From Bacteroidetes bacterium HGW-Bacteroidetes-17 (GTDB lineage: Bacteria > Bacteroidota > Bacteroidia > Bacteroidales > GCA-2711565), in NCBI GenBank assembly GCA_002840985.1, contig PHDM01000001.1, forward strand, positions 5,412 to 69,411: a stretch of 64,000 bases of DNA. The letters run 5' to 3'. Under the pieces are notes generated by a model. The model saw only the letters and a list, made by a program, of their open reading frames with translations, had not been told where the DNA came from and did not search any database. The translations under genes and the position numbers were made by a program. This document shows positions 1 through 64,000 of this stretch, in pieces. How positions within the stretch are numbered: the stretch's first letter is position 1; every line of letters begins with the position of its first letter.

Positions 1-1404
1 GGAGGGCAACAGTACGCACCTTATGTGATTGAAGTAAAAGGACAAACCATCGTGTTGTTCCAATCCAATCATGATAAAGGAGTGAGCGGTCTTTGGAAAA
101 TGGAACTGGATCCTTTTGATAGTCCAAAAACCGAAAAAATTGTGGATGGAAGAATTGGTGACATTGTTGAATCAAAGGATAAGATTTATGCATTGATTTC
201 CGGAACCATTCATGAATTAAATCTATCACAGAATAAAACATCAAAAATCGACGTGAGTTATCAGTTCAGCAAATTATTGAATGAAGAATTTGTTCAAATG
301 TATTATGAAAATTGGGCTGCGCTCGACGAAAATTATTATGATGGAAACTTTCATGGTGCCGATTGGAAGGAAATGCTTAAAAAGAATGAAAAATTCTTTC
401 CACATATCAAAAACCGGGATAATTTAAGAACCTTGTTGAACGATATGTTGGGCGAATTGAACGGCTCACATCTCGGTTTTAATTCGAGAGGAGATGAAGA
501 AACGACCTTCTATAAAGTAGCAACAGCAGAAACAGGAATCGTTTTTGACGCCAATGAACCTTTTACCGTATCAAGAATTGTTGATAATTCACCGCTTGAC
601 TTATTCGAAGCAAAGGTAATGACCGGCGATAAGCTCGTTAAAGTAAATGGCGAAGCGGTCGATGCCACTAAAAACAGGCAATCCTATTTGTCATTTGCAA
701 ATTTACCTGAAGAATTGACCCTTACATTTTTAAGGGCAAATAAGCAATTTGATGTAAATGTCCATCCGGTCGGTTCACGCCAAATGAATACATTATTGTA
801 TGATGAATGGATCGCCAACAATCAAAAACGCGTAGATGACAAGACAAATAGTAAAGTGGCTTATGCATTTATGAAAGATATGGGCGACGGTAGCCTGGCT
901 GATTTCATGATTGATATGACAACTGAAGCGATACATCGCGATGCGCTTATTTTGGATATTCGCTATAATCGTGGTGGGAATATACATGACGACGTGTTGC
1001 AGTTTTTATCTCAGTCACCCTACTTGCTTTGGAAACAAAGGAGTGGGAAAGTATCTACGCAACCAAATTTTGCACCTTCGGGCAAACCAATTGTATTGTT
1101 GATCAACGAACACAGTTTAAGTGATGCTGAAATGACTGCAGCAGGTTTCCGTAATCTTAAACTTGGAACCATCATTGGGACCGAAACCTATCGCTGGATC
1201 GTATTTACTTCTTCATGGGGATTGGTAGATGGATCATCAACCCGGATGCCTACCTGGGGTTGTTTCAACCTGAACGGGGATGATCTGGAAATGACGGGTG
1301 TTAAACCTGATATTTATATCAAAAATACATTTAAAGACCGGATTAACGGACAGGATCCTCAATTGGATAAGGCCATTGAGTTTATACTTGAAAAGCTTAA
1401 GTAG
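1..1404 (+). CDS. Tricorn-like / S41 family serine peptidase, C-terminal part (5' end lies outside the window)
   Basis: Frame 1 is open from base 1 (GGQQYAPY precedes the listed GTG at 25). PDZ-like middle segment, then S41-type block VLLINEHSLSDAEMTAAGF. The stop is followed by a strong terminator hairpin. Confidence 0.7.
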   Translation, partial: GGQQYAPYVIEVKGQTIVLFQSNHDKGVSGLWKMELDPFDSPKTEKIVDGRIGDIVESKDKIYALISGTIHELNLSQNKTSKIDVSYQFSKLLNEEFVQMYYENWAALDENYYDGNFHGADWKEMLKKNEKFFPHIKNRDNLRTLLNDMLGELNGSHLGFNSRGDEETTFYKVATAETGIVFDANEPFTVSRIVDNSPLDLFEAKVMTGDKLVKVNGEAVDATKNRQSYLSFANLPEELTLTFLRANKQFDVNVHPVGSRQMNTLLYDEWIANNQKRVDDKTNSKVAYAFMKDMGDGSLADFMIDMTTEAIHRDALILDIRYNRGGNIHDDVLQFLSQSPYLLWKQRSGKVSTQPNFAPSGKPIVLLINEHSLSDAEMTAAGFRNLKLGTIIGTETYRWIVFTSSWGLVDGSSTRMPTWGCFNLNGDDLEMTGVKPDIYIKNTFKDRINGQDPQLDKAIEFILEKLK

Positions 1405-1444
1405 CTTATCATAAATTTCATATGAACCCTGTGCGAGGGATTCA

Positions 1445-1478
1445 GGGGTGACACCCTGCAAAGGGTGTCACCCCTTTT
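1445..1478 (+). terminator. Rho-independent terminator
   Basis: Perfect 12-bp stem GGGGTGACACCC (1445-1456) / GGGTGTCACCCC (1463-1474), loop TGCAAA, then TTTT. Confidence 0.85.
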
Positions 1479-1559
1479 ATAAAAGAGCCTGCTTTATCGT
1501 TACGGTTTATTGATAGAAATTCATTATTTTTGAAAGATAACCTTAGTCAATCTAAAATC

Positions 1560-3860
1560 ATGAAGCGCAGATTAATCCAGAATTTTATTTTCTTATTGGG
1601 AATAACTTTAATATTTATAATTTCCCTGCTTACCTTTCAAGGCCCTGCACCCGTTAAAATTGAAGATTCTTCAAAAGAGTTTTCTGCTTATCGCGCTCTG
1701 GATCATTTAAATGTAATCGCGGATAAACCACGATCAATGGGAACTGAAGCGCATGAAATGGTGATGAATTATATTGTAAGTTACATGGATGAAATGGGCT
1801 TGGAAACCAGTATTCAACCTGCTTCGGTAATTGTTGACCGGAGAAGTCTTAGGGCAGCCTCTGTGTATAATATTATTGGCATTCTGAGAGGAACACAAAA
1901 CTCAAAAGCCATCATGATCGTGTCGCATTATGATTCGACCCCTCACACGCTTGGTGCTGCCGACGATGGGTCGGGGGTTTCGGCAATGCTCGAAACCATT
2001 AGGACAATAAAGGAGCTTGGAAGCTTTAAAAATGACATTATTTTTTTATTCACCGATGGTGAAGAATCAGGCTTGTATGGAGCGAGAGCTTTTGTAGATG
2101 AAAATAAGTTGGCCAAGGAAGTTGGTTTATTGCTTAACCTAGAGGCCAGGGGATCATCCGGGCCGGCCTATACTTATGAAGTGAGCCCGAATAACGGGTG
2201 GATCATGAGTGAATTTTTTAAAGCGGTACGATACCCCATTGCATCTTCACTGGCTTATGAGGTTTATCGGCTAATGCCAAACAGTTCTGATTTTACCATT
2301 TTTAAAGATGCCGGGTTGTCGGGCTTTAATGTAGCTTTTTTGGATGATTTTGTGAACTATCATAGCATGAACGATACGCCGGAAACAATTAGTTTGAGAA
2401 GTTTGCAGCATAGTGGCAGTTATGCTGTCGATATTATTAAACATTTTGGAAATCAGGAATTGATTGATCCCAAGACACCGGATTTGCTCTATTTTAACGT
2501 GATTGGCAGATGGGTGGTACGTTTCCCGCAAAGCATGAGTTTATATCTGATCATCTTAAGCAGTGTGTTATTTGCAATTGTCTTTGTTCTTGGTTTGAAA
2601 AGGAAAAGGGTTACCGTACCGAAATCTTTACTTGGAATTTTAATTTTCATGATAAGTCTGGCCGTTGCTGTTGGATCAATCTGGTTGCTGAATAAAGGAG
2701 TGTTGAATAAATATGCCATTTATAGTTCGTATTACAGTTCCAATTTTTATAATGCCCTTTATTATCTGGTAGCATACATGGCCATATCATTGGCCGTATT
2801 TTCATTTATTTATGCTTTGGTATATAAAAAGGTAGGCATCTTAAATCTTTTATTTGGCATTTTATTTATTAATCTGATCGCGTTAATTGCTGCTTTTATA
2901 TATATCCCAACCGCCATTTATGTAAGTTTGATCCCGCTATTTTTCATCTCGTTTGCCTTACTCTTTGTTATCCTTTTCAACTTAAGTTTGAAACATAAAC
3001 GGATGCTGTTTTTGTTCGTCAATTTAATTGTGTTGTTACCAGTGATTGGTTTTTATTTACCCATGGTAAAAGTGTTGTTTGTCACTTTCAGCCTGGAATT
3101 GCCAATCGCCGGGATCGCTTTATGGATCATTCTGCTGGGTTTACTGATGATCCCATTACGGGTGTTTTTCGATGTCAATCGCTGGGCTCTTACCTTAATT
3201 GCATTGATAGTTGGGATGATCGCACTTGTTGGGGCGCACCTGAAATCTGATTTTAACGAGCAACAACCATTACAGAGCAATATTATTTATGCACTCAATC
3301 ATGAAAGCAAATCTGCCCTATGGGTTTCTAGTGTGCTGAAGCCCGATGCATGGAATAAGCAGTTTTTTGAAGAAAATACGATTGGACCTTTAACCGAGAT
3401 TTTCCCACTTGCTTCAAGAGAAAGGCTTAAAAATAAAACAAATTTTGTTGCATTTGAAAAACCAGTCATTACCATCATTTCCGATGCCATCAAAAAGGAT
3501 GGGCTAAGAAAAGTTAAATTCAACTTAAAATCAATGATTGGTGCGGAGAATTTCCAACTTTATATTCATAAAACTGCCAGGCTTACATTTTTTGAAATTA
3601 ATGGTAAAACTGTTACTGATAAATCATTTTATACAGCGCCTTTTAACGATTATTATATCATGGATTATTTTGGCTGGCAAAAATCGGGCGTCGATTTTAG
3701 CCTCGAATGCAATGTAGATTTACCGATCGAATTATTGGTTTTTGAAAAGAAATTAGGCTTGCCTGCCGAACTTGATTTTATGCCGATGCCGGTCTCGGTT
3801 ATTCCACAAACCGGATATGAAAGTTACCTGAGTTTGGTGAAATCAAAGTTTGTATTTTAG
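1560..3860 (+). CDS. M28 family metallopeptidase fused to a polytopic membrane domain
   Basis: M28 metal-ligand blocks HYDSTPHTLGAADDGSGVSAMLE and FLFTDGEESGLYGARAF. About 9 hydrophobic helices follow (roughly residues 340-590). The ATG at 1560 (MKRRLIQNF..) is preferred over the listed TTG at 1530. Confidence 0.8.
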   Translation: MKRRLIQNFIFLLGITLIFIISLLTFQGPAPVKIEDSSKEFSAYRALDHLNVIADKPRSMGTEAHEMVMNYIVSYMDEMGLETSIQPASVIVDRRSLRAASVYNIIGILRGTQNSKAIMIVSHYDSTPHTLGAADDGSGVSAMLETIRTIKELGSFKNDIIFLFTDGEESGLYGARAFVDENKLAKEVGLLLNLEARGSSGPAYTYEVSPNNGWIMSEFFKAVRYPIASSLAYEVYRLMPNSSDFTIFKDAGLSGFNVAFLDDFVNYHSMNDTPETISLRSLQHSGSYAVDIIKHFGNQELIDPKTPDLLYFNVIGRWVVRFPQSMSLYLIILSSVLFAIVFVLGLKRKRVTVPKSLLGILIFMISLAVAVGSIWLLNKGVLNKYAIYSSYYSSNFYNALYYLVAYMAISLAVFSFIYALVYKKVGILNLLFGILFINLIALIAAFIYIPTAIYVSLIPLFFISFALLFVILFNLSLKHKRMLFLFVNLIVLLPVIGFYLPMVKVLFVTFSLELPIAGIALWIILLGLLMIPLRVFFDVNRWALTLIALIVGMIALVGAHLKSDFNEQQPLQSNIIYALNHESKSALWVSSVLKPDAWNKQFFEENTIGPLTEIFPLASRERLKNKTNFVAFEKPVITIISDAIKKDGLRKVKFNLKSMIGAENFQLYIHKTARLTFFEINGKTVTDKSFYTAPFNDYYIMDYFGWQKSGVDFSLECNVDLPIELLVFEKKLGLPAELDFMPMPVSVIPQTGYESYLSLVKSKFVF

Positions 3861-4103
3861 GGTTTATACGAATTTTACTATATTCGATATTCATTGATTT
3901 TTTGGTACTTACACTTTGTGCTATAATAAAATATATTCTTTAAAATTTTAATTTCTCAGCATAAAATAAATATTGAAATCGGTATAATTGTTGTGTTTAA
4001 TTCAACATGATTTAATATCAAATTATGAGTAAGATTTTGCCTATGATTACCCTCCCTCTTTTATTGTAGTTCATTTATAAACTGTACGTAAATCTTTCCA
4101 TTT

Positions 4104-6605
4104 ATGAAAAAGACTACCTTCTTCATTATCCTAATCATTTTATTTGTTTCAGGCACAAAAATTTCATTTTCACAAAATTCTGAAAACTGGCTTGAAAAAA
4201 ACGACCCTATTTCTTATGCAAAATTGTATCTGCATACCGATCGAGACATTTATTTTCAGGGCGATACCATTTGGTTTAAGGCATATTACCTGAATGGGCA
4301 AACACAGGTTTTATGGCCCGGATTTTATAATTTATTTGTTGATATAGTGGATGAAAGTGGGAAAACCATCCACACTCAGGTATTGCCCATAACCAATGGC
4401 TTAAGCTCCGGGTATGTAAAAATCCATAATAAGTTAGAGTCGGGAAGCTATTTGTTGCGTGCACTTACAAATGCACAAAAGCAGATTGGCGAAGATGCTT
4501 ATTTTTATAAAACGATTGAAATCTTTAAGATTCGAAATTCACCAGCACCTGAAGATAAAAAAACGGAAGGGCAAACACAGGAGTCAGATGGTCCGGATAT
4601 TTCCTTTTTACCGGAAGGAGGCTTTTTGCTTGCAGGACAGGTCAATCTTGTTGGCATAAAAGCCATTAACCCGAGAGGAAAAGGACTGACGATAAAAGGG
4701 AAGGTTATTGATTCAAAAGGCAGGGTTGTTTCAACTTTCAGCACTGCTTATAAAGGATTGGGGAAGTTATATTTAAGCCCTCATGTTGGAGAAACTTATC
4801 GGGTGGAGATTGAAGAGTTCCCGGATTTCAAATATGAATTCAAGGAGGTTAAACAAGAAGGGATCAAGATTGAATTTATGAGTGACAGCAAGGAAGGATT
4901 GATATTCAGGTCAACGACCAACGCAGAAACATATAAAGAAAAGAATTATTACTTCGCCATCATGAACAAGGGAAGGGTTTTGTTTTATCAGAGGTTTACC
5001 CAAAGGAAAAATGATGCCTTGATTAAGGTAAACCCAACAGATTTACTTGGAGGGATCAATCGGGTCATTTTAATGGATGCACAACTGAAGCCAATTTCGG
5101 AAAGGCTCATTTTTTCAAATAACTATGAAATTAACCAAGTGCAAATTGTTTCAAATCAGGAACAATATCAATCAAGGAGCCGGGTTGATTTGGGAATTAT
5201 AGATGAAGAAGATATAGGAAATTCCTTCTCAAGTCTATCGCTTTCAGTAGTTGATGAAAATACGGTAGTGAAAAATGAACCTTCACTAAATATTTTATCA
5301 TATCTGTTGATTGACTCGGAACTAAAAGGAATTGTGGAATCGCCATCCGATTATTTTATTGATGATGAAAATATCTTCTCAGAAGAAAAACTAAACCTGC
5401 TTATGCTCACACAGGGATGGAGCAATTATGTATGGAATGGATTGACCTCTCAAAATACAAGCTTAACTTATTTAGAAGATGGAGGAATAACGATAAAAGG
5501 GAGGGTCAAGCGCTTGTTTAATCAGAATCCCGTTACTGGAGGAAATGTAATTTTAGGGATCATAAAGAATGGTTCTTTTGCAACTTATGAAGCGAAAACT
5601 GATATCGATGGGAGGTTTTTGTTTAAGGATATGATCCTTACCGATACTTCATCGATTTATGTTCAGGCTACGAACAGTAAAGGAAAGAAAGTTACAGAGG
5701 TAGTATTAGATTCGATTTTTGAGAAAAGCCCGATTGTTTCCGGGTTATTCCTGAAAGCTATAAAAAGCGACACCAAATTACCACCCTTATTGCATCGCAA
5801 TAAATATAACAGTGAATTGGCCATGACTGCGTATGATCCTAATTACAAAGGCATCATGCTTGAGGAAGTGATTGTTAAAGCAGATAGAATTGAAGAAGAT
5901 GATGTCGCTTTCAGAGTATATCCGAAACCGAGAGTATCTTTGAAACCCGGAGTTGAGGCAGCTTCGTATCCAGACGTCCTCAGTTACTTATCAGCCGGTG
6001 CACCAGGTGCAAGAGTAGCTAATGGGGAGATTGCCATTCGTGGCCTGGGAAGCTTTTCTAGCTCAGCTCCATTGTTTCTGGTTGATGGATTTCCTATATT
6101 TATTGTTCCAGCTGATAGTAGAGGAAGGTCACCCCATCCTGAAGCTGCAACATCTATTTATAACATTATTAAAAGTATTCCAATGATGGATATTGATCGG
6201 ATTGAAATATATAAAGATGCGAATGAAACGGCATGGTTTGGCATGAGAGGAATGCATGGGGTTATCTCAATTTATACCAAGCAAGGACCTGAGGATAGAA
6301 AAGAAAACCCTTACACTAAAGGGGCCATTGCATCAACTATTGTTGGTTATGCAGGCTACCGTGAGTTTTATTCACCAAAATATACGGTGGGGGATATTGA
6401 TTCAAAAAGACCGGACAACCGTGTCACTTTATACTGGAATCCAGATATCATTACCAAAAATGGCAAGGCTTCTTTATCCTTTTTTACCTCAGATGATATA
6501 GCGAACTATAAAATATTTGTAGAAGGAATAACCAATGATGGAAGGGTTTGTGTTGGGAACGCTGAATTTTCGGTTAATGAATATAGTCCTAAAATATTAA
6601 AATAA
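4104..6605 (+). CDS. Large secreted protein with MG2-like N-terminus, carboxypeptidase-regulatory-like domain and TonB-receptor Plug-like domain (no obvious barrel)
   Basis: Signal peptide MKKTTFFIILIILFVSGTKISFSQ. YLHTDRDIYFQGDTIWFKAY block (macroglobulin MG2-like). GGITIKGRVK..GGNVILG..TDIDGRFLF block (CarbopepD_reg-like). IAIRGLGSFSSSAPLFLVDGFPI block (Plug-like). Confidence 0.6.
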   Translation: MKKTTFFIILIILFVSGTKISFSQNSENWLEKNDPISYAKLYLHTDRDIYFQGDTIWFKAYYLNGQTQVLWPGFYNLFVDIVDESGKTIHTQVLPITNGLSSGYVKIHNKLESGSYLLRALTNAQKQIGEDAYFYKTIEIFKIRNSPAPEDKKTEGQTQESDGPDISFLPEGGFLLAGQVNLVGIKAINPRGKGLTIKGKVIDSKGRVVSTFSTAYKGLGKLYLSPHVGETYRVEIEEFPDFKYEFKEVKQEGIKIEFMSDSKEGLIFRSTTNAETYKEKNYYFAIMNKGRVLFYQRFTQRKNDALIKVNPTDLLGGINRVILMDAQLKPISERLIFSNNYEINQVQIVSNQEQYQSRSRVDLGIIDEEDIGNSFSSLSLSVVDENTVVKNEPSLNILSYLLIDSELKGIVESPSDYFIDDENIFSEEKLNLLMLTQGWSNYVWNGLTSQNTSLTYLEDGGITIKGRVKRLFNQNPVTGGNVILGIIKNGSFATYEAKTDIDGRFLFKDMILTDTSSIYVQATNSKGKKVTEVVLDSIFEKSPIVSGLFLKAIKSDTKLPPLLHRNKYNSELAMTAYDPNYKGIMLEEVIVKADRIEEDDVAFRVYPKPRVSLKPGVEAASYPDVLSYLSAGAPGARVANGEIAIRGLGSFSSSAPLFLVDGFPIFIVPADSRGRSPHPEAATSIYNIIKSIPMMDIDRIEIYKDANETAWFGMRGMHGVISIYTKQGPEDRKENPYTKGAIASTIVGYAGYREFYSPKYTVGDIDSKRPDNRVTLYWNPDIITKNGKASLSFFTSDDIANYKIFVEGITNDGRVCVGNAEFSVNEYSPKILK

Positions 6606-6607
6606 AA

Positions 6608-6720
6608 TGTCAGTTCGAGCTTCCGCCGAAGGCGGATAAATGTCGAGAACTGGCATGTTCCTGGGTGGCCACATTTCGGCATGCTTCGACTAGAGCTCAG
6701 TACAAGTGCTCAATATGACC
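6608..6720. repeat. Hairpin-type intergenic repeat (TCGAGC...GTCGAG / TTCGAC...GCTCAAT family), degenerate copy
   Basis: GTCAGTTCGAGC..(CCGCCgaaGGCGG hairpin)..GTCGAGAAC ... TTTCGGCATGCTTCGAC..GTGCTCAATATGAC. Same arm motifs as the cleaner copy at 33394-33486. Confidence 0.6.
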
Positions 6721-6844
6721 GTAATTTATCACACGAAGCCTTGTAGAAACTGGATGCGCCCTTACAATATATTACCTCACAAAGCCCTCAAGTTTTTATT
6801 TTATAGTAATTTGTAAATGAGAAACATGGATGGTTTTTTATAAA

Positions 6845-6891
6845 ATACTATAAAAATAGTTTGACTTATTATAAATATAGTACTATGTTTG
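6845..6891 (+). promoter_or_regulatory. Putative promoter with two ACTAT/ATAGT palindromic operators upstream of the BlaI-like gene
   Basis: TTTG at 6860-6863 and TAtgTTTG at 6884-6891 (Bacteroidota -33/-7 pattern, 20-nt spacer, 24 nt before the ATG). ACTAT-aaaa-ATAGT at 6847-6860. Perfect 10-nt palindrome ATAGTACTAT at 6877-6886 overlapping the -7 box. Confidence 0.5.
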
Positions 6892-6914
6892 TAGTAGATT
6901 AAAATTTATTTCAA

Positions 6915-7295
6915 ATGAAATCACTCACAAAAGCTGAAGAACAAGTCATGCAAATCCTTTGGGATTTGAAAGAAGCCACCGTTAAAGAAGTGGTTGATGG
7001 CTTTGAAGAATCAAGACCGGCCTATACAACCGTCGCTACTGTTTTAAAAGTATTGGAGAAAAAGGGATTTGTTGATCATAAGCCAATGGGAAACACCTAT
7101 CAGTTTTACGCTACACTGAGCAAAAAAGAATACACCCGCGATCAGTTCATCTCATTGCTCACGAACTATTTTGGTGGCTCGTTTCCTAAAATGGCCACCT
7201 TTTTTGCCAAAGAAAATAATCTGGACATCAGCGAATTGGAGGCCATGATTAAAATGGCAGAAGACGAACTTAATAAAGATAAAAGCCATGAATAG
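6915..7295 (+). CDS. BlaI/MecI/CopY family transcriptional repressor
   Basis: 126 aa. N-terminal winged-helix pattern LTKAEEQVMQILW..ATVKEVV...AYTTVATVLKVLEKKGFV typical of the Penicillinase_R family. Overlaps the downstream M56 gene by 8 nt. Confidence 0.85.
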   Translation: MKSLTKAEEQVMQILWDLKEATVKEVVDGFEESRPAYTTVATVLKVLEKKGFVDHKPMGNTYQFYATLSKKEYTRDQFISLLTNYFGGSFPKMATFFAKENNLDISELEAMIKMAEDELNKDKSHE

Positions 7296-8907
7296 TCTCT
7301 TCACTTTCCTTGTCCTGTCGTCGGTTGGAATGTTGCTATTTTATATGGTGTACTGGGCCTTTCTTCGTAAAGAAACCTATTATACATCAAACCGGTTTTT
7401 CCTCCTGTTTGGACTTTTTTCCTCCACTTTAATGCCGCTCATGCCAATTCATTATAATGTGATGACAGAAGGAGTTGCGCGAAATGGTAATTTATTTACA
7501 GAAGTTAGTAGTGCTTTTAAAGGAATTCAACCATATACGGGTTCCGGATTCGAAGTATCGTATTCGCTAAGCTGGCTTGATGCGCTGCTGATAATTTATT
7601 TTACCGGTGCCGGAATTTTCATGCTTAGGCTTTTGGTACAAACTGGAATTCTTTGTATTCAAATCATAAAAAATAAAACAATACTATTGGATGGTTTACG
7701 CGTAGTTGAAACCGAAAAATATGGTTTGCCATTTTCTTTTTTCAACGTGGTTTACATCAATCCTAAATTCCATAAACAGGACGTCCTGCCAGAAATTCTG
7801 GCTCACGAAAAGGTGCACATTCGTGAAAAGCATTGGGTCGATCTGCTTATTATTGAACTGTTAACAGTCATCTTCTGGTTCAACCTGGTTATTTGGTTCT
7901 TTGAACATGCTATCAAACTCAATCATGAGTATCTCGCCGATCATGGGGTTATTTCAAAAGGCAGCCATGTTGGCAAATATCAGGCTTTATTAGTTAACCA
8001 GTTAATGGGAATGCAGATTATCGGGATCACCAATAACCTGAATTTCGGAATTAACACAAACCGATTAAAAATGATGACTAAGCAAAAAACACCCAAAATA
8101 AAGGCCATAAAATTGGTCTGGGCGATGCCCATTATTGCAATTCTTTTATTTGCATTTGCTGAGCCCAATTATAAAGTAATTCCAGAAAAACAAGACCCTG
8201 GCAAAAGCGCAGTTCAAAATGTGATTGAAAAAAGAGTTACGATGTTCACAGGGACAGTGGTTGACGAGAACGCGATTGGATTTCCAGGTGTTCAAGTTTT
8301 AATAGTTGGATCAACCATTGGTATCACTACCGATAAGGAAGGTAGTTTCACACTAGGGCTTATTAACGAAGTTAAGGTAGAATTCTCTTATGTAGGAAAA
8401 GAGACCTTGCAGTTTACAGGAAATGAATTACTATCAATGAAAGAGAAACGAATTGTGATGAAGGATATTGCAATTGTTTTGGATTTTAATCAAAAAACAG
8501 AAGAAGTAGTTCCACCTCCGCAACCTGTTAAAACTGAAGGTATTGTAGAGGAGATTATTGTTCCGCCACCACCTCTGAGAGCTTTTGATGAAAATGCCGA
8601 AGAACATATTTTTACAATTGTAGAACAAGATCCTGAATATCCGGGAGGTCATAACGCACTGAGGAAATATGTAACAGATATGCAAACAAAGCTTGCCAAT
8701 GATGAAAAGATCAAAGGAAAAGCAAAGGTTGGTTTCACTGTTGATGCAGAAGGAAAAGCTACCAATATCAAAACTATCGAACAGGATAATGATTTGGCTG
8801 GTAAAGGTGCTGCAACCATAGTGATGGGAATGGAAACCTGGACACCTGGAAAACAGAGAAACAAAGCAGTTTCCGTAAACTTTATTCTCCCTGTGGAATT
8901 TAAATAA
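7288..8907 (+). CDS. BlaR1-like M56 peptidase / signal transducer with carboxypeptidase-regulatory-like and C-terminal TonB domains
   Basis: N-terminal TM helices. HEKVH zinc motif in LAHEKVHIREKHWVD. FTGTVVDENAIGFPGVQVLIVGS..TTDKEGSF block (CarbopepD_reg-like). Pro-rich linker PPPQP..PPPP. C-terminal EQDPEYPGG...WTPGKQRNKAV block (TonB_C-like). Confidence 0.8.
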   Translation: MNSLFTFLVLSSVGMLLFYMVYWAFLRKETYYTSNRFFLLFGLFSSTLMPLMPIHYNVMTEGVARNGNLFTEVSSAFKGIQPYTGSGFEVSYSLSWLDALLIIYFTGAGIFMLRLLVQTGILCIQIIKNKTILLDGLRVVETEKYGLPFSFFNVVYINPKFHKQDVLPEILAHEKVHIREKHWVDLLIIELLTVIFWFNLVIWFFEHAIKLNHEYLADHGVISKGSHVGKYQALLVNQLMGMQIIGITNNLNFGINTNRLKMMTKQKTPKIKAIKLVWAMPIIAILLFAFAEPNYKVIPEKQDPGKSAVQNVIEKRVTMFTGTVVDENAIGFPGVQVLIVGSTIGITTDKEGSFTLGLINEVKVEFSYVGKETLQFTGNELLSMKEKRIVMKDIAIVLDFNQKTEEVVPPPQPVKTEGIVEEIIVPPPPLRAFDENAEEHIFTIVEQDPEYPGGHNALRKYVTDMQTKLANDEKIKGKAKVGFTVDAEGKATNIKTIEQDNDLAGKGAATIVMGMETWTPGKQRNKAVSVNFILPVEFK

Positions 8908-8911
8908 TTGA

Positions 8912-8945
8912 AAAAGGGTGACACCCTGCAGGATGTCACCCTTTT
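8912..8945. terminator. Bidirectional rho-independent terminator between convergent genes
   Basis: AAAAGGGTGACA (8912-8923) / TGTCACCCTTTT (8934-8945), 10-nt loop. An A-tract on one side and a T-tract on the other serve 7288-8907(+) and 8954-9373(-). Confidence 0.8.
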
Positions 8946-8953
8946 AAATTTAT

Positions 8954-9373
8954 CTACGCTTTCTTTCCCAAGCCCATCACCCAAACGGCTGCAATGCCTG
9001 CTAATGACCACATTATCGCACTGATGATTGTGTCAACAATGACCGGGGTAAAATTAAAAAACATATTACTCATCGAGTAAAAACTCAGGTCAACAGCAAA
9101 TGCCATTAACAATCCTATGGTTCCACCTACTTTTACTGCGTCGGCAAAACTCTTGGTGTTTGTCCAGTATAGTAATAAGGCCAATAAAAATCCTGAAGCC
9201 AGGTTAGACACAATCATGGCCCACCAAACCATGTCTTCTTCGGCTTTCATCATACTTTGATCCGAATTGCTTTGCATAAAATCCATTAATAACATTCCAT
9301 AGATTAACCATCCTAAAAAAAAGAAAGTAACAGCTGCCACGATCCCTCCAAGTAAAATTTTGTTTGTTTTCAT
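8954..9373 (-). CDS. Small integral membrane protein (DUF1761-like, tentative)
   Basis: 139 aa with 4 predicted hydrophobic helices. N-terminus ILLGGIVAAVTFFFLGWLIYGMLL resembles the DUF1761 pattern. No catalytic motif. Confidence 0.5.
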   Translation of the reverse strand: MKTNKILLGGIVAAVTFFFLGWLIYGMLLMDFMQSNSDQSMMKAEEDMVWWAMIVSNLASGFLLALLLYWTNTKSFADAVKVGGTIGLLMAFAVDLSFYSMSNMFFNFTPVIVDTIISAIMWSLAGIAAVWVMGLGKKA

Positions 9374-9506
9374 GTTTAGAAAATTTAGTTTGTACCAGAC
9401 TATTTTAATTGAAATTTAATGGATTAGGGATGTCAAAAATTCCCTAATTACTTCAAACATAAGCCATCTAAATTAAAAATCAAAATAATTTAATTTTCAC
9501 CATATA

Positions 9507-9543
9507 AAAGAGCCGGCTTTTTCTGGAAAAAAACCGGCTCTTT
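9507..9543 (-). terminator. Rho-independent terminator of the 9554-11638 gene
   Basis: AAAGAGCCGG (9507-9516) / CCGGCTCTTT (9534-9543), with a T-run on the minus strand. Lies 11 nt after the stop codon. Confidence 0.8.
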
Positions 9544-9553
9544 AACTCTACTT

Positions 9554-11638
9554 TTAATAGGTAACCAACCCTGCTTGTTTTAAGATTTCAAGGTAATTCA
9601 AAACATCTTCTAAATCTGTATTAGTGGGATATTGAACATCAATCATTTTTTTAATCTCTAAGGCGTTACGCTTTCCATTGCAAAGCAGATTTAGTTCACC
9701 GGAAGTTCTCATCAATGAAGGATAGGGATATTTATCCTTAATTTCTTTTGATAATTCACTGATAAATTTACCATAACCACGGTATCCATTTTCACTAACT
9801 CTTGAAGTTGGAACCGGAATTATTTTACTGGCATTTATTTCCAATGCTGTAGGTTTAAATTTTATCGGTGACAGTGAAATTTGAGTACTTCGCATCTTCA
9901 TTTGTTCTTCAGCTGCTTTTAAATTACTTGAATAAATTTGATTTAACGATTGAAGTTGCGCATTCAAATATTTGTTCATCGTAGCTTTATCAACAAATAA
10001 TTCGAAAACACTTTCAAGTGTTTCTTTTTCATTTTGATAGACGGCATCAATATTATAGATTCCATTTTTATAAACTTCTGCAAAATCGGATTTTGTCGCA
10101 TTGGCAACCTGAACCGAACTGATGGTTAATTGATGACCCATGCGTTGCATGGCATTTCCCTGTATTTCGGTGGCAATTTTCATGGCCGTTTCGTCATTAG
10201 CTGAAGCAATGGTATAAGCTGTGGCTGCACCTAAAAAAACAACCCTTTTTAATTGTGTCGGATCGCAAGCCTGTGGCCTGTCGTTGGAAGTATGATAAAA
10301 AGGATCGGGCCAGGTAATGATCATGATTCCGGGCACCCTTACCGACCAATCATTAAATACCGAATGATCGGATGCACCATTATTGGCCTCAATATTATAA
10401 TAAAATGGTTCTTCCGAACCTGTTGGAGCAACTATCGGTTTAAGGAAAAGATCGCGCGATACGGGAGTTAACCGGGCATGATTATTCTCTCCAACATAAC
10501 GAAAATAGCAGGCCATCACATCATTGATATAGTGGGGATTTCCCATAGTTGTTCTATGAAGGTTGAATGCAGATAAATTCTCGGCAATTTTCAGTCCGAC
10601 CATGTCCATATTGATGTTGCACAGGGTTCGTTTCATAATGTCCATATGCGCATTTACCCATGGGATGGTGCCTGAAAATTCAGGTACCCATATAAAACGG
10701 ATATTTCGTTTGGGCCGCTCCAATCGGTTCTCATCGTAAAGTGTTTTTAAAACCCTTACCACGTCCAATAATGAAGCACTTCCAGAAATATTGTCGTTTG
10801 CTCCCTGTTTCACATAACCTTCAAAAATATGAGCGCTAAAAATGATTTCTTCTCCGTCAGGTTCTGTTCCTTCGATTACACAGGTCGGGACCTGTAAGTC
10901 CAGTTCAACAGTTGTCGCTTCTACTTCAGCATGAACCTCTATCTTTTCGCCTCTTAACAATCGATCGCGTAAAACCCAACCATCGCGAGCTGTCACCCTG
11001 AAGGCAAACCCTTTATTCGCGTTTTCACCGCGAACTCTCATTCCACTGGTTGGAATTTGTAGCGGATCAATTAATGCCCGATCGTTTTCATAAGTCACAG
11101 CTCCCAATGCACCTTTTTCTAGCATCGCACTCAAATTGCCAAGACTACCGGAAGTAAAACAAATTTTACCTTTAATATCGCTCATTTCAAGCTCAGCTTT
11201 TGTCCCTTCTCCAACCCAAACCAATTCGGCTGTTACATCTGCATTATTACTGCCTGATGCCAGAAATAAAGGCAAATCATCGTAATCAACAATTTTTTGG
11301 AGCTTAGGGCTGATTTCCCATAATTTCCCTTTCAAACCCTTCCAGGTGCTTGTTTTTCCGAATCGTTCGATATGGGCATTTTCTACACCAAATCCTTTTA
11401 AAACTGAAATTACATAATTTGATTCCATCAAAGTTGTTGCATATTCATCCAATGGACGTGGCCGGTTGTATGCTGCCATCTCTAAAATATGTTTAAATGC
11501 CTGTTCACCGGAGGCTTCGCCAATAATTTCATCAAGTTGTTTTTCAGGGATTAACCCATACTGGCTATAATAATTCCATTGTGAGAACAGAGTAATACTC
11601 ATAAAGGATAACGAGATAAAAAGGAGCAATTTTTTCAT
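9554..11638 (-). CDS. Secreted M28-like peptidase with PA-type insert
   Basis: Signal peptide MKKLLLFISLSFMSITLFSQ (ATG at 11638 preferred over the listed TTG at 11662). Metal-ligand-like blocks GANDNISGSASLLDVVRVL, FIWVPEFSG, NINMDMVG and GASDHSVF. Confidence 0.6.
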   Translation of the reverse strand: MKKLLLFISLSFMSITLFSQWNYYSQYGLIPEKQLDEIIGEASGEQAFKHILEMAAYNRPRPLDEYATTLMESNYVISVLKGFGVENAHIERFGKTSTWKGLKGKLWEISPKLQKIVDYDDLPLFLASGSNNADVTAELVWVGEGTKAELEMSDIKGKICFTSGSLGNLSAMLEKGALGAVTYENDRALIDPLQIPTSGMRVRGENANKGFAFRVTARDGWVLRDRLLRGEKIEVHAEVEATTVELDLQVPTCVIEGTEPDGEEIIFSAHIFEGYVKQGANDNISGSASLLDVVRVLKTLYDENRLERPKRNIRFIWVPEFSGTIPWVNAHMDIMKRTLCNINMDMVGLKIAENLSAFNLHRTTMGNPHYINDVMACYFRYVGENNHARLTPVSRDLFLKPIVAPTGSEEPFYYNIEANNGASDHSVFNDWSVRVPGIMIITWPDPFYHTSNDRPQACDPTQLKRVVFLGAATAYTIASANDETAMKIATEIQGNAMQRMGHQLTISSVQVANATKSDFAEVYKNGIYNIDAVYQNEKETLESVFELFVDKATMNKYLNAQLQSLNQIYSSNLKAAEEQMKMRSTQISLSPIKFKPTALEINASKIIPVPTSRVSENGYRGYGKFISELSKEIKDKYPYPSLMRTSGELNLLCNGKRNALEIKKMIDVQYPTNTDLEDVLNYLEILKQAGLVTY

Positions 11639-11845
11639 TTTTATAGAGTTAAATAAGTTCAAAGAATGTAAAATAAATCATTTAGTGGGTGAATTTAGAT
11701 ATCCAAATTAAAACTAATTGAGTGAATAAAAAAAGTAGAGGTAAACATTTATACCAATACTTCATATTTCAGGATGAAAGTGTATGGCAACAGGGTTCTT
11801 TTACTTAAAAATAATTTATTTACATTTGAAAAGAAAAGTAGGGGG

Positions 11846-11975
11846 ATCAGTGATGAAATAAAGAAAATTCTTAAAATTGAGAACCGAATTTTCATTATTT
11901 CACCCCTCTGTCAGTCATTCGACTGACATCCCTGCCTGACGGCGAGGCAGGTCCCCTGATTTTCAGAGGAGAGTA
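11846..11975. repeat. Intergenic repeat, copy 1 (CCCCTCTG...CATCCCTGCCTG.CGGC..GCAGGTCCCCT family)
   Basis: AATAAAGAAAATTCTTAAAATTGA..CGAATTTTC..CACCCCTCTG..CATCCCTGCCTGACGGCGAGGCAGGTCCCCTG matches the reverse complement of 26557-26722. Confidence 0.75.
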
Positions 11976-12057
11976 TTAGGAACCCTCGAGGCAAGCCACG
12001 AGGAATTGTTTGATTAAATGACTAATAACTTTATAAATAATAAGCAAAATTGAAAGC

Positions 12058-12801
12058 ATGAAAAGGCTCTTTTTTTTAATCATCATTTTCTTTTGTCTTT
12101 ATTTTATCAGCCTGCAAGCACAAAATTTGGAGGAGATATTGAAGTCGCATTCAAAAGTCATGGGTTTTGAAAAATTAAAGGGGATAGAAACCATTACGAT
12201 TATCGGCGAAAATTATTTGGGCACTCAAAAAATTCCTTTCAAAACCATCATTAAAAAGCCTTCAAAATATTATCATGAACGTATTTTCATGGGAAATGAA
12301 TGGATACAAGTTTTGGATGAAGATAAGGCCTGGTCCTTGAATCCGATGAATGGGATAAGTGATATTTACGGTTCGCAATTAGCGATACTTAAAAAAAGCA
12401 GGGAGTATGGCGGAATATTGTTTAAGAAGGAAGAAAAGGGCTTATCGGTTATTTTGGATGGAACTGAACTTATTGAGGAAAAGAAGGTTTTTAAATTAAA
12501 AGTTACGGATCAGGATACTTTGATAACAGATGTTTTAATGGATGCTAAATCGTTTTACATCATTAAACAATCAACCAAACGTGTGTTTCAAGGCGATACA
12601 ATTACAGCTACAATCTTATTCAGCAATTATCGGGTAATTGACGGCATTGCAGTTGCCTTTAAAACGGAAACGATTTCGGATAAACTCATAGACGAGGATG
12701 AAAGCCGTAAATTGGGTGGTGGAGTGATGGAAATTAAATCTATTGAGTTTAATAAACCGATAGATGAGTCCATTTTTATTAAACCTAAAAAAAAATGGTA
12801 G
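12058..12801 (+). CDS. Secreted LolA-like / outer-membrane lipoprotein-sorting-like protein
   Basis: Signal peptide MKRLFFLIIIFFCLYFISLQAQ. Beta-rich 247-aa protein whose pattern resembles the LolA-fold 'lipoprotein-sorting protein' family. Weak assignment. Confidence 0.45.
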   Translation: MKRLFFLIIIFFCLYFISLQAQNLEEILKSHSKVMGFEKLKGIETITIIGENYLGTQKIPFKTIIKKPSKYYHERIFMGNEWIQVLDEDKAWSLNPMNGISDIYGSQLAILKKSREYGGILFKKEEKGLSVILDGTELIEEKKVFKLKVTDQDTLITDVLMDAKSFYIIKQSTKRVFQGDTITATILFSNYRVIDGIAVAFKTETISDKLIDEDESRKLGGGVMEIKSIEFNKPIDESIFIKPKKKW

Positions 12802-12831
12802 CAGTGGTGCGCTTTCTAAATGTTAGGATTT

Positions 12832-15093
12832 CTATAATTTTTTTAGGATTTTTTCCATCTTGTCACAAACTTCATCCACGTTTTTTTTGTTAAAACAGAG
12901 TGGGGGTTTCGTCTTGATTACATTGTCGAAAGGCCCGTCGGTACTGGTTAATACAAAGCCTTCTTTTAATTCTTCCTTGATTGTTCGAGCCAGCAAAGTA
13001 TCCGGCGATAAATCTGTGGGATGAACAATTTCAACACCTAAAAACAATCCTGCACCTCGAACATCTCCGATAACGGGGTAGCCATTTTTAAGTTCATTGA
13101 GCCTGGATTTGTAGTAATTGCCTGTTTCTAATGCTTCTTTTTGGAGTCCTTCTTCTTCAACAACTTCTAAAACAGCTTTGGCTGCTTTCATTGAAACCGG
13201 ATTTCCACCAAACGAACTGAAAAATTCCATCCCGTTGGCGAAAGCATCGGCTATTTCTGTTGTTGTGACAACAGCTCCCACAGGATGGCCATTGGCCATG
13301 GGTTTTCCCATTACAACAATGTCAGGGATAATTCCGTGATATTCAAATCCCCAGAAATGTGTTCCCAACCTCCCAAATCCTGTTTGTACTTCATCGGTAA
13401 TCGTCAAAATTTCTTCTGATTTCAAATAGTCCTTCATCGATTTTAAGTATCCGGGAGCCAACGGAACCTGGCCTCCACATCCTGAAATAGGTTCGTTTAT
13501 AAAATAGGCTGGTCTTTGTGCCGATGCGATGAGTTCTTCAATACGTTTTTTCGCATCTTCAAAATATTCATTGCCATTGTTAAACAGGCCATTAAATGCA
13601 TTTGGTAAGGGCAATTTATGAACGTAAGGATTACTTCCTTTTCCTCCGGGACCATCAAATTTATAAGCGCTATTTTCAATAGCCGATCGCGTGTGACCAT
13701 GATACCCGTGCTCTAAAACAAGCGAATGAATCCTTTCCGTATAAGTTTGGGCCAGTCGGATGGCTAAATCAGAAGCAGCACTTCCAGAGTTTACAAAAAA
13801 CACTTTATTTAATGGTTCAGGAAAATAGGAGAGGAGATGCTCGGCATAATCCATCAACGGATCATAAAGGTAACGGGTATTCGTATTCAATTTACGCTGT
13901 TGTTTGGCAATAGCTTCGTTAATTTTTGGATGATTGTGCCCAACCAACGGGATATTATTGTATGCATCCAGATAACTGTTTCCATGTGCATCATACATAT
14001 ACTGAAAGGCAGCTTGCTGCATGTAAATCGGCTTTTCATAACTCAAAGAAAGTGACTTCCCGAAATATTTTCGCCTACTGGTAAGCAGTTCTTCTCTAAG
14101 CTTTTCAGTATTTGGAATGGCAAAGCCACATGCTTTAAGAAAGGTGTTTTTTAGCATTTGAGGATTGTAAGTGACCCATTTTTCCAGTAAATCCAGTGCC
14201 GGTTTTTCACTAATTAAAATATAGGAAGTATCCTTTGCTTTTGACTTTGCATCTGCTGAATGACAAAGACTGGCACCTAATCGGGAAGCTATCAAATACG
14301 GTAGTAATTCCAATTCTTCCTTAAACAAGGGAAATGTTTCATGATATCCTTTCAATAAAAGTTTTGCAGATTCAAGCGGTTCAGCTTTATTAAACATCAC
14401 ATAGGTTAGTGCAATGGCAACTTCATTGATGAGCGGGGAATGGGCCATGTCACCAAAATCGATAAAACCCGAGATATCTTCCTCTTTTGTCAAAACATTC
14501 CAATCGTTCAAATCACCATGGATAATCTGAGATCTTAGTTCAGGTAAATGTGGTAGGACCTCATCCCGGAATTGCTGGAAATAATAATCAACCCATTTTT
14601 TATGAACGTGATTTTGGATCAGTTTTGCTTTTGGCCAATTAAGCAGGCAATGTTGAAGGTCCCAATGAATTTTACGAACTGCAATTGTATCACTTTGAAA
14701 ATTTGATAATTCCTTGTCCATCTGGGCAATCCGTTTACCAAACTGATATAGTAATTTCTTCGTTTGATCGGTTTCGGCCAGAAATTCTCCTTCAATATAA
14801 TTTAATAATCTTGAAAATGAACCATCAGGATAATGTGTAATTTCCTTACCATCAATATTTTTAAACGCTACGGAAAAGGAAAAATCTAATTTTTTAGCCA
14901 GATAGCTTACGAGTCTGCTTTCTTCTGAAATAAAGCTGAATTCGGTTTCATCAGGGTAGTACTTAAAAACCATTTTTTTGCCGCCACTCGTAACAATTTC
15001 AAAATTCGTGCTGATATAGCCTTCTAATTTTTTAAAACTAAAATCAGTTAACTGATACGGACGGAGTAATTCTTTTAGATTTATTTCAGTCAT
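12832..15093 (-). CDS. Fusion protein: aminoglycoside-phosphotransferase-type kinase (N) + class III PLP aminotransferase-fold enzyme (C)
   Basis: Kinase blocks IIHGDLNDWNVL and IDFGDMAH. Aminotransferase-fold blocks NSGSAASDLAIRLA, TDEVQTGFGRLG and VVMGKPMANGHP (PLP lysine). Confidence 0.8.
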   Translation of the reverse strand: MTEINLKELLRPYQLTDFSFKKLEGYISTNFEIVTSGGKKMVFKYYPDETEFSFISEESRLVSYLAKKLDFSFSVAFKNIDGKEITHYPDGSFSRLLNYIEGEFLAETDQTKKLLYQFGKRIAQMDKELSNFQSDTIAVRKIHWDLQHCLLNWPKAKLIQNHVHKKWVDYYFQQFRDEVLPHLPELRSQIIHGDLNDWNVLTKEEDISGFIDFGDMAHSPLINEVAIALTYVMFNKAEPLESAKLLLKGYHETFPLFKEELELLPYLIASRLGASLCHSADAKSKAKDTSYILISEKPALDLLEKWVTYNPQMLKNTFLKACGFAIPNTEKLREELLTSRRKYFGKSLSLSYEKPIYMQQAAFQYMYDAHGNSYLDAYNNIPLVGHNHPKINEAIAKQQRKLNTNTRYLYDPLMDYAEHLLSYFPEPLNKVFFVNSGSAASDLAIRLAQTYTERIHSLVLEHGYHGHTRSAIENSAYKFDGPGGKGSNPYVHKLPLPNAFNGLFNNGNEYFEDAKKRIEELIASAQRPAYFINEPISGCGGQVPLAPGYLKSMKDYLKSEEILTITDEVQTGFGRLGTHFWGFEYHGIIPDIVVMGKPMANGHPVGAVVTTTEIADAFANGMEFFSSFGGNPVSMKAAKAVLEVVEEEGLQKEALETGNYYKSRLNELKNGYPVIGDVRGAGLFLGVEIVHPTDLSPDTLLARTIKEELKEGFVLTSTDGPFDNVIKTKPPLCFNKKNVDEVCDKMEKILKKL

Positions 15094-15368
15094 TGATATT
15101 GATAATTAAGAAGATAAAAACTTTATCCAAGGGTATCTTCCCTGATGATTTTTCATCGAAATTACATATTTTTTGTAGAATTGTGCTTGGTTTATAGTTA
15201 TTGTATTTAAGAAATTATTCCTAACTTTCCCGTTACTAAAATCTTATTATTTCTAAACATCCTTGATAAAGTTGAAGACAATAGAACATTGCTTGAAAAC
15301 AATAATTTATAATTATAAAATTCAGTCTAGCATCTTGTTACTTATATCCTGGATCTAAAAATTTAATT

Positions 15369-18300
15369 ATGAAAACCTTGAAACTAAACATTTTAATTTC
15401 TTTGCTGGCCATCATGACCATTATTCCTGTTAGTCAGGCACAGCAAAGCAAAAAGGATAAAAAACAGGATAAAGAGCAAACCGATGTCTTAAAAGACTTT
15501 TCGTTCAATGCTTTTAAATTCAGAAGTATTGGGCCTGCACTCACTTCCGGAAGACTTTCTGATTTAGCAGTCAATCCTGAAGATAACAGTGAATTTTATG
15601 TTGCAGCAGCTGCAGGTGGAGTGTGGAAAACCACAAATAGGGGAATTACTTTCACACCGGTATTTGATGATCAGGGTTCTTATTCTATCGGCTGTCTTGC
15701 CATGGACCCGAATAATCACAATGTAGTTTGGGTTGGAACCGGGGAAAATAATAATCAACGCAGTTTATCCTATGGCGATGGGCTATATAAAACCATTGAT
15801 GGAGGAGCCAGTTGGGAAAAAGTGGGTTTGGAAAAATCTGAGCATATTGGAATGATTGCCATTGACCCCAATAATTCTGACATCGTTTATGTTGCAGCTT
15901 ATGGACCGGTTTGGAGTGCCGGTGGCGATCGAGGCATCTATAAAACAATTGATGGTGGAAAAACATGGCAAAAGGTTTTGGAAGTGAGCGAATACACCGG
16001 ATTTAATGAAGTACACATGGATCCTAGAGATTCTAAAGTGCTTTACGCAACTGCTCACCAACGTCAGCGCCGACAATGGACATACCTGGGAGGAGGTCCT
16101 GAATCCGGAATTTATAAATCAAGCGATGCAGGTAAAAGCTGGATTAAGATCAATAAAGGATTGCCAAGTGGTGACAAAGGTAGAATTGGAATGGACATTT
16201 CACCTGCCGATCCGGAAATATTATATGCCGTGGTTGAAGCCAAAGAAGGTCAATCCGGATTTTTTAAAAGTACCAATCGGGGAGCTTCATGGGAAAAAAT
16301 GAGCAATACGGTTACCAGTGGAAACTATTATCAGGAAGTGATTGCAGATCCGGTAAACCCAAACCGTGTTTATTTGATGAATGTTTTCACATTGATTTCT
16401 GATGATGGAGGTAAAACATTTAGGACCCGTGGCGAGAAAAGTAAACATTGGGATAACCATGCTTTATGGATCGACCCAAAAAACCCACTTCATACTCTTG
16501 AAGGTGGAGATGGTGGTCTTTATGAATCATTTGATGACGGGCAAAATTGGAGATTTTTCACAAATTTACCTGTAACTCAATTCTATAAGGTCCATGTCGA
16601 TAATGCCCTGCCATTTTATAATGTAATGGGAGGAACCCAGGATAATTATAGCTTATTGGGACCTTCTCAAAATATTAGTGCCCATGGAATCGTAACGTCC
16701 GATTGGATTGTAACCTCAACCGGTGATGGATTCGAATCAGGAGCGGACCCGGTAGATCCAAATATCGTTTATACTCAATCTCAACATGGAAATCTTGATC
16801 GCTTTGATAAGAGAAGTGGTGAATCGGTTTCAATTCAGCCAAAACCGGGCAAAGGCGAAGCAGAATATAACTGGAATTGGGATGCACCATTATTGGTCAG
16901 TCCACACGGAATAACCATTTATTTTGCTGCCAATAAACTTTTTAAAAGCACAGATCGGGGTGATTCCTGGGAAGTGATCAGCGGAGAACTTGATCGGAAT
17001 ATTGACCGTAATCTATGGCCGGTAATGGGTAAGATTTGGCCCATGGATGCCATTGCAAAAAATGGTTCTACATCCCGATATGGTGCCTGTATATCACTGG
17101 ATGAATCCAGGTTAAAAGCAGGATTGCTTTATGCCGGAACTGATGACGGACAAATCAATATTACCGAAGATGATGGTAAAAGCTGGAGACAAATTAATCA
17201 ATTTCCAGGAGTACCTGAATATACCTATGTTTACGATCTTCTTGCTTCCAAGCATGATGTAAATACCGTATTTGCTGCCTTTAATAACCATAAAGCGGGC
17301 GACTTCAAACCTTATATTTATAAAAGTACAGATCAGGGCAGGACATGGGTAAACATTTCAGCTAATCTTCCTGAAAAAGGTGCTGTTTATGCATTGGAAC
17401 AAGACCATGTTAATGCTGATATTTTATTTGCCGGTACAGAGTATGGCGTATTCGTGACGCTGGATGGCGGACAAAACTGGAAGGCATTGAAAGCAGGTAT
17501 TCCAACTGCCAATGTCAGGGATATGATGATTCAGGAACGCGAGAACGATTTAGTAGTGGCAACATTTGGAAGAGGTTTTTACATCCTGGATAACTATGCA
17601 CCATTACGCGAATTAAGCCAGGAACTGGCAAGCAGAGACGGACATTTGTTTGCAGTTAAAGATGCTTTGATGTTTAATACCTGGAAACCTTTAGGTGGTT
17701 TGGGAAGTGAAGAAAAAGGATTTCAGGGGGAAGACTATTTCAGTGCTCCAAATCCTGAAAAAGGAGCCATTTTTACTTATTGGGTAAAAGAAGATGTCAT
17801 TAGCTTGAAAGCAGAGCGAAACAAACGCGAAGCCAAAGCATTCAAGGATAATGAGAATATCCCTTATCCAAGCATGGAAGAATTCAAGGCAGAAGGCAAG
17901 GAGTTTCCATCATACTTAATTTTCACCATAACTGATGAGGAAGGAAATTTCGTAAGGGAATTAAGAAGCTCGGTTAAAAAAGGATTAAACAAAATGGTTT
18001 GGGATATGCAATATCCTGCCATGAATACAGTTGATGCAAGCGATGCTGCACAAACAAAGGGCTTGGAATCATCAGGTATTTTTGTTCTACCCGGAACTTA
18101 TAAAGTAAGCCTGGCAAAGAATATAAAAGGCGAAATAGCCCAACTTGCCGGTCCCATTTCTTTTAAAATTAATGAATTAAATAACAGGACGCTTCCTGCA
18201 AAGGACTACAAAGAAATGACAGTCTTTAAGCAAAAATCAGTGAAATTGGTTGAAGCGCTCGGAGCGACTTCTACAGTGATCAGGGAATTGAATGACCGGA

Positions 18301-18677
18301 TTGCACCTTATAAAGCTGCAACCAAAGCATTTTCCGGTGAAAAAGCGGTTCAACTTTTAAAAGAAGTTATCGGGCTTGAGGATAAACTCGAAGCAGTTCG
18401 CATAAAATTGAATGGTGACAGAACCTATGGAGAGCTTGATTTGGATGCACCTTACGCTTTAAACAGAAGAGCCGGAAGTGCTATTTACGATATCTATGGT
18501 TCTACATCGAACGTGCCCGGTTCATCGAAACGCAGTTATGAGATCGCTGCCGATGAGTTTGCGCCCATTTTGGAAGAAGTGAAAGCCTTAAAAGCTGAAT
18601 TCGAAAAGATGGATCAAAAATTAGGAACCATGAATGCGCCTGTAACCAAAGGCCGATTGCCGAATTGGAAGAAATAA
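15369..18677 (+). CDS. Secreted BNR/Asp-box repeat protein (sortilin/VPS10-like beta-propeller)
   Basis: Signal peptide, then many Asp-box repeats: SxDxGxTW (KTIDGGASWEKV, KTIDGGKTWQKV, SSDAGKSWIKI, STNRGASWEKM, SDDGGKTF, TEDDGKSWRQI, STDQGRTWVNI, TLDGGQNWKAL). Confidence 0.8.
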   Translation: MKTLKLNILISLLAIMTIIPVSQAQQSKKDKKQDKEQTDVLKDFSFNAFKFRSIGPALTSGRLSDLAVNPEDNSEFYVAAAAGGVWKTTNRGITFTPVFDDQGSYSIGCLAMDPNNHNVVWVGTGENNNQRSLSYGDGLYKTIDGGASWEKVGLEKSEHIGMIAIDPNNSDIVYVAAYGPVWSAGGDRGIYKTIDGGKTWQKVLEVSEYTGFNEVHMDPRDSKVLYATAHQRQRRQWTYLGGGPESGIYKSSDAGKSWIKINKGLPSGDKGRIGMDISPADPEILYAVVEAKEGQSGFFKSTNRGASWEKMSNTVTSGNYYQEVIADPVNPNRVYLMNVFTLISDDGGKTFRTRGEKSKHWDNHALWIDPKNPLHTLEGGDGGLYESFDDGQNWRFFTNLPVTQFYKVHVDNALPFYNVMGGTQDNYSLLGPSQNISAHGIVTSDWIVTSTGDGFESGADPVDPNIVYTQSQHGNLDRFDKRSGESVSIQPKPGKGEAEYNWNWDAPLLVSPHGITIYFAANKLFKSTDRGDSWEVISGELDRNIDRNLWPVMGKIWPMDAIAKNGSTSRYGACISLDESRLKAGLLYAGTDDGQINITEDDGKSWRQINQFPGVPEYTYVYDLLASKHDVNTVFAAFNNHKAGDFKPYIYKSTDQGRTWVNISANLPEKGAVYALEQDHVNADILFAGTEYGVFVTLDGGQNWKALKAGIPTANVRDMMIQERENDLVVATFGRGFYILDNYAPLRELSQELASRDGHLFAVKDALMFNTWKPLGGLGSEEKGFQGEDYFSAPNPEKGAIFTYWVKEDVISLKAERNKREAKAFKDNENIPYPSMEEFKAEGKEFPSYLIFTITDEEGNFVRELRSSVKKGLNKMVWDMQYPAMNTVDASDAAQTKGLESSGIFVLPGTYKVSLAKNIKGEIAQLAGPISFKINELNNRTLPAKDYKEMTVFKQKSVKLVEALGATSTVIRELNDRIAPYKAATKAFSGEKAVQLLKEVIGLEDKLEAVRIKLNGDRTYGELDLDAPYALNRRAGSAIYDIYGSTSNVPGSSKRSYEIAADEFAPILEEVKALKAEFEKMDQKLGTMNAPVTKGRLPNWKK

Positions 18678-18703
18678 TCAAATTTGCTTTTGAAAGTGTA
18701 AAT

Positions 18704-18745
18704 AAGGGATGGCATCCAATATGGGACGCCATCCCTTGTTTTTTG
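18704..18745 (+). terminator. Rho-independent terminator
   Basis: AAGGGATGGC (18704-18713) / GCCATCCCTT (18728-18737), followed by GTTTTTT. Confidence 0.8.
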
Positions 18746-18754
18746 GAAAGTAAA

Positions 18755-20236
18755 CTATAAAATTGCCTTTTTTTTCTCAGAAGATTTGAATAAGCCGAAA
18801 TTTGAAATTGCCGGAATATTATTTGCCTCAATGATTTTTAACTTTATCTTCGATACAGAAACAGGGTTAATCCTGATCAATCTCTTATAACCAATGGTTG
18901 TTCCTTCAAAAACGGTTTCCCAACTATTCTGATTGTCAATTTGAACCTCGAATTTACTGATCCGCTGTCCAAATTTAATGGGTTCCTGGATTAAAATACG
19001 GTCAAAATCAGTCTTATCATTTAATTCAATGATTAGTTCTGCTGACTTGATACCATCGTCTGTTGCCCAGTAGGATTCCGGGTCATCATCAATTATATGA
19101 TCAGGAGAAAACATTTCATTATTGAGTCTATAATTATCAGCGTTACATTCAGCATTCGATGCCAAATTTACTTTAAAAGTCTCATCAATAATCTTTTTAA
19201 ATTCCTGAAGAACTTTTACATCATTTGGGTGAATTTCGCCGGTTTTATCAGGGGGGAGGTTGAGCAGAAATACCGCATTTCTGCCAACCGATTTATAGTA
19301 AATATCGACCAGTTCCTGAGGGGTTTTCACCAGAGTATCTTCCGCTTCATGGTAAAACCAGCCGGGCCGGATCGAAACATCGCACTGTCCAATAACCCAA
19401 TGGCTACCTTTTGGTTCACCGATATTCAGATAATTAACGTCGGACGCCCCGATGCTAATTTTGTGCCGATTTATGGTTGACCAAAAAGTTTCACCCGCCG
19501 ATCCATTTTCATTCCCTACCCATCGAATATCCGGTCCACTGTCAGAGAATATTAAAATATTCGGTTGTAATTCTTTCACCAGTTTTATGGTTCCATCCCA
19601 ATAATAATAAGTTTTATTATCAATTTTTCTGGTCTCATTTGCACCGCCGTAAAACCCATCACCGCCATTGGCCCCATCAAACCATATTTCGTTAATTTCA
19701 CCGTATTTTGTAAGTAATTCCTTTAATTGATTTCTGTAATAAGTGATGTAGGTTTGATTTCCATAATCTTTATGATTTCTGTCCCATGGCGAAAGATATA
19801 AGCCAATCTTCAGCTCATGTTTTCTGCAGGCATCAACAAATTCCCTGACTATATCACCGTTGCCATTTTTGTACCGGCTGTTTTTGATACTGTGATCGGT
19901 ATATTGGCTGGGCCATAAACAGAATCCGTCGTGATGTTTTGCCGTTAGGATCAGTTCCTTTATCCCGCAGGATTTAGCGACTTGAACCCATTGATCCACA
20001 TCAAGTTCGGTTGGATTGAATAATTGCTCATCTTCATCGCCATATCCCCACTCTTTATTCGTGAAAGTATTGATCGAAAAATGAATAAACCCGACCATCT
20101 CCATTTGTTGATATAAAATCTGCTGAGTTGATGGAACAACTTTATTCGAACTGATATCAGGGGACCCTTTTTTAGTCGAACAAGCACTTATAAAGGTAAG
20201 TGCAAAAAAGAGTGCAAATATTCTGAATATTGTCAT
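18755..20236 (-). CDS. Alpha-L-fucosidase (GH29) with C-terminal F5/8 type C (discoidin) domain
   Basis: Lipoprotein-like signal (LTFISAC). GH29 block LTAKHHDGFCLWPS and WFDGANGG. C-terminal segment with a discoidin-like pattern. Confidence 0.85.
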   Translation of the reverse strand: MTIFRIFALFFALTFISACSTKKGSPDISSNKVVPSTQQILYQQMEMVGFIHFSINTFTNKEWGYGDEDEQLFNPTELDVDQWVQVAKSCGIKELILTAKHHDGFCLWPSQYTDHSIKNSRYKNGNGDIVREFVDACRKHELKIGLYLSPWDRNHKDYGNQTYITYYRNQLKELLTKYGEINEIWFDGANGGDGFYGGANETRKIDNKTYYYWDGTIKLVKELQPNILIFSDSGPDIRWVGNENGSAGETFWSTINRHKISIGASDVNYLNIGEPKGSHWVIGQCDVSIRPGWFYHEAEDTLVKTPQELVDIYYKSVGRNAVFLLNLPPDKTGEIHPNDVKVLQEFKKIIDETFKVNLASNAECNADNYRLNNEMFSPDHIIDDDPESYWATDDGIKSAELIIELNDKTDFDRILIQEPIKFGQRISKFEVQIDNQNSWETVFEGTTIGYKRLIRINPVSVSKIKLKIIEANNIPAISNFGLFKSSEKKKAIL

Positions 20237-20270
20237 TCCATCTATTTTTCGACCGCTAATTTAAGAACGA

Positions 20271-22043
20271 TTATTTAAATATGAGCTTCATGTCTTTTTC
20301 TTTACCTTTTAGCCACCATTCATTCGGTATTACACTCCAGTTGCCCGAAGCTTTGGGTGAGACGGTTTTTTCCTTTTCAATCCATTTCATCAAATAGTAA
20401 CGAAGATCCTTAGGCGTTGAATTGATAATTCTTCCGGTAATTTCATTCGCTGGAATTTTCGCACCAACCGTTAAATGGCCACCACCACCGTTGCCCCGGT
20501 ATGAATTTAGAGCGACGATATAATTCTTTTTTAAATCGAAGGATCTCCCATCGGCCATTGACTTAATGACGATTTTTTCACCTGCCGGTTTTGTAACATC
20601 AACTGTATAATTTATGCCGGCTGCAGATGAATAATTATAATAATTTGCTGCTAACTGAGGATTTCCGTTCGAGAGTGTAATATTTCCATTGGCATCTTGT
20701 TTAAATTTCAGCAAATGATCGTCCGAATTTTTCATCTCATTAAACCATTGACCATATGAGTATTCTAGATAATCCTTGATTTCCTGGCCACTCATCTTCA
20801 TGGTATATAAAAGATTTTCGAATTTGTACAAATTAAACATATCGCTTACATAAACTTCCCCTTTTTTAATCTCGGCATTAAAGGATAGTGGGGCCGCGAA
20901 GGAAACATCAGCTTTCGTTAAATCAAGTTGAATGTGATGAATAAGATCAACAAAAGGGGAGTCACCAAATATGGATTCACGTGTTGAAATTGTTTCCGTA
21001 AATGTACCAATCGGTTTTGCCACATAAGCTTTTACTTCTTCCATTTCAGGTGCAAATTGATTCATAAAAGCATCATCGGGTTTAAAATCCTTAATCTGAA
21101 TGACATTCCCTGTTGTTTCTTTTTCCCATTTACCGGATTCTTTGTTTTTATTTAAAATTACCGTGGCTTCAGTTGCGGTTCGGGCTGAACTCAGAGTGCC
21201 TAGAATCAGAACATTTTTCCCATCAGTATTCTTAATTGTTTTATTCCAGCTTTTATGGTCATGCCCGACAAAAACCACATCAAATCCGGACACTTGCTCA
21301 GCAACCAACTGAGCTGCATTTTCATTCCGATCCATATCGGCAGTCTGACCATTATAGTTCGCATCTAATCCGGCATGAAAAAGACCAATCAACACATCGG
21401 GATGCTCTGTTTCATTAATTATTTTGACCCATTTGCTGGCACTTAAAATCATATCCTGAAAATCGATCCCACTCCAAATATTTTCGGGAAGCCACATCGG
21501 GATTCCCGGGGTAATCAAACCAAGAATCGCGATTTTTATTCCATCGCGGTCGAGAATTGTATAGGGTTTGAAGTAGGGTTGATTTGTTTTTGTGTTCACC
21601 GCGTTAGCTGCCATCCATGGAAACTTAAATTCTTTTTCTAATTTATCATACACCGGATGCCCGGCTTCTATGTCATGATTCCCAATCGTGGCCGCATCGT
21701 AATTCATATAATTCATGACCCGGGCGCAGATGTGTTCGGGTTCAGTCTTCTCAAAATTTGAATAATAAACCAAAGGTTGACCTTGCAATATATCACCGTT
21801 ATCCAACAAAATGACAGATTGGCTCTTATCTGCTCTTTGTGCTTGCACGTAGGTATAAACTTGTGCAAGTGAAGCAGAGGTAGGCTTATTGTTGATAAAA
21901 TCCCACGGGAAAAGGGCCCCATGGACATCACTTGTTTCAATCAGTTTTAGTTTTATGATTTGTGCCTGAAGAGGAAGAAGCGTGGTGAATAAAAATAAAA
22001 AAACCACTAAGAGAATGCGGGAATTTATAGCGTTGTTTTTCAT
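20271..22043 (-). CDS. Bifunctional metallophosphatase / 5'-nucleotidase (UshA/CpdB-like)
   Basis: Metallophosphoesterase blocks TSDVHG, DNGDILQG, GNHDIEAG and VFVGHDH. C-terminal 5'-nucleotidase-like domain. The ATG at 22043 (MKNNAINS..) is preferred over the TTG at 22070. Confidence 0.85.
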   Translation of the reverse strand: MKNNAINSRILLVVFLFLFTTLLPLQAQIIKLKLIETSDVHGALFPWDFINNKPTSASLAQVYTYVQAQRADKSQSVILLDNGDILQGQPLVYYSNFEKTEPEHICARVMNYMNYDAATIGNHDIEAGHPVYDKLEKEFKFPWMAANAVNTKTNQPYFKPYTILDRDGIKIAILGLITPGIPMWLPENIWSGIDFQDMILSASKWVKIINETEHPDVLIGLFHAGLDANYNGQTADMDRNENAAQLVAEQVSGFDVVFVGHDHKSWNKTIKNTDGKNVLILGTLSSARTATEATVILNKNKESGKWEKETTGNVIQIKDFKPDDAFMNQFAPEMEEVKAYVAKPIGTFTETISTRESIFGDSPFVDLIHHIQLDLTKADVSFAAPLSFNAEIKKGEVYVSDMFNLYKFENLLYTMKMSGQEIKDYLEYSYGQWFNEMKNSDDHLLKFKQDANGNITLSNGNPQLAANYYNYSSAAGINYTVDVTKPAGEKIVIKSMADGRSFDLKKNYIVALNSYRGNGGGGHLTVGAKIPANEITGRIINSTPKDLRYYLMKWIEKEKTVSPKASGNWSVIPNEWWLKGKEKDMKLIFK

Positions 22044-22218
22044 GTTTGTCGTGATTATGTTTAATTTCAATTGAGCGTAAATTTAATAAAAATGGATGAA
22101 GTGTAGCGTATTTGAAATTTGATAAAAGTATTAGCTATACCAAGATAGATAATACCTCTATCTGGTCATAAAACTGCATGACTTTTAAAACCAAAGTGTC
22201 ACTTTCTTGGAGATTATA

Positions 22219-24486
22219 TTATTCATTTGCTTCTTTGGTTGCCGTAAATGGTATTTTCAGGTTTAATGCAATGTTTCTGCCAGGATTGTATAAACCTACT
22301 TCTTTTAAAGTAGATAAATGGTCGACATATTTCTCGTCAAAAAGGTTATTTAAGCTTAGACTAATATTCATAAATTGATTCTTCATTTTTATTTTACCCC
22401 CAACACTTAAGTCTAATAGCGTATAACCAGTCGTCAGTGTTTCGTCGGGAGCTGGATTATTTTGATTGAATGCAGTAGTTGTATGAATTGAAATGTATGC
22501 TTTTTTCAAAAATGTTAAATTTCCTTTTTCTGCCCTCAATTCAAAACGTAATTTGTTCGCCGGTACCAAAGGTAAGTAATCATTGTTTTTTTGCTTGCCG
22601 GTAACCGATGAAAATGTGGTTTCAAAATGCAACCACTCTATAAGCTTAGGATGAATATGTAAATCCAATTCACCTCCAAATAAAGTTGAATTTGCCTGTC
22701 GATACCTATATATATTAATCTCTGAAGTTGTTAATTCATTTGTCGGGGAAATAAAAATATAATCATTGATAATGTTGTAAAATCCTGCAATTTCAAAAGT
22801 GAAATTAGCTTTATGGTAATGAAAACTTAAATCGGTTTCGTATGCTTTCTCAGGCAGAAGATTATGGTCCCCAATTTCGTAACGGGTTTCGTGTAGCCCG
22901 TTTGATGTAAGCTCAGCAATATTTGGGGTACGGTATGCCGCTGCAAAGTTGGCTCTAAACAAAAGACTTTCCGATAAATTATAGGTAGATCCAAATGAAC
23001 CGCTGAAACTTCCATAATGCTTGTCAAAAGCGGCACGATAATTCATCGGATCTGACGGGGAACCAATTGCCTGGGTTGTAATGGATTTATTATCATAGCG
23101 GATACCGGTTTGCAATTTTAGTTTACCGAAAAAAGTATATTGCAATAAACCGAATACCGAATAATTATTTGTAGTGGCATCGGGCAATAACTTCGTTTCC
23201 CTATTATTTAAATTTGTATTTATTTGATTAAGCCCCTGAAGGCCAATAAGAATTTCAGAATTTATGGTTGATGGAAGGTACAGGCGGCTCTCGTAAGTTA
23301 GGGTTTGCAGTGACATTTCAATTGCGATGTAATTTGGTCCCTCCGAATGCATCAAACCAGATTTTTGAAAGGCTGAATTAATTTCTAATTTGAATTTATT
23401 AAGGAAAAATTTATTTTGAGCTGATAGTAAATGGTTCCCGAACAGCATATAATATACTTTTGGGTCACGCCCCCTGCCTTGTTCTTTTACATAATCGATG
23501 GCATCTTCTTCTGCCAGACCGATTTTATGGGTCCCATAATCATAAAACAAGTTTAACGCCATTCTGTGATTCGTAAAACCTGCGTTCAATAGCACTGTTG
23601 TGCCCCTGAAGCGAGTATTTGGTACAAATTCACCACCACCTTGTAAATAATCTGCATTTGTTTTATTCCCGATTCTAAAACTGGCATGAAAATTCTTTGT
23701 TGAACCTTTGATCCCAAGATTATTCGTCATTCCCAACGAGTTTGAAAATAATTGCATATTGTAATCGCCAATAACAGTGCCGACAGGGGCGGGTTTTTCC
23801 TTTATAAAATTGATGACCCCACCTATAGCATCAGAACCATAAAGCAAAGATGCGGGCCCTTTTATAATTTCAACATTTTCAATTCCGAATTCGTCGATTC
23901 CAATTGGATGATGGTCGGAATATTGGTAATTTTCAAATCGAACGCCATTATTTAAAATCAAAATATCGTTCATCGAAAGTCCGCGGATAACAGGTTTTGA
24001 AACACCACTTCCTTTAGAAATCATTTCAACACCAGGCACTTGGGTAAGTACTTCAGAAAAAGTTGGTGTTGTTTTGATGGTGTGGGGATCTAGTTTTAAA
24101 ACATCAATTTTAACAGCATTACTATGCTGCGTGGAATTATTAAAGCCGGAGATCACTACTTCATCCGCCTCAACCGCTGTCCGTATCAATATGATGTTTA
24201 TTTCAGCATCTGTTCCTTTTAATTCAAGGGTTGCAATTTGGTTAGCGTAACCAATAAATGAAAACTGAATCCTGATCTTTCCGTTTGGTAAATTATTTAA
24301 TTGATAAGCCCCGTTTTTATCCGACACTGCACCAATTTTTAAGTCTGAAATGAAGATCGTAGCACCGGTCATCGGTTCATTATCTTCATTTATTATATTC
24401 CCTGCAATTTTGTTTTGTGAATTTGCGATATGATACGACAATACCATAATGCAAAGAATTAATATCTTTTTCATTTTATTAAGCAT
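22219..24486 (-). CDS. TonB-dependent receptor (CarbopepD_reg N-domain + Plug + barrel)
   Basis: IAGNIINEDNEPMTGATIFI (CarbopepD_reg), IIKGPASLLYGSDAIGGVINFI (Plug), and a barrel ending in aromatic-rich strands (NIALNLKIPF). Confidence 0.9.
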   Translation of the reverse strand: MLNKMKKILILCIMVLSYHIANSQNKIAGNIINEDNEPMTGATIFISDLKIGAVSDKNGAYQLNNLPNGKIRIQFSFIGYANQIATLELKGTDAEINIILIRTAVEADEVVISGFNNSTQHSNAVKIDVLKLDPHTIKTTPTFSEVLTQVPGVEMISKGSGVSKPVIRGLSMNDILILNNGVRFENYQYSDHHPIGIDEFGIENVEIIKGPASLLYGSDAIGGVINFIKEKPAPVGTVIGDYNMQLFSNSLGMTNNLGIKGSTKNFHASFRIGNKTNADYLQGGGEFVPNTRFRGTTVLLNAGFTNHRMALNLFYDYGTHKIGLAEEDAIDYVKEQGRGRDPKVYYMLFGNHLLSAQNKFFLNKFKLEINSAFQKSGLMHSEGPNYIAIEMSLQTLTYESRLYLPSTINSEILIGLQGLNQINTNLNNRETKLLPDATTNNYSVFGLLQYTFFGKLKLQTGIRYDNKSITTQAIGSPSDPMNYRAAFDKHYGSFSGSFGSTYNLSESLLFRANFAAAYRTPNIAELTSNGLHETRYEIGDHNLLPEKAYETDLSFHYHKANFTFEIAGFYNIINDYIFISPTNELTTSEINIYRYRQANSTLFGGELDLHIHPKLIEWLHFETTFSSVTGKQKNNDYLPLVPANKLRFELRAEKGNLTFLKKAYISIHTTTAFNQNNPAPDETLTTGYTLLDLSVGGKIKMKNQFMNISLSLNNLFDEKYVDHLSTLKEVGLYNPGRNIALNLKIPFTATKEANE

Positions 24487-24538
24487 TAAATGTTGACTAA
24501 ATATTCAAACACCACGAAAATGGTGTTATAATTGAAAT

Positions 24539-24847
24539 TTATCCTTTTGGTGGGGCACGTAATAAAAATGAAAATTGTGAATGATTTAAATTATACCGGG
24601 AGTTGTAAATATTAAAATAAGCATCGTTGGGTTGCCCGTTTTGCAGATCAATATGTTCGATTCCTGACAGAAAATTCGATAATTCGAAATTGCATATGGG
24701 GCATTTCTCGACAGAAAAATGGGATTGTCGATCATTTAATGTTTCTGATGAGGCATACTGGTGGTGATGTCCAAGTTTAATTAATGAAGGCGAAAGAAAA
24801 GCCAATAATAAAAGTAAAGAAGTAATATAGTTAAATTTCCTATGCAT
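24539..24847 (-). CDS. Small membrane-anchored His-rich / CxxC protein, partner of the downstream TonB-dependent receptor
   Basis: 102 aa. N-terminal anchor, GHHHQY, CPICNF, C-terminal RAPP. It lies 52 nt upstream of the receptor on the same strand. I recall similar small proteins next to Bacteroidota receptors, but this is unverified. Confidence 0.5.
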   Translation of the reverse strand: MHRKFNYITSLLLLLAFLSPSLIKLGHHHQYASSETLNDRQSHFSVEKCPICNFELSNFLSGIEHIDLQNGQPNDAYFNIYNSRYNLNHSQFSFLLRAPPKG

Positions 24848-24890
24848 TAATCCGATATATGACAGATTATAAAGTCAGAACAGAATGGAA

Positions 24891-26402
24891 TTAACAAAAT
24901 GCCAGCCACGAACTTTTATCTTTATATTCCTCAATGGGTGAAATTTTTGTTTTGAATTTATAAGAACTTACCAGCATCGAAATTTCATGTTTGATGGTTT
25001 CTAACCCATCATTAATTAAATCGGACCGAAAACCTCTTGCACCCAATACTGCAACATGATTTGCTGAAACTACACGACTGATAATTTTACCCAGGTCAAC
25101 AATTTTTCGTTGTTGTAAATTGATGTCGACTTTAAAATCTAAAAGAGATTTAAAGTAATCGGCAATATTTTCGGTGAGATGGTAATTTTTTAAAAAATCA
25201 GAGAGATTCGAAATTTTATGTCTTCCCATAAGCTTGATCACCATTTCCGAAATTTGGGTATAAAGCATTTCGTTTGAGCCTTCAAATATTTGAAAAGGCT
25301 TGGAATCCATGATGCCCCTTGAGCCCACACTTTCGGTTTTATAACCATTCGCTCCATTAAGCTGGGTCAGGGTTTGGGCCGACTCCTGCATCAAATCGGT
25401 AATGTAAGCTTTCATGCTGTTGGCTTCTACAGCCGAATCGGCCAGATTATTTTCAATACCGCTAAAACCTGCACTTCGCGAGCACATTGCAGAACTTACA
25501 GTAAAAGCACTTTGAATCCGTGAAACCTGATGCTTCACCTGATCCAGGGACATCAGAGATTTACCTCCCACAAATCGGGAAGTTGTTTGATCTATGGCTT
25601 CATCCAACATCCTCCTTATAAAGCCCATCCCCATACCAGGGAATTGGAAACGGCTCCGGTGCAATAAATCCATCATTAGTTTAAGTCCGGTGGTTTCTGG
25701 TTTAAGTTTGAATTGTTCAGGGACATGAATGTCGATGATGTTTTTTCCGTAAGGGATGGGGTAGAGCCCTATATTGTTGTAGTATTCAGCAACCTGAATC
25801 GATTGATTGGGTTGCTGTTCGTCACAAATAAAAAAATCAATATCGCGTGCCAGATCCCCATTTTTAAATTTCTGACGCGAGGTCATGAGCCAGTAATCAG
25901 CCATTCCCGTTAAACCTTGCCAATGCTTGGTTCCTTGAATGTGATAATTCGAACCCTTTTTGACATTGGAAGTCCTCATGTTTAGTGCATCGCTTCCATG
26001 ATCAGGTTCGGTTATCATGAGCCCACCCATATTTTGCTGGGTCATGAACCGATGAAAAATATCTTTTTTAATTGATTCATCTGCATACTTAGCCACGGGT
26101 TCGAGAAATAAACCGATGTTAATTCCGAAGGCCAAAGACAATGGAAGGGATTCGTAAGAAGCGGCATCCAAAACACCCAGGCATTCTTTAACTTTAACAC
26201 CTCTTCCACCATACACTGTCGGGATAGCCACAGAAAACGGATTCGCGGCCATAATCTTTTTTAAAACCAAATCAGGGAAGCCTCGTTTTTGAACAAATTC
26301 TTCGATGTTATCAATTTCGTAAAATGCACTTTTAAATGTTTGTTTTAAAGAGTTCAGGAAGCTTGTTAAAGAAACCTGTTCGTTCAGGACAGCAATGCTC
26401 AT
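24891..26402 (-). CDS. Acyl-CoA dehydrogenase family protein
   Basis: 503 aa. MITEPDHGSDALNM (ACAD middle-domain signature), FEGSNEMLYTQI (C-terminal helical domain). Confidence 0.8.
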   Translation of the reverse strand: MSIAVLNEQVSLTSFLNSLKQTFKSAFYEIDNIEEFVQKRGFPDLVLKKIMAANPFSVAIPTVYGGRGVKVKECLGVLDAASYESLPLSLAFGINIGLFLEPVAKYADESIKKDIFHRFMTQQNMGGLMITEPDHGSDALNMRTSNVKKGSNYHIQGTKHWQGLTGMADYWLMTSRQKFKNGDLARDIDFFICDEQQPNQSIQVAEYYNNIGLYPIPYGKNIIDIHVPEQFKLKPETTGLKLMMDLLHRSRFQFPGMGMGFIRRMLDEAIDQTTSRFVGGKSLMSLDQVKHQVSRIQSAFTVSSAMCSRSAGFSGIENNLADSAVEANSMKAYITDLMQESAQTLTQLNGANGYKTESVGSRGIMDSKPFQIFEGSNEMLYTQISEMVIKLMGRHKISNLSDFLKNYHLTENIADYFKSLLDFKVDINLQQRKIVDLGKIISRVVSANHVAVLGARGFRSDLINDGLETIKHEISMLVSSYKFKTKISPIEEYKDKSSWLAFC

Positions 26403-26556
26403 TTCAGTTTATTTAGCAGTATGATAAATTTAGCGTTTGTTTTTTAGCTATTCTTATTTAGAATAAATAAAAACAAAGATAGTCATAATTAAATTGAATC
26501 AAATATATTGTTCTAATCTTAAAGTTCATCGATGCTTGCATCGGGGTTTCTAAATT

Positions 26557-26722
26557 TTCTCCCCTTCTTATAGGGGACCTGCTTTGCCGCAGGCAGGGAT
26601 GCCAAAGGCAGAGGGGTTAATAAAGGAAAATTCGATTTTCAGTTTGTTAAAATAAAGTTGGAAAAACACGCTATGGCTTGCTATTGGGATTGTCAACTTT
26701 AAGAATTTTCTTTATTACGCTA
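26557..26722. repeat. Intergenic repeat, copy 2 (inverted relative to 11846-11975, with an internal insertion of about 50 nt)
   Basis: The reverse complement reads ..AATAAAGAAAATTCTTAAAGTTGA..[insert]..CGAATTTTCC..AACCCCTCTGCC..CATCCCTGCCTGCGGCAAAGCAGGTCCCCTA. Confidence 0.75.
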
Positions 26723-26785
26723 ATGAATATTTGTTGATATACTATATTAATCAAGGTATGCGTGATAAAATAAGTAAAGAAGAGT

Positions 26786-28654
26786 TTACTTTTTAATTGA
26801 TAAAGAGATCATTCCGGATGGAGGAACACTAAATTCTTTGATTCCCTTATTCAATAAAATGTCCTTCTCAAGAAGAATTTTACCTGTGCAATCATTAATC
26901 TTAATGCTGTACATGCCTGATTTGTCAAGCAACAACATCATCTTATCACTTGCTTTTGCATTGATAAGATCCATTCGATTAATCTCACCGATCTCAGAAA
27001 TGATCATATCCTCGTAAACTACAGTAATTTGATGTCCATCATTAACAGTTGTTAATATAGGGAAGTTTGCAACCGGATTTGAGGGAATGAATTCTCCATC
27101 CAATAATACATTTCGGTTTTCATTCCAGTAAGCAAACCAGTATTTTATCATATCCAAATGGGCTTCAGGGATATCTTCTAACCTGACCGAAAGTTGAGGT
27201 ACACTGAATAAAATATTGAGAATCTGCAGGGCAGCACTTTCAACCGGTTCTTCTACACGCCAGATAAACATATCACTATGGACTGCCGTCTTTTGAGCCA
27301 TAATACGCAAATTTGTTGTTTCTATCCTATTTGCAACAGCATTATTAGGGCAATCAACACCTCTGAACATATTCCCGTATTTACGCATTAATGGACCAAT
27401 GTAAGGTTGTCGGAATTCAATTAAAATATCAGGTTTAAGTTCCGTTAATTTATTAGTAATCTCAGTCATCAGGGCATCGGTGGCCTCGTTTACACTTGCA
27501 TAATCCCTGCCATTTTCTTTGGTCAGTTTAGTATCGGCAACTGCAGTAAACCTCCCAATAAAATCAAGTTTAAAGCCATCCAGATTCCATTCTTCCAGAG
27601 CCTTGATGTAAGTGTTCACTATAAATTCCCTTACTTCAGGGTATCTTGGATCTAAAACATAAGTGCCCTGACCTTCCCAATAGCGAAGATACTTACCAAT
27701 GAATTTGGGATAATTTTGAGCTTTTTCACCGATGAAAGGTAATGAGTACCAAAGGATAAATTGCATTCCTTCGGCATGCACTGCATCAACAAATCCTTTC
27801 ATGTCAGGGATGCGATCAGGTTTCCAGTCGCCGGTATAAGCATAACCTCGGTTGCCATCTTTTGTTTGCCAGCCATCATCCACAATTACTGCTTCACAAC
27901 CCAGTGATTTGGCAATTTTACATTCTGCTACTATTTGGTCAGCTGTAATATTTTGATGATAACTGTACCAGGTTGAATACATCGGTTTTTTCGCATTATC
28001 AGGAACCTGCATAGGTTTATAACCTGAGCCGGTTACCCACCATTCAGCAACTTTATCAATCGCTTTGTAATAAGGGATGTTTCGGGTATCAATGCGCAGC
28101 GTTATTTTATAAGATGTAGTTTTTGGCATTTTTTCACGGAATAATCTGATTTCAGGATGAAATTTCACATCTTCTTCTCGGAGATAACTGATCATTTCGG
28201 ATTGATTTAAAGCATCGGAAAGGGCGATTGTAATTCTGTTTTGTAAAGCATTATTGTAAAATGAAAGCACAGGGGCGAAACTTGACGCTTTTGATGTAAT
28301 TGCGCTGGAATAATAATTCACTTTATCAACCGAAATTTCCGGATTCCAGAATCCATTGATGTCAATCGAAGGAAAATCAAATTTGATGCTTATTGGTGGC
28401 AATTCTGATGGAATATCAGAGGTAAAGGTAAATGTCAGCAATTGAAGATCGTTATCTTCCTGAACAATTGTTCTTTCTAATGAAAAAGGCCCTAATTCGC
28501 CTTCAATTTTGATACTATCAGCCACAATCTCGATTGGGTCAATGATGGTTGATTTTGGATGAGAATAATTTAGGTTAGAATCATGATTGCAAGAAAAGAA
28601 GAAGCCTGAAAGAAGAGTGAGACTGATAAAATTTTTCATTTTGATTGATTTCAT
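26786..28654 (-). CDS. Alpha-galactosidase-like glycoside hydrolase (GH36/GH27 clan)
   Basis: Lipoprotein-like signal (SGFFFSC). CEAVIVDDGWQ and GFKLDF blocks typical of melibiase-type (beta/alpha)8 enzymes. Confidence 0.65.
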   Translation of the reverse strand: MKSIKMKNFISLTLLSGFFFSCNHDSNLNYSHPKSTIIDPIEIVADSIKIEGELGPFSLERTIVQEDNDLQLLTFTFTSDIPSELPPISIKFDFPSIDINGFWNPEISVDKVNYYSSAITSKASSFAPVLSFYNNALQNRITIALSDALNQSEMISYLREEDVKFHPEIRLFREKMPKTTSYKITLRIDTRNIPYYKAIDKVAEWWVTGSGYKPMQVPDNAKKPMYSTWYSYHQNITADQIVAECKIAKSLGCEAVIVDDGWQTKDGNRGYAYTGDWKPDRIPDMKGFVDAVHAEGMQFILWYSLPFIGEKAQNYPKFIGKYLRYWEGQGTYVLDPRYPEVREFIVNTYIKALEEWNLDGFKLDFIGRFTAVADTKLTKENGRDYASVNEATDALMTEITNKLTELKPDILIEFRQPYIGPLMRKYGNMFRGVDCPNNAVANRIETTNLRIMAQKTAVHSDMFIWRVEEPVESAALQILNILFSVPQLSVRLEDIPEAHLDMIKYWFAYWNENRNVLLDGEFIPSNPVANFPILTTVNDGHQITVVYEDMIISEIGEINRMDLINAKASDKMMLLLDKSGMYSIKINDCTGKILLEKDILLNKGIKEFSVPPSGMISLSIKK

Positions 28655-28866
28655 ATTAAAGTATCATCAATAATGATGAATACACGAATCTATGAATTAC
28701 TTTTTGATTTCAAAAAAATGAATAAGTATTTTTAAATGAAATCTTTGACTTATTAACAAAGAAACCCAATTTCTTCGTTGACTCAATTAAAAGCAAGGAT
28801 GGTTCAGCCGAAAGACAGTTTTTATATCTTTGTAAGCCTTTACACATCATAACAGGTTCTGACTGG

Positions 28867-30717
28867 ATGAAATCATTATTGATCTATAACAAACAACTAT
28901 TTAAATATTTCATTTACTGGATAGCGATATTCTGGCTTGCTAAAATTATGTTTCTGCTATTCACTCTTGATCTATCTAAACACTTGTCATTCGGTGAAAT
29001 AGTTGGAATATTTGGTTACGGACTAATAATGGATATCTCAACGGCCTGTTATCTTTTAGTAGTGCCGGGGTTGCTGGTTGTATTTCGAACGATAATACCC
29101 GTAAGGTTCCTTAACCGACTGATGTGGTTTTATACTTTCTTGCTTCTTTTTATCTCAATCTTACTTATCATCATCGATCTTGGGCTATACCCATACTGGG
29201 GGACAAGAGTTAATGTGACCATTTTTAACTACATCAACGATACGGTATCGCTGAAGTCATCGCTTGCCTTTTTTGATATTTTATTGGGATTGTTCGTTAT
29301 AGGAAGTTTTATCACCGGTTTTATTTTCATTTATCGAATGATCTTTAAATCAGGTTTATTCCCGGAAGGTAACATAAAATGGACTGCTGCTTTGGTTCAA
29401 TTGTTTTTAGTTGCATCTTTAATCTTCCCGATGCGTGGAGGCTTGGACACCTCTCCATTAAACCTGAGTTCAGTGGCTTTTAGTTCGAAATTATACGTCA
29501 ATCAGGCTGCCACTAACTTTTTATGGAACTTTGCGAAATCTATTGATACCAGGGATCGGCTTTCTAATCCATGCATCTACATGACCAATGAAGAGAGTGT
29601 TAGGATCTTTGATGAGTATGTAAAGAATGATACCATCGTTACAAGACCGCAGCTAATCAAACTTGATCCTGAAAAACGACCCAATGTCATCCTGATCATC
29701 CTGGAGAGTTTCTCTAACAAAGCCATCGCTCCGCTAGGCGGATTGCAGGACATTACACCCAACTTAAACGCTCTGCACAACAAAAGTACCACGTTCTCAA
29801 ATTTTTATGCTTCGGGCAATCGCTCTGATCGTGGCATCTCTGCCCTACTTGGCGGGTATCCATCTTTACTCAGAACCTCGATCATGGTTTATCCCGAAAA
29901 AGCACAAAATTTAACTTTGCTTCCTGAATATTTCAACAGAAAAAACTATCATACTTCATTTTACTATGGGGGCGACATTAATTTTTACAATTTAAAAACC
30001 TTTGTTCTACAGGCAGAATTCGGGAAATTGACCACTAAATCTGATTTTCCGGCCGAATTGGGACGAATGTCGAAATGGGGGGTCCCTGATGGTTTTGTTT
30101 TTGAACGGGCTCTGGAAGATTTAAAGAGCGAGCAGGAACCTTTCATGAAAACCATTTATACCATCAGCAGTCATCCCCCTTATGATGTACCATACTCGAA
30201 AATCAAAGGAAATTCAAATGATGAAAAATATCTGAATTCAGTAGCTTATACCGATAGTTGTTTGGGGGTATTTATAGATGAATTCAGGAAATCTGCTCTT
30301 TGGGAAAATACATTGCTCATTGTAACCTCCGATCACGGAAGTTTGGTGCCGGGACCAACCAATGTAACGGAACCTGAATCTTACCGGATTCCATTGATCT
30401 GGACCGGCGGAGTGCTTGATTCGTTGCAAAAAATTGAAACGATCTGCCAGCAGTCTGATCTTGGAACAACCCTGATCCATCAACTTGGTTGGGAAACAGA
30501 TTCAGCAAAGTTTTCACGCGATTTTTTCAGCTCGAATCCACACGCCTTTTATATGCTCAATTCAGGATGGGGCTATGTGACCCCTGAAGGATATTACTAT
30601 TTTGATCAGGAAATTGGCGATTTTGTTTCGAATCCGGCGAATGACGGAAAACCCTTGGATCCGTATTTCCCAAAAGCATTTATGCAGGTATTGCACGACG
30701 ATTTCGTCAACAGATAA
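28867..30717 (+). CDS. LTA synthase / phosphoglycerol-transferase family membrane sulfatase-fold protein
   Basis: Five N-terminal TM helices, then alkaline-phosphatase-superfamily blocks VILIILESF, SGNRSDRG and IVTSDHG. Confidence 0.8.
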   Translation: MKSLLIYNKQLFKYFIYWIAIFWLAKIMFLLFTLDLSKHLSFGEIVGIFGYGLIMDISTACYLLVVPGLLVVFRTIIPVRFLNRLMWFYTFLLLFISILLIIIDLGLYPYWGTRVNVTIFNYINDTVSLKSSLAFFDILLGLFVIGSFITGFIFIYRMIFKSGLFPEGNIKWTAALVQLFLVASLIFPMRGGLDTSPLNLSSVAFSSKLYVNQAATNFLWNFAKSIDTRDRLSNPCIYMTNEESVRIFDEYVKNDTIVTRPQLIKLDPEKRPNVILIILESFSNKAIAPLGGLQDITPNLNALHNKSTTFSNFYASGNRSDRGISALLGGYPSLLRTSIMVYPEKAQNLTLLPEYFNRKNYHTSFYYGGDINFYNLKTFVLQAEFGKLTTKSDFPAELGRMSKWGVPDGFVFERALEDLKSEQEPFMKTIYTISSHPPYDVPYSKIKGNSNDEKYLNSVAYTDSCLGVFIDEFRKSALWENTLLIVTSDHGSLVPGPTNVTEPESYRIPLIWTGGVLDSLQKIETICQQSDLGTTLIHQLGWETDSAKFSRDFFSSNPHAFYMLNSGWGYVTPEGYYYFDQEIGDFVSNPANDGKPLDPYFPKAFMQVLHDDFVNR

Positions 30718-30832
30718 ATAATTTTAATCCAAGTTTTGTGAGCAAAGCAGATACAATAAAAATGATAGTAAAAGCACAAAAATATTTCAATCATCAATTT
30801 AAATCCTAATCATTTATTAAAATATTTTGAAA

Positions 30833-33337
30833 ATGAAAAAACTTAATTTATTCCTGATGCTGTTAATCTCGACCCAAATTCTATGGGCTCAGAAAACGGT
30901 CGAATTAAAAAAATGGATGATTTCAAATCCTCAAAAAATAAACATGCCTGCCTTTGCAGAGGTGAAAAGTGTGGATGATAAAACCTTCAAAGTTTCAGAT
31001 TTGCTTAGTAAAACCAAAGTTGATTTCGATAACAAATCGTTAAGTTGGTCAACCATTGAAATTGCCGCCGACAGCATCGTTTTGAACCAGCAGGCAGAAA
31101 ATGATTTATTTGTTCTCCAAAGTTATTTATCAGTTGACCGATGGATGAAAGGATCGTTAAACCTTAGCCTGAATGCAGTATACGAACTTTATCTGGATAA
31201 TGAACTGATTAAAACCAATGGTAATTCCAATTTAAAAAATTCTAAGATCGAGCTTGAACTTCAAACCGGAAATCATCAGATCAGACTTAAAGTACTTGGC
31301 TCAAAAGAGATCATGAAACTGGTTGCCAATTTTGAATTTTCCATTGGAGAAGCAGTTACAGGGCTGAATTCCGAAAGGTCTTTTAACATTAATGATGTGC
31401 TGGAATCGAAAACAGTTTTTTCAGCTAAGATCTCTCCATCCGGTAAGTATGTGTTGATTCGCTATTCAGAAGTGGCTCACGGAAGTGGAAAGAGTATAAG
31501 CTATTCAGAAATTTATGATCTTGAGAGTCAAAAGAACATAAGCTTTATCAGGAATAAAGATATCGCAAATGTAGGTTGGTTGCCACGTACTGACCGCCTA
31601 AGTTATACGGTTAGTTTTGAGGGTAAATCGGAACTGTTTGTTTACGATATTGCCGCTTCGGTTGAAACCTCAATTGCTAAGGATATCCAAAATATATCTG
31701 GGTTTACCTGGTCGCCTACCGAAGATTTTATCATTTATTCCGAATATGTAGAGGCTGAAAAACCTGGTGACTTAAAGCGTATTTTCGGATCGGACGATCG
31801 TCTGCCCTATTTCAGGGGAAGGTCATTCTTGCATAAAATTGATGTAAAAACGGGAAATGTTACCCAATTAACTGCGGGTAATCTTTCAGCCAACTTGCAC
31901 GATATTAAGGCTGACGGTTCAAAAATTTTGTTTTCAACTTCACGAATGGATTATAATGAGGTCCCATTCTCAAAGCAAAATTTGTATGAAATGGATGTGA
32001 AAACCTTGGAATTATCCACGATTTGGGAAAACAAGCTTTATGATGGGTACTGCACCTATTCTCCTGATGGGTCAACATTATTGGTGCTGGGAGCTCCGGA
32101 ATGTTTCGGAAATATTGGGGTAAATGTGAGTGAAGGAAGAATCCCGAACAGTTACGATGTGCAATTGTATCTTTATGATTTGCAAACAAAGAGCGTGGAG
32201 CCGATTACGAAAAATTTTGATCCGGCAATCAATTCAGCTTATTGGAACAATGCTACTGAAATCTATTTAGAGGTAGCCGAAAAAGACTATCAAAATTTGT
32301 ATAAATACGATCTGAAATCAAAAACTTTTACGCAGATTCCGTTATCGGTTGAGGTATTGGGCAACATCGATATTGCTTATAGTAAACCAGTGGCAGTATA
32401 CACAGGAACCAGTATTTCAACTCCAAATAAACTTTACGCATTAGATTTAAAGAAGGGGAAGAGCACTTTGTTGTCTGATCCTTCAAAAGAACGCTTTGCA
32501 GAGGTGAAATTTGGCAAAACTGAAGAATGGAATTTTGTTAATAAAAGCGGAACAACCATTTCTGGCCGGGTTTATTATCCGCCAAACTACGACCAAAATA
32601 AAAAATACCCTGTCATTGTTAATTATTATGGTGGAACTTCTCCTGTTGAACGTTCATTTGGTGGGCGTTATCCTTTGAATAACTGGGCAGCTAACGGTTA
32701 TATTGTTTATTTGTTGCAACCCAGCGGTGCAACCGGATTTGGACAGGATTTTTCAGCTTTACATGTTAATGGCTGGGGTTTCGATGCCATTGATGATATT
32801 ATCGATGGAACCAAGGAGTTTTTAAAAACCCATGCATCTGCTGATGCTGCGAATGTAGGTTGTATCGGTGCTTCTTATGGTGGGTATACCACCATGTTGT
32901 TACAAACCAGGACTGATATTTTTAAAACCGCGATTTCTCATGCCGGTATCAGTTCCATTACCAGTTATTGGGGTGAAGGCTATTGGGGATATTCATACAG
33001 CGCAGGTGCTACAAAGAACAGCTATCCCTGGAACCGTAAAGATATTTATGTGGAACACAGTCCGATTTACAATGCCGATAAATTCCAGAACTCGATTCTG
33101 CTTTTGCATGGAACAAGCGATACCAATGTACCAACAGGCGAAAGTTTACAGTATTATGCGGCTTTGAATCTTTTAGGCAAAGATGTCGAAATGGTATTGA
33201 TTGATGGGCAGGATCACCATATTTTGGATTACAAGAAACGCATCAAATGGCATTATACCATCATTTCGTGGTTTGATAAAAAGTTGAAAAATCAACCGGA
33301 ACAATGGAATGATTTATATCCGGAGAAGAATTTATAG
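30833..33337 (+). CDS. S9 family serine peptidase (prolyl oligopeptidase / dipeptidyl-peptidase-like, beta-propeller + alpha/beta hydrolase)
   Basis: Signal peptide. Nucleophile elbow GCIGASYGGY. LLLHGTSDTNVP and DGQDHHI complete the triad. The ATG at 30833 is preferred over the TTG at 30827. Confidence 0.85.
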   Translation: MKKLNLFLMLLISTQILWAQKTVELKKWMISNPQKINMPAFAEVKSVDDKTFKVSDLLSKTKVDFDNKSLSWSTIEIAADSIVLNQQAENDLFVLQSYLSVDRWMKGSLNLSLNAVYELYLDNELIKTNGNSNLKNSKIELELQTGNHQIRLKVLGSKEIMKLVANFEFSIGEAVTGLNSERSFNINDVLESKTVFSAKISPSGKYVLIRYSEVAHGSGKSISYSEIYDLESQKNISFIRNKDIANVGWLPRTDRLSYTVSFEGKSELFVYDIAASVETSIAKDIQNISGFTWSPTEDFIIYSEYVEAEKPGDLKRIFGSDDRLPYFRGRSFLHKIDVKTGNVTQLTAGNLSANLHDIKADGSKILFSTSRMDYNEVPFSKQNLYEMDVKTLELSTIWENKLYDGYCTYSPDGSTLLVLGAPECFGNIGVNVSEGRIPNSYDVQLYLYDLQTKSVEPITKNFDPAINSAYWNNATEIYLEVAEKDYQNLYKYDLKSKTFTQIPLSVEVLGNIDIAYSKPVAVYTGTSISTPNKLYALDLKKGKSTLLSDPSKERFAEVKFGKTEEWNFVNKSGTTISGRVYYPPNYDQNKKYPVIVNYYGGTSPVERSFGGRYPLNNWAANGYIVYLLQPSGATGFGQDFSALHVNGWGFDAIDDIIDGTKEFLKTHASADAANVGCIGASYGGYTTMLLQTRTDIFKTAISHAGISSITSYWGEGYWGYSYSAGATKNSYPWNRKDIYVEHSPIYNADKFQNSILLLHGTSDTNVPTGESLQYYAALNLLGKDVEMVLIDGQDHHILDYKKRIKWHYTIISWFDKKLKNQPEQWNDLYPEKNL

Positions 33338-33393
33338 AAGGGAAAATGATGTATAAAAGAGGCTGTCCAAAAAGTCAACATATTCTAAAACTT

Positions 33394-33486
33394 GTCACAT
33401 CGAGCGAAGTCGAGATGTTTTATTATCAATTATAACTAGATTTCGACACATTTCGACTTCGCTCAATGTTCAACTCAATCTGACTG
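33394..33486. repeat. Hairpin-type intergenic repeat between convergent genes (same family as 6608-6720)
   Basis: Arms ACATCGAGCGAAGTCGAGATG (33397-33417) and CATTTCGACTTCGCTCAATGT (33449-33469) are reverse complements with 2 mismatches. May double as a terminator for both flanking genes. Confidence 0.75.
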
Positions 33487-33533
33487 GTTAATAAGTCTTT
33501 TTAGCCTCTTTTTTTGTATGCTTAACCTAATTT

Positions 33534-33956
33534 TTATTTCTTTAATAAATCACGGATTTCGGTCAGTAGTACTTCTTCTTTGGTAGGTTCCGGTGGTGTT
33601 ATAGGAGCTTCTGCTTTCTTCTCCATTTTCTCTTTCATTTTGTTATATACTTTAACAACCATGAAAATGGCAAACGAAACAATCAGAAAAGTGATAATGG
33701 TATTAATGAAAACGCCATAATATATTGCTACTTCTGCAATGCTGTCACCGGCACCTTTAACCGATTCGGCCACCCCTGGTTGAATAACAATTTTAAAGGC
33801 TGAAAAATCAATCCCCCCTAGCAAGATTCCAATCGGGGGCATCAGGATATCGTTAACCAACGACTTAACAATTGCACCGAAATAGGTAGCCATGATCAAA
33901 CCAACCGCGATCTCGATCACATTACCTTTACTGATAAATTTTTTGAATTCGTTCAT
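33534..33956 (-). CDS. mscL: Large-conductance mechanosensitive channel MscL
   Basis: FKKFISKGNVIEIAVGLIMATYFGAIVKSLVNDILMPPIG is the canonical MscL N-terminus/TM1. 140 aa. Confidence 0.9.
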   Translation of the reverse strand: MNEFKKFISKGNVIEIAVGLIMATYFGAIVKSLVNDILMPPIGILLGGIDFSAFKIVIQPGVAESVKGAGDSIAEVAIYYGVFINTIITFLIVSFAIFMVVKVYNKMKEKMEKKAEAPITPPEPTKEEVLLTEIRDLLKK

Positions 33957-34076
33957 GTTTTTAATAATTTGGTGAATAATTGAAACGAATATAAATATTA
34001 TTATGAATATTTATATGGATAATTATTTTACCCATATCGGATGGATTGAAAAAATCATATTAAATGCCTGGGAAAA

Positions 34077-35117
34077 TTAGAGATAGCCTAATTTATCGGC
34101 CAGATAAATGAATAATAAGGACAATGTAAAAGCAATGACAGGAGCAATAATCCACATCAGGAAAAAACGTTTTACCTGTGTTTTTTTGAAAATGTTTTTT
34201 GAACCTAATTTGGCAACCCCAATCCCTAAAATGGCTGCGACATTTACCTGAACCAAAGAAGAAGGAATCCCTTTTATAATTGAAGCAAGCAGTAACAAGC
34301 TGGCAGAAACAAAGGCAATAATTACGGCTTCGAATTTACCGAAAAGCACAATTTCTTTTCCGGTATTTTGTAGAATTTTATGTCCGAAAATGGAGCTTCC
34401 AATTCCAAAACTTGGAGCAACAATCAGAGTCGAAATGATCATGATCAATGTAAAATTTTTATCGATCGAGATGTTAAGTTCATTTGCTGTCATGGATGCG
34501 ATCGGGCCGGCAGCATTGGCCACATTATTTGCGCCTATCGAAAATGCCACGTATAAGGACATAATCAAAATCAGGGCATTCCAAATGGGTTTCATGTTCT
34601 CATTTTGTGCCCTCGACATGGTTAATCCCCTTCTGCGCATGGGGCGGTAAATATACTTCCCTAAAAATAATGCGATAAAGAAGGAAATGATGGGCAGGAT
34701 AAACCAGGCAGGAATGATTTCCAATAATAATTTATCAGTATTTAAGCTGTTAAAGTAAATCGCCGGAGCTACAACAGAAAGTACTGTTGCCTGACTGGTA
34801 GATTGGGGAACTCCAAATAAGTTTGCGATAAGGAGAGAAATAGCCACCGAAAATAAAATAATTGACACAATGGGCAAGGTCATCATTTCAGGCGAAAGCA
34901 AATCCTTTCCCATCGTAGTTGCAGTTCCTTTACCTGCAATAATAGCTCCTAAAAAAACCATGATCCCAAACAAACCGGGGATTAAACTTTTACGGATGAT
35001 GTTGGCTCCATATGCCGCAGAAAAGGAAGGTCCAGTTCCACTTCCACCCATGGTAATAGCCAAAAACATAGCAATAATAAAGGGAATTAAAAGATGGCTG
35101 AAAAGTGGAGAAATCAT
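34077..35117 (-). CDS. Inorganic phosphate transporter, PiT family
   Basis: Polytopic, 346 aa. GANNVANA signature plus an N-terminal GGSGTGPSFSAAYGAN repeat half. Confidence 0.85.
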   Translation of the reverse strand: MISPLFSHLLIPFIIAMFLAITMGGSGTGPSFSAAYGANIIRKSLIPGLFGIMVFLGAIIAGKGTATTMGKDLLSPEMMTLPIVSIILFSVAISLLIANLFGVPQSTSQATVLSVVAPAIYFNSLNTDKLLLEIIPAWFILPIISFFIALFLGKYIYRPMRRRGLTMSRAQNENMKPIWNALILIMSLYVAFSIGANNVANAAGPIASMTANELNISIDKNFTLIMIISTLIVAPSFGIGSSIFGHKILQNTGKEIVLFGKFEAVIIAFVSASLLLLASIIKGIPSSLVQVNVAAILGIGVAKLGSKNIFKKTQVKRFFLMWIIAPVIAFTLSLLFIYLADKLGYL

Positions 35118-35190
35118 AACTGCAAAATATCAAAATGCTAAATTATGAATTAACAACGATTGATTTTGTACAAATTAAGACAAAAAAATA

Positions 35191-35601
35191 TTAAGAAGTG
35201 ATTTCAGTTCTGGTAATTTTGGCCACCAAATTTGATGTCGGATCAGGGCATCTTACATATTCCGTTGTAATCCCATCCTGATTAATCAGTTTTTCGTAAG
35301 GTGTTCCTTCGTATTTCCAGGTAAGGGTTACATCGTTTTCCAACAATCTTAAAAAGTCATTCAAACTGGTACGAAGCCAGGGGCAAATTTTACCAAAATC
35401 GGCCGGATATTCAAATTTGTCGCCCTTTTTATGGCACCAGGTATCTTCGCGGGCTTCATAAATTTCGATCTCGATTTTAAATCGTCTTCGTTTTTTAGGT
35501 TGATCCTGTTCCTGAGCAATAGCACTATTGACAAGAAATGGTGCCGCTGTAAGGCCTATCATCCCACATCCGGCTTTTTTAATAAAATCGGTACGGTCCA
35601 T
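35191..35601 (-). CDS. TIGR04076-like small Cys-containing protein with an N-terminal Tat-like/signal segment
   Basis: FKIEIEIYE..WCHKKGDKFEYP..GKICPWLRTSL...YVRCPDP pattern as I recall for the TIGR04076 family. N-terminus DRTDFIKKAGCGMIGLTAAPFLVNSAIAQ. Confidence 0.5.
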   Translation of the reverse strand: MDRTDFIKKAGCGMIGLTAAPFLVNSAIAQEQDQPKKRRRFKIEIEIYEAREDTWCHKKGDKFEYPADFGKICPWLRTSLNDFLRLLENDVTLTWKYEGTPYEKLINQDGITTEYVRCPDPTSNLVAKITRTEITS

Positions 35602-35674
35602 ATTTTTGATTTTTTTACGGGTTAATATAGGTAAGTGGTGAAAATCGTAAATGGAAACATATGGATGAACGGTT

Positions 35675-35857
35675 CTACATTCCCATATACTTAAAGGCTT
35701 CGTAAACCATAAAGGCCGGCCAAACTATTGCTTTAAGGAAACCAAGCACACCCATCCAAAAACTGCCGGCGGTTGAAATAAAATAGATGGCTGCACCAAT
35801 AAAGCCCAAACCATAAACTGCTCCTGAGGAAGCATTGTTGTGAATTTCTTTTTTCAT
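35675..35857 (-). CDS. Small two-helix membrane protein (hypothetical)
   Basis: 60 aa with two hydrophobic helices (GLGFIGAAIYFI.. and WMGVLGFLKAIVWPAFMV). No antisense competitor ORF. Confidence 0.45.
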   Translation of the reverse strand: MKKEIHNNASSGAVYGLGFIGAAIYFISTAGSFWMGVLGFLKAIVWPAFMVYEAFKYMGM

Positions 35858-35981
35858 ATTATTGTTTTATTTAGGTTTAAAAAGGAATCTAAGATAATTA
35901 TTTTTTTTAGTTTGAAGGAGTTTCAATGGTTGGTAAAATTGTTTGGATTCTAATCTCAGTTCTTTGTTATGCCGTTGTGCG

Positions 35982-36329
35982 TTATTCTAAATCAATAATT
36001 ATTTGTATGTTTTCTTTGACCAATTCTATCAAGTTCTTTGGTAAGTCTCCAACTTTATTTATTAGTCTTTTATTATCTATGGAACGAATTTGATCGATCA
36101 TGACATCGCAGTCCTGATTTAGATCAGCCATTCCTTTTTTTAGATGAACTCTTAATATTTCAGAGTCCTTTTTTATGTTTGTCGTGATAGGACAAACAAT
36201 AGTTGAAGGATGAGGGATTTTGTTCAGCAAATTAGTCTGGACGACTAAAACAGGTCTGGTTTTCCCAGGTTCTGTTCCAATCTGTGGATTTAGGTCAGCT
36301 ATCCATATTTCAAATTGTTTAATCAACAT
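35982..36329 (-). CDS. Type II toxin, PemK/MazF-family mRNA interferase
   Basis: IKQFEIWIADLNPQIGTEPGKTRPVLVVQTN..CPITT is the MazF/PemK fold signature. The ATG at 36329 is preferred and overlaps the antitoxin stop by 11 nt. Confidence 0.85.
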   Translation of the reverse strand: MLIKQFEIWIADLNPQIGTEPGKTRPVLVVQTNLLNKIPHPSTIVCPITTNIKKDSEILRVHLKKGMADLNQDCDVMIDQIRSIDNKRLINKVGDLPKNLIELVKENIQIIIDLE

Positions 36330-36549
36330 ATTCAATCTCCTCAAAATCTTTAAGTACAGACATTGAATCACTTTTAACTAATTCTGATTCGCTCTTTAGT
36401 TTTTTCTCAATAATTAATCGTCTCTGAATTTGGTTGTAATATTCCAGAGCCTCGTTAATATACCTATTTCTAGGTTTTTTCATTCTCAAGAGAATTTTTT
36501 CAGTTTCCACGAAAATAGAATCGTCAATTTTTAATGAGATAGTTTTCAT
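36319..36549 (-). CDS. Antitoxin, ribbon-helix-helix (CopG-like)
   Basis: 76 aa. MKTISLKIDDSIF...RNRYINEALEYY (RHH beta-strand + helices). Located immediately upstream of, and overlapping, the MazF-like gene. Confidence 0.7.
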   Translation of the reverse strand: MKTISLKIDDSIFVETEKILLRMKKPRNRYINEALEYYNQIQRRLIIEKKLKSESELVKSDSMSVLKDFEEIEYVD

Positions 36550-36609
36550 AATATTTTTGTTTTATACCACAAAAGTATATCATAAAAGCATATACTCCAA
36601 GTCTTTTTT

Positions 36610-36730
36610 GCATGCGGCATAACGGTTTGGAGCGCAGCGCATTTTGCGGCAGGTTTTCCTTTCCCCCGAGGGACAGGAAACAATACGAAAACCCTAAGGT
36701 TTTTATACCTGGCTTAGCGCCATGCTTTAT
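36610..36730. repeat. Cassette-boundary repeat A (long palindromic variant)
   Basis: GCATGCGGCATAACGGTTTGGAGCGC ... GGTTTTTATACCTGGCTTAGCGCCATGCTTTAT. Inner 11-bp hairpin TTTCCTTTCCC (36655-36665) / GGGACAGGAAA (36670-36680). Its ends resemble repeats B, C and D. Confidence 0.55.
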
Positions 36731-36755
36731 GATCCTTTGTAATGTAACTTTAATA

Positions 36756-37877
36756 TTAGTTTTTTGTCATGTATTGACTGATTTTTTTTTCGAAATTTCC
36801 AGTAAAATAACCTTCCCACTGTTCGACAATTTTTCCTTCGGGATTTATTAAAAAATATGTAGGAAATCCCAAAATTCCATATTTAAAACCAATTCCTGCA
36901 ATTATGCCTTTGCTATCAGAAATGTTTACCCAAGGAACATCATCTCTTTTTAAGCCTTCCTCCCAAATTTCTTCTTTTGTGTCAAGATTAAAACCTACAA
37001 TTATTAAATTATCTGTGTATTTTGAATGAATCTCTTTTAATTCCGGGATTGATTGAATACAAGGACCACAATTTGTTGCCCAAAAATCAATAAGTATATA
37101 TTTACCTTTAAAATCTGATAATTTGAATCTATTACCATTAATATCATATCCTTCAAAATCTGTTAGCTGATCACCTACTTGGGGTGGTTCTTGTTTGTTC
37201 AGAATGGATAATATTCCTTCAGCATACAAGGAATGAATATAGGTTGAATCAAATCTCTTATATACTTCACTTACTCTATCTTTTGGGATACTATTTTTAG
37301 AGGCAAGAATATAATAAAGCTTTTCTATAGCAATAAAACTGTTAGGCTTTTTTTCAATAGCATTAAATTCGATGCTGTTTTTGATTTTGTAAATTGAATC
37401 AATTTTAAAATTTACAACTTTAATAATATCTTTATTCTCTCTGTTTTTTGATCGAATTAATGCAAGGCTATCAATCTTTCTGGATAAATGTTTCGTGTTT
37501 TGAGTTATTTCATTTAAAATCTTTTGTTCAACCGTTTCACTTTCAACTGACCAAGATGATAAAAAAATGTTATCTCCTTTTACAAATATTTTTTGATAAT
37601 CAACCCATAGATCACAAGTTCCTCTAAAATTATTATAATCTCGAATCATTAAATACATTTTAATGGGGCTTTGAGATAACGTGTCTGAAAATTCAAAATA
37701 TCCATCAAAGATTGTATCAGTTTTAATTCTACTAGCTGATCCATCGTTTTCTGCATAAAGATCGATTATCGTTTCATTAGGTATGTTTCTGAGTTGACCC
37801 GAGATAACATATTTTTCTTGTTTTTTTTGACAAGATATTATGCTTATTAATAAGAGAATAAATAAGATTTTTTTCAT
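36756..37877 (-). CDS. TlpA/AhpC-TSA family thiol:disulfide oxidoreductase lipoprotein
   Basis: Lipobox LLISIISC. N-terminal beta domain, then a thioredoxin fold with FWATNCGPC (CxxC) and GFPTYFLINPEGKIV. Confidence 0.8.
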   Translation of the reverse strand: MKKILFILLLISIISCQKKQEKYVISGQLRNIPNETIIDLYAENDGSASRIKTDTIFDGYFEFSDTLSQSPIKMYLMIRDYNNFRGTCDLWVDYQKIFVKGDNIFLSSWSVESETVEQKILNEITQNTKHLSRKIDSLALIRSKNRENKDIIKVVNFKIDSIYKIKNSIEFNAIEKKPNSFIAIEKLYYILASKNSIPKDRVSEVYKRFDSTYIHSLYAEGILSILNKQEPPQVGDQLTDFEGYDINGNRFKLSDFKGKYILIDFWATNCGPCIQSIPELKEIHSKYTDNLIIVGFNLDTKEEIWEEGLKRDDVPWVNISDSKGIIAGIGFKYGILGFPTYFLINPEGKIVEQWEGYFTGNFEKKISQYMTKN

Positions 37878-37907
37878 AACAATTTAAATTTGTGTTCTTT
37901 AATTTTT

Positions 37908-37964
37908 ACACAACGTTTCAGCCGGGTAAGAATCCGCAAATGTTTTATAGCCTTTTTTATGCGC
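37908..37964. repeat. Cassette-boundary repeat B
   Basis: ACACAACG-TTTCAGCCGGGTAAGAATCCGCAAATGTTTTATAGCC-ttttt-TATGCGC. The 37-nt core is 33/37 identical to repeat C. Confidence 0.7.
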
Positions 37965-38015
37965 TGTTACTTATTATTAATTTCAAAACAGTCTTTTAAA
38001 TTTCTACAAAAATTA

Positions 38016-38552
38016 TTAATTTGGGTCTGAGAATTCATCAACTTCAATTAGTTCAACTTCAAATACTACAGTATATTTTTCTTTTAGTTTCGGTATGATG
38101 GCCCAGTTCATGGCATCATGCCCAATAGAGGGAATATTTAAGTATTCAATTTTTATTGAATACTTAATTGTTTTATTTAATGGGTTGTCAATTATTCTGT
38201 AGTTAAAACGTACATAGCTGCTCGGTGTATGAATATATTTCCCAATGATAGATTGTTTGTTAAAATCAAATGGAGGTAATGTAGCTGTTTCACACCCAAT
38301 CTGGTTTCTGCTAAGCTGAGCAATTGTATATGCACCAAATTCTTGATAGGCTGCATTATCAGTAAAAATTACCTCCCTTTGATATGCTTCACCTTTAGGA
38401 CTAAAGCAATTATAGAATGGATGGTTAATAAAATCAACTTGATCTGTAATGTCAGTAATGAATAAATCTTCTTTGTCATTACAAGTTGTAAAGAGCAAAA
38501 TAAAAAAAACACTTATCAGATTAAGATAAATGAAGAAATTTCGATTTTTCAT
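38016..38552 (-). CDS. Hypothetical lipoprotein
   Basis: 178 aa, lipobox LLFTTC, no recognisable domain. AT-rich. Confidence 0.6.
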   Translation of the reverse strand: MKNRNFFIYLNLISVFFILLFTTCNDKEDLFITDITDQVDFINHPFYNCFSPKGEAYQREVIFTDNAAYQEFGAYTIAQLSRNQIGCETATLPPFDFNKQSIIGKYIHTPSSYVRFNYRIIDNPLNKTIKYSIKIEYLNIPSIGHDAMNWAIIPKLKEKYTVVFEVELIEVDEFSDPN

Positions 38553-38570
38553 GGTTTATAATGTTTAATT

Positions 38571-38626
38571 GCGCATAGCGTTTCAGCCGGGTACAAACCC
38601 GCCAATGTTTTATAGCCGTTGTCGTG
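38571..38626. repeat. Cassette-boundary repeat C
   Basis: GCGCATA-gcg-TTTCAGCCGGGTACAAACCCGCCAATGTTTTATAGCC-GTTGTCGTG. Abuts the stop codon of the Roco gene. Confidence 0.7.
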
Positions 38627-38627
38627 T

Positions 38628-40592
38628 TTAGTTTTTTTTCATTTTCTTAAAATAGTCTTCAATTAACTTATTTATATTTATACCAAGACCAAAAAAGTTT
38701 GGTTGAAGCAATATGTATTTGTTAATTTGTTTTTTTGCAATCTCAGGATCATTATATTGTTTAGAAATTTCTGAGACAATTTTGTGAATTTCCTTAATTA
38801 ATTCTTTTTCATCTTCAATTGGTTCAAAATATCCCAGTAATTTACTTATTTCTATATCGCTAATACTTTTTAAGCATTCAATAGTTTTCTTGTTTTTTGA
38901 CTGAAACTTTCGCAAAGTGGAATAATTAAATAAGTGTGGATTATTAGACTCTTTACATTCTTCACAAATGCAATGAATCATTTCATTTACTTCTGGATTG
39001 TTTAAAGATTTATGAATATAATTCATGTCTTTTCTGATGATACTTAGAACGTCTGATTTATTTTCTCCATAAATAAATACATTGATTTTTTTATTTAAAT
39101 AGTCATTAATCAAAAGTGCTTGTGAACCTTCGTACATGATCAAAACTCCGTTTCTCCAAAAAATCTTATTTTTAATCAAATGATGATTTAATACAATAAA
39201 TCTTGTAAGAATAGCTTTGGGCATGAAAGAATAGTGATATTCAAATTTTAGATTATTTTGATAATCCCAAGGTATTTTTTCTATTGATTCAGGCAGTAAT
39301 TCAGGAATAATATATTCTTTAGAATCTGAGATTTCAAAACATAACTCAAATTTTTTCATGAGTTCCAATAAATATATATGGTTTTCTCTTGGGTAACTCT
39401 TCCAAAATGTGAGCAAGTCATTATAGTTAAACTGTCCAAAATTTTCAATAACCTCTTTCGTGTCTGTTAAAGAATAGACTGCATTTGTTGCCCATTCAGG
39501 TTTTAAGAAAATTATTTCTTTTAATATTGGATTTCCTTGAAAATGCAAGAATACACCCAAATCATGATAATATCTACTGAGAAATAAGGCTGAGCTCTCG
39601 TCAAGTGCATAATCAGAACAAATAGAGATGTATTCATTGAAATTCAAATAGTTTTTCTCCAGCGATTGTAAATGAATTCTTATATCAATCCATGCCTTTG
39701 GTAAAGAGTCTCCAATATGTTCAAGTTTAAATACTTCACTTTTAATACATTCAATTAAGCTTTCAATCCCAATATTGTTTTTTGCGCTAACATTATAAAA
39801 CCCAACAATGTTTGGGAAGTATTTCATTAGGCTTTTTTCATCTAAATTTTTAACTCTTTTATCAACTTTATTCTGAACTATAATAACTGGGGATGAATCA
39901 CTTAAAAGTTTAATAATGTTTAACCAATAATCTATACTAATATATTTATCTTCTTTTATTGAATCCCAAACAAAAATATATAAAGATCGTTTTGTTAAAA
40001 AAAACTGATGAGTTGAATGATATATTTCTTGTCCACCAAAATCCCAAATATTAATTTTAAAGTCATTTATATCATTGATATCTAATTTTAGTGTTTTTAT
40101 TTCAATTCCTTCTGTAGATGTGATTTCTTTGTTAAAGTTATTGTAAAGAATCCTATGCATCAAGGTGCTTTTTCCAACATATCCTTCTCCAACAATTAAT
40201 AGTTTTGCTTCAAACACTTTAGATTCATCAGATTCTAATTGTATGAAATAATTTTTAATTGCATCAAGACCTTGATTTACTATTTCAATTGGTGGTTCAA
40301 TCAAAGGATTGCCGCTAATTTCAAGTCTTTTCAAGTTTGGTAGAAAAACTAACTCTTTTGGAATTTTTTTTATTGAGTTATAACTTAATTTAATGCTTTC
40401 TAAATTCTCAAGTATTTTAATGTCTTTCGGAATTTCTGTAATATCATTATCAACCAAGTCAATAGATTTTAACCAAGAGAATTCCAATAAATCTATTGGG
40501 AAATAATTAAGTTGAATACCACTTAAATATATGTCTTTAATGACTTTGTTATCCTTAACTATTTTAAGTATATTTTTTGCTTCTAGATTCAT
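38628..40592 (-). CDS. Roco-family protein: LRR + Roc (Ras-of-complex) GTPase + COR domain
   Basis: About 4 N-terminal LRRs (LKSIDLVDNDITEIP, LESIKLSYNSIKKIP, LKRLEISGNPL). GTPase motifs LLIVGEGYVGKST (G1), WDFGGQ (G3), VQNKVD (G4), VSAK (G5). A long COR-like region follows, with a C-terminal CICEECK cluster. Confidence 0.8.
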   Translation of the reverse strand: MNLEAKNILKIVKDNKVIKDIYLSGIQLNYFPIDLLEFSWLKSIDLVDNDITEIPKDIKILENLESIKLSYNSIKKIPKELVFLPNLKRLEISGNPLIEPPIEIVNQGLDAIKNYFIQLESDESKVFEAKLLIVGEGYVGKSTLMHRILYNNFNKEITSTEGIEIKTLKLDINDINDFKINIWDFGGQEIYHSTHQFFLTKRSLYIFVWDSIKEDKYISIDYWLNIIKLLSDSSPVIIVQNKVDKRVKNLDEKSLMKYFPNIVGFYNVSAKNNIGIESLIECIKSEVFKLEHIGDSLPKAWIDIRIHLQSLEKNYLNFNEYISICSDYALDESSALFLSRYYHDLGVFLHFQGNPILKEIIFLKPEWATNAVYSLTDTKEVIENFGQFNYNDLLTFWKSYPRENHIYLLELMKKFELCFEISDSKEYIIPELLPESIEKIPWDYQNNLKFEYHYSFMPKAILTRFIVLNHHLIKNKIFWRNGVLIMYEGSQALLINDYLNKKINVFIYGENKSDVLSIIRKDMNYIHKSLNNPEVNEMIHCICEECKESNNPHLFNYSTLRKFQSKNKKTIECLKSISDIEISKLLGYFEPIEDEKELIKEIHKIVSEISKQYNDPEIAKKQINKYILLQPNFFGLGININKLIEDYFKKMKKN

Positions 40593-40869
40593 ATATTTTT
40601 AATACAGTTCTTAGTTTGATGGTATCGCTTTAAAAATTAAACACAACTAGTATATCTATTCATGTTTACAGAACAATACATCCCGTATTCGCGTGTATCA
40701 TTCATATTTCGTATAATTTTATTTATAAAATTTTTAATCATTCATCATGATTTAAATTTTTAAACGGGGAGAAAGTCAAATATATAAAAAAATATGATGC
40801 CTTCATTAAATGGTTTTTGATTAATGTAAGGTGATCGGTAGGAAAGTTATTTGAGTAAATTATCATTGA

Positions 40870-41026
40870 GACTTCTCGAAAATATAAATGGGAGAAGTCA
40901 AAAAAAAAATAAGACTTCTCTAAAGTAGAGCTTCAGGGACGACGTCCCCGGATGGGGACGTTGTCCCTCATATGGGACTTCTCAAAAATATAAATGAGAG
41001 AAGTCAAAATTGAAATGGGAGAAGTC
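40870..41026. repeat. GACTTCTC / GAGAAGTC hairpin-iteron array flanking a 15-bp GC-rich hairpin
   Basis: Two 36-nt hairpin units GACTTCTC-N14-GAGAAGTC (40870-40899 and 40976-41005). Lone GACTTCTC at 40913-40920. Lone GAGAAGTC at 41019-41026. Central hairpin AGGGACGACGTCCCC (40935-40949) / GGGGACGTTGTCCCT (40954-40968). Confidence 0.85.
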
Positions 41027-41114
41027 AAAAGTTGAGATGGAAGCAGTGTAAATTTTAAATTGCATTTGATATTCCTATGTAAGAATGAATTTCTGACAAA
41101 TTTAGATTCCGGTC

Positions 41115-41146
41115 AAAAAAAAAAAGCCCCGAAATTTCGGGGCCTT
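41115..41146 (-). terminator. Rho-independent terminator of the rubrerythrin-like gene
   Basis: Perfect palindrome GCCCCGAAATTTCGGGGC (41126-41143), followed on the minus strand by an 11-nt T-run. Confidence 0.9.
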
Positions 41147-41170
41147 TACTTATTAAAACATCAACCTGCT

Positions 41171-41830
41171 TTATGAATCGAGCGTAGTTATCTTGATGAA
41201 TTTTTCGGAGCCGGTCATTGATATTCCACATCGCTTTGGGGATTCGGTATCGTAGGTATTTCCACAGGTAGGACATACATAAAACACGCTTGGCAATGAG
41301 CTCACTTTATTGTTTTCTAATGCAGCAAGTGCATTTTCGTAAAGCGGTTTGTGCTTTTGTTCGGTTTTATAAGCATAATTCAAGCTTATCAGTGCGAATT
41401 GATTTCCTGCTTTATTTGCGTTGACCAAAAATTCGGGATACATGGTGGTGATTTCATAAGTCTCACCTTTAATTGCATCCATCAAATTTTCTTTGGTAGA
41501 ATTTACAGTAAATTCAGGGGTAAATTCAGGTGCTTTTTGTCCGCCTTCGGTTAATACGGCCTTGTGATTATTGGCATGTATTTTCTCCGAAATAGAAGCT
41601 GTTTTAAATAATAATGCAATTTCGTGGTATCCTTCTGCTTCTGCTTTTTTGCTGTATTCAGCGTACTTGGCACTTGCAGTGGTTTCACCAATGTAAGCCG
41701 ATTTCATGTTTTCGAAATTCAAGGTTTTTGCATCTTGTGCGTTTGCCTGTTTTTCGTTACTGATGCTTGTGAACGATTGCAACAATATTGCTGTTGCAGC
41801 TAAAATCATAATTATTGATATTTTTTTCAT
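41171..41830 (-). CDS. Rubrerythrin-family (ferritin-like di-iron) protein with N-terminal signal peptide and degenerate C-terminal rubredoxin-like tail
   Basis: Signal-like MKKISIIMILAATAILLQSFTSIS. IGETTASAKYAEYSKKAEAEGYHEIA, two ExxH motifs (SEKIH, EQKH). C-terminus YVCPTCGNTY..KRCG has only 3 Cys. Confidence 0.75.
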   Translation of the reverse strand: MKKISIIMILAATAILLQSFTSISNEKQANAQDAKTLNFENMKSAYIGETTASAKYAEYSKKAEAEGYHEIALLFKTASISEKIHANNHKAVLTEGGQKAPEFTPEFTVNSTKENLMDAIKGETYEITTMYPEFLVNANKAGNQFALISLNYAYKTEQKHKPLYENALAALENNKVSSLPSVFYVCPTCGNTYDTESPKRCGISMTGSEKFIKITTLDS

Positions 41831-41893
41831 GTTGAATATTTTTTATAAGTTTTGTTTAATGATGCAAAGATGCACCCATTCGTATTCGAACAT

Positions 41894-41925
41894 CCTTAAG
41901 CAATTCTTAAAATTTGCTTAAGAAA
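41894..41925 (-). promoter_or_regulatory. Three CTTAA direct repeats at exact 11-bp spacing upstream of the rubrerythrin-like gene (candidate OmpR-family response-regulator site)
   Basis: CTTAA at 41895, 41906 and 41917. The 23-mer 41903-41925 ATTCTTAAAATTTGCTTAAGAAA is 20/23 identical to 44547-44569. Confidence 0.5.
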
Positions 41926-41926
41926 C

Positions 41927-43303
41927 TCAGGACGGGAACTGTAAGTTGAAGGTAGTTCCGATGCCGATCCGGCTTTCTACCTCTAATTTGATGTTTTGTA
42001 TTTCGGCCAGTTTTTTAACAATGGAAAGTCCCAATCCGTTTCCTTTGATCATTGAGCTTCTGGAAGCATCGGCCCGATAAAAACGGTCGAACACTTTCGG
42101 AAGGTTTTCTTCCGAAATTCCAATTCCATCATCCTTAATCGATAGGGTTTTCAGGGTATCATCCCAATTCAGGAAAAGATTGCCGTTCATGTTTCCATAC
42201 TTCAGTCCGTTATTGATCAGGTTGGCAAGGATGAGTTCGACATAAAGTTTATCGCCCCATACCATCACCTTTTTGGGCAGTTGCTGATGAATGGTGATGT
42301 TCTTTTCTCCGGCAATTTTTTTGCATTTTGTGAAAAATACAGCAATGGTATCCGATAAATTGATTTGTTCCCTTTTGATGGTCAGTTGATCCGAATCAAT
42401 ACGGGCGATTTGCAACAATTGTTCGAGTAAAAGATCAAGGCGGTCGACCTGTTCGATGATGGTGGTAATTTTTTCTTCATAAACATGGGCTTCGCGAGGC
42501 CTGCGGATTAACACCTCGAGCGTACCCCGAATCGCCGAAAGCGGGGTCCTTATTTCGTGCGAAGCATCACTTGTAAATTGTTTTTGTTGGACCATGCTTC
42601 TTTCAATTCGCGCAAGTAATTCGTTGATTGTTTGCATTAACTGATACAATTCGTCTTTGTGTGCAGGCAAATCGAGTCGCGTACTTATATTTGAATCGCT
42701 TATTCCCGAAGCCGTTTTGATGAGCTGATGAACAGGTTTGATAGCCCTGGAGGCAGCGATTGAAGAAGCATAAAACTGAACCAAAAGAACAATCGGAAAG
42801 CTGCCAAACAATACCCAAATCAAATTGTTCAGGATCGCATGCGATTCCTGTTGCGACACGGCAATTGTGATTTGCCCAAGCGTATTTCCACCATCGTTTT
42901 TTAGAAGAAATTGACCCAGTCGGATTTTTTGCCCGTTAATTTCTCCATTAAAAAAGGAATCTTTATCATTGAGCGATCCATCTGATATTTGCCCTTCAGC
43001 CAAATTAGTCGAACGAAAAATGATTTTACCGCTGATATCCTGAATCTGAAAAAAAGTAGGATTTACTTCCACCTGGTTATGCTCGGCTTCTTCCCATTCG
43101 GGCATTTTATTGATGATGATAGAATCCTGAATGATCAACAGATTGCTTATTACTTCTTCTTTCTCTAATAAAATGTCTTCATCTAAATGAGAATACGCGG
43201 TTGTGTTTACAACAAAATAAATGACAAAAAATACCAATACCGTAATGATTGCTACAGCAAGGGTATTAAAAAGGGCAATTCGATTTTTGAATTTCAAACT
43301 CAT
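41927..43303 (-). CDS. Sensor histidine kinase (two TM, HAMP, HisKA, HATPase_c; heavy-metal/CusS-like architecture)
   Basis: H-box FTSDASHEIRTPLSAI. N/G boxes LINNGLKYG, DDGIGI, GNGLGLSIV. 458 aa. Confidence 0.85.
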   Translation of the reverse strand: MSLKFKNRIALFNTLAVAIITVLVFFVIYFVVNTTAYSHLDEDILLEKEEVISNLLIIQDSIIINKMPEWEEAEHNQVEVNPTFFQIQDISGKIIFRSTNLAEGQISDGSLNDKDSFFNGEINGQKIRLGQFLLKNDGGNTLGQITIAVSQQESHAILNNLIWVLFGSFPIVLLVQFYASSIAASRAIKPVHQLIKTASGISDSNISTRLDLPAHKDELYQLMQTINELLARIERSMVQQKQFTSDASHEIRTPLSAIRGTLEVLIRRPREAHVYEEKITTIIEQVDRLDLLLEQLLQIARIDSDQLTIKREQINLSDTIAVFFTKCKKIAGEKNITIHQQLPKKVMVWGDKLYVELILANLINNGLKYGNMNGNLFLNWDDTLKTLSIKDDGIGISEENLPKVFDRFYRADASRSSMIKGNGLGLSIVKKLAEIQNIKLEVESRIGIGTTFNLQFPS

Positions 43304-43977
43304 TCGTCATCTTCTATTTTGTATCCAATTCCGCGAACCGTAGTAATGATTGAGGGTTTGCCCGGTTCGTCGAGTTTTTTACGCAAGGCATTGATATAAA
43401 CATCAATCACAGAGGTGTCGTAATCAAAATGGATGTCCCAAACTTTTTCGATTATTCCGGTACGACGGCATACTTTGCCTTTATTGCGTAAAAAATATTC
43501 GAGTAACGAAAATTCTTTTTGAGTGAGTTCAACGGGAACCCCTTTTTTCGTAACCGAGTGTTTATCGATATCCAATTCGATTCCGGCTGCTGAAAAAAGA
43601 AAGGGTTGGGTTTCATTTTTGCGCATGTGTACCCGAATCCTGGCCAGCAGCTCCTCGAATGAAAAAGGTTTACGGATATAATCGTTGGCTCCGGCTTCTA
43701 ATCCAAAAATAACATCGTCAACCGTATCTTTTGCTGTTAGAAAAATGATGGGAACGACAGTGTTTTCTTTTCGGATATTACGGCAAATTTCAATTCCGTT
43801 AAGCCCCGGTAGCATCCAATCAAGTAAGATTACATCGTACTCTTCAACAAAATCGAGAGCAAGTTGCAATCCTTCTTTTCCATTGTCGGAAACATCTACA
43901 GCAAAGCCTTCTTCCTGTAATCCATCACGAATAAAATTAGCGATGGATGTTTCGTCTTCTACAATAAGTATGCGCAT
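43300..43977 (-). CDS. OmpR/PhoB-family response regulator
   Basis: MRILIVEDE, LLDWMLPG (phospho-acceptor Asp), winged-helix C-terminus TVRGIGYKI. 4-nt overlap with the kinase gene. Confidence 0.9.
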   Translation of the reverse strand: MRILIVEDETSIANFIRDGLQEEGFAVDVSDNGKEGLQLALDFVEEYDVILLDWMLPGLNGIEICRNIRKENTVVPIIFLTAKDTVDDVIFGLEAGANDYIRKPFSFEELLARIRVHMRKNETQPFLFSAAGIELDIDKHSVTKKGVPVELTQKEFSLLEYFLRNKGKVCRRTGIIEKVWDIHFDYDTSVIDVYINALRKKLDEPGKPSIITTVRGIGYKIEDDE

Positions 43978-44019
43978 GATATTTTATTGGCTTGATTGTA
44001 TCAAAGGTACAGAAATCCA

Positions 44020-44490
44020 TTAATCTATATCCAAATCGGCACCAAAATCGGGGAGTGACAATTCTACTCCGGCAGCATGCCGGTAAACCAATTGTCCGCC
44101 TAAATAACCTGTAGTTCCAACTGCTCCTACCAAAACTGTAAATAAGAATATAATAGCCCATTTTGTCCATTTCCGATTGTATTTAAAATAAGAAATGGCA
44201 ACCTTAAATAAGGATACAATAATCGCAAGCCATAAGGTGATGGTAGCTGCTTGTTCGTGAAGTTCAAGTGGTGCCTTAAGCGGGCCTTCTTCAATCCCTT
44301 CGCCTGCAAAATTGCCACTGATGTAAGCTACTATGGCACTTAAAGCACCAATGAGCAGAAGATACATTGCTGCATTTTTAAAAAAATCTTTTTTACTGAA
44401 GAGTGCAATCATTTCCGACAAAAAACCCACCATTATCAGGGCAATCGGGAAATGAATTACCATTGCGTGTAAATGTGTTGCTGAGATCAT
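44020..44490 (-). CDS. DUF2231-like four-helix membrane protein, first gene of the two-component operon
   Basis: THLHAMVIHFPIALIMVGFL N-terminus typical of DUF2231. 156 aa, 4 TM. Confidence 0.65.
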   Translation of the reverse strand: MISATHLHAMVIHFPIALIMVGFLSEMIALFSKKDFFKNAAMYLLLIGALSAIVAYISGNFAGEGIEEGPLKAPLELHEQAATITLWLAIIVSLFKVAISYFKYNRKWTKWAIIFLFTVLVGAVGTTGYLGGQLVYRHAAGVELSLPDFGADLDID

Positions 44491-44528
44491 AGTTTTTTAA
44501 TTTTAAGGCAAAATTAAATGCTGAAGGA

Positions 44529-44569
44529 TTTAAGAAGGATTAGGAGATTCTTAAGATTAGCTTAAAAAA
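44529..44569 (-). promoter_or_regulatory. CTTAA direct repeats (11-bp phase) upstream of the DUF2231-RR-HK operon
   Basis: CTTAA at 44550 and 44561. Degenerate ATTAG at 44539 and TTTAA at 44529. 23-mer ATTCTTAAGATTAGCTTAAAAAA (44547-44569). Confidence 0.5.
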
Positions 44570-44705
44570 ACAGAATTCCCTGATTTTTTTAAGGATAATC
44601 CGGTATTAAAATCCAATCACAAATCCTTTAAATAATAAAAATAACAAAATATGTTGAATAATTCGATATGTGTTGGTAATTCTTATCGATCAATAATTGA
44701 ATTTG

Positions 44706-45818
44706 TCAAACAATTTGCCCCTGATCTATAATAAGTTTATCCCCTTCTTGAATTCGTTTGTAATGACAAAACAACAAATCCCCATTTTCTTCATTGCGAA
44801 GGTGCATGCCGTTTCCTTCACAGTATTTAAAAAATTCACAATCGGCGCATTCACCGGTCCTTGTCCAGCTTCGATCCCTGAATTTGGCGTATTTGTTTTC
44901 CCAGATCTCTTTAAAACTGTCGGTATAAATATTACCTTGTATGAAATTGGACCTTAAATTCGGGCAGGCCGAAATGGAGCCATCGATAAGAACGGATGCA
45001 ATATTTATTCCGGCCCTGCAAAAGAATAAATTATCCCTGACTTCGGCCTCATAAGCACCTAAAAATCCTTCACAGCCATAATTGAGCTTGATATGACCCT
45101 TTTTACGTTCGGCTGCCATGAAATCGAAAAGTTGCTTAAACTGAACCGGATTTAATTGCAATTCTTCATATTCTTTAGCTCTTCCGATAGGAAAAACGGT
45201 AAATATGCGCCACTCTTTTAACCCTTTTGAAAGGAGCAGTTCTTTTATTTTTCCCAGTTCATGAAAGTTTTTTTGATTTACACAGGTCACCACATCGAAT
45301 CTCAGGTCGGGGATTTTTGCCAGGAGCCCGATTGCACTGACTGCTTTTTCAAAACTATGTGGATTGCCCCTCAGCCAATTATGCGATTCTTCCAGTCCAT
45401 CCAGACTGATGGTAACCGACCTTAGCCCCGCTTCCAGTAAAGAGCTGATCCGGCTCGGTGTTAGATGAAGTCCGTTCGAAACCATCCCCCAGGGAAAACC
45501 CCGGTCGTAAAGTTGTTTTCCGCAAACTTCCAGGTCTTTTCGCAAAAGTGGTTCGCCTCCGGTAAAAACGATCATGGTATTGTTCGGTTCAACGATGCTT
45601 TTAATGTCCTCAATGGCTCCGATAAAATCCTTGATGGGCATGTCTTTAACCATCGCATCTTTGGTGCAATCGCTGCCGCAATGCAAACAGTTGAGGTTGC
45701 ATCGAAGGGTACATTCCCAAAATATATAACTCAGTTGGTGGGTTTTTTTCGCATTGTTCCGGTACTTTTTAAAAAGTTCCAGTGCCATTTTTTTACGCAA
45801 GGAGAGTTTTAAACTCAT
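44706..45818 (-). CDS. Radical SAM / SPASM-domain protein (lipoprotein-associated)
   Basis: CTLRCNLNCLHC (CX3CX2C), GGEPLL, C-terminal auxiliary-cluster cysteines FFCRAG..ACPN..GECADCEFFKYCEG..FCH. The start overlaps the upstream lipoprotein stop (ATGA). Confidence 0.9.
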   Translation of the reverse strand: MSLKLSLRKKMALELFKKYRNNAKKTHQLSYIFWECTLRCNLNCLHCGSDCTKDAMVKDMPIKDFIGAIEDIKSIVEPNNTMIVFTGGEPLLRKDLEVCGKQLYDRGFPWGMVSNGLHLTPSRISSLLEAGLRSVTISLDGLEESHNWLRGNPHSFEKAVSAIGLLAKIPDLRFDVVTCVNQKNFHELGKIKELLLSKGLKEWRIFTVFPIGRAKEYEELQLNPVQFKQLFDFMAAERKKGHIKLNYGCEGFLGAYEAEVRDNLFFCRAGINIASVLIDGSISACPNLRSNFIQGNIYTDSFKEIWENKYAKFRDRSWTRTGECADCEFFKYCEGNGMHLRNEENGDLLFCHYKRIQEGDKLIIDQGQIV

Positions 45819-46270
45819 GATTCTTCTTTCAGTTTGATGTTCATTTCTTTGGAAGTTTCGCCTTTATACCAACTTTCTCCTCCTTCAAATACGGGGTTAA
45901 TGAATTTAACGGTCGTGTCTTTTGCCTGATAGCTTCCATGAGCAGCACCGTCAATGTCTTTAAATTCTAAGATATAATTATGATCCCTTGGAAAATCGGC
46001 AATACGTACTTCATAATTCCCGTAATAATCAGAAATGACTGTATCAGGCAATGGATATATTTGTTCGGATTTCATAATAACCCTTATTGCGGGTATATTA
46101 ATCCCATTTTCAGAAGTAACCTTGCCATAAACTTTAAAAGTTGCATATGGACTTCCATATTCGATACCACCAGATGGTATCTTGAATTTAGTGCAAGATG
46201 CTCCAAATCCTAAAATGGTCAAAAGAAATGCAATAAATAAATTGTATTTCTTTAGTGCTGCTTGTTTCAT
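45815..46270 (-). CDS. rSAM-associated putative lipoprotein, paralog 1
   Basis: Lipobox LGFGASC. Shares the YGSPYATFKVYGKVTSENGINIPAIRVIM, DYYGNYEV, FKDIDG and KDTTVKF...WYKGETSKEMNIKLK blocks with the next two genes. Confidence 0.85.
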   Translation of the reverse strand: MKQAALKKYNLFIAFLLTILGFGASCTKFKIPSGGIEYGSPYATFKVYGKVTSENGINIPAIRVIMKSEQIYPLPDTVISDYYGNYEVRIADFPRDHNYILEFKDIDGAAHGSYQAKDTTVKFINPVFEGGESWYKGETSKEMNIKLKEES

Positions 46271-46320
46271 TTTAATGCATTAATTAGGTTTATAGGTTGT
46301 TAAACTGCCTGTACAATATA

Positions 46321-46806
46321 TTATTCTCCTTCTTTTTTTAGCTTGATGTTTACTTCTTTAGATGCCTCACCTACATACCATGCACCTCCATTCTCAAACT
46401 TCGGATCAACAAACTTAATGATTGTATCTTTGGTTTGATAGGATTTTAAAGCTAACCCATCTGTATCCTCAAATTTTAAATTATAATCCATTTTGCCTCT
46501 ATCATCCATAAGTCTCACCTGATAATTACCATAATAATCTGCAATGCTTGTATCTGAATTTGTATAGGTGGCAAAGCTTGTGTCAGAAATTGGATAGGAA
46601 TAATCAGCCGACATAATAACCTTGATGGCTGGTATTCTCACCCCATCTTCTGAAGTGACCTTACCATAAATCCTGAATCCTGCACTTGGAGTTCCGTAAC
46701 CAGGACTGACCTCTTCTTTTGAGCAGGCAGTTCCGAATCCTAAAATGGTTAAGAGAAATGCAATGAATAAATTGTATTTCTTTAGGGTAAATTTTTTCAT
46801 TTTCAT
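46321..46806 (-). CDS. rSAM-associated putative lipoprotein, paralog 2
   Basis: Lipobox LGFGTAC. Same conserved blocks, with an 11-aa insertion (SFATYTNSDTS). Confidence 0.85.
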   Translation of the reverse strand: MKMKKFTLKKYNLFIAFLLTILGFGTACSKEEVSPGYGTPSAGFRIYGKVTSEDGVRIPAIKVIMSADYSYPISDTSFATYTNSDTSIADYYGNYQVRLMDDRGKMDYNLKFEDTDGLALKSYQTKDTIIKFVDPKFENGGAWYVGEASKEVNIKLKKEGE

Positions 46807-46852
46807 GAATTAATTTGAGTGATTGTGTATCGTAACACTAATACACAATATA

Positions 46853-47305
46853 TTATTCTCCTTCTTTTTTTAGTTTGATGTTCACTTCTTTGGAAGCTTC
46901 ACCCCGATACCATCCATTTCCGTTTTCATATATTGGATCTTTAAACTTAATAATGGTATCCTTTGTTTGAAAGCTTCCATGAGCTTCGCCGTCGATATCT
47001 TCAAATTTAAGAGGAAAATCATTGAAGTAATATGAAGAATCAAGAACCTTTACTTCATAATTCCCATCATAATCAGAAATTACCGTATCAGATTCCTGAT
47101 GAATACTTGCTGACATGATCACCATGATTGCTGGTATTTTTTCACCCTCTTCAGAAGTGACTTTGCCATAGACTTTGAAAGTTGCATGTGGTGTTCCATA
47201 AGCTGACATCGTTTCTTCTTCTTGCTTCGTGCAAGATGTAAATCCTAAAATTGAAAGCAGGAAGGCAATAATTATATTATGCGTTTTGATCAATCTTAGT
47301 TTCAT
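46853..47305 (-). CDS. rSAM-associated putative lipoprotein, paralog 3
   Basis: Lipobox LGFTSC. Same conserved blocks. Its 3' end and downstream 12 nt are near-identical to paralog 2 at the DNA level. Confidence 0.85.
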   Translation of the reverse strand: MKLRLIKTHNIIIAFLLSILGFTSCTKQEEETMSAYGTPHATFKVYGKVTSEEGEKIPAIMVIMSASIHQESDTVISDYDGNYEVKVLDSSYYFNDFPLKFEDIDGEAHGSFQTKDTIIKFKDPIYENGNGWYRGEASKEVNIKLKKEGE

Positions 47306-47414
47306 GGCTATGCTGTTTTCTTATTGATTCATTTTGTTGTGAAAAGGTTGCTTCCAATTTTATTTTTCCGGTATTCGATTTTCACACTATTGATTTTTGT
47401 ATAAAAGGTTCTTT

Positions 47415-47765
47415 TTACTTTCTTAAAATCTTTTCCATTGATTTACCTTTTGCCAATTCGTCAATCAATTTGTCTAAATATCTGATCTTTTGCATGAGTT
47501 TGTCATCGATTTCTTCCACACGATATCCGCATATGACACCCGTAATATTTGAAACATTTGGATTTATTTGTGGTGCCTCTGCAAAAAAGGTTTCAAAGTC
47601 GGTTTTATGATCGATTTGCTGCTGCAACATTTTGTGAGTGTACCCTGTTAACCAACAAATGATGGTATCTACTTCTTCCTTGCTACGGCCTTTCTTCACC
47701 GCTTTTTGAATATAAAGCGGATAGACACTTGCAAATCGCATTTTAAATACTTTTGAATTATCCAT
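47415..47765 (-). CDS. DUF2200 family protein
   Basis: [37 protein letters not shown] matches my recollection of the DUF2200 N-terminal signature. 116 aa. Confidence 0.7.
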
Positions 47766-48121
47766 ATTTCTTAAATAATATTACAAATTTACCATTTAGC
47801 CAGTACTTTTTTATAAAGAATTTGGTAAAGTTAACCCCAATTTCTGCTTTGAGCTATCAGCCAGTTCGCTTATCATTTCGGATGCTGTGTATCCCCCATT
47901 GCCTAAATTTCGTTGGAACATGCTATTTTATGTGATAACCAACTGATATTATGGCATCGGGATTATAAAACACCTGTATCTGCTGCATTTCTCTTTACCG
48001 ATATGCTGCCCCTATCGGGGCAATGCACGTTGAATTTCATTTACTCAATCTCTATTTTATCAATTTCTTTCATTCCTGCAAAAAATCCAATTTCTAAATT
48101 ATTTTTGCTAAAAAGCCATCA

Positions 48122-50506
48122 TTATTTAGGATTTAAAACTGTTTTGGTTACAGCTACTTCTTTTATTTTATCCAGCGAATAATAAACCGGAAAGTACTGA
48201 TCCCTGGCCCATGGTTCAAATAAGTTACTGTAAAAAGGACTGTCAGGATTGCCCGATTGACCCGGCCCGTTTGTTCCAACAGCTTCATCCCAATCTCCTG
48301 TATTTACGATCAAACGAAAAGAAGCACCGCTACTTTGTCGGTTGCCACCACCCGTAGAGCCGGTGGTATAGGCGTTTCCTCCCCTGGGTAGCGGACCAAG
48401 GTTCAGCTTCAGCTTAAGTTCATCGTTTACCAATCCTCCCAAGGGATGAACCATGTAGGTATGTTTGTACTTTTCCTGACCGTATTGCCAGCTGTTCATA
48501 TCTTTACCAAGCATTTTTTCGAGCGACGCAACTGCATCATCGAAGGCTTCTGTTAAAAATTGATCTCTGCCTGAGATCGGTTTTGGACCGAATTTGATAT
48601 CGGGATTCATTAACCAGTCAATAATTTTTGTGAGTTGGATGCCTGAAATGACATCCTTTCCATCTTCAGGGATAAATCTTTCATGGGCAAGTGATTTTAT
48701 CTTGTTTTCCCAGGCCACATATATACCGGCTGCAATCGACTGCGGTTCGAGCTTGTAATCCCAGTTTTTCAAAAAATCCCTGGCTTCGGCTGATTTGCCT
48801 GTCATTGAAAGATTGGCAAGTAAAGGAATTAAGGTTCTGGCAGGAATTGATAGGTAATCAACCTGCAATGCTTTCATATCATCCATATTAAGCTTTTTTC
48901 CCGATCCAAGTACTTCATTTGAACGATCTCCCCGGTAAGGATCTGACCAGGAGAACCCGATGGCATCCCAATATTCATAATCATCAGGAACCACATATTG
49001 ATTTGAAGTAGCAAAGAACCCTTTCTCCGGGTTAAATAAATGTGGTTTTTCTATGATAGGCAAATAACCGTCCCACTCATAACTGCCATCCCCAGGAACA
49101 GGCACCAGGCCGCTGAAATTTCTTCGAACAGGCGCAATTCCAACGGATTGCCAGCCAATATTCCCTTTCGGATCGGCCCAGATCATGTTTTCGCCCGGGA
49201 TGTGGCTATACTTACATGCTGCACGAAATTCTTCCCAGCTCTTTGCCTGATTCATTCGCAGAGATGCCAGATATGGCGCACCACCCGGTTCCAGCCATGC
49301 ACATCTGATAGAGTAAGCTTTGTGGTTTAAAGTATCAATATAAGTAACCGGGCCATGCCTTGTATACAATAATTCAACCTTAACTTCATCCTTTCCTTTT
49401 ATTTTTATGTTTTCATTAATTGAAGTCATTTCCTCCCACGAGCCTTTGTAACTATATTGTTTCAGGTTTGCAGGGTTCAGATCATAAACATAGAGGTCTT
49501 CACCATCCGTACTGAAAATTGTTAGGCCCCAAGCCCCATATTCATTATGTCCGATTGAGATACCCGGAATTTCGGGTTCGCCACCGCCGATGACATTCCA
49601 ACCGGGAGCTACCAAATGGGTCATATACCGGAGTGCAGGAACGGCAATGGTGCGATGAGGATCATTGGCCATATAAGTATTGCCATCTTCCATCAGTGCA
49701 CCACTCACTACCCAATTATTGCTTCCGATCGATAAAGGATCTTCTTTCGGATCGTCAGTTATTGCAAATGCCATTTCTTCTGGAGAATTTTTATAGGCCG
49801 AATCAATATCCTCCGACCTAAATCGTAAGGTTCTGCGGTAGGCATCATAAAGCTCCAGTATATTGTCTGTTAATAATTCCTTATTGATCTTCGGATCAAG
49901 GTCGATGATCGGATCCCTGGGATGAAACCAATACAGGTCTTTTACACGTTCTGACCCTAATTTGGCAACGGCCTGTCCAATTTGAAGTTCAGAACCAATG
50001 TTGCCAAGTAGTCCCTGGTGCCTTGAGATTACAACTTCAGGGGTCCATTTTTCGGGAAGGATATTCAGCATTTTAAACTCGATGGGAAGTTGTTCCGGAT
50101 TGGCCCTTATTTCATCTATGTAGGCATTTACACCATCAGCATAGGCAGTTATGATTTCTACCCCATCCGGATGATAATGGTTCATTTCCTCATTCATATC
50201 TCCCCTGAATTTAAAAAGCCGTGTGCCGATATCCCTTTTCAACTCACGTTCTCCCAAAATTTCTGCCACAGTTCCTGTAGCCTGTCTTCTCCAGACTTCA
50301 AATTGGAAAAGCCGGTCCTCGGCAGCAGTATATCCCTGGGCAAAAAACAGATCGTGCTGATTTTTGGCATAAATGTGATTGATCCCCCATTCATCCCTCA
50401 TGATTTCAACCGGTTCAAATAAGCCCGTCATATCCTTCTTAATGGTTGTGGAAGAGGTACAGGAGGCAAGAATGATCAAAACTGACAAGAATAGAAATTT
50501 TCTCAT
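48122..50506 (-). CDS. Penicillin acylase family (S45, Ntn-hydrolase; possibly an acyl-homoserine-lactone or beta-lactam acylase)
   Basis: Lipoprotein-like signal (ILASC). Autoprocessing/nucleophile site LSIGSNNWVVSG. 794 aa, typical length. Confidence 0.85.
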   Translation of the reverse strand: MRKFLFLSVLIILASCTSSTTIKKDMTGLFEPVEIMRDEWGINHIYAKNQHDLFFAQGYTAAEDRLFQFEVWRRQATGTVAEILGERELKRDIGTRLFKFRGDMNEEMNHYHPDGVEIITAYADGVNAYIDEIRANPEQLPIEFKMLNILPEKWTPEVVISRHQGLLGNIGSELQIGQAVAKLGSERVKDLYWFHPRDPIIDLDPKINKELLTDNILELYDAYRRTLRFRSEDIDSAYKNSPEEMAFAITDDPKEDPLSIGSNNWVVSGALMEDGNTYMANDPHRTIAVPALRYMTHLVAPGWNVIGGGEPEIPGISIGHNEYGAWGLTIFSTDGEDLYVYDLNPANLKQYSYKGSWEEMTSINENIKIKGKDEVKVELLYTRHGPVTYIDTLNHKAYSIRCAWLEPGGAPYLASLRMNQAKSWEEFRAACKYSHIPGENMIWADPKGNIGWQSVGIAPVRRNFSGLVPVPGDGSYEWDGYLPIIEKPHLFNPEKGFFATSNQYVVPDDYEYWDAIGFSWSDPYRGDRSNEVLGSGKKLNMDDMKALQVDYLSIPARTLIPLLANLSMTGKSAEARDFLKNWDYKLEPQSIAAGIYVAWENKIKSLAHERFIPEDGKDVISGIQLTKIIDWLMNPDIKFGPKPISGRDQFLTEAFDDAVASLEKMLGKDMNSWQYGQEKYKHTYMVHPLGGLVNDELKLKLNLGPLPRGGNAYTTGSTGGGNRQSSGASFRLIVNTGDWDEAVGTNGPGQSGNPDSPFYSNLFEPWARDQYFPVYYSLDKIKEVAVTKTVLNPK

Positions 50507-50806
50507 GGTCCAAATATTAGGTGCTTTAATGATATTATTTTTTGAATTTTTATTTTCCTTTGAATAGGCAATTAATGAAAAGGCTATAAACTGAACTTGA
50601 TCCCACCAAATATGGTTGCATCAATCACCTTTGTATGTATTTATATTGTAATTTCTCAACATACCTTATGATTTAAATTTTTAAACAGGTAGCATGAATA
50701 CAAGATATAATCGCAGTAAACCTAAGAAAAAAAGATGACACCCGAAACCGAGATGCCATCTTAATGATCAACCGAATTGATATTTTTGGGCAATAGATTT
50801 TAGATA

Positions 50807-50973
50807 CAAGACTCAAGACTCAAGATGCAAGACTCAAGATGCAAGACACAAGACACAAGATGCAAGACAAGACATCAAGTTTCAAGTAACAATTAACAAG
50901 TAACTAGTAACTAGTAACCAGTAACCAGTAACAAGAGACAACTGTCTAAAATCTAACGTCTAATATCTACTCC
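50807..50973. repeat. Degenerate heptanucleotide tandem array (about 24 units)
   Basis: The unit drifts CAAGACT/CAAGATG/CAAGACA -> CAAGTAA -> CTAGTAA -> CCAGTAA -> CTAAnnT. Strict 7-nt phase over 50807-50869 and 50876-50973 (one 1-nt slip). The array ends at the stop codon of the M14 gene. Confidence 0.85.
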
Positions 50974-52832
50974 TACATAGAGTCTATTTCAATGCGTTTT
51001 TTATCTTTTCCGCCATTCACCGATTCGGTATTAAACTCGATCCAGCCATCGGCACCATTGGTTTTTACCAGATAACGGATTCTTAACGAATCTTCACCAC
51101 CCAATAAGAATTCCGTTTCTTTCGTCCCGGAGCTTTTGGCTTTGGCCGAACTGGTGTTGGTTGGTATTGTTGTGCTTTCATCCGTAATTTCCAACAACTC
51201 GATATTTCCTGAAGAATTAAAGAAAATCTTGTCCTTCACATAATCACCTAGTTTTATCGTTCGGTCGGAAACCGTTGGATAAACCTTATCGTTTTTTACG
51301 ATCACATCCACCCATAAAAGGTTGTGAACCGCCGGGGTCACTTCAATACTTTCAATTTCAACCTTTGGGAACTGGCTTGCACAATACATCACGAACTGGG
51401 CATTTTTTTCGGCTTCCATTTCGATGTAACGGGCAGGTGGGGTGCGTCCGATATGTTTTTTTAAACTACCGCCCATCCATATTTCGCCCAAATCGGGATG
51501 ATTGAATTGATAAGGATTGATCCAGCCTTCACCGTTCAATTCTATATCTACAAATTCAACGTACTCTTCTTCCGTAATCCGGCCATCATCGTTTTTATCG
51601 GCTGCGAACACCGGCGAACCCCATAGTTCGATGAGGTAAGCATAATTGCCCAGCATTTCGTAAGAACTGGCTTGTGCTTGTCCCTGACCTCCTGAAGGAG
51701 TGGGGCGATAGTTTTTCAGGATGCGCGCTCCCATCTCAACAATCTTGGTTTGGGTTTCCATGTCGGTTTCATAGCCTTTTTGAACCTGATAATCGAAAGC
51801 CTGAGCATATTTGTTCTCTTTACGGCGCTCGGCCAATTGTTGGTCGAACCGTGTTTTTGCCTGGGCCACTTGTTCGGGAGTTCTGTTATCCCTGGCTTGT
51901 GGTGGTCTTGAAAACATGATCAACCTGCCGGTATTATGAAAATGGAAACTGGCAAAAATATTGGGATGTGCCAACTGAAATTCAAAAACATTGCGGGTTT
52001 CAGATTCAGACATGGGGTAAGGATTTCCGGCTTGTAAATTCCAATCGGAAGGGAAATTGCGGTTAGGATCAGGCCCACCCAAATCATCTTCGTTGATGCT
52101 GCCATCACCATCATTATCAAATCCTTCAGAACCGATACGGTTAAATCGCATTACCTTTTCGGCTTTATCGGTTATCATTTCAAAACGGCGTCCATCTATT
52201 GAAAGTTTGAACATCCCATTTGGATCTTCTTTATACATGGTGGTTAATTCACCATCCCCGTCTACATCTTCTGTTTGGTCCTCATCGTACAAACCGTCAC
52301 CATCATTGTCTTCGGGGCGATAAGGTTCGCGTGGGTTATTCTCGGTATTTGGAAATTTGACATACGATTCATTTGCGTCAACATTTAATCCGGGCAGGAT
52401 ATAAAAAGTTGTTTTATTCAACATTTCAAAAACGTAGGGGTCGTAATCGTAACGGGTGAGCAAATACCAGGCTGTATAAAGTGAGCACATGATCCCGTTC
52501 ACTTCATTTCCGTGAATTGCACCATCAACCCACATGGCAGGTTTCTCGGTATCCATTCCGGTTTTTTTGGCCGTAATGGTCAGTAAGTATTGATCTTTTC
52601 CCATTCTTGATTTTCCGATACTTTCGATAGAGGCCAGATTTGGATATTTTTTTTGCATATCGTGCATGATCTTGGTCCAATCGTTGTAGGAATAATAATG
52701 CTTCCAGCTCATTACAAAGTCCAATTCGCCATGATAGCCACCGGGTTGGGTTTGTTTTTTTTCTTGCGCGTTAACGGTTAAACTCAGAGAGACTGTTAAC
52801 AGCATACTTGCGATAATATATTTTACTTGCAT
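50973..52832 (-). CDS. M14 family zinc carboxypeptidase with Asp-rich calcium-binding-like inserts
   Basis: Signal peptide. Zinc-ligand block VDGAIHGNEVNG. DNDGDGLYDEDQTEDVDGDGE and FDNDGDGSINEDD inserts. NRNF block. Confidence 0.85.
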   Translation of the reverse strand: MQVKYIIASMLLTVSLSLTVNAQEKKQTQPGGYHGELDFVMSWKHYYSYNDWTKIMHDMQKKYPNLASIESIGKSRMGKDQYLLTITAKKTGMDTEKPAMWVDGAIHGNEVNGIMCSLYTAWYLLTRYDYDPYVFEMLNKTTFYILPGLNVDANESYVKFPNTENNPREPYRPEDNDGDGLYDEDQTEDVDGDGELTTMYKEDPNGMFKLSIDGRRFEMITDKAEKVMRFNRIGSEGFDNDGDGSINEDDLGGPDPNRNFPSDWNLQAGNPYPMSESETRNVFEFQLAHPNIFASFHFHNTGRLIMFSRPPQARDNRTPEQVAQAKTRFDQQLAERRKENKYAQAFDYQVQKGYETDMETQTKIVEMGARILKNYRPTPSGGQGQAQASSYEMLGNYAYLIELWGSPVFAADKNDDGRITEEEYVEFVDIELNGEGWINPYQFNHPDLGEIWMGGSLKKHIGRTPPARYIEMEAEKNAQFVMYCASQFPKVEIESIEVTPAVHNLLWVDVIVKNDKVYPTVSDRTIKLGDYVKDKIFFNSSGNIELLEITDESTTIPTNTSSAKAKSSGTKETEFLLGGEDSLRIRYLVKTNGADGWIEFNTESVNGGKDKKRIEIDSM

Positions 52833-52845
52833 GATTTTTCCCTCC

Positions 52846-54945
52846 TTATTTAATGGTTAATGATTTTACTTGTGTACCACCTTTTTGTGAACTCACTACA
52901 ATTTGCAGCGGACTGTTGTCTTCAACGGCGACTAACCATTTCACTTCACGGGTTGAGCCCATTTCTTTCTTTTCTGGTTCTTCCCCTCTGGGCTCTTTTG
53001 GAGCTGGCATGCCATAAAATCCTCTTTGTTGTGATGCATCTCTGGGAGGTATTGGCTTATATCCAGGGATTTTTAGTTTTCCCTGAATGACTCCTAATTT
53101 TTGATAGGCATCTCCTTGAAGGAAGGTAACTTTATCCCGATCGCCAATCAGCCAAACTACATCTTCACGGTTTAACGGAAGCTGTTCTCCGTTGGCACGT
53201 TGTGTGGCCAATTTCCCCATATTTTCAATGGTTGCCGTTACTTCAACAATTTTATAATTTCCTATCGAATTTCCTTTTTTAATATTGACTTTATTATCTT
53301 TCATCATTGCCTCAGCTTCGGCAGCAGTTGCTGAATAAAGCACTTTGGCGCTTGCTTCTTTGATCACAACTTTTGGCATGAGCTGTGCCCTGAATAATTC
53401 GAATTGCCAATGGGTTTCACATACATCGATCAGGGGTTGTCCGGGGAATGCATTGTTGCTGCCATACATCGGGATCCATCCTCCAATTTCACCGTCTCCC
53501 AATTCGGGGTGTTTGTATTTTTCCCACGGGATAAATAATTTTCCTCCGAACTTTTCGTCCTGATATTTTAATACGGCACGTTGAGTTTTAAGATATGCAT
53601 CCTCGCCAGTGAACTCAGGAATGTCTTTGATATCTTTACGGATGTTCCATAGTTCGGTAGTGGTTGCATAAACGCCCCATTGCATAAATGCCCAATCTGA
53701 TTGAAATCCAAACTGGATATTTTTGTCCACAATTTCATCGTAACTGGTGGTCCAGCCATGAGTAAATTCATAACCGCGTTGTATGGCGTATTTATTTTTT
53801 GATGTTTTCTTTAGTTCTTCTTTATAAAAACTGATTGAATCAGGATACAAATAGGCTTTGGGGATTTCTTCACCTAAAAGTTCCAAATATTTTTTACCCA
53901 TAACCATGTCGTAAACGGCTACATCATTACTGTGCATGCTTGCAGGTGATTGGGTACCGCAGGGGCGGATGGTATAACCGCCGGAGGTATGGTAAAACTG
54001 AGCCATGTAGATATTCGGGTGATTCGTAAAAAATTCTGCCAAGGCACGTGTTTCAGGTTCAGAGAAAGGATAATCTCCCTGTCCGCCTTTCATCCCCTCA
54101 TCTTTAAACCATTTTTCGGAGAAGTTACGGTTCATGTCAATGCCGAATTCTGAATCTTCTCCACGTTTTCCGTCATTGTCGTTGTCTTTATCTTCTCTAA
54201 TCACCGACCATCTTTCTTTAGCGGTTTTTTCATCTTTTTCTAATCGAATCATCAACCGTGGATCTGTTTCATCCATGATATACGTTCCTTTGGGATCTTT
54301 GTAACGGAATTGGGTGTAAAACCCGTCGTCGTTTAAGTCATCAGGGCCGTCCTCATTCATTTTCCCATCTTTGTCATCATCTTTTAACTTTGAATTCTGA
54401 CGCTGCGGAATTCCAATTTCCACACTGTTATAAACACCATCGGCATTCACGATCGGGCAAATGTAAAATGCCTGTTCATCGACCAATCGGGTGATGTTTT
54501 CGTCATTGCCATAACCACTTACTAATTTATCAATAATGTACAGACTGACCTCTGTACCGGTATATTCGTTACCATGGGTTGCTCCCGAAATCCAAAAACC
54601 CGGTTTGCCCAAATCAGAAGTCATTTTCGGAACATTATTGATGCCCTCTTTTCGCATATTGCGGAGTTCAACGTACTGATCGATGGTATTTCCGGTTTTC
54701 TGATTGGAGATAATCAGCAAATTGATGGGACGGTCAAAATTACTTCGGCCAATCTCAACCAATTGCGTGATGTTGGGATATTTTTTTGCAACATCCTTAA
54801 GATAAGTTTGGGTTTTTGTATATCCATGAAAGCTGTTGAAATCAATCGGAACTTTCTGTGAATAAGCGTTTACCCCGAAGCCGGACATGATTAAAAGACC
54901 AAATGTCAGGCAAATAGTCTTTTTGTTGGCAAAGAAAAGGTTCAT
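52846..54945 (-). CDS. M14 family zinc carboxypeptidase, second paralog
   Basis: Signal peptide. ISGATHGNEYTG. DDDKDGKMNEDGPDDLNDDG and DKDNDNDGKRGED inserts. MNRNF. 13-nt gap to the downstream paralog. Confidence 0.85.
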   Translation of the reverse strand: MNLFFANKKTICLTFGLLIMSGFGVNAYSQKVPIDFNSFHGYTKTQTYLKDVAKKYPNITQLVEIGRSNFDRPINLLIISNQKTGNTIDQYVELRNMRKEGINNVPKMTSDLGKPGFWISGATHGNEYTGTEVSLYIIDKLVSGYGNDENITRLVDEQAFYICPIVNADGVYNSVEIGIPQRQNSKLKDDDKDGKMNEDGPDDLNDDGFYTQFRYKDPKGTYIMDETDPRLMIRLEKDEKTAKERWSVIREDKDNDNDGKRGEDSEFGIDMNRNFSEKWFKDEGMKGGQGDYPFSEPETRALAEFFTNHPNIYMAQFYHTSGGYTIRPCGTQSPASMHSNDVAVYDMVMGKKYLELLGEEIPKAYLYPDSISFYKEELKKTSKNKYAIQRGYEFTHGWTTSYDEIVDKNIQFGFQSDWAFMQWGVYATTTELWNIRKDIKDIPEFTGEDAYLKTQRAVLKYQDEKFGGKLFIPWEKYKHPELGDGEIGGWIPMYGSNNAFPGQPLIDVCETHWQFELFRAQLMPKVVIKEASAKVLYSATAAEAEAMMKDNKVNIKKGNSIGNYKIVEVTATIENMGKLATQRANGEQLPLNREDVVWLIGDRDKVTFLQGDAYQKLGVIQGKLKIPGYKPIPPRDASQQRGFYGMPAPKEPRGEEPEKKEMGSTREVKWLVAVEDNSPLQIVVSSQKGGTQVKSLTIK

Positions 54946-55202
54946 AATTAGGATTAGATTAGGTTAAACAATAGAATATATAAACCTAATTAAAAACTTA
55001 GTGATAAATAAATAAAATAGACGTAAAGTTCGGATTTATCGATGAGTAAGGAGAGATGCACACTATAATTAAATTAATTGGTGTGTCCAGATTAAATGTT
55101 CCAATCAGTTTTGTGTTTTGGAAGAATTTGTTAGAGAATTTTTTATTTTATTGATCATACAAACATGAATTTTTCTTATTCAAAGAAGGTTAATCAATTC
55201 AA

Positions 55203-55251
55203 AAAAAACCGACCATTGGCCGGCTTTTAATTTAGTTGTGGAGTGGCAGGG
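55203..55251 (-). repeat. Degenerate duplicate of the tmRNA 3' end plus its terminator (att-like remnant)
   Basis: AAAAAACCGACCATTGGCCGGCTTTT..GTTGTGGAGTGGCAGGG versus 55800-55844 AAAAAACTGACCAATGGTCAGCTTTTTTGTTGTGGAGCTGCAGGG. Confidence 0.65.
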
Positions 55252-55543
55252 CTTTCTCGTTCCGCTTCACTTCACGGGATAGACTTCTCAATGAAATAAA
55301 GCCCATAAAAGCCACTAAGAAGTTTTCACGCTCTATCGACACTTAGAATCAGATCAACCCTAAGTAGTTAAATGGTATTACTGCAATGCATAATTGCCTT
55401 TAATGCTGGAGTTCTTAAATTATTTCCCTACTTGGGAATTAAATTGATTACCTTTATGAAAAGCACATCTTAATTTTCTTTCCTAAAAAGCTTGTTTTTA
55501 TTTGAAGATGTACCTATGGGACTGATATTAATACTAAACACCG

Positions 55544-55777
55544 ATGACAACGAGACAACTGATGGAAAAAAATGTTTGCGGAGTAAATAAATTCTTGAAA
55601 GCTAAAGTAAAAAACATGACAATAGCAGAATTGCTATACAACATGCATCCGTCTGATAGAGCAGACTTTTTAAGGGATAAAGAATTAGTAAAGCAAATTC
55701 CTGCAGATATACTAGTTAAATTGAACTTTGAGATAAATAAATTTTACGTTGAAAAACAAAAGCAAAAACAACCTTAA
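55544..55777 (+). CDS. Hypothetical 77-aa protein inside the segment bracketed by the tmRNA 3'-end duplicates
   Basis: ATG ORF with no recognisable motif, followed by the bidirectional hairpin at 55806-55820. Coding status is uncertain. Confidence 0.35.
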   Translation: MTTRQLMEKNVCGVNKFLKAKVKNMTIAELLYNMHPSDRADFLRDKELVKQIPADILVKLNFEINKFYVEKQKQKQP

Positions 55778-55831
55778 TTAACGGATTTCAACTAAACAAA
55801 AAAAACTGACCAATGGTCAGCTTTTTTGTTG

Positions 55832-56196
55832 TGGAGCTGCAGGGATTCGAACCCTGGTCCAAACAAGCAGTCAAAACGCTTTCTACATGCTTATCCTTTA
55901 GTTGATTGTCGGGAGATAACCGATGAAAGGCACACCTATTATCACCTTAGTCTTTTTATTTCGCTCGTGCACCAAGACCTTGCAAAAGCTAGCTCAACAT
56001 TTATGATGCTTCGGTCGGGACACCGTTAAGCGAGGTTTCCCGGGAAGCAGTAAGCGGCTTAATCTCTAGACTAAGCGGCTAACGCGTAATGATTGTCGCC
56101 AGTTAATGGCTGTGAGAATTAGGATTAACGAGGCATATTCACAACCCTCGGCATGCTTACATCTCCACTTCCTTGCTGTCAAAACCGGTCAGCCCC
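55832..56196 (-). ncRNA. ssrA: tmRNA (SsrA), tag reading frame GDNHYALAA-stop
   Basis: The minus strand starts GGGGCTGACCGGTTTTGACAGC and ends GGACCAGGGTTCGAATCCCTGCAGCTCCA (T-arm + acceptor with G3:U wobble; CCA not encoded). Tag ORF GGC GAC AAT CAT TAC GCG TTA GCC GCT TAG at 56100-56071. Terminator hairpin CTGAC/GTCAG at 55806-55820. Confidence 0.93.
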
Positions 56197-56559
56197 GAAA
56201 TATTGATGTTAAATGTAGAATTAATTATAGGCTAACAACCTATATCAGCTGCAAAATTACTAAAATTAATACAGCATATAAAATAATAATAGATTAAGCT
56301 TTTTATGGCGTACAGTATAATTTGAAATTTTTTAGAATCATGTAAATAAATTGCCTTCTGATATTAAGAACAAAGATTAGTTATTGAATCTGAATTACTT
56401 TATCCAGTAAATTTTTTTATCTGAAATTTAATTTTACTAAGTAGCTTATAACAGTGTGCTTATGTTAAAAAATATTTTATATTTACTCTAGGTTTCGATT
56501 AATTAAAACCCTAATTTTTTTGATCAATACATCTTAGTGTAAACCTAATTATCCTTCTA

Positions 56560-58275
56560 ATGAAAAAATCAACCCTCTTCTTATGCATTATTATTATTTC
56601 ATCATTAGTAATAAATGCTCAAAATGTTGCTCAATCAGGTAAAAAAGTTAAAGATCAAAAGGTTTCTTCTGATTATGACCGAAACTCAATGACCTTTTAT
56701 TATCTGGATTTTAATGAAACTCACAGCGATTTGGTAAAACAAAAATTTTCCTCATTTGCAGTACCCGATAAATTCTATGACAATACCTTGGATGTAAAAT
56801 TCCTTAAAATGCTAAATGACAGAGCTTCAATAACAAGCACTTCGGTATTTACGAAACAACTTAATACTTCTAGTTTGGATAATGTGTTAAGTGAAAATAA
56901 AGCCGGACAAAAATTGATTTCGAAATGGTTTAATCGCACCAATGGAATGTTTGGAGTTGACGTATTAAAAGAAAGGGGAATGTATAATGCTACCGATGCA
57001 GACTATGTAGTTGCTCAGGCATCGAAGAGGGGCAAGGCAGCGTTGATGGATATGGGCATGAATCTGGTAGATAAATCATATGTTTTGATGTTTGATTTTT
57101 CAAATGTCATGACCATGAATGAATACTATGAAAAGAATAAAACAGAAGCTAAGAACCGAACCAGTAACGGTTTTACGGCAGATGTCACGGGGTACTTATA
57201 TAAATTGGATTTTAACGATTCTGTTGCTGCAATCTTTTTTCAGGATTATTGGATTGGTGAAAATGACCCGAATCGTGAATCAAAAATGAAGGCTTTCGAG
57301 TCAACTTCTTTCCCGCTGAAGTTCGTATCCACTTTCACACAGCCACTTTCTGCATCTCAACTCAATCCCGGACAAAAGTTGGCTCCTAAAACGCAAAAAA
57401 GCAGCGATCAACTTATGCAGGATTTGGTGAATTCAGGAATGAATGGGATCATCACGAAAATAGAGAATAAATTTGATGAATTCAGGGTAAAAGCATTTGT
57501 AACAGGAGTGAGGCCCATCACCTCTAAAATTGGAAGAAAGGAAGGCTTGAAGTTTGATCAGCGATATTTTGTATACGAAAATATTCAAACCAATAGTGGC
57601 GAAACTATTACAAAAAGAAAAGGTGTTGTTAAGGCAATAAAAATTTCGGACAATAGAGATATCACCAGTGGCGAAACCCAACCCTCTCAATTCTATCAAA
57701 CTTCAGGATGGAAAATTGATAATTTCGGAATGTTCATGGAACAAAAAAATGCAGTAGGAATCAACCTCTTTTTAGGATTGACCAATACAGAATTTACCGG
57801 TTTTGCAGGTCGTGCCGAGTTTTATATATCAACACTGATTTATGAAGGAGCAGTGAAGAGGGGCAGATCAGGATTGCTAAGTTCACTTCATCTCTATATA
57901 GAGGGAGGATATGAAACGCAGGAAAACCTGAATACGGAATATGATTTCTTAAAACTTAGCGCCGGTTTTGGAAAAGAATTATATCCTATTCCAAACTTCC
58001 ATATTGCCCCATTTGTTGGATATGGTTTGGAAAAAGCTACTTGGGATAATGTAGCAGATAACAAAATATCAAGCCAGTTTGTGGAAGGTGGGTTACGTGC
58101 AGGGATAAACGCGACTTATAATATCCAGCTTGTAGGATCCGTTAATTACAAATATGTTCTTTTCTCCGAGGAACAAGATAAGGATGGAACCAAAGTTAAG
58201 GATATTACTTACGACGACACATTCCCAAATCGGGGCGGAATTGGGTATTCATTTGGAATTCGATTTATGTTTTAA
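56560..58275 (+). CDS. Secreted protein with C-terminal outer-membrane beta-barrel-like domain (hypothetical), gene 1 of a 4-gene operon
   Basis: Signal peptide MKKSTLFLCIIIISSLVINAQN. The C-terminal ~180 aa show alternating hydrophobic strands and end GIGYSFGIRFMF (terminal aromatic, OMP-like). Confidence 0.6.
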   Translation: MKKSTLFLCIIIISSLVINAQNVAQSGKKVKDQKVSSDYDRNSMTFYYLDFNETHSDLVKQKFSSFAVPDKFYDNTLDVKFLKMLNDRASITSTSVFTKQLNTSSLDNVLSENKAGQKLISKWFNRTNGMFGVDVLKERGMYNATDADYVVAQASKRGKAALMDMGMNLVDKSYVLMFDFSNVMTMNEYYEKNKTEAKNRTSNGFTADVTGYLYKLDFNDSVAAIFFQDYWIGENDPNRESKMKAFESTSFPLKFVSTFTQPLSASQLNPGQKLAPKTQKSSDQLMQDLVNSGMNGIITKIENKFDEFRVKAFVTGVRPITSKIGRKEGLKFDQRYFVYENIQTNSGETITKRKGVVKAIKISDNRDITSGETQPSQFYQTSGWKIDNFGMFMEQKNAVGINLFLGLTNTEFTGFAGRAEFYISTLIYEGAVKRGRSGLLSSLHLYIEGGYETQENLNTEYDFLKLSAGFGKELYPIPNFHIAPFVGYGLEKATWDNVADNKISSQFVEGGLRAGINATYNIQLVGSVNYKYVLFSEEQDKDGTKVKDITYDDTFPNRGGIGYSFGIRFMF

Positions 58276-58292
58276 TATAAAACCAAAGAATT

Positions 58293-58805
58293 ATGAACCA
58301 GAAAATGATTAATCTAAGTATTGTTTTTGTTTTTATATTTTCATTGAGCATGAGTGCTCAAACAAAAAAACAAAAAAAAATGGCAGGTTATTTAATAACC
58401 AACTATGAAGTGGAATGTATGGGTACAGGAATGGATGGCACCCAATTGGTAAAAATTTGGGGTTTTGGAAATAAACCTGAAAAAGCAGTTTATCAAGCTA
58501 AGAAAAATGCAGTTCATGCAATCATGTTTAAAGGAATATTGGGCGGTAAGCCCGGATGCATGCAACGACCTTTAATTAACGATCCGGCTGCAACCGAAAA
58601 ACATAGCGATTATTTTGATCTCTTCTTTGAAGATGGCGGAAGATATTTGCAATTTGTTTCGGAAACCGGTGATGGAACCATGGACAGAATTAAAGTTTCC
58701 AAAAAGGAATACAAAGTAGGAATTGTAGTATCTATAAGGCATTCAGCATTAAGAACGGAGTTAGAAACTGCCGGAATTATTAATAAATTAGGAAACGGAT
58801 TTTAA
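58293..58805 (+). CDS. Secreted hypothetical protein (possibly LPP20-like fold), gene 2
   Basis: Signal peptide ..IFSLSMSAQT. 170 aa. 17-nt gap to gene 1. The fold guess rests only on the pattern EKAVYQAKKNAVHAIMFKGI. Confidence 0.55.
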   Translation: MNQKMINLSIVFVFIFSLSMSAQTKKQKKMAGYLITNYEVECMGTGMDGTQLVKIWGFGNKPEKAVYQAKKNAVHAIMFKGILGGKPGCMQRPLINDPAATEKHSDYFDLFFEDGGRYLQFVSETGDGTMDRIKVSKKEYKVGIVVSIRHSALRTELETAGIINKLGNGF

Positions 58806-58817
58806 AACTTAAAACGT

Positions 58818-59774
58818 ATGAAAAGGATATTCTTTTTACTATTTTCAGTTATAATCACCATAAGCGTCTTTTCTCAGGCTAAAAAACCTACGATCATGAT
58901 TGTTCCCAGTGACAACTGGTGTATCAAAAATGGCTATTCAATGACACGCGACATCATGGGAAGTGCGCGTACTTTTCCGGATTATCGGATGGCCCTCCAA
59001 CAAGAAACGGATCTGCTTCTGGTTATCGGAAAGATCAACACATTGATGGCTGATCGTAGTTTCCCTTTGAAAAACTTGGAAAGTGTTATGAACACCATTG
59101 AAACCCAAGGTGCTGAGCTTAGTATGCTGACAAGCAATTCGGGAAGTGATATTGCCGAAACTCCTATTGATGTATTAAAAAGGACAGCAAATGCCGATAT
59201 CATCATTCAATTGAACTATGTAATAAATCAAAGCGGTCCGAAACGATCCATCACCTTCATGCTTCAAGGGATCGATGCTTATACCAATAAGCAAATTGCA
59301 GGAGCTCAGGGTACCGGTGAACCTTCTTTTGCGAGTGAAACAGCTATTTTACTTGAAGAAGCCGTACTTGCCCACCTGGATAATTTTAATGCAAGATTAC
59401 AGGATCACTTTAATGATTTACTGACCAATGGACGTGAAATTGTTTTTCAGGCAAGGGTTTGGGATAGTTCCCCATTTAATTTAGAAGAGGAATTTGATTG
59501 GAACGGAGAAATATTGGAATTGGGTGAGATCATTGAAGATTGGGTATCAGTCAATACCGTTGAAGGCAGGTTCAATACCTCAAATTATACCGAAAATCAA
59601 ATTTTATTCGAACAAGTTAGGATCGCCTTATATGATGATCGTGGCCGTGCACAGGATACCAGAAGATGGATCAGAGATTTGAGAACTCTTATTGGCAATC
59701 CTCCATTTTCATCCCCCGCCAAGATTTATACCCGTGGTTTGGGTGAAATTTGGCTGATTATCGGTGAAAAATAA
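58818..59774 (+). CDS. Secreted hypothetical protein, gene 3
   Basis: Signal peptide MKRIFFLLFSVIITISVFSQA, then KKPTIMIVPSDNW. 318 aa. 12-nt gap to gene 2. Confidence 0.55.
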   Translation: MKRIFFLLFSVIITISVFSQAKKPTIMIVPSDNWCIKNGYSMTRDIMGSARTFPDYRMALQQETDLLLVIGKINTLMADRSFPLKNLESVMNTIETQGAELSMLTSNSGSDIAETPIDVLKRTANADIIIQLNYVINQSGPKRSITFMLQGIDAYTNKQIAGAQGTGEPSFASETAILLEEAVLAHLDNFNARLQDHFNDLLTNGREIVFQARVWDSSPFNLEEEFDWNGEILELGEIIEDWVSVNTVEGRFNTSNYTENQILFEQVRIALYDDRGRAQDTRRWIRDLRTLIGNPPFSSPAKIYTRGLGEIWLIIGEK

Positions 59775-59801
59775 CATTTTTAATCATTTAAACTTTTAAA
59801 G

Positions 59802-60761
59802 ATGAAAAAGATACTTGTTTTATTGATGTTGCTGCCACTAATTGCTTTTTCGCAAAATAATTATGGTTCGGCCAACGATCAGGATCGGATTGCATTGACG
59901 GTAATTATTCCTCCAGGAGTTGATGGAATTCCGGAACATGCCAGAAGTTTACTGCAAAATAAACTTGATCAGGTTGCCTCGCAAAATGGTTTGGGTGGAA
60001 TTTCTGGAAGTCCACGATTTGCACTGACGGCAAAAATGTCGGTGATGACAAAAGATATCACCCCAACCCAACCCCCAATGGAAGCCTATACTTATGGTAT
60101 CTATTTGTATATTGTTGATATTGTGGAACAAACAATTGTTTCGTCCACTTCAATTACAACGAAAGGGGCAGGTACCAATGCGAACAAAGCCTATACCAAC
60201 GGGCTTAAACCTATCAATTTGAATAATACAGAGATTAAAAATTTTATGCAGGATGGTAAACGTAAAATCATCGAGTATTATAATTCAAAATGTGATTTTA
60301 TTATTTCCAGAGCGAAATCATTGGCTTCTCAAAATCAATTCGGACAATCACTTGCTTTATTATCCTCTGTTCCGGATGTTTGCAAGGATTGTTTTATGAA
60401 GTGTATGGATGAAATAGGCCCCATCTATCAGGATTATATCAACCACGACTGTGAAGCTTATGTAAACATTGCTTCAGGGTTATTTGCCGCGAATCCAAAT
60501 ACTACCGGTGCTGTTGATGCAACTGCTGTACTTTCATTGATCGATCCTGATTCTGATTGTTTCAAAAAATCGGGTACGCTCATCTCGAAAATTGAAAAGA
60601 AAATGAGAGAAGACGAAAAGCGTGATTGGAAATTTATGGAAAGGGTTTGGGGCGATAATGTGAAACTTGAAGCAATGAGAATTAAAGCTTATCGGGATGT
60701 TGGGGTTGCATTTGGTCAAGGCCAGCAACCTACCTATCAAAGTGTTTTATGGGTATTTTAA
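59802..60761 (+). CDS. Secreted Cys-rich hypothetical protein, gene 4
   Basis: Signal peptide MKKILVLLMLLPLIAFSQ. The helical C-terminal half carries 7 Cys (CDF, VCKDCFMKC, HDCEAY, SDCFKK). 27-nt gap to gene 3. Terminator follows. Confidence 0.55.
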   Translation: MKKILVLLMLLPLIAFSQNNYGSANDQDRIALTVIIPPGVDGIPEHARSLLQNKLDQVASQNGLGGISGSPRFALTAKMSVMTKDITPTQPPMEAYTYGIYLYIVDIVEQTIVSSTSITTKGAGTNANKAYTNGLKPINLNNTEIKNFMQDGKRKIIEYYNSKCDFIISRAKSLASQNQFGQSLALLSSVPDVCKDCFMKCMDEIGPIYQDYINHDCEAYVNIASGLFAANPNTTGAVDATAVLSLIDPDSDCFKKSGTLISKIEKKMREDEKRDWKFMERVWGDNVKLEAMRIKAYRDVGVAFGQGQQPTYQSVLWVF

Positions 60762-60766
60762 TTTGC

Positions 60767-60800
60767 AAAAAAACCGGAGATTTTTTCTCCGGTTTTTTTT
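60767..60800. terminator. Bidirectional rho-independent terminator
   Basis: AAAAAAA-CCGGAGA (60774-60780) ttttt TCTCCGG (60786-60792) -TTTTTTTT. Lies between convergent genes 59802-60761(+) and 60811-61980(-). Confidence 0.9.
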
Positions 60801-60810
60801 GTTCCGGAAT

Positions 60811-61980
60811 CTATCTTTTATGGGTTAATGGATGGGCAAAACGGATAACATCTTCAGGAGTGATTACCTTATCGCATAAAATAGCCAATCGTTCTAAAAC
60901 ATTTCTAAATTCACGAATATTACCGGTCCATTCAATCTTTTGGAGTTCGGCAATGGCTTCATCACTAATCTGCATGATTGCTTTTCCTGCCTGCGAGCTG
61001 ATGTCTTCAAGAAAATGATTTGCCAATATTGGGATGTCTTCAGTACGTTCTCTTAATGGCGGAACCTGAATTAAAATAACACTTATGCGGTGATAAAGAT
61101 CTTCACGAAATCTTTTATTTTCAATTTCTTCGTTTAAATCCTTATTTGTTGCAGCAATAACCCGCACATCAACTGTTATGTCTTTTTCTCCACCAACCCG
61201 CATAATTTTATTCTCCTGCAAAGCCCTTAATACTTTTGCCTGGGCAGAGAGACTCATATCGCCAATTTCATCTAAAAATAGGGTGCCTCCGTGAGCCAAT
61301 TCAAAATTTCCCTTTCGTTGTTTGATGGCCGACGTGAAAGATCCTTTTTCGTGACCGAATAGGTTACTTTCAATTAGTTCACTAGGGATAGCCGCGCAAT
61401 TTACTTCTACAAAAGGTGATTTTGCTCTTTTGCTTTGTTCGTGAAGTGCGCGTGCCACCAATTCTTTTCCTGTCCCATTTTCACCGGTAATTAAAACACG
61501 GGCATTCGTGGGTGCCACCTTTTCAATCATCTCCTTAACCTGCAAGAGCGCCTCAGATTCTCCGATCATATCCCATTTCTTCCCAACTTGCTTCTTCAGT
61601 ACTTTTGTTTCGGTAATGAGCTTGGATTTGTCCATGGCATTGCGAATGGTTACCAGTAACCGATTCAAATCAGGAGGTTTTGAAATATAGTCGTATGCGC
61701 CTTTTTTAATGGCTTCAACAGCGGTATCAATGGTGCCGTGACCGGAGATCATTATGATAGGAGTATCCGTTAATTCGAGTGTTTTGGTTAAAACTTCCAT
61801 GCCATCCATGCGAGGCATTTTGATGTCACAAAGAATAACATCATATTCATTTTGACTTATTTTTTCAAATCCAATTACACCGTCTTCAGCCTCATCAATG
61901 AGGTATTTTTCGCTTTCCAGTATATCCCGTAAAGTGTTTCTGATGCTGCGTTCGTCGTCGATGATGAGTATTCTGGCCAT
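60811..61980 (-). CDS. Sigma-54-dependent response regulator (REC + AAA+), apparently lacking the C-terminal HTH
   Basis: MARILIIDDE, CDIKMPRMDG, ITGENGTGKELVARALH (Walker A), EKGSFTSA (GAFTGA variant), LFLDEIGDM, GNIREFRNVLERL. Only about 25 aa follow the AAA+ domain. Confidence 0.85.
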   Translation of the reverse strand: MARILIIDDERSIRNTLRDILESEKYLIDEAEDGVIGFEKISQNEYDVILCDIKMPRMDGMEVLTKTLELTDTPIIMISGHGTIDTAVEAIKKGAYDYISKPPDLNRLLVTIRNAMDKSKLITETKVLKKQVGKKWDMIGESEALLQVKEMIEKVAPTNARVLITGENGTGKELVARALHEQSKRAKSPFVEVNCAAIPSELIESNLFGHEKGSFTSAIKQRKGNFELAHGGTLFLDEIGDMSLSAQAKVLRALQENKIMRVGGEKDITVDVRVIAATNKDLNEEIENKRFREDLYHRISVILIQVPPLRERTEDIPILANHFLEDISSQAGKAIMQISDEAIAELQKIEWTGNIREFRNVLERLAILCDKVITPEDVIRFAHPLTHKR

Positions 61981-62011
61981 GATAAATTTTAAATGTATTC
62001 AAAGATAAGCA

Positions 62012-62461
62012 TTAATCAGCAGTAGGTTTATTATAAGTTAATTTCAGTTTTTTAGCCTTATAATAAATTACTGCGTTGTATTTACTCAATAAATCTCCCC
62101 CAATAACTCCATGTATTTTGGGAAGTTTAAGTTTTGAGTATGAGTCATTGATGTTAGTAAGATCAAGGATTACAGCCATGTAATTTTTGATATTTAAGTC
62201 GCCAATTTTTAATGATTTTAAGCTAAATGCTAAACTTTTCATGGTATTGGTCCCCAATCCGGTTGATAATTTCTCATTAGTTTCAAAATCATCATATTCA
62301 TCCGGCAGATAGTTTTTTATCAGGGTTTCGTCAAAAACTGTTCGCGATGCGCCTGTATCGATAATGAGATTGGCTTTTTTGCCATTAATTTTTACTCTGA
62401 TCAACAGATGAAACCCATCATCTTCAATTGGTAATATTTCAATTGGTATGTTTGTTTGCAT
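62012..62461 (-). CDS. Retropepsin-like (clan AA) aspartic protease
   Basis: LIIDTGASRTVF (DTG active-site loop) and GVIGGDLL. 149 aa. Confidence 0.75.
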   Translation of the reverse strand: MQTNIPIEILPIEDDGFHLLIRVKINGKKANLIIDTGASRTVFDETLIKNYLPDEYDDFETNEKLSTGLGTNTMKSLAFSLKSLKIGDLNIKNYMAVILDLTNINDSYSKLKLPKIHGVIGGDLLSKYNAVIYYKAKKLKLTYNKPTAD

Positions 62462-62478
62462 TTAAAAAAGTTCAGTTT

Positions 62479-63189
62479 CTAGAAGTTTGGATGTAGTGCA
62501 TATTTTAGATAAAACTTATCAATGCAATTAACCGCCTCCTCGGCAGAATCAACAAGCTGGAAGATATCCATATCTTGTTCCTTGATATTGCCTTCACTAA
62601 TAAGTTTATCTTTTATCCAATCAATTAATCCACCCCAATAATCTTTTGAAATGAGAATGATTGGAAAATTTACTAATTTTTGGGTTTGAATAAGGGTGAT
62701 GGCTTCAAACATCTCATCCAAGGTCCCAAACCCGCCTGGTAAAACAATATAACCCTGCGAATATTTCATGAAAATCACTTTTCGAACGAAAAAATGATCA
62801 AATTCAAGGAGCTTGTCGTGATCGATGTAAAGGTTTGGGGTTTGTTCAAAAGGCAAACGGATATTGAGTCCGACTGATTTACCACCTGCAGTGTGTGCTC
62901 CCTTATTAGCGGCTTCCATAATACCGTGGCCCCCTCCGGTAATTACACCGAATCCTCTTTTTATCAACAATTCGGCAACTTCAACAGCAATTTGATAGTA
63001 AGGATGATCATCTTTTGTACGGGCCGAACCAAACACCGATACGCAAGGACCGATGCGGGCCATCTTTTCAAAACCACCCACAAATTCGGACATTACTTTG
63101 AAAATTTGCCAGGAATCGTAGGTTTTTATTTCGTTCCAGCTTTTTGATTTTAGCGCCTTACGGATTTTAACTTCATCTTTTTTATTCAT
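62479..63189 (-). CDS. LOG family / TIGR00730 Rossmann-fold nucleotide-binding protein (cytokinin-riboside-5'-monophosphate phosphoribohydrolase-like)
   Basis: GVITGGGHGIMEAANKGA and LPGGFGTLDEMFE signatures. Confidence 0.85.
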   Translation of the reverse strand: MNKKDEVKIRKALKSKSWNEIKTYDSWQIFKVMSEFVGGFEKMARIGPCVSVFGSARTKDDHPYYQIAVEVAELLIKRGFGVITGGGHGIMEAANKGAHTAGGKSVGLNIRLPFEQTPNLYIDHDKLLEFDHFFVRKVIFMKYSQGYIVLPGGFGTLDEMFEAITLIQTQKLVNFPIILISKDYWGGLIDWIKDKLISEGNIKEQDMDIFQLVDSAEEAVNCIDKFYLKYALHPNF

Positions 63190-64000
63190 CTGTTTTTGCT
63201 ATTGGAAGTGTAAAAGTAAAGATACTTCCTTTTCCTTCCTCACTTTCAACAAAAATTTCTCCTCCGTTAAGCTTGATGAATTCATTGCATAAAATTAATC
63301 CGAGACCCGTACCCGTTTCATTGGCTGTGCCCTTGATTTTAAAATCAGAATCGATTTTGAATAGTTTCTTTTGATTTTCACTGTTTATTCCAATTCCATT
63401 ATCGCTCACACTTACAACAAGATAATCATCCTTTCTTTTTGCGGAAACCTCGATTTTTCCATTAGGCATGGTGAACTTTATAGCATTATTGATCAAATTT
63501 CGAATGATCGTTATTAGCATATCTTTATCTGCATATGTAGTAATCCCTTCCTCAATGGCATATTTTATTTCCATATTTTTTGGCTCGGCCATTTCATCGA
63601 AATATTCAGCCTTGGAATTTATGATTTCAGATAGAATTAAGTTTTGAGGATTCACCGTTAAACTTCCTGATTGGGAACGTGCCCATGTTAGTAGGTTTTC
63701 GAGCAACTCGTAACTGAACTCTGAGGTGTTATAAATGGATTTAATGATTTTATCATACTTTTCAGCATCTTCTTTAATACCGGGTTCACTGATCAAAAGT
63801 TCGGCATATCCAATTAATACATTAAATGGATTCCTAAGATCATGGGCAATAATAGAAAAGAATTTATCCTTTGTTGCATTTAGCGCTTCGAGCTCTTTTT
63901 CATTTTCTTCCAATTTATTGATGGATATCTTTAGTTCTTCCGATTGTTGCTCAATAATTTCATTTTGATTTTTAAGATATTTATTTGTTTTTGATTTATT
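63182..64000 (-). CDS. Histidine kinase (HisKA + HATPase_c), N-terminus beyond the window end
   Basis: H-box FFSIIAHDLRNP. NLINNAIKF, DNGIGI, GTGLGLILC. The frame stays open from 63913 to base 64000 (..NKYLKNQNEIIEQQSEELKISINKL..), so the listed start is not the real one. 8-nt overlap with the LOG gene. Confidence 0.8.
   Translation of the reverse strand, partial: NKSKTNKYLKNQNEIIEQQSEELKISINKLEENEKELEALNATKDKFFSIIAHDLRNPFNVLIGYAELLISEPGIKEDAEKYDKIIKSIYNTSEFSYELLENLLTWARSQSGSLTVNPQNLILSEIINSKAEYFDEMAEPKNMEIKYAIEEGITTYADKDMLITIIRNLINNAIKFTMPNGKIEVSAKRKDDYLVVSVSDNGIGINSENQKKLFKIDSDFKIKGTANETGTGLGLILCNEFIKLNGGEIFVESEEGKGSIFTFTLPIAKTDE

Follow-up and report, generated by a model that had tools for sequence, protein, structure and literature searches.

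Positions 35925-40789 of the window (the whole 64,000-nucleotide stretch of DNA that was analysed) are likely to hold, on the minus strand, a small, partly decayed gene-cassette array of the integron type. The host is the MAG 'Bacteroidetes bacterium HGW-Bacteroidetes-17', a groundwater Bacteroidetes. The locus is a degenerate integron-like cassette array, CALIN-like in character, and represents a known mechanism and a known kind of gene-capture element. It runs from a conserved leader through the Roco, 178-aa, TlpA-like and antitoxin/MazF cassettes to a trailer. The evidence consists of membership of its repeats in an attC-like family, covariation in the hairpins of that family, linkage of each ORF to the site downstream of it, complementary cassette ends, and a cassette-level indel between strains. 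A first-pass annotation of this DNA had described four AT-rich minus-strand gene units, each with a related repeat downstream, and had proposed a site-specific cassette array with no recombinase in the window. All four repeats are present at the coordinates given there, the array is of the integron type, and no integrase lies close by. The AT-richness, originally judged by eye, is borne out by computation: GC content is 28.5% across 35966-40646 (26-31% per cassette) compared with 37.2% and 38.8% in the 10-kb flanks and 37% in the genome.

Four cassettes were delimited, all on the minus strand. Cassette 1 (38579-40646, GC 26.5%) carries a 654-aa LRR-Roc-COR GTPase (ORF 38628-40592) and ends in site C. 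Cassette 2 (37914-38578) joins an orphan 178-aa protein (ORF 38016-38552) to site B; its limits were drawn from end pairing and from homologous cassettes, which occur in three other contexts (loci L008, L007 and L006) with homology starting at G|TT. Cassette 3 (36623-37913) is a 1291-nt unit comprising a 373-aa TlpA/ResA-like thiol-disulfide oxidoreductase of the thioredoxin fold (ORF 36756-37877) and site A. Cassette 4 (35975-36622) encodes a 76-aa putative antitoxin (36319-36549) and a 115-aa MazF/PemK toxin (35982-36329; PF02452, E 2.4e-29). The 76-aa ORF overlaps the toxin start, giving the type II toxin-antitoxin layout of a PemK/MazF domain with a small overlapping upstream partner gene, and the cassette appears to have its own promoter-like element, TACTTTTG. 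The gene identities first assigned by inspection (LRR-Roc-COR, 178-aa orphan, TlpA-like, MazF) agree with Pfam and NCBIfam, except for the RHH fold suggested for the antitoxin, which matched no family in either collection. PADLOC returned no defence-system match for the cassette proteins.

The nature of the repeats is seen from a second genome. When 185,579 species genomes were scanned for the 37-nt core shared by sites B and C, the only one besides the window to contain it was OY775914.1, a Bacteroidales MAG, where it lies inside a cassette array; the core is therefore not a ubiquitous REP or MITE, an outcome that would have spoken against the original proposal. In OY775914.1 the core forms the last ~45 nt of 133-nt sites. 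These are members of an attC-like family of hairpins that measure 132-157 nt and have several types of centre. At least 40 such sites extend over 28.7 kb (L013 and L010) and a second array holds 7 (L006), all on one strand and separated by small ORFs, most of which have no Pfam match. In 44/44 sites neither the AAC nor the GTT triplet varies, and in all 44 the last box has a purine at its fourth position; the box consensus is only GTTR, and beyond this it does not follow RRRY. Across the 24 hairpin pairs, 96% of cells are paired, compared with 87% in shuffles and 31-57% for slid partners, and compensatory changes are seen at ten pairs. In 44/44 sites the more stable fold is that of the ORF-antisense strand (-30.7 vs. 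-27.2 kcal/mol), whose four invariant G.T pairs would be A.C on the other strand. The spacers are asymmetric (5 nt vs. 3 nt), which we take to differ from the asymmetry of canonical attC sites, and the bulged bases gave no confident match to the canonical extrahelical bases. Viral contigs scanned with the conserved arm of the long sites as a pattern yielded nothing.

The same arrays define the mobile unit. Complementarity between the two ends of a cassette averages 12.25/14 for 28 true pairs and 7.4/14 for mismatched pairs, and it begins right at GTT/AAC in 28/28 cassettes; the flank complementarity first noticed in the window thus recurs at other copies. When duplicated inter-site segments were compared in 32 pairs, identity was 94% at the downstream site and 72% at the upstream one (28/32 pairs). 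It is therefore the downstream site that is co-inherited with the ORF, the two together making up the unit. This linkage also ruled out the arrangement in which the + strand is the top strand and the genes are inverted relative to the sites.

The window copies are damaged relatives of these sites. Site A, whose true extent is 36617-36745 (folding strand +), is full-length and retains an intact GCATAAC; the box opposite has become GTAATGT (GTT to GTA), and one arm has lost part of its length to a 7-nt deletion. With a covariance model built from the OY775914.1 sites it scored 77 bits (E 1.6e-18), the sole significant match in 64 kb. Its fold is weaker than the family mean (-21.9 vs. -30.7 kcal/mol) and its strand asymmetry is lost, while most of the structure is kept. 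The kinship of A to B and C holds at the family level, A being a different subtype. Within the 64-kb window there are exactly two copies of the 37-nt core (37916-37952 and 38581-38617, + strand), with none expected in shuffles. On recomputation they share 33/37 positions, as first reported, and their flanks read as described: ACACAAC-G-core-TTTTTTATGCGC in B and GCGCATAGCG-core-GTTGTCGTG in C. The core corresponds to the one arm that a truncated attC-like hairpin has kept. Site C (38579-38627, minus strand) aligns to one arm of the OY775914.1 long sites at 94-98% identity and has no second arm; it consists of the first box ACACGAC (AAC to GAC), spacer AAC, arm GGCTATAAAAC..GGCTGAAAC and last box GCTATGC (GTT to GCT), and at this cassette start L008 and L007 carry the intact form, GTTATGCGC. 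Site B (37914-37962, minus strand) aligns to the long sites likewise, with first box GCATAAA (AAC to AAA), spacer AAA, the same arm and an intact last box G|TTGTGT. The truncation point is common to B, C and two L008 sites. An origin of B and C by tandem duplication was rejected, their flanking genes being unrelated. Folded as DNA or as hairpins, B and C gave no significant structure and no R/L hairpin, which excludes them as self-contained attC hairpins or terminators.

Intact triplets in the window are found in the leader (GTT), B (GTTGTGT), A (GTTATGC) and D (..ATAAC), and mutated ones in C (GAC, GCT), B (AAA) and A (TAC). The earlier remark that no clean RYYYAAC/GTTRRRY boxes are present thus applies to the mutated window copies, whereas their relatives carry invariant AAC and GTT. 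Sites B, C and D are recognisable only by alignment, the family model calling A alone, and Rfam at gathering thresholds identified only a tmRNA in the whole window and no known RNA family over the repeats. End complementarity in the window cassettes amounts to 12, 10, 8 and 9 of 14. Cassette 1 starts with GTTGTGTTTAATTT, which agrees at 12/14 positions, without gaps, with the reverse complement of GTCGTGTTTAGTTT, the first box of its site; the start of cassette 2, (G)CTATGCGC, forms 7 contiguous pairs (10/14) with GCGCATAAA, the first box of its own site; and that of cassette 4, GTTATGCCG, agrees with the box CGGCATAAC in D at 9/9 positions.

Conserved sequence frames the cassettes on both sides. 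The leader (40648-40789, minus strand), delimited by conservation with L006 and L009, is ~71% identical to the array start in OY775914.1 (L006 4236-4373), and the last 162 nt of L009 overlap it at 98% identity. It holds a promoter-like block, TATATATTTGACTTTCTCCCCG, at 40765-40786, containing TAnnTTTG, presumably the Bacteroidetes -7 motif; judged by that known consensus, the block may act as a promoter. The leader also contains ATACACGCG and ends in ATATACTA directly before the insertion point. The attI-like junction itself (40645-40647, minus strand) reads ATATACTA-G|TTGTGT, the first cassette beginning at TT, and leader conservation ends at this G|TT; in L006 an identical ATATACTA-GTT junction precedes an unrelated first cassette. 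At the other end, D plus trailer (35925-35974, minus strand) is homologous to the sequence past the last L006 cassette. D comprises the first box of the last site, CGGCATAAC (35966-35974), a spacer AAA and the conserved terminal sequence GAACTGAGATTAGAATCCAAACAATTTTACC, the L006 counterpart being CCTAAC-AAA-GAACCGAGCTAAAATCCAAACCATTTAAAC. It exceeds 18 nt and runs on into the conserved trailer to about 35925. Leader and trailer are thus both conserved between the window and L006, and divergence begins at G|TT. Conservation of the trailer between arrays that end in different cassettes is not predicted by a simple cassette model.

Comparison of strains showed a cassette-sized indel of the kind that the original cassette proposal implied, bounded exactly at the site edge. 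The L008 strain is 97% identical and lacks precisely the 1291-nt TlpA cassette, with G|TT at both boundaries, such that the 178-aa cassette is joined straight to the toxin-antitoxin cassette (..GAAAC-G|TTATGCTGCATGC). A different cassette lies upstream of the 178-aa cassette in L008, and in L007 and L006 its homologues stand behind other sites. Since the TlpA indel lies at the edge of the unfoldable B, a one-armed site was at the recombination junction. This raises the question of whether the one-armed sites (B, C, two in L008 and one in L007) are a maintained functional variant, serving as double-stranded attI-like or secondary targets for a trans-encoded integrase, and not products of decay. 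We regard this as rather unlikely. It would account for the placement of the TlpA indel at G|TT of a short site, for the intact AAC and GTT of the L008 copies, and for a truncation point, ..GAAAC-G|, that is shared by five sites next to different cassettes in three genomes; furthermore, IntI1 tolerates single-triplet mutations (PMC2811028), and insertion at non-att GTT targets is documented (bioRxiv 10.1101/2022.09.11.507474). However, 0/47 sites in OY775914.1 are one-armed, the triplets are mutated in the window copies, and repeated deletion between microhomologies flanking a hairpin arm gives the same pattern. Truncated attC sites and fused cassettes are also known decay products (PMC4670013).

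The position of the exchange point bears on a second alternative, the one favored by the first-pass annotation. It holds that a tyrosine or serine recombinase of a non-integron type crossed over inside the 37-nt core, B and C being attL/attR-like hybrids formed when a circular 178-aa cassette (Y'-core-Y) entered a resident X-core-X' site. The X-core-Y ... Y'-core-X' geometry is truly present, and no IntI was found. Moreover, identity between the window and L008 falls in the middle of site B and not solely at its edge (~67% in the distal half of the site, 97% in the cassette), and some OY775914.1 sites have mosaic bodies (L004 739 and 4350). Exchange within sites therefore occurs as well; such mosaicism is compatible with homologous exchange between similar sites. 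Against a crossover in the core, L008 and L007 show homology to the 178-aa cassette from G|TT onwards and not from within the arm, both edges of the TlpA indel are at G|TT, the 3' site edge, complementarity starts at the same triplets in all 28 cassettes elsewhere, and the core amounts to a single arm of the longer hairpins that make up the family. The "swapped flanks" are in fact cassette-end complementarity together with a shared GTTGTGT box type. Y and Y' (TATGCGC/GCGCATA) are the normal pairing of the first bases of a cassette with the first box of its own site, and X and X' need no reciprocal swap, as the Roco and TlpA cassettes both start with this recurrent box type in a cross table of ends (the Roco start matches X at 12/14). 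We therefore consider a crossover within the core quite improbable.

That the repeats are ordinary intergenic palindromes (REP/MITE-like or terminator hairpins) with no role in mobility, in a conventional horizontally acquired island of AT-rich genes, is barely credible: each repeat does follow a stop codon directly, as a terminator might, the long sites are stable hairpins and the window has no recombinase, but B and C do not fold, the two cores and one full-length site in 64 kb all lie within the array, unlike the many scattered copies of REP, BIME or MITE elements that bear no relation to gene-unit boundaries, none occur outside arrays among the genomes scanned, and cassette-specific end complementarity and cassette-precise indels are foreign to REPs and terminators.

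Returning to the integron-type array, we searched for its integrase. Pfam detected no integron integrase or tyrosine recombinase among window ORFs of 230-540 aa, and no integrase in the lists for loci L001, L006, L010 and L013. None lies in the fetched flanks of three leaders, whose neighbours are rubrerythrin, an HU-like gene and a radical-SAM gene. A 30-kb walk along the OY775914.1 array by exact-protein look-ups, array start excluded, encountered no integrase, and a metagenome scan with the leader pattern gave one contig with a radical-SAM gene upstream and no integrase. AbiTii homologues followed for the same purpose led to an unrelated BREX/Gabija-type defence island, and exact look-ups at the window ends retrieved short contigs only. 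The fetched loci thus combine an attI-like junction and a promoter-like block with no adjacent intI, which departs from the layout of a complete integron. A distinct integron lineage is conceivable, though we would give it only an outside chance: a platform lacking a cis-encoded integrase and composed of tandem repeats, a Bacteroidetes-type promoter, ATATACTA-G|TT and a fixed trailer, located beside unrelated genes in three genomes. Its recombinase would come from a gene elsewhere and might differ from canonical IntI, and one-armed sites would still be double-stranded targets for it.

By analogy with the integron paradigm, the gene-antisense strand of an intact site would fold in vivo into an imperfect hairpin with an R box, an unpaired spacer, a long L stem and a variable centre. 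A recombinase, presumably a tyrosine recombinase of the IntI type, would then exchange strands at G|TT (AA|C on the folded strand), and cassettes would be excised as circles and re-inserted. Exchange at this point would make the first 9-14 nt of a cassette the reverse complement of the opening box of its own site. Sites B and C may have lost one arm by deletion between AAACG and AAACCG microhomologies or, alternatively, by exchange at an internal pseudo-site, GAAAC-G|TGGG, and such one-armed sites could at best be used as double-stranded G|TT targets. With A damaged, B and C one-armed, D reduced to a first box and no integrase nearby, the array is probably frozen or movable only in trans.

The locus belongs to a coherent attC family in Bacteroidales-type genomes, in which one large array numbers at least 40 sites and the leader can be recognised, and it makes cassette turnover visible between near-identical groundwater strains. 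It is also a worked example of array decay through one-armed sites and mutated triplets. Among the genes seen here to move as cassettes are those of a 2-kb Roco GTPase and a TlpA-like oxidoreductase. Integrons are the chief gene-capture platforms in Proteobacteria. For Bacteroidota there are only sporadic reports (PMC9024848, PMC8618304). As matters stand, a known mechanism is extended to a new host group; the system would be more interesting if the integrase proved absent or unusual.

Sedentary chromosomal integrons, such as the Vibrio cholerae superintegron with its ~125-nt VCR attC sites, likewise have similar palindromic sites of ~130 nt after small, mostly orphan ORFs in one orientation. 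Shared features include invariant AAC/GTT, an R box, a spacer and a covarying L stem, as well as exchange at G|TT, complementary cassette ends and toxin-antitoxin cassettes, and the related OY775914.1 array has >19 sites, the size criterion in PMC4889954. The present system differs in having no intI beside the attI-like leader in three genomes, a host in the Bacteroidota, where integrons are rare (PMC9024848), a box consensus of only GTTR, longer end complementarity (9-14 nt), and, in the window, just four cassettes with damaged sites. In class 1 integrons, partial loss of attC leaves neighbouring cassettes fused and no longer separately mobile (PMC4670013). B and C resemble these truncations, but they lost one arm and kept both terminal boxes, and their truncation point recurs across cassettes and strains. 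Insertion at secondary or attG sites (bioRxiv 10.1101/2022.09.11.507474), together with the relaxed need for GTT (PMC2811028), suggests a possible route by which TlpA and A could have entered a one-armed site at its bare G|TT, as judged from one indel. The name CALIN denotes a cluster of attC sites that has no integron integrase, and such clusters are seen as parts of integrons that are degraded or trans-dependent (Cury et al. 2016, PMC4889954). The window array is CALIN-like in having attC-type sites with no integrase within reach. Membership of that class calls for at least two attC sites that the covariance model of IntegronFinder recognises and for the absence of intI from the surrounding 4 kb. 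Here only one site is full-length, the one that the family's own model calls, and the array, unlike a CALIN, has retained its conserved leader, including the promoter-like element and the attI-like junction.

The four attC-like repeats lie where the first-pass annotation had placed them, A behind a TlpA gene, B behind the gene for a 178-aa protein, C behind a Roco gene and D behind an antitoxin/MazF pair, and gene direction is the minus strand throughout. Family searches identified an LRR-Roc-COR GTPase (38628-40592), a TlpA/ResA-like thioredoxin-fold protein (36756-37877) and a MazF/PemK toxin (35982-36329), but returned no match for the 178-aa protein (38016-38552); a 76-aa ORF (36319-36549) overlaps the toxin gene. 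These array genes are annotated as hypothetical in the MAG HGW-Bacteroidetes-17, the source of the window (contig of 111,107 nt; PKP35887, PKP35889). The AT-richness previously judged by eye was borne out by computation, the segment 35966-40646 having 28.5% GC vs. 37.2% and 38.8% for its 10-kb flanks. Repeats B and C share a 37-nt core (33/37 identical), which has exactly two copies in the window, both on the + strand (37916-37952 and 38581-38617), where chance would give none. Elsewhere in the window, a tmRNA gene (55829-56196, minus strand; tag peptide GDNHYALAA) bears no relation to the array.

A ubiquitous REP or MITE would be scattered widely among genomes. However, a core pattern validated on the window and scanned over one genome per species (185,579 species) was found in two places only. 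Both are in a Bacteroidales MAG, OY775914.1, whose 4.05-Mb chromosome is closed; its organism has no DNA-level relationship with the window. There the core makes up the final ~45 nt of a longer, 133-nt element that starts with ..YAAC-GGTTT-GGCTATGAAAC.. and ends with ..GTTTTATAGCC-GTT-GTTRNNN, and 24 such sites occupy two 8-kb loci. The large array of this chromosome (2,596,135-2,627,318, loci L013 and L010) carries 40 or more attC-like sites within 28.7 kb, and a second array, 1.3 Mb off, holds 7 more. Within an array every site lies on one strand, among small ORFs; 9 of 10 ORFs tested gave no Pfam match, and several form toxin-antitoxin pairs. The large array also contains eight copies of a unit of ~370 nt, made up of a segment of 233-236 nt and the site belonging to it, and some of its cassettes encode AbiTii, HEPN (RiboL-PSP), PemK, DUF2971 and Bro-N proteins.

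Alignment of 19 sites gave a consensus hairpin in which an unpaired spacer separates a 7-bp R box from an L stem of 15-17 bp, with a variable centre of at least four types in which inserts are optional. Pairing was seen in 96.1% of cells, compared with 87.1% in shuffles and 31-57% with slid partners, and compensatory changes occurred at ten hairpin pairs. The AAC and GTT triplets are invariant in 44/44 sites, and the base that follows GTT is a purine in all. In all 44 distinct sites the more stable fold is that of the ORF-antisense strand (-30.7 vs. -27.2 kcal/mol), which has four invariant G.T pairs that become A.C mismatches on the opposite strand. Read in gene direction, the GTTRNNNNN.. behind each site is the reverse complement of the opening box of the next site (..NNNNNYAAC), with end complementarity of 12.25/14 for 28 true pairs vs. 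7.4/14 for mismatched pairs. Duplicated inter-site segments were co-inherited with the downstream site (94% identity) but not with the upstream site (72%) in 28 of 32 comparisons. Therefore, the unit is an ORF plus its downstream site, exchanged at G|TT, the same principle by which integron cassettes and their attC sites work (PMC2811028, PMC4889954).

The array of the window can be read in the same way. It is headed by a leader (40789-40648, minus strand), which shares ~71% identity with the start of the second OY775914.1 array and, across the overlapping stretch, 98% with the last 162 nt of L009, a contig of a related strain. The leader contains TATATATTTGAYTTTCTCCCCG, ends at ATATACTA-G|TT and includes TATATATTTGACTTTCTCCCCG, which contains TAnnTTTG, the Bacteroidetes -7 promoter motif; the TATATTTG element of the leader is a putative promoter. 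Conservation of the leader stops at the GTT in both the window and OY775914.1 and the first cassettes beyond it are unrelated. The G|TT end behaves like an attI. Four minus-strand cassettes follow. The Roco cassette (40646-38579) starts with GTTGTGTTTAATTT, which agrees at 12/14 positions with the complement of the box that opens site C, the cassette's own site. The 178-aa cassette (38578-37914) starts with GCTATGCGC and has GCGCATAAA as its end at site B; relatives carry the uncorrupted GTTATGCGC and GCGCATAAC. The TlpA cassette (37913-36623) starts with GTTGTGTAA, a 7/9 match to TTACATTAC, the opening of its own site A, and the toxin-antitoxin cassette (36622-35975) starts with GTTATGCCG, a 9/9 match to the CGGCATAAC supplied by D. 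Behind D stands a trailer, AAA-GAACTGAGATTAGAATCCAAAC.., also found behind the last cassette of an OY775914.1 array. Just past it, outside the array, are two small minus-strand ORFs of ~36% GC, one of 136 aa (35191-35601) with a sub-threshold TIGR04076 match and one of 60 aa (35675-35857) with no matches.

The interval between the rubrerythrin terminator and the leader contains a GC-rich hairpin, GGGACAACGTCCCCATCCGGGGACGTCGTCCC, and, at 40865-41060 in the minus-strand view, five or six direct repeats of TTTTGACTTCTC(C/T)CAT.. accompanied by inverted GAGAAGTC copies. These repeats are conserved in L009 (4400-4510) and may be protein-binding sites of the platform. In this 91%-identical relative the repeats and leader lie directly behind a radical-SAM/SPASM gene, and the 3.6-kb window block 41102-44726 (a DUF2231 protein, a response regulator, a histidine kinase and rubrerythrin) is absent. 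Another locus, L011, has analogous tandem AATTCCACAGGGTA repeats ahead of small ORFs (6200-6500). Its sole weak site adjoins a group II intron reverse transcriptase (11741-13027); an association of such introns with attC sites is known (PMC7923331).

Comparison of strains, a test proposed in the first-pass annotation, revealed the presence or absence of a single cassette. The 178-aa protein has three homologues. In the 97%-identical strain L008 (98% protein, ~97% DNA identity), its cassette is joined directly to the antitoxin/MazF cassette via ..GAAAC-G|TTATGCTGCATGC, whereas the window reads G|TTGTGT..TlpA..site A..AAACC-G|TTATGCCGCATGC at this point. The two sequences thus differ by the presence of the 1291-nt TlpA cassette, whose limits are exactly two G|TT points. 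Further upstream, where the window has Roco and C, L008 carries an unlike gene with a short site of its own, and homology resumes at G|TTATGCGC. In L007 (63% protein identity) the cassette lies behind a long site ending ..AAAACC-G|TTATGCGCAATTAAA, and in OY775914.1 (71%) it is the last cassette of the array, behind an IS3 insertion; the IS3-family transposase (L006 8718-9946) sits between the last full site of the second array and the homologue. The occurrence of this cassette in four contexts with G|TT boundaries is direct evidence of cassette mobility.

The window sites themselves are in poor condition. Across the whole window, site A alone matched the family covariance model (77 bits, E 1.6e-18). 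It has lost 7 nt of one arm, and one GTT is changed to GTA; its fold is ~9 kcal/mol weaker than the family mean and shows no strand preference. B and C each align with only one of the arms found in the long "e4" subtype and pass directly from ..GGCTGAAAC-G into the next cassette; the second arm is therefore missing, and neither folded when tested. This arm loss removes the folded substrate. The long form has GAAAC-GTGGG at the truncation point of B and C and AAACC-GTT at its true end, and the short form may have arisen by deletion between these microhomologies or by exchange at an internal pseudo-site. Triplets are also mutated (GAC and GCT in C, AAA in B, TAC in A). However, IntI1 tolerates single triplet changes (PMC2811028), so mutation alone is no proof that the window sites are inactive.

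The swapped flanks of B and C had been attributed to a crossover within the 37-nt core, which is not needed to account for them. Y/Y' (TATGCGC/GCGCATA) is the end pairing of the 178-aa cassette itself. X is the first box of site C, part of the Roco cassette, and it pairs with the Roco start (12/14); X' is the TlpA cassette start. X and X' are alike at 9/14 positions only because both cassettes use a GTTGTGT box type that recurs repeatedly in OY775914.1. Some room is left for exchange inside sites, since the distal half of site B diverges between the window and L008 much more than the cassette does, and mosaics of two subtypes occur among OY775914.1 sites. Two mosaics in locus L004 of that chromosome (739-872 and 4350-4481) combine one arm of one subtype with the other arm and last box of another, leaving a mismatch in the L stem, which suggests exchange within sites besides that at G|TT. 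We would attribute both observations to homologous exchange between similar sites. Several otherwise unlike attC-like sites are also interrupted by a short GC-rich palindrome, either CCTGCCTGCCGCAGGCAGG or a variant of it (L005 2517-2670 and 4796-4949; L004 5217-5373; L008 926-944, the last in a short site of the strain nearest to the window), which looks like a mini-insertion spreading among sites.

No tyrosine recombinase was found among window ORFs of suitable size, and no integrase among the genes listed for the flanks covered or beside three leaders; upstream of these leaders lie rubrerythrin, an HU-like gene and a radical-SAM gene. Therefore, the locus does not classify as a complete integron. 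The earlier proposal of a cassette array with no integrase in the window stands, except for the crossover inside the core. We consider it very likely that the locus is a site-specific cassette array, and probable that it is specifically of the integron type, a folded strand being recombined at G|TT in an IntI-like manner. The most fitting label is that of a degenerate, CALIN-like array; formal CALIN status depends on IntegronFinder's own model.

Integrons have been recorded in Bacteroidota, albeit rarely (PMC9024848, PMC8618304, PMC9668308). Distinctive in the window array are its one-armed sites with a recurrent truncation point, a leader and trailer that are conserved although no integrase adjoins them, and a cassette that encodes a Roco GTPase. 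The closest known systems include sedentary chromosomal integron arrays with long homogeneous attC sites, CALINs (PMC4889954, PMC9024848), and truncated attC sites and fused cassettes (PMC4670013).

Follow-up and report, generated by a model that had tools for sequence, protein, structure and literature searches.

A phased repeat array upstream of a Roco gene in uncultured groundwater Bacteroidetes: probably a copy of a lineage-specific interspersed mosaic repeat

What is the dense cluster of short inverted motifs that lies in front of a Roco gene in this genome? The cluster occupies a 578-bp spacer in the window, by which we mean the whole 64,000-nucleotide stretch of DNA that was analysed, part of the MAG 'Bacteroidetes bacterium HGW-Bacteroidetes-17'. 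On one side of the spacer is a minus-strand rubrerythrin gene (41171-41830; 219 aa; terminator at 41147-41122), for which a look-up of the 219-aa ORF gave no record, and on the other is the minus-strand Roco gene (38628-40592; 654 codons), which carries an LRR-Roc-COR architecture in Pfam. A preliminary description of the locus had considered an operator or iteron array controlling the Roco cassette, arm-type recombinase sites at the end of a mobile element, and a structured small RNA. We put the odds at about 60% that the cluster is instead a member of a family of small, lineage-specific interspersed mosaic repeats, by analogy with BOX elements and BIMEs.

The clustering itself is real. Six exact copies of GACTTCTC or its complement GAGAAGTC lie within positions 40870-41026; on the plus strand, GACTTCTC begins at 40870, 40913 and 40976, and GAGAAGTC at 40892, 40998 and 41019. 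The whole 64-kb window holds eight copies of the 8-mer against a shuffle mean of 0.91, and none of 100 shuffles reached eight, which bears out the earlier judgement that the grouping is not random. What the preliminary description overlooked is that the cores are phased, with successive spacings of 22, 21, 63, 22 and 21 bp. Reading a CTTC-type core as F and a GAAG-type core as R, the array runs FRFFRR, and it is the only array within the window. Both of the 34-nt hairpin units that had been described are present on the plus strand. The first (40870-40903) consists of F1 (40870-40877), a 14-nt loop GAAAATATAAATGG, R1 (40892-40899) and an AAAA tail. It is followed by an A10-TAA linker (40900-40912, plus strand) and by core F2 (40913-40920, plus strand), which starts 21 bp after R1. 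The second hairpin unit (40976-41009) comprises F3 (40976-40983), loop AAAAATATAAATGA, R2 (40998-41005) and an AAAA tail, and the array closes with a terminal GAAG-type unit, R3 (41013-41030, plus strand; core 41019-41026), 21 bp after R2. The 18-mer AAATGRGAGAAGTCAAAA occurs exactly three times in the window, at 40886, 40992 and 41013.

Alignment of all units from all loci shows that the array is a tandem direct repeat with a period of 21-22 bp and the unit AAATGR-GA[GAAG|CTTC]TC-AAAA-N4. Both core types share one directional context, AAATGR-core-AAAA and then some four variable bases. GACTTCTC and GAGAAGTC have the outer GA..TC in common and differ in the centre, CTTC versus GAAG. Since the flanks keep one direction, the apparently inverted copies are direct units in which the central four bases have been reverse-complemented. 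As only these four bases are flipped, a CTTC unit followed by a GAAG unit yields an 8-bp stem with four G-C pairs around a 14-nt A/T loop, conserved as AAAAnTATAAATGR. Conservation extends to 18 of the 22 positions in each unit, with an invariant core and a variable 4-nt linker. The spacers on the window's plus strand are 46-73% A and 0-12% C.

Several parts of the spacer are distinct from the array. The GC-rich stem AGGGACGACGTCCCC/GGGGACGTTGTCCCT, 93% complementary, is present at 40935-40949 and 40954-40968 as described, but it is not the centre of the structure that it had been taken for. The palindrome belongs to a separate dispersed repeat that was inserted into the window copy: the segment 40925-40973 is identical at 49 of 49 positions to nucleotides 2334-2382 of locus L170, and it matches three copies in L305, from the same MAG as the window, at 96-98% identity. 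L170 carries two copies and L305 three, and L307 breaks inside one. Elsewhere the palindrome belongs to a composite repeat of about 230 nt; the window copy is solitary within the array, and the orthologous L130 array lacks the palindrome. We considered, and rejected, the idea that the 63-bp gap preserves the phasing as three periods of 21 bp. That spacing is probably a coincidence, because only 14-20 bp remain once the insert of 43-49 nt is removed.

The count of seven motif copies in about 270 nt also needs correction: six are exact and stand, and the degenerate seventh, GAGAAAGTC at 40768-40776, does not. Alignment of TTGACTTTCTCCCCG with TTGAAATTCTTTCCTGCC places it in a different element, module X; the surrounding GGGGAGAAAGTCAAAT (40766-40781, plus strand) is no array unit and aligns with the decayed first hairpin of that module. 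Module X is a conserved three-hairpin leader of about 200 nt, found directly 5' of unrelated genes in family loci. The window retains a remnant at 40635-40722 on the minus strand, 43 nt from the Roco start codon and 78% identical to L135 1995-2082, and the full module shares an upstream region with the array in L135, L147 and L170. A second 22-bp repeat, of the TTACTCAAAAGG type, likewise accompanies the arrays. It is present as the single unit TTTACTCAAATAACTTTCCT in the window (40840-40859, minus strand), as four tandem units in L157 and L173, as two in L135 and as one in L147.

The array recurs well beyond this locus. A metagenome scan with the pattern GACTTCTC-N10-20-GAGAAGTCAAAA returned 61 stretches, among which eight are true relatives (L130, L135, L147, L157, L161, L170, L173 and L180). 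Six stem from a single sample and the other two from another. Because L173 is orthologous to L157 and comes from a second sample, the scan gives seven distinct sites in close relatives besides the window. The L180 copy is also present in an independent NCBI MAG (L309, GCA_018816945.1). Every family locus contains the F-loop-R module, but the hairpin was demanded by the scan itself, whose pattern needed one F-N14-R hairpin and would miss hairpin-less arrays. Within arrays, 29 of 29 spacings are 21 or 22 bp. The order of units varies from locus to locus (FRFFRR, FRRRRr, fFRR, FRRR, FRr, FRFF, FFRR), with three to six units per array and F:R ratios from 1:5 to 3:1. An F-loop-R-R module of 58-63 nt is 93-95% identical among loci whose flanks are unrelated, and window segment 40969-41030 shows this identity to L135, L147 and L180. 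The junction 'GTC-A9/10-TAA-GACTT', which spans the linker of the window array, is found in L170, L135, L147 and L180.

These copies settle one of the alternatives. A random local duplication without wider significance would agree with the presence of just one array in 64 kb, and the preliminary description had named absence of the motif elsewhere, together with lack of conservation in relatives, as the pattern to be expected in that case. The motif does recur elsewhere and at a relative's Roco locus, and the presence of the module, at 93-95% identity, in seven further distinct loci and an independent MAG assembly refutes a chance origin, the probability of which we regard as next to nil.

The distribution appears narrow. 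No further locus with three phased cores was present among 2.5 Mb of retrieved sequence. In the genome collection, the matches listed for AAATGRGAGAAGTCAAAA were single matches in unrelated taxa, and none of 119 stretches held three or more cores; with no multi-core stretch among the matches listed, the source species was probably not reached. In viral scans, the F-N-R pattern gave isolated hairpins only, and the R-N-R pattern and the GC palindrome gave none. A BLAST search of the array against plasmids and phages gave no match, and a literature search on the motif strings gave irrelevant eukaryotic matches only.

Is the array an operator? Arrays adjoin unrelated genes, among them purA together with a CAAX-protease-like gene in L157, fumC in L180, the gene for an MBL-fold hydrolase in L147, an HU-HIG gene in L170, and several others with no family assignment. 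A search of array-adjacent genes with PADLOC and NCBIfam revealed no common theme. The L180 array sits between two convergent gene ends, and so cannot be a promoter element there. The preliminary description had proposed control of the Roco cassette, and this specificity is lost: Roco homologues at 60-73% identity are without an array, and the closest of them (73%, 67% and 63%) lie in other neighbourhoods with unrelated upstream DNA. The iteron-like character that it also proposed is borne out in the phased 21-22 bp array and its invariant core. We conclude that the array is not specific to Roco. Any effect on Roco may be incidental, exerted for example by hairpins or by -7-like TAnnTTTG boxes carried upstream of the gene.

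Freed from Roco specificity, an iteron array acting as double-stranded DNA deserves consideration. Each 18-bp conserved unit would bind one subunit of a lineage-specific protein, phasing at two helical turns would place all bound subunits on one face of the helix, and the arrays would serve as upstream activating or silencing sites for neighbouring genes, Roco included. In favour of this model are the strict 21-22 bp phasing at all loci and the 18 of 22 conserved positions with an invariant core and variable 4-nt linker, and a second array with the same 22-bp period (TTACTCAAAAGG) runs alongside. In five of the seven distinct loci a gene starts 110-490 nt from the array and runs away from it, facing away from the A-rich strand, which also fits a regulatory role, and three of these five (L135, L147, L170) have the full module X. 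However, the arrays neighbour unrelated genes, and one of them is placed between convergent gene ends; the orientation of the array relative to the gene is reversed in L157 compared with L135; and both presence and unit number differ among close strains. A flip of the central 4 bp within kept flanks is hard to fit to one asymmetric protein site. The 22-bp period would require no selection if the units arose through tandem duplication, and no candidate binding protein is consistently encoded nearby. On balance we consider a dedicated protein-binding array unlikely.

The array also varies between strains at orthologous sites. L130 represents this Roco locus in another strain, with 90.7% identity over 4.3 kb. 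Its array reads F-R-R-R-R-r, without the GC hairpin and without a second hairpin unit, and its flank of 162 nt toward Roco matches the window at 98% identity. This strain also lacks window positions ~41103-44705 (DUF2231, response regulator, histidine kinase and rubrerythrin genes), a 3.6-kb difference whose breakpoint lies about 75 nt from the array, at unrelated sequence. At the fumC locus, the Ga0180007/GCA_018816945 strain (L180, L309) has an FFRR array. The fumC locus of the window's own MAG, seen in two independent assemblies (L305 and L306; FumC 96% identical), has no units, and the unit-less allele in L305 retains 'GTC-A9-TAAGACTTGAG', with the array-linker junction, and an extended series of other repeats. 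In L308, a 90%-identical relative with a 4-Mb contig, the fumC spacer is short and contains none of these elements. Finally, the adjacency of fumC and the MBL gene in the window's MAG is broken in the other strain, and an array lies beside each breakpoint.

Such breakpoints bear on the proposal that the cluster consists of arm-type sites for a recombinase or transposase, marking the end of a Roco-carrying mobile element possibly related to the ssrA att-like remnant. The block 36000-41100 has a lower G+C content than its surroundings (0.28-0.32 versus 0.37-0.40), with the array at one edge and a dispersed repeat (36640-36725) at the other. In L147 the same pair, a repeat of the 36640-36725 type and an array, brackets two unrelated genes, and arrays adjoin both breakpoints of fumC/MBL synteny. 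Against this, none of the 28 window ORFs scanned is an integrase or transposase, Roco homologues occur elsewhere without the array, the 3.6-kb indel ends about 75 nt away in unrelated sequence, and there is neither an inverted partner array nor a duplicated core at a second end. The connection to ssrA dissolves on inspection. The copy of GACTTCTC at 55282-55289 (plus strand), described earlier as related to the hairpin units, matches in the 8-mer only and is not within three mismatches of the 18-mer. It lies beyond the end of the real duplicate, about 55 nt, of the tmRNA 3' end and terminator, and two stray 8-mers per 64 kb are within the shuffle range, the largest value of which was 5. We regard it as a chance match outside the repeat family. 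The array thus has no link to ssrA or tmRNA, the arm-type reading is very improbable, and, like the chance reading, it is effectively excluded.

A role at the RNA level was the third proposal. If the array is transcribed, the plus strand would give a purine-rich RNA with repeated GGGAGAAGUC and one or two F:R hairpins, which could act as a sponge for protein or RNA; the minus strand would give a pyrimidine-rich, G-poor RNA that could affect termination or stability of a transcript entering Roco. The strong strand asymmetry of the spacer composition fits such a role, as does the arrangement of exactly complementary F and R cores within direct flanks, which creates hairpins. The folding check that had been suggested found the array far more stable than shuffles on either strand (z = -8.0 on the plus strand, -7.9 on the minus strand), but a low folding energy is expected wherever exact inverted 8-mers and a 15-bp palindrome occur in one sequence. 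A consensus fold of nine copies contained the 8-bp stem only, and since all eight pairs are invariant, covariation says nothing either way and lends the reading no support. Given F:R ratios from 1:5 to 3:1, the arrays have no architecture in common beyond one hairpin. At the gathering threshold, Rfam 15 identified only the tmRNA in the window and gave no match in the eight family loci; at E<=10, the array matched only weak microRNA and terminator look-alikes.

Promoter-like signals count both for and against this reading. TAnnTTTG boxes occur inside arrays on the T-rich minus strand in six of eight loci, and one such box in the window is directed toward Roco. Bacteroidetes promoters typically have a spacing of roughly 17-21 nt. 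The nearest TTTG upstream of the Roco-directed box is only 14 nt away, too short for a full promoter, which makes this reading weak, and on a strand so rich in T the box is explicable by chance. On the A-rich strand, none of the eight loci has a TAnnTTTG box upstream of its array, nor was a consistent terminator noted next to the arrays. We therefore consider a small RNA or other RNA-level element improbable.

We return to an interspersed composite repeat as the best explanation. It is supported by dispersal, by the identity of the module within unrelated flanks, by units that are gained and lost between strains, by orthologous sites with and without an array, by the mosaic of repeats and by the restriction to a narrow lineage. 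Such a repeat may be a non-autonomous element, selfish or neutral, that spreads through recombination or with the help of a trans-acting enzyme that moves or copies it; slippage would then alter the arrays. The flipped centre is most simply accounted for by a single template switch, in which the quasi-palindrome GA-GAAG-TC of a GAAG unit would have been perfected to give the CTTC variant. Template switching can yield a perfect stem in one event (PMC8794818). The F-loop-R-R module would have propagated afterwards, a sequence of events that we propose because the loop sequence is common to all loci. We found no mobilising enzyme, no terminal inverted repeats and no clean target-site duplication. 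The TTGAGTAA copies on either side of the L135 and L147 arrays are part of a different tandem motif; array ends are without inverted termini, and the unit-less allele of L305 is not a clean empty site.

One feature may call for more than recent copying. An invariant core with variable linkers suggests selection or gene conversion on a functional site, and because this pattern resembles a site under selection, the protein-binding and RNA rivals stay live; both roles are compatible with a dispersed element. Taken to its limit, the argument would make the 22-bp units functional sites, with phased arrays across the chromosome read by one lineage-specific protein, either as DNA or as RNA rich in purines. 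The units would join the TTACTCAAAAGG array and the three-hairpin module X in a portable regulatory cassette before accessory genes such as Roco. We think this quite unlikely. If the units are true binding sites for protein or RNA, the family would mark a lineage-specific regulon.

The interspersed-repeat reading describes a previously undescribed family in an uncultured groundwater Bacteroidetes lineage. The family is new, its kind is familiar, and one feature is unusual, namely direct units with a flipped centre; this unit design is a neat natural case of a hairpin arising within a tandem repeat. A tempting link between the array, the Roco GTPase gene and a tmRNA island is removed as unsupported. 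The repeats also bear on MAG quality and on the interpretation of intergenic 'regulatory' motifs, through assembly breaks and nearby strain differences such as the 3.6-kb indel and the fumC/MBL breakpoints. Three assemblies break in these repeats, and Logan contig L001 stops 1 nt past core F2.

How does the family compare with known systems? It is unlike an integrase attachment site with arm-type sites in that no recombinase was found among the 28 window ORFs scanned, and the 8-mer on the ssrA side is a chance match. A partial likeness is to the iterons of plasmid and phage replication origins, which are tandem direct repeats of 17-22 bp, such as the 22-bp repeats in R6K and pPS10: in both cases direct tandem repeats of about 22 bp (here 29 of 29 spacings at 21-22 bp) combine a conserved core and variable linker in an A-rich context. 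Unlike origin iterons, the arrays occupy many chromosomal sites beside housekeeping genes, not one origin; they have no adjacent rep gene and no counterpart in the plasmid or phage collections. MIRU-type VNTR loci of mycobacteria place the same tandem unit at many intergenic loci, with copy number varying between strains. The arrays do so too, but they differ from MIRU in unit length (22 bp versus 40-100 bp), in the hairpin-forming variant and in lineage, and there is no sequence relationship.

REP sequences and BIMEs offer a second analogy. They too form mosaic clusters of short extragenic repeats with regular spacing, both orientations and variable copy number (PMC2817692, PMC3733652), and the GC palindrome at 40935-40968 is REP-like in size and G+C content. 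The array hairpin itself, an 8-bp stem with an AT-rich 14-nt loop, is not a G+C-rich palindrome of 20-40 bp, and inversion in the arrays affects the core centre alone, not whole units. In REP palindromes one end bears an unpaired, conserved tag, GTAG or CGTC (PMC3733652). The array units have neither tag, and the window's GTAG, 6 nt ahead of the GC stem, does not recur in other copies, where CAGAG, TATAG, TAGAG or nothing stands before the AGCTTC that leads into the stem. No RAYT (Y1 transposase) gene was found in the 28 window ORFs scanned.

Among known systems the pneumococcal BOX element comes closest, with BIMEs second; the relationship is one of analogy, not membership. BOX carries a tandem boxB module in strain-variable number, and it clusters with RUP and SPRITE, the repeats being inserted into one another (PMC3049150). 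The family departs from BOX in several respects: there is no sequence relationship, the unit is 22 bp rather than about 45 bp, and the two unit types with a flipped central tetranucleotide have no BOX counterpart. Nor do the arrays have fixed terminal modules of the boxA/boxC kind with TIR-like ends; at least five different left-hand flanks occur, and on the right an 'A-run-TAAGACTTGAG' is found in about half of the loci. What the two have in common is their general design. Like BOX in Streptococcus pneumoniae and S. suis, the family is short, intergenic, multi-copy and confined to one narrow lineage; it has a tandem internal module whose count varies between strains at dispersed intergenic sites; it clusters with other repeat families, and insertions of one repeat into another occur; and stem-loops are predicted if it is transcribed.

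Upstream of genes in close relatives, several of the array loci recovered in the metagenome scan carry a conserved leader of ~200 nt with three predicted hairpins, which we call module X. It lies at 1989-2265 (minus strand) in L135, 1878-2160 (plus strand) in L147, 1074-1337 (minus strand) in L170, 988-1246 (plus strand) in L157 and 1608-1812 (plus strand) in L173, the ortholog of L157 from a second sample. The start codons directly 3' of the module belong to unrelated genes, namely unknowns of 659, 317 and 302 aa and a CAAX-protease-like gene. Some compensatory changes are present in hairpin 2, and module X has no match in Rfam. Upstream of Roco, just the 3' ~88 nt of the module are left (window 40635-40722).

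A second tandem repeat, TTACTCAAAAGGnTTTyyCAnt, separates module X from the GACTTCTC array and has one to four units. Its period is 22 bp, as in the main array, with whose unit it has (G/C)TCAAAAG in common. We located it at about 690-775 in L157, at about 1440-1520 in L173, at 2424-2455 on the other strand in L135, and at 40840-40859 on the minus strand in the window.

Repeats also accompany a difference in gene order. In the MAG that contains the window, fumC and the MBL gene are adjacent (L305). This adjacency is broken in a related strain (L180/L309 and L147), where the two genes lie on separate contigs (150 kb and 122 kb), each with an array next to it. A large rearrangement may thus be marked, or even mediated, by the repeats. 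Downstream of fumC in the window's MAG, a composite repeat of ~230 nt is present in three tandem copies (L305 4480-5260); it contains the GC palindrome together with motifs such as gcaccctgagtgcgaagc and cattccgaacgaagagaggaatc, and is also found at L170 2110-2560.

The window contains other repeats as well. A ~45-nt repeat, gtttcagccgggta..aa.ccgc.aatgttttatagcc, stands on either side of a 178-aa lipoprotein-like ORF (38016-38552), at 37913-37978 and 38579-38622, and recurs in a relative at L161 1629-1694. The window and L147 share two more short repeats at 88-91% identity (36640-36725 with L147 3672-3757; 6609-6652 with L147 1525-1568). The first of these borders the low-G+C block on the side opposite the array, with Roco inside the block; in L147, an array and this repeat likewise form a pair, which brackets two unrelated genes.

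On the other side of the array, the 91%-identical strain (L130) lacks a block of four genes (window about 41103-44705: DUF2231, an OmpR-type response regulator, a histidine kinase and rubrerythrin), and its radical SAM gene is followed directly by the array. In the window, three small paralogous ORFs of 150-161 aa (45815-47305) come before this radical SAM/SPASM gene (44706-45818; whole region 44706-47305); they have 70-74% DNA identity, lipoprotein-like N-termini and no Pfam family. L130 shows the same gene arrangement.

Further away, the terminator hairpin and the final ~19 nt of the tmRNA gene (55831-56196, minus strand) are duplicated over ~55 nt (55201-55255 and 55796-55848). The copies enclose about 590 bp, including a 77-aa ORF (55544-55777), and no integrase was found among the 28 window ORFs scanned. 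A small or decayed integrated element appears to have left this arrangement behind as a scar.

A MazF/PemK-type toxin gene (35982-36371) and an overlapping upstream ORF of 76 aa occupy the low-G+C block edge (35982-36549). In the closest homologue of Roco (73% identity; L121 2088-3590), the genes immediately upstream encode an IS110-family transposase and a putative AbiC, a hint that mobile or defence-type DNA carries this Roco subfamily along.

Follow-up and report, generated by a model that had tools for sequence, protein, structure and literature searches.

A radical SAM/SPASM enzyme coupled to tandem lipoproteins in Bacteroidota, with an invariant X-Tyr-Gly-x-Pro motif as candidate modification site

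The window considered here is a stretch of 64,000 nucleotides from contig PHDM01000001.1 of Bacteroidetes bacterium HGW-Bacteroidetes-17. On its minus strand, the open reading frame listing gives three tandem genes for paralogous precursor lipoproteins of 150 aa (lipoprotein 1; 46853..47305), 161 aa (lipoprotein 2; 46321..46806) and 151 aa (lipoprotein 3; 45815..46270), followed by the gene of a 370-aa radical SAM (rSAM)/SPASM enzyme, a putative maturase (44706..45818). All four lie exactly where a preliminary description of this DNA had placed them. As described there, the TGA stop of lipoprotein 3 overlaps the ATG of the enzyme gene in the sequence ATGA (45815..45818, minus strand), indicating that the two genes are translationally coupled. 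All three lipoboxes (LGFTSC, LGFGTAC and LGFGASC) were found, and the sequence blocks said to be shared among the paralogues are real; the proteins are 58-63% identical, with 63% for lipoprotein 2 versus lipoprotein 1 and a mean column identity of 72%. Near the 3' ends, the segments 46313-46380 and 46845-46912 agree at 60 of 68 positions, where about 58 had been counted, and the repeat extends 12 nt beyond the stop. A recent duplication or gene conversion had been proposed from this repeat, which holds at most locally at the ends. Outside the ends, the paralogue DNA has just 41-80% identity in blocks of 15 codons, so the duplication is an old one with local conservation at the ends. Each lipoprotein of the window has a single Cys, that of the lipobox (residues 25, 28 and 26); the argument about the chemistry that had been drawn from this applies to the window only, as across the family 44 of 87 homologues carry at least one further Cys.

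The models named in the preliminary description, TIGR04133 and TIGR04134, proved by profile search to be the correct ones for the enzyme and all three lipoproteins. Against TIGR04133, the enzyme scores 589.9 bits (curated cutoff 425 bits), with residues 7-357 covering profile positions 1-350 of 350, and the lipoproteins score 123, 102.2 and 107.5 bits against TIGR04134, all above its cutoff of 39.8 bits. With both models passed, the locus falls within a two-gene module of Bacteroidota that is catalogued without an assigned function, the NCBIfam/TIGRFAMs 'rSAM/lipoprotein system' (TIGR04133, rSAM_w_lipo; TIGR04134, lipo_with_rSAM), and that is defined by co-occurrence alone. JGI and NCBI use these names for homologues. 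A literature search found no paper on the system; in the one place where TIGR04134 is mentioned, the number is a misprint for the model of the T9SS type B CTD. The module is present in at least 591 species-level Bacteroidota genomes, gut, oral, rumen and marine lineages among them.

In a comparison of 80 genomes, 77 loci were testable for adjacency. The pairing is highly conserved: a same-strand lipoprotein gene lies directly upstream of the rSAM gene in 75 of the 77 loci, and the two genes share 4 nt in 42 of these 75 and 1 nt in 10, which makes 52 overlapping junctions. In the order, orientation and coupling of its genes, the present locus is typical of the family. In a reverse check, one locus was canonical (L084) and another had its rSAM gene flanked by lipoproteins on both sides, with both junctions overlapping (L085). 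Across the loci compared there is no third conserved gene or neighbour family, and DUF2200, which had been considered as a partner, is not conserved. Family loci usually have one precursor; one copy per rSAM gene was counted in 61 loci, two in 11 and three in 3, and the full range in the family runs from one to four tandem copies, plus fused proteins of 2-3 domains. The triplication seen here is one end of a range and not special to this locus, three copies in only 3 loci making it uncommon rather than unique. The range looks like the multiplication of precursors beside a single maturase, which is typical precursor behaviour.

The enzyme matches the Pfam models PF04055 (Radical_SAM, 63.8 bits) and PF13186 (SPASM, 44.6 bits, residues 267-328), and the segments CNLNCLHC and CADCEFFKYCEG reported for it were both found. 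In the ORF translation, the CX3CX2C radical SAM cluster motif (C40-NLN-C44-LH-C47) occupies 45678..45701 of the minus strand, and its three Cys are invariant in 27 homologues. The SPASM auxiliary-cluster region extends from C249 to C351 (44766..45074, minus strand). Its seven Cys (C249, C267, C285, C324, C327, C333 and C351) are invariant in the 27 homologues and G337 is nearly so. This Gly takes the position of the fourth Cys of the canonical CX2CX5CX3C motif (C-AD-C-EFFKY-C-EGN-G), a Cys missing in 27 of 27 aligned homologues, and C249 may act as a stand-in for the missing ligand.

An AF2 model of the enzyme (pTM 0.86) has anSME, SuiB and PqqE as its best full-length structural matches, by which its fold is that of the peptide-/protein-modifying SPASM enzymes. 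The first of them, anSME (PDB 4K36-4K39; TM 0.67/0.69), is likewise a 370-aa rSAM/SPASM enzyme without an RRE, and its sequence similarity to the enzyme family is weak (40.7 bits). It offers a precedent for a cytoplasmic rSAM enzyme acting on a short motif of a still unfolded protein that is afterwards exported by Sec. Pfam searches and alignments found no (C/S)-x-P-x-R sulfatase motif or sulfatase domain in the precursors. Pairing, coupling, the lack of a third conserved gene and a peptide-modifying fold fit the earlier proposal that the lipoproteins are substrates modified before export, and we infer that the lipoprotein precursor is quite probably the substrate of the enzyme.

Many further rSAM/SPASM families match the enzyme at 60-150 bits, the PqqE model at 63 bits. 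The foreign NCBIfam models include AhbD (153 bits), TIGR04053 (140), TIGR04103 (131, over the full length), NirJ2 (129) and TIGR03913 (122). TIGR04103 is the PlpX family, and with 131 bits versus a cutoff of 725 the enzyme falls outside it. PlpX itself scores 677 bits against TIGR04103 and 103 bits, over its full length, against TIGR04133. BLASTP aligns the enzyme with PlpX at 25% identity over 363 aa (E = 1e-28), and the family profile of the enzyme gives PlpX 103 bits, BlsE 63, SkfB 57, anSME 40.7 and PqqE 32. Judged by these sequence comparisons, the PlpX family is the closest relative of the enzyme with an experimentally proven peptide substrate, and among models of this kind its sister TIGR03913 comes next.

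The model with the highest foreign score is that of AhbD, a heme b synthase, with NirJ-type models close behind; these enzymes share the rSAM/SPASM sequence region of PlpX. Since the lipoprotein fold also weakly resembles intradiol dioxygenase and transthyretin-like binding folds, the enzyme might act on a tetrapyrrole or another small molecule, with the exported protein working alongside it, for example by binding the product. Such a non-protein substrate is improbable. The scores are far under the family cutoffs (AhbD 153 versus 500 bits, NirJ2 129 versus 500 bits), and the AhbD model gives 124 bits with PlpX too, so that it matches broadly in this superfamily region. At the loci compared, no neighbour from the heme, heme d1 or another tetrapyrrole pathway is conserved, and neither is a transporter or a gene of any other pathway; unlike in the tetrapyrrole systems, what is conserved beside the enzyme is an exported protein. 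Since the enzyme is cytoplasmic and its partner exported, the two have a common compartment only before export. A conserved overlap of stop and start codons, several precursors per enzyme and mini-precursors without a domain (described below) also fit badly with the role of a binding protein.

Lipoprotein 1 is laid out as a signal peptide, the lipobox Cys25, an acidic stretch (CTKQEEE), the sequence AYGTP and a beta-sandwich (residues 40-148). Lipoprotein 2 has the lipobox Cys28 and CSKEE; in lipoprotein 3 the lipobox Cys is Cys26. The AF2 model of lipoprotein 1 (mean pLDDT 84) has its first strand from residue 40 and a transthyretin/CarboxypepD_reg-like fold. In this model the AYGTP sequence is accessible, lying in coil before strand 1, and residues 34-39 are probably placed beside the domain at moderate model confidence. 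The signal peptides (lipoprotein 1, 47231..47305, with a predicted helix at residues 3-19; lipoprotein 2, 46723-46806; lipoprotein 3, 46193-46270; all minus strand) are unusually conserved (..N..I.FLLS.LGF..), one Gly at 100%. At signal-peptide positions 1-22 the mean pairwise identity is 40.7%, compared with 39.2% in the folded domain and 21.6% in the linker. From this conservation alone, the signal-peptide helix may be a leader-like docking helix.

The motif X-Tyr-Gly-x-Pro, as read from the codons, occurs as AYGTP in lipoprotein 1 (A35-Y36-G37-T38-P39; 47189..47203), as GYGTP in lipoprotein 2 (G36-Y37-G38-T39-P40; 46687..46701) and as EYGSP in lipoprotein 3 (E37-Y38-G39-S40-P41; 46148..46162), in each case on the minus strand. 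Its Tyr, Gly and Pro do not vary (100% conservation) among 89 non-redundant homologues linked to an rSAM gene, and identity over the motif is 69% versus 39% for the folded domain. An upstream open reading frame bearing YG.P is found in 75 of 79 loci versus 1 of 500 background open reading frames, and within the window YG.P is confined to the three lipoproteins. Residue X, in 88 sequences, is Glu in 66, Met in 13, Ala in 4, Lys in 2 and Gly in 1, with Gln and Thr occurring too. The residue at +2 from Tyr is T, V, S, C, A, M or L and has a C-beta in every case. Y-G-x-P, the most conserved feature, opens the first of the shared blocks listed in the preliminary description, where it was not picked out.

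Several precursors depart from the lipoprotein plan and retain the motif. At locus L068, a 91-aa precursor reads ..SCMYGVPKSNF.. and continues as a low-complexity tail, and at L061 an 80-aa precursor has two motifs in tandem (TPKYGMPISKYGMPPSVWN); neither matches a family model. Precursors with a T9SS sorting domain and without a lipobox Cys still bear LLYGCPYAHYKF (L064 and L071). In fused multi-domain proteins, EYGxP is retained by eight internal repeats that have neither signal peptide nor Cys. As far as sequences can tell, these cases show that what constantly accompanies the enzyme is the combination of a signal peptide with X-Tyr-Gly-x-Pro, and not a 'lipoprotein' or the domain as such. 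The recognition of this constant element is new here, the class list of Scott et al. 2022 lying outside the comparison.

The motif is likely, though a little less so than the substrate relation, to be the site of modification. Conservation is also high elsewhere, W132, G135, D103 and D105 being 91-99% conserved among homologues, and five degenerate internal repeats without YGxP are also without the C-terminal Trp, so part of the motif conservation could be structural. The motif may then be kept for structure or sorting, in line with the probable placement of residues 34-39 beside the domain, and the enzyme would modify another position such as Trp132/Gly135 or the F-E-D-I-D-G loop of the beta-sandwich. 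This is quite unlikely in view of the L061 and L068 mini-precursors, which have no beta-sandwich, Trp context or DIDG loop and yet carry the signal peptide and XYGxP immediately before a genuine TIGR04133 gene; seven first-domain units, moreover, have YGxP without the Trp.

Earlier, either a non-thioether reaction or one at the lipobox Cys had been expected; the former is now favoured. In most members the lipobox Cys is 5-9 residues N-terminal to the Tyr, and the missing fourth Cys of CX2CX5CX3C could conceivably leave an auxiliary cluster with an open site. Either a thioether (sactionine/ranthionine) or a reaction at the future lipidated Cys, possibly as a ligand of the open site of auxiliary cluster I, could be imagined on these grounds. 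Both are very improbable, because the motif is kept in Cys-less internal repeats and in T9SS-type precursors with no Cys before it. The position of the Cys is not conserved, and C249 may supply the missing ligand. Lgt lipidation needs a free thiol, so a thioether at the lipobox Cys would block it.

Among known rSAM/SPASM systems, a sactipeptide or ranthipeptide maturase was rejected, there being no conserved donor Cys in the core and the lipobox Cys alone in the window lipoproteins. PqqE-type Glu-Tyr crosslinking was likewise set aside: Glu precedes Tyr in only 66 of 88 sequences, and Ala or Gly does so in two of the three window paralogues.

The spliceotide systems (Morinaka 2018; Scott 2022) also have an rSAM + SPASM enzyme adjoining at least one X-Tyr-Gly precursor. 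Their enzymes, the spliceases, are of the rSAM/SPASM type and cut out tyramine at XYG; some of the systems are binary (X+A), a leader helix of the precursor docks on the enzyme, and the products are protease inhibitors (PMC11414181, PMC11626197, PMC9811515). Known tyramine spliceases comprise PlpX/PlpY and PcpXY as well as the binary RhaX/RhaA, RcsX and RasX (PMC11414181, PMC11626197). An architecture free of a third gene and protein-sized substrates are both familiar from these systems. PlpA1 reads LYGLP, with the same Y-G-x-P spacing as the family motif, and Met and Leu are native X residues of spliceotides, Met being found at X in 13 of 88 family sequences. The spliceotide precursors are Nif11/NHLP-leader peptides, whereas the present family consists of Sec-exported beta-sandwich lipoproteins or T9SS cargo. 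Further differences are the invariant Pro at +3, an X that is mostly Glu, one SPASM Cys fewer and an extra N-terminal helix in the enzyme (residues 7-26), for which no similarity to PcpY was found. An activating helix would come from PlpY or from the precursor leader; at the loci compared no third gene is conserved, and the signal-peptide helix, unusually conserved, is a possible candidate.

Our overall best hypothesis, to which we would give a probability of roughly 40%, is that the chemistry is a tyramine splicing that precedes export and yields a backbone ketoamide. The three tandem genes would supply Sec-exported pre-lipoproteins, and the coupled cytoplasmic TIGR04133 enzyme would modify them ahead of export at the invariant X-Tyr-Gly-x-Pro, on the flexible stretch that joins the lipobox Cys to strand 1 of the beta-sandwich. 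The conserved signal-peptide helix may double as a leader that docks the precursor on the enzyme. Splicease-type excision of a tyramine equivalent (C8H9NO, about -135.07 Da) would leave an electrophilic alpha-keto-beta-amino acid (ketoamide) in the backbone, with approximately 10-12 residues separating it from the lipid anchor. If it behaves as spliceotides do, the product could be a membrane-anchored inhibitor of serine and cysteine proteases, a role that is speculative. It is more doubtful whether there is a Bacteroidota-wide exported class, comprising lipoproteins, T9SS cargo and lipopeptide-like mini-precursors without a domain, that is tyramine-spliced at an X-Y-G-x-P near the membrane anchor with the Sec signal peptide as a RiPP-style leader.

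The module has been known under a placeholder name only since it was catalogued, and the open-ended 'rSAM beside lipoprotein' is now narrowed to one testable prediction at the level of residues. Modification at this site would mean that radical SAM enzymes tailor exported envelope proteins other than sulfatases; splicing, if true, would make these the first envelope proteins known to receive a spliceotide-type modification. Bacteroidota of the gut, mouth, rumen and sea would then display an electrophilic warhead on their surface, one conceivable use being that of an anchored inhibitor of proteases, and X-Y-G-x-P would provide compact new splice tags which, with their enzymes, could be used in protein engineering.

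The same pair could also employ another radical chemistry at the same X-Y-G-x-P site, such as C-alpha epimerisation of Tyr or Gly, C-beta oxidation of Tyr, or formation of a triceptide-like three-residue cyclophane from the Tyr ring to the +2 C-beta. The evidence from pairing and motif applies equally to these reactions, the +2 residue has the C-beta throughout, and the enzyme is remote from PlpX (25%), with an odd SPASM Cys pattern, in a group whose chemical diversity is apparent from the many families matched at 60-150 bits. To our knowledge, however, a specific requirement for Tyr-Gly is found among rSAM peptide chemistries for tyramine splicing only, and the logic of a cyclophane or epimerase leaves the invariant +1 Gly unexplained. 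Models of triceptide, epimerase and crosslinking maturases also score below the PlpX family. Another chemistry at the motif is thus possible but somewhat doubtful. As for tyramine splicing, homology alone does not single it out, because AhbD (153) and TIGR04053 (140) score slightly above TIGR04103. An acidic DYG site was left unmodified by one characterised splicease (PMC11626197), which counts against splicing where X is mostly Glu, as here. The 25% identity to PlpX and a SPASM Cys pattern unlike that of PlpX, with the fourth Cys absent, count against it as well. TIGR03913, a closer sister family of PlpX, is associated with a different motif, 'GDL', so that target motifs vary even between closer relatives.

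The four genes of the locus lie on the minus strand at exactly the positions where the preliminary description had placed them. The ORF listing gives lipoprotein 1 at 46853-47305, lipoprotein 2 at 46321-46806, lipoprotein 3 at 45815-46270 and the 370-aa radical SAM/SPASM protein (rSAM) at 44706-45818. Among the three small proteins identity is 58-63%; each has one lipobox and exactly one Cys, and the stop codon of lipoprotein 3 overlaps the rSAM start in the sequence ATGA. Profile searches assign the enzyme to TIGR04133 ('rSAM_w_lipo'; 589.9 bits, cutoff 425) and all three lipoproteins to TIGR04134 ('radical SAM-associated putative lipoprotein'; 102-123 bits, cutoff 39.8). With all four proteins above cutoff, the two models that had been named for this pair proved to be the correct ones. 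Pfam contributes Radical_SAM and SPASM matches in the enzyme, a weak CarboxypepD_reg match in lipoprotein 1, and no others. Literature searches found no paper dealing with either TIGR family, which makes the locus one instance of a catalogued pair known solely from co-occurrence. The sole mention of TIGR04134 that was found, in a review, gives it as a T9SS type B C-terminal domain model (PMC11611037); since TIGR04134 is the rSAM-associated lipoprotein model, this usage appears to be a typo.

When one genome per species was scanned, at least 591 genomes were found to encode a relative of the enzyme. Eighty loci were kept, and their neighbours were called with HMMs built on our own alignments. 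Most carriers belong to Bacteroidales and Marinilabiliales; others are Persicobacter (Cytophagia) and a small number of MAGs labelled as Fibrobacter. Labilibaculum, Maribellus, Ancylomarina and Dysgonomonas are among the carriers in cultivation. Of the 77 loci having upstream DNA, 75 have a family lipoprotein as the next gene upstream, on the same strand, and at the junction the two reading frames share 4 nt in 42 loci and 1 nt in 10. The lipoprotein is present as one copy in 61 loci, two in 11 and three in 3, the window being among the last; locus L051 has four, one of them degenerate. On these counts, the meaning earlier read into the triplication does not hold. Besides the lipoprotein, no neighbour family was found in more than 5 of 81 loci, so DUF2200, DUF2231, the two-component genes and the penicillin amidase are local context and were rejected as parts of the module; the argument built on DUF2200 falls with them. 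A reverse check from the lipoprotein side returned one canonical arrangement (L084), one rSAM flanked on both sides by a lipoprotein with both junctions overlapping (L085), and one sequence that stops where the rSAM is expected (L081). The enzyme is far better conserved than its partner: its best 120 clusters are at least 65% identical, against 30-60% for the lipoprotein homologues. The lipoprotein family comprises 1,964 clusters at 50% identity (E <= 1e-10), fused two- or three-domain proteins included.

Within the lipoproteins, conservation is concentrated in a short motif. Across 89 non-redundant rSAM-linked sequences, the only fully conserved residues are a signal-peptide Gly, two Gly of the domain, and the Tyr, Gly and Pro of E-Y-G-x-P-x-A, which are Y36, G37 and P39 in lipoprotein 1. 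W132 and G135 follow at 98-99%, and D103 and D105 at 91-92%. The motif has a mean pairwise identity of 69%, as against 41% in the signal peptide, 39% in the folded domain and 22% in the linker; it is unusual for a signal peptide to match the mature domain in conservation. The AF2 model (mean pLDDT 84) opens with a signal-peptide helix, continues as a disordered linker and then folds into a beta-sandwich spanning residues 40-148, a generic transthyretin/CarboxypepD_reg fold, and the prediction thus places Y-G-x-P in a flexible segment just before strand 1. In 75 of 79 loci the ORF next upstream of the enzyme contains YG.P; among background ORFs, 1 of 500 does. Of the four exceptions, two are truncated contigs and one is a start-call artefact, all of them technical in nature. 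Only in L051 has the nearest ORF lost the motif, and there three copies further upstream retain it.

Nothing in the survey is more informative than its outlier loci. In L068, which gave no HMM hit, a 91-aa ORF (6106-6381) directly upstream of the enzyme encodes a signal peptide, a Cys, the sequence '..SCMYGVPKSNF..' and a low-complexity tail. In L061, an 80-aa ORF (5730-5972) terminates in two tandem motifs, 'TPKYGMPISKYGMPPSVWN'. Neither matches the family models; both are domain-less mini-precursors in which a signal peptide and lipobox are followed by one or two X-Y-G-x-P motifs, and they resemble RiPP precursors. Two further loci from Paludibacteraceae/Bacteroidales rumen MAGs, L064 (module at 7679-11074) and L071, encode a 262-aa precursor that has a TIGR04134 domain and a T9SS type A sorting domain, no lipobox Cys, and a retained 'LLYGCPYAHYKF'; behind it come two TIGR04133 paralogues in tandem (559 and 567 bits). 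Seven homologous proteins (P0166, P0167, P0174, P0198, P0181, P0190 and P0250) fuse two or three TIGR04134-type domains in one polypeptide. Most internal domains have an EYGxP of their own: eight internal repeats of fused proteins retain it although they have neither signal peptide nor Cys, and the five without EYGxP are degenerate overall, with the C-terminal Trp gone too.

Together with the count of 75 in 79 loci against 1 in 500 background ORFs, the outliers identify 'secretion signal plus X-Y-G-x-P' as the enzyme's obligatory partner, rather than the lipoprotein domain or the Cys. The same loci bear on several alternatives. Starting from the single Cys in each lipoprotein, the preliminary description had reasoned that the chemistry would be either non-thioether or directed at the lipidated residue. 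That argument fails, and thioether or lipobox-Cys chemistry is rejected, given that Cys-less precursors and internal repeats keep the motif. A modification site elsewhere in the domain is disfavoured by the existence of precursors with no domain, and a small-molecule substrate by the lack of pathway neighbours. The joint loss of motif and Trp in degenerate repeats prompted consideration of a long-range Tyr36-Trp132 crosslink. This is disfavoured because the residues are ~96 positions apart in a protein that crosses SecYEG unfolded, and because seven units retain YGxP though they lack the Trp, whose context is also missing from the mini-precursors.

The motif recalls the tyramine spliceases, of which 27 have been validated and whose defining target is X-Tyr-Gly. 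These enzymes are known from binary enzyme-precursor systems and accept protein substrates; docking on the enzyme is by a leader helix, and the products are inhibitors of serine and cysteine proteases (PMC11414181, PMC11626197, PMC9811515, PMC10849128). A machine-read sequence of the characterised splicease PlpX, taken from a supplement of PMC9484694, scores 677 bits on TIGR04103, and that model can thus be equated with the splicease family. Among models with an established peptide substrate, the enzyme scores best on TIGR04103 (131 bits, full length) and its sister TIGR03913 (122 bits). PlpX in turn scores 103 bits over its full length on TIGR04133, so that the relationship is reciprocal. A profile built from our own family alignment likewise gives PlpX 103 bits, ahead of BlsE (63), SkfB (57), anSME (41) and PqqE (32). 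In BLASTP the enzyme and PlpX are 25% identical over 363 aa (E = 1e-28). PlpA1 has the sequence L-Y-G-L-P, in which Pro is spaced as in X-Y-G-x-P, and 13 of 88 sequences of the present family have Met at X. The native X residues of the first spliceases are Met and Leu. A literature search on TIGR04103, or on spliceases with lipoproteins or Bacteroidota, found nothing relevant. As outlined in PMC10849128, Scott et al. 2022 (Chem 8:2659) surveyed all rSAM-SPASM enzymes, in 189 genera, for neighbours rich in YG, and the TIGR04133/TIGR04134 class may already be in their list.

The preferred explanation would begin with the cytoplasmic enzyme binding the unfolded precursor before Sec export, for which anSME acting on sulfatases is a precedent, with the conserved signal-peptide helix possibly serving as its docking element. 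The enzyme would then splice tyramine out of X-Y-G (a predicted loss of C8H9NO, 135.068 Da), at A35-Y36-G37, G36-Y37-G38 and E37-Y38-G39 in lipoproteins 1, 2 and 3, and export and lipidation would leave a ketoamide ~10-12 residues from the anchor. Another chemistry at the same motif, such as epimerisation, a Tyr-centred cyclophane or oxidation, is nearly as likely. There are caveats on splicing: the homology to PlpX is by these comparisons remote, the SPASM Cys pattern differs between the two enzymes, and X is mostly Glu here, one splicease having left a DYG site unmodified (PMC11626197). The enzyme also scores slightly higher on AhbD (153 bits) and TIGR04053 (140 bits) than on the PlpX family; as PlpX itself reaches 124 bits on AhbD, that score reflects a shared sequence-space neighbourhood and no specific link. 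Formylglycine formation as by anSME was rejected in the absence of its substrate motif, and a PqqE-like Glu-Tyr crosslink is disfavoured since X is not always Glu. The original proposal of a maturase and its substrate is thus partly supported: its families were right and its logic is plausible, and its arguments from single Cys, triplication, recent duplication and DUF2200 are set aside. What makes the locus of interest is that comparison yields a residue-level hypothesis, with tyramine splicing at X-Y-G as its tentative form, that one experiment can decide.

The enzyme carries CNLNCLHC and a SPASM region (44766-45074, residues 249-351) that reads C-x2-C-x5-C-x3-G in place of the canonical CX2CX5CX3C. 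The fourth Cys is likewise replaced in all 27 aligned homologues, with Gly337 nearly invariant, and three further Cys (C51, C179 and C249) are invariant. It is therefore possible that one auxiliary cluster is bound by an unusual ligand or left with an open coordination site. In structure comparisons the enzyme is similar to anSME, SuiB and PqqE (TM 0.6-0.69), and it has no RRE domain. It has an extra N-terminal helix absent from PlpX; the idea of a built-in PlpY-like element is unsupported, as BLASTP against PcpY gave no match.

Turning to the paralogues, the 3' repeat of lipoproteins 1 and 2 is identical at 60 of 68 positions and extends 12 nt beyond the stop. Elevated DNA identity is confined to these last ~68 nt and to the first ~99 nt of lipoproteins 2 and 3 (82%). 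Elsewhere it is 41-80% per 15-codon block, which makes the duplication old, so that recent gene conversion is rejected and the recent duplication once suggested is not borne out. Within 44706-47305, G+C is 0.35 in the lipoprotein genes and 0.42 in the coupled rSAM gene. Acidic residues follow the lipobox Cys in lipoproteins 1 (CTKQEEE, 47216-47230) and 2 (CSKEE, 46708-46722), resembling the Bacteroidota lipoprotein surface-export signal; lipoprotein 3 (CTKFKIP) has no such run, and the paralogues may hence reach different faces of the outer membrane. At least two Asp/Glu occur at positions +2 to +7 in 34 of 87 family members. In the beta-sandwich of lipoprotein 1, D73-T74-V75 (47081-47089) and D116-T117-I118 (46952-46960) match D-(S/T)-(A/I/L/V/M/T), the general O-glycosylation sequon of Bacteroidota. 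The match is kept in 66 of 90 members at D73 and 59 of 90 at D116, and the exported domain is probably O-glycosylated.

Scans for promoters and terminators told little about the locus. The sigma-70 consensus is not applicable to Bacteroidota. On the minus strand, TAAATTTG at 47784-47791, ~20 nt upstream of the DUF2200 start, has the form of the Bacteroidota-type -7 promoter motif. As no TAnnTTTG-type motif separates lipoprotein 1 from DUF2200, the two may be co-transcribed from the DUF2200 promoter; occurrences in the window number 77 against 85 expected, a count not above chance. A terminator scan found none on the minus strand. Further along, the stretch 36000-41000, with 38628-40592 (minus strand) as its most notable part, is low in G+C (0.28-0.32) and may have been acquired as an island. 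Its products are a 654-aa LRR-Roc-COR (ROCO-type) GTPase, a thioredoxin-fold lipoprotein (36756-37877) and a protein of 178 aa without a Pfam match. Rubrerythrin-domain proteins are normally cytoplasmic; the one encoded at 41171-41830 (minus strand) has an unusual start, an N-terminal hydrophobic segment that resembles a signal peptide (MKKISIIMILAATAILLQSFTS).
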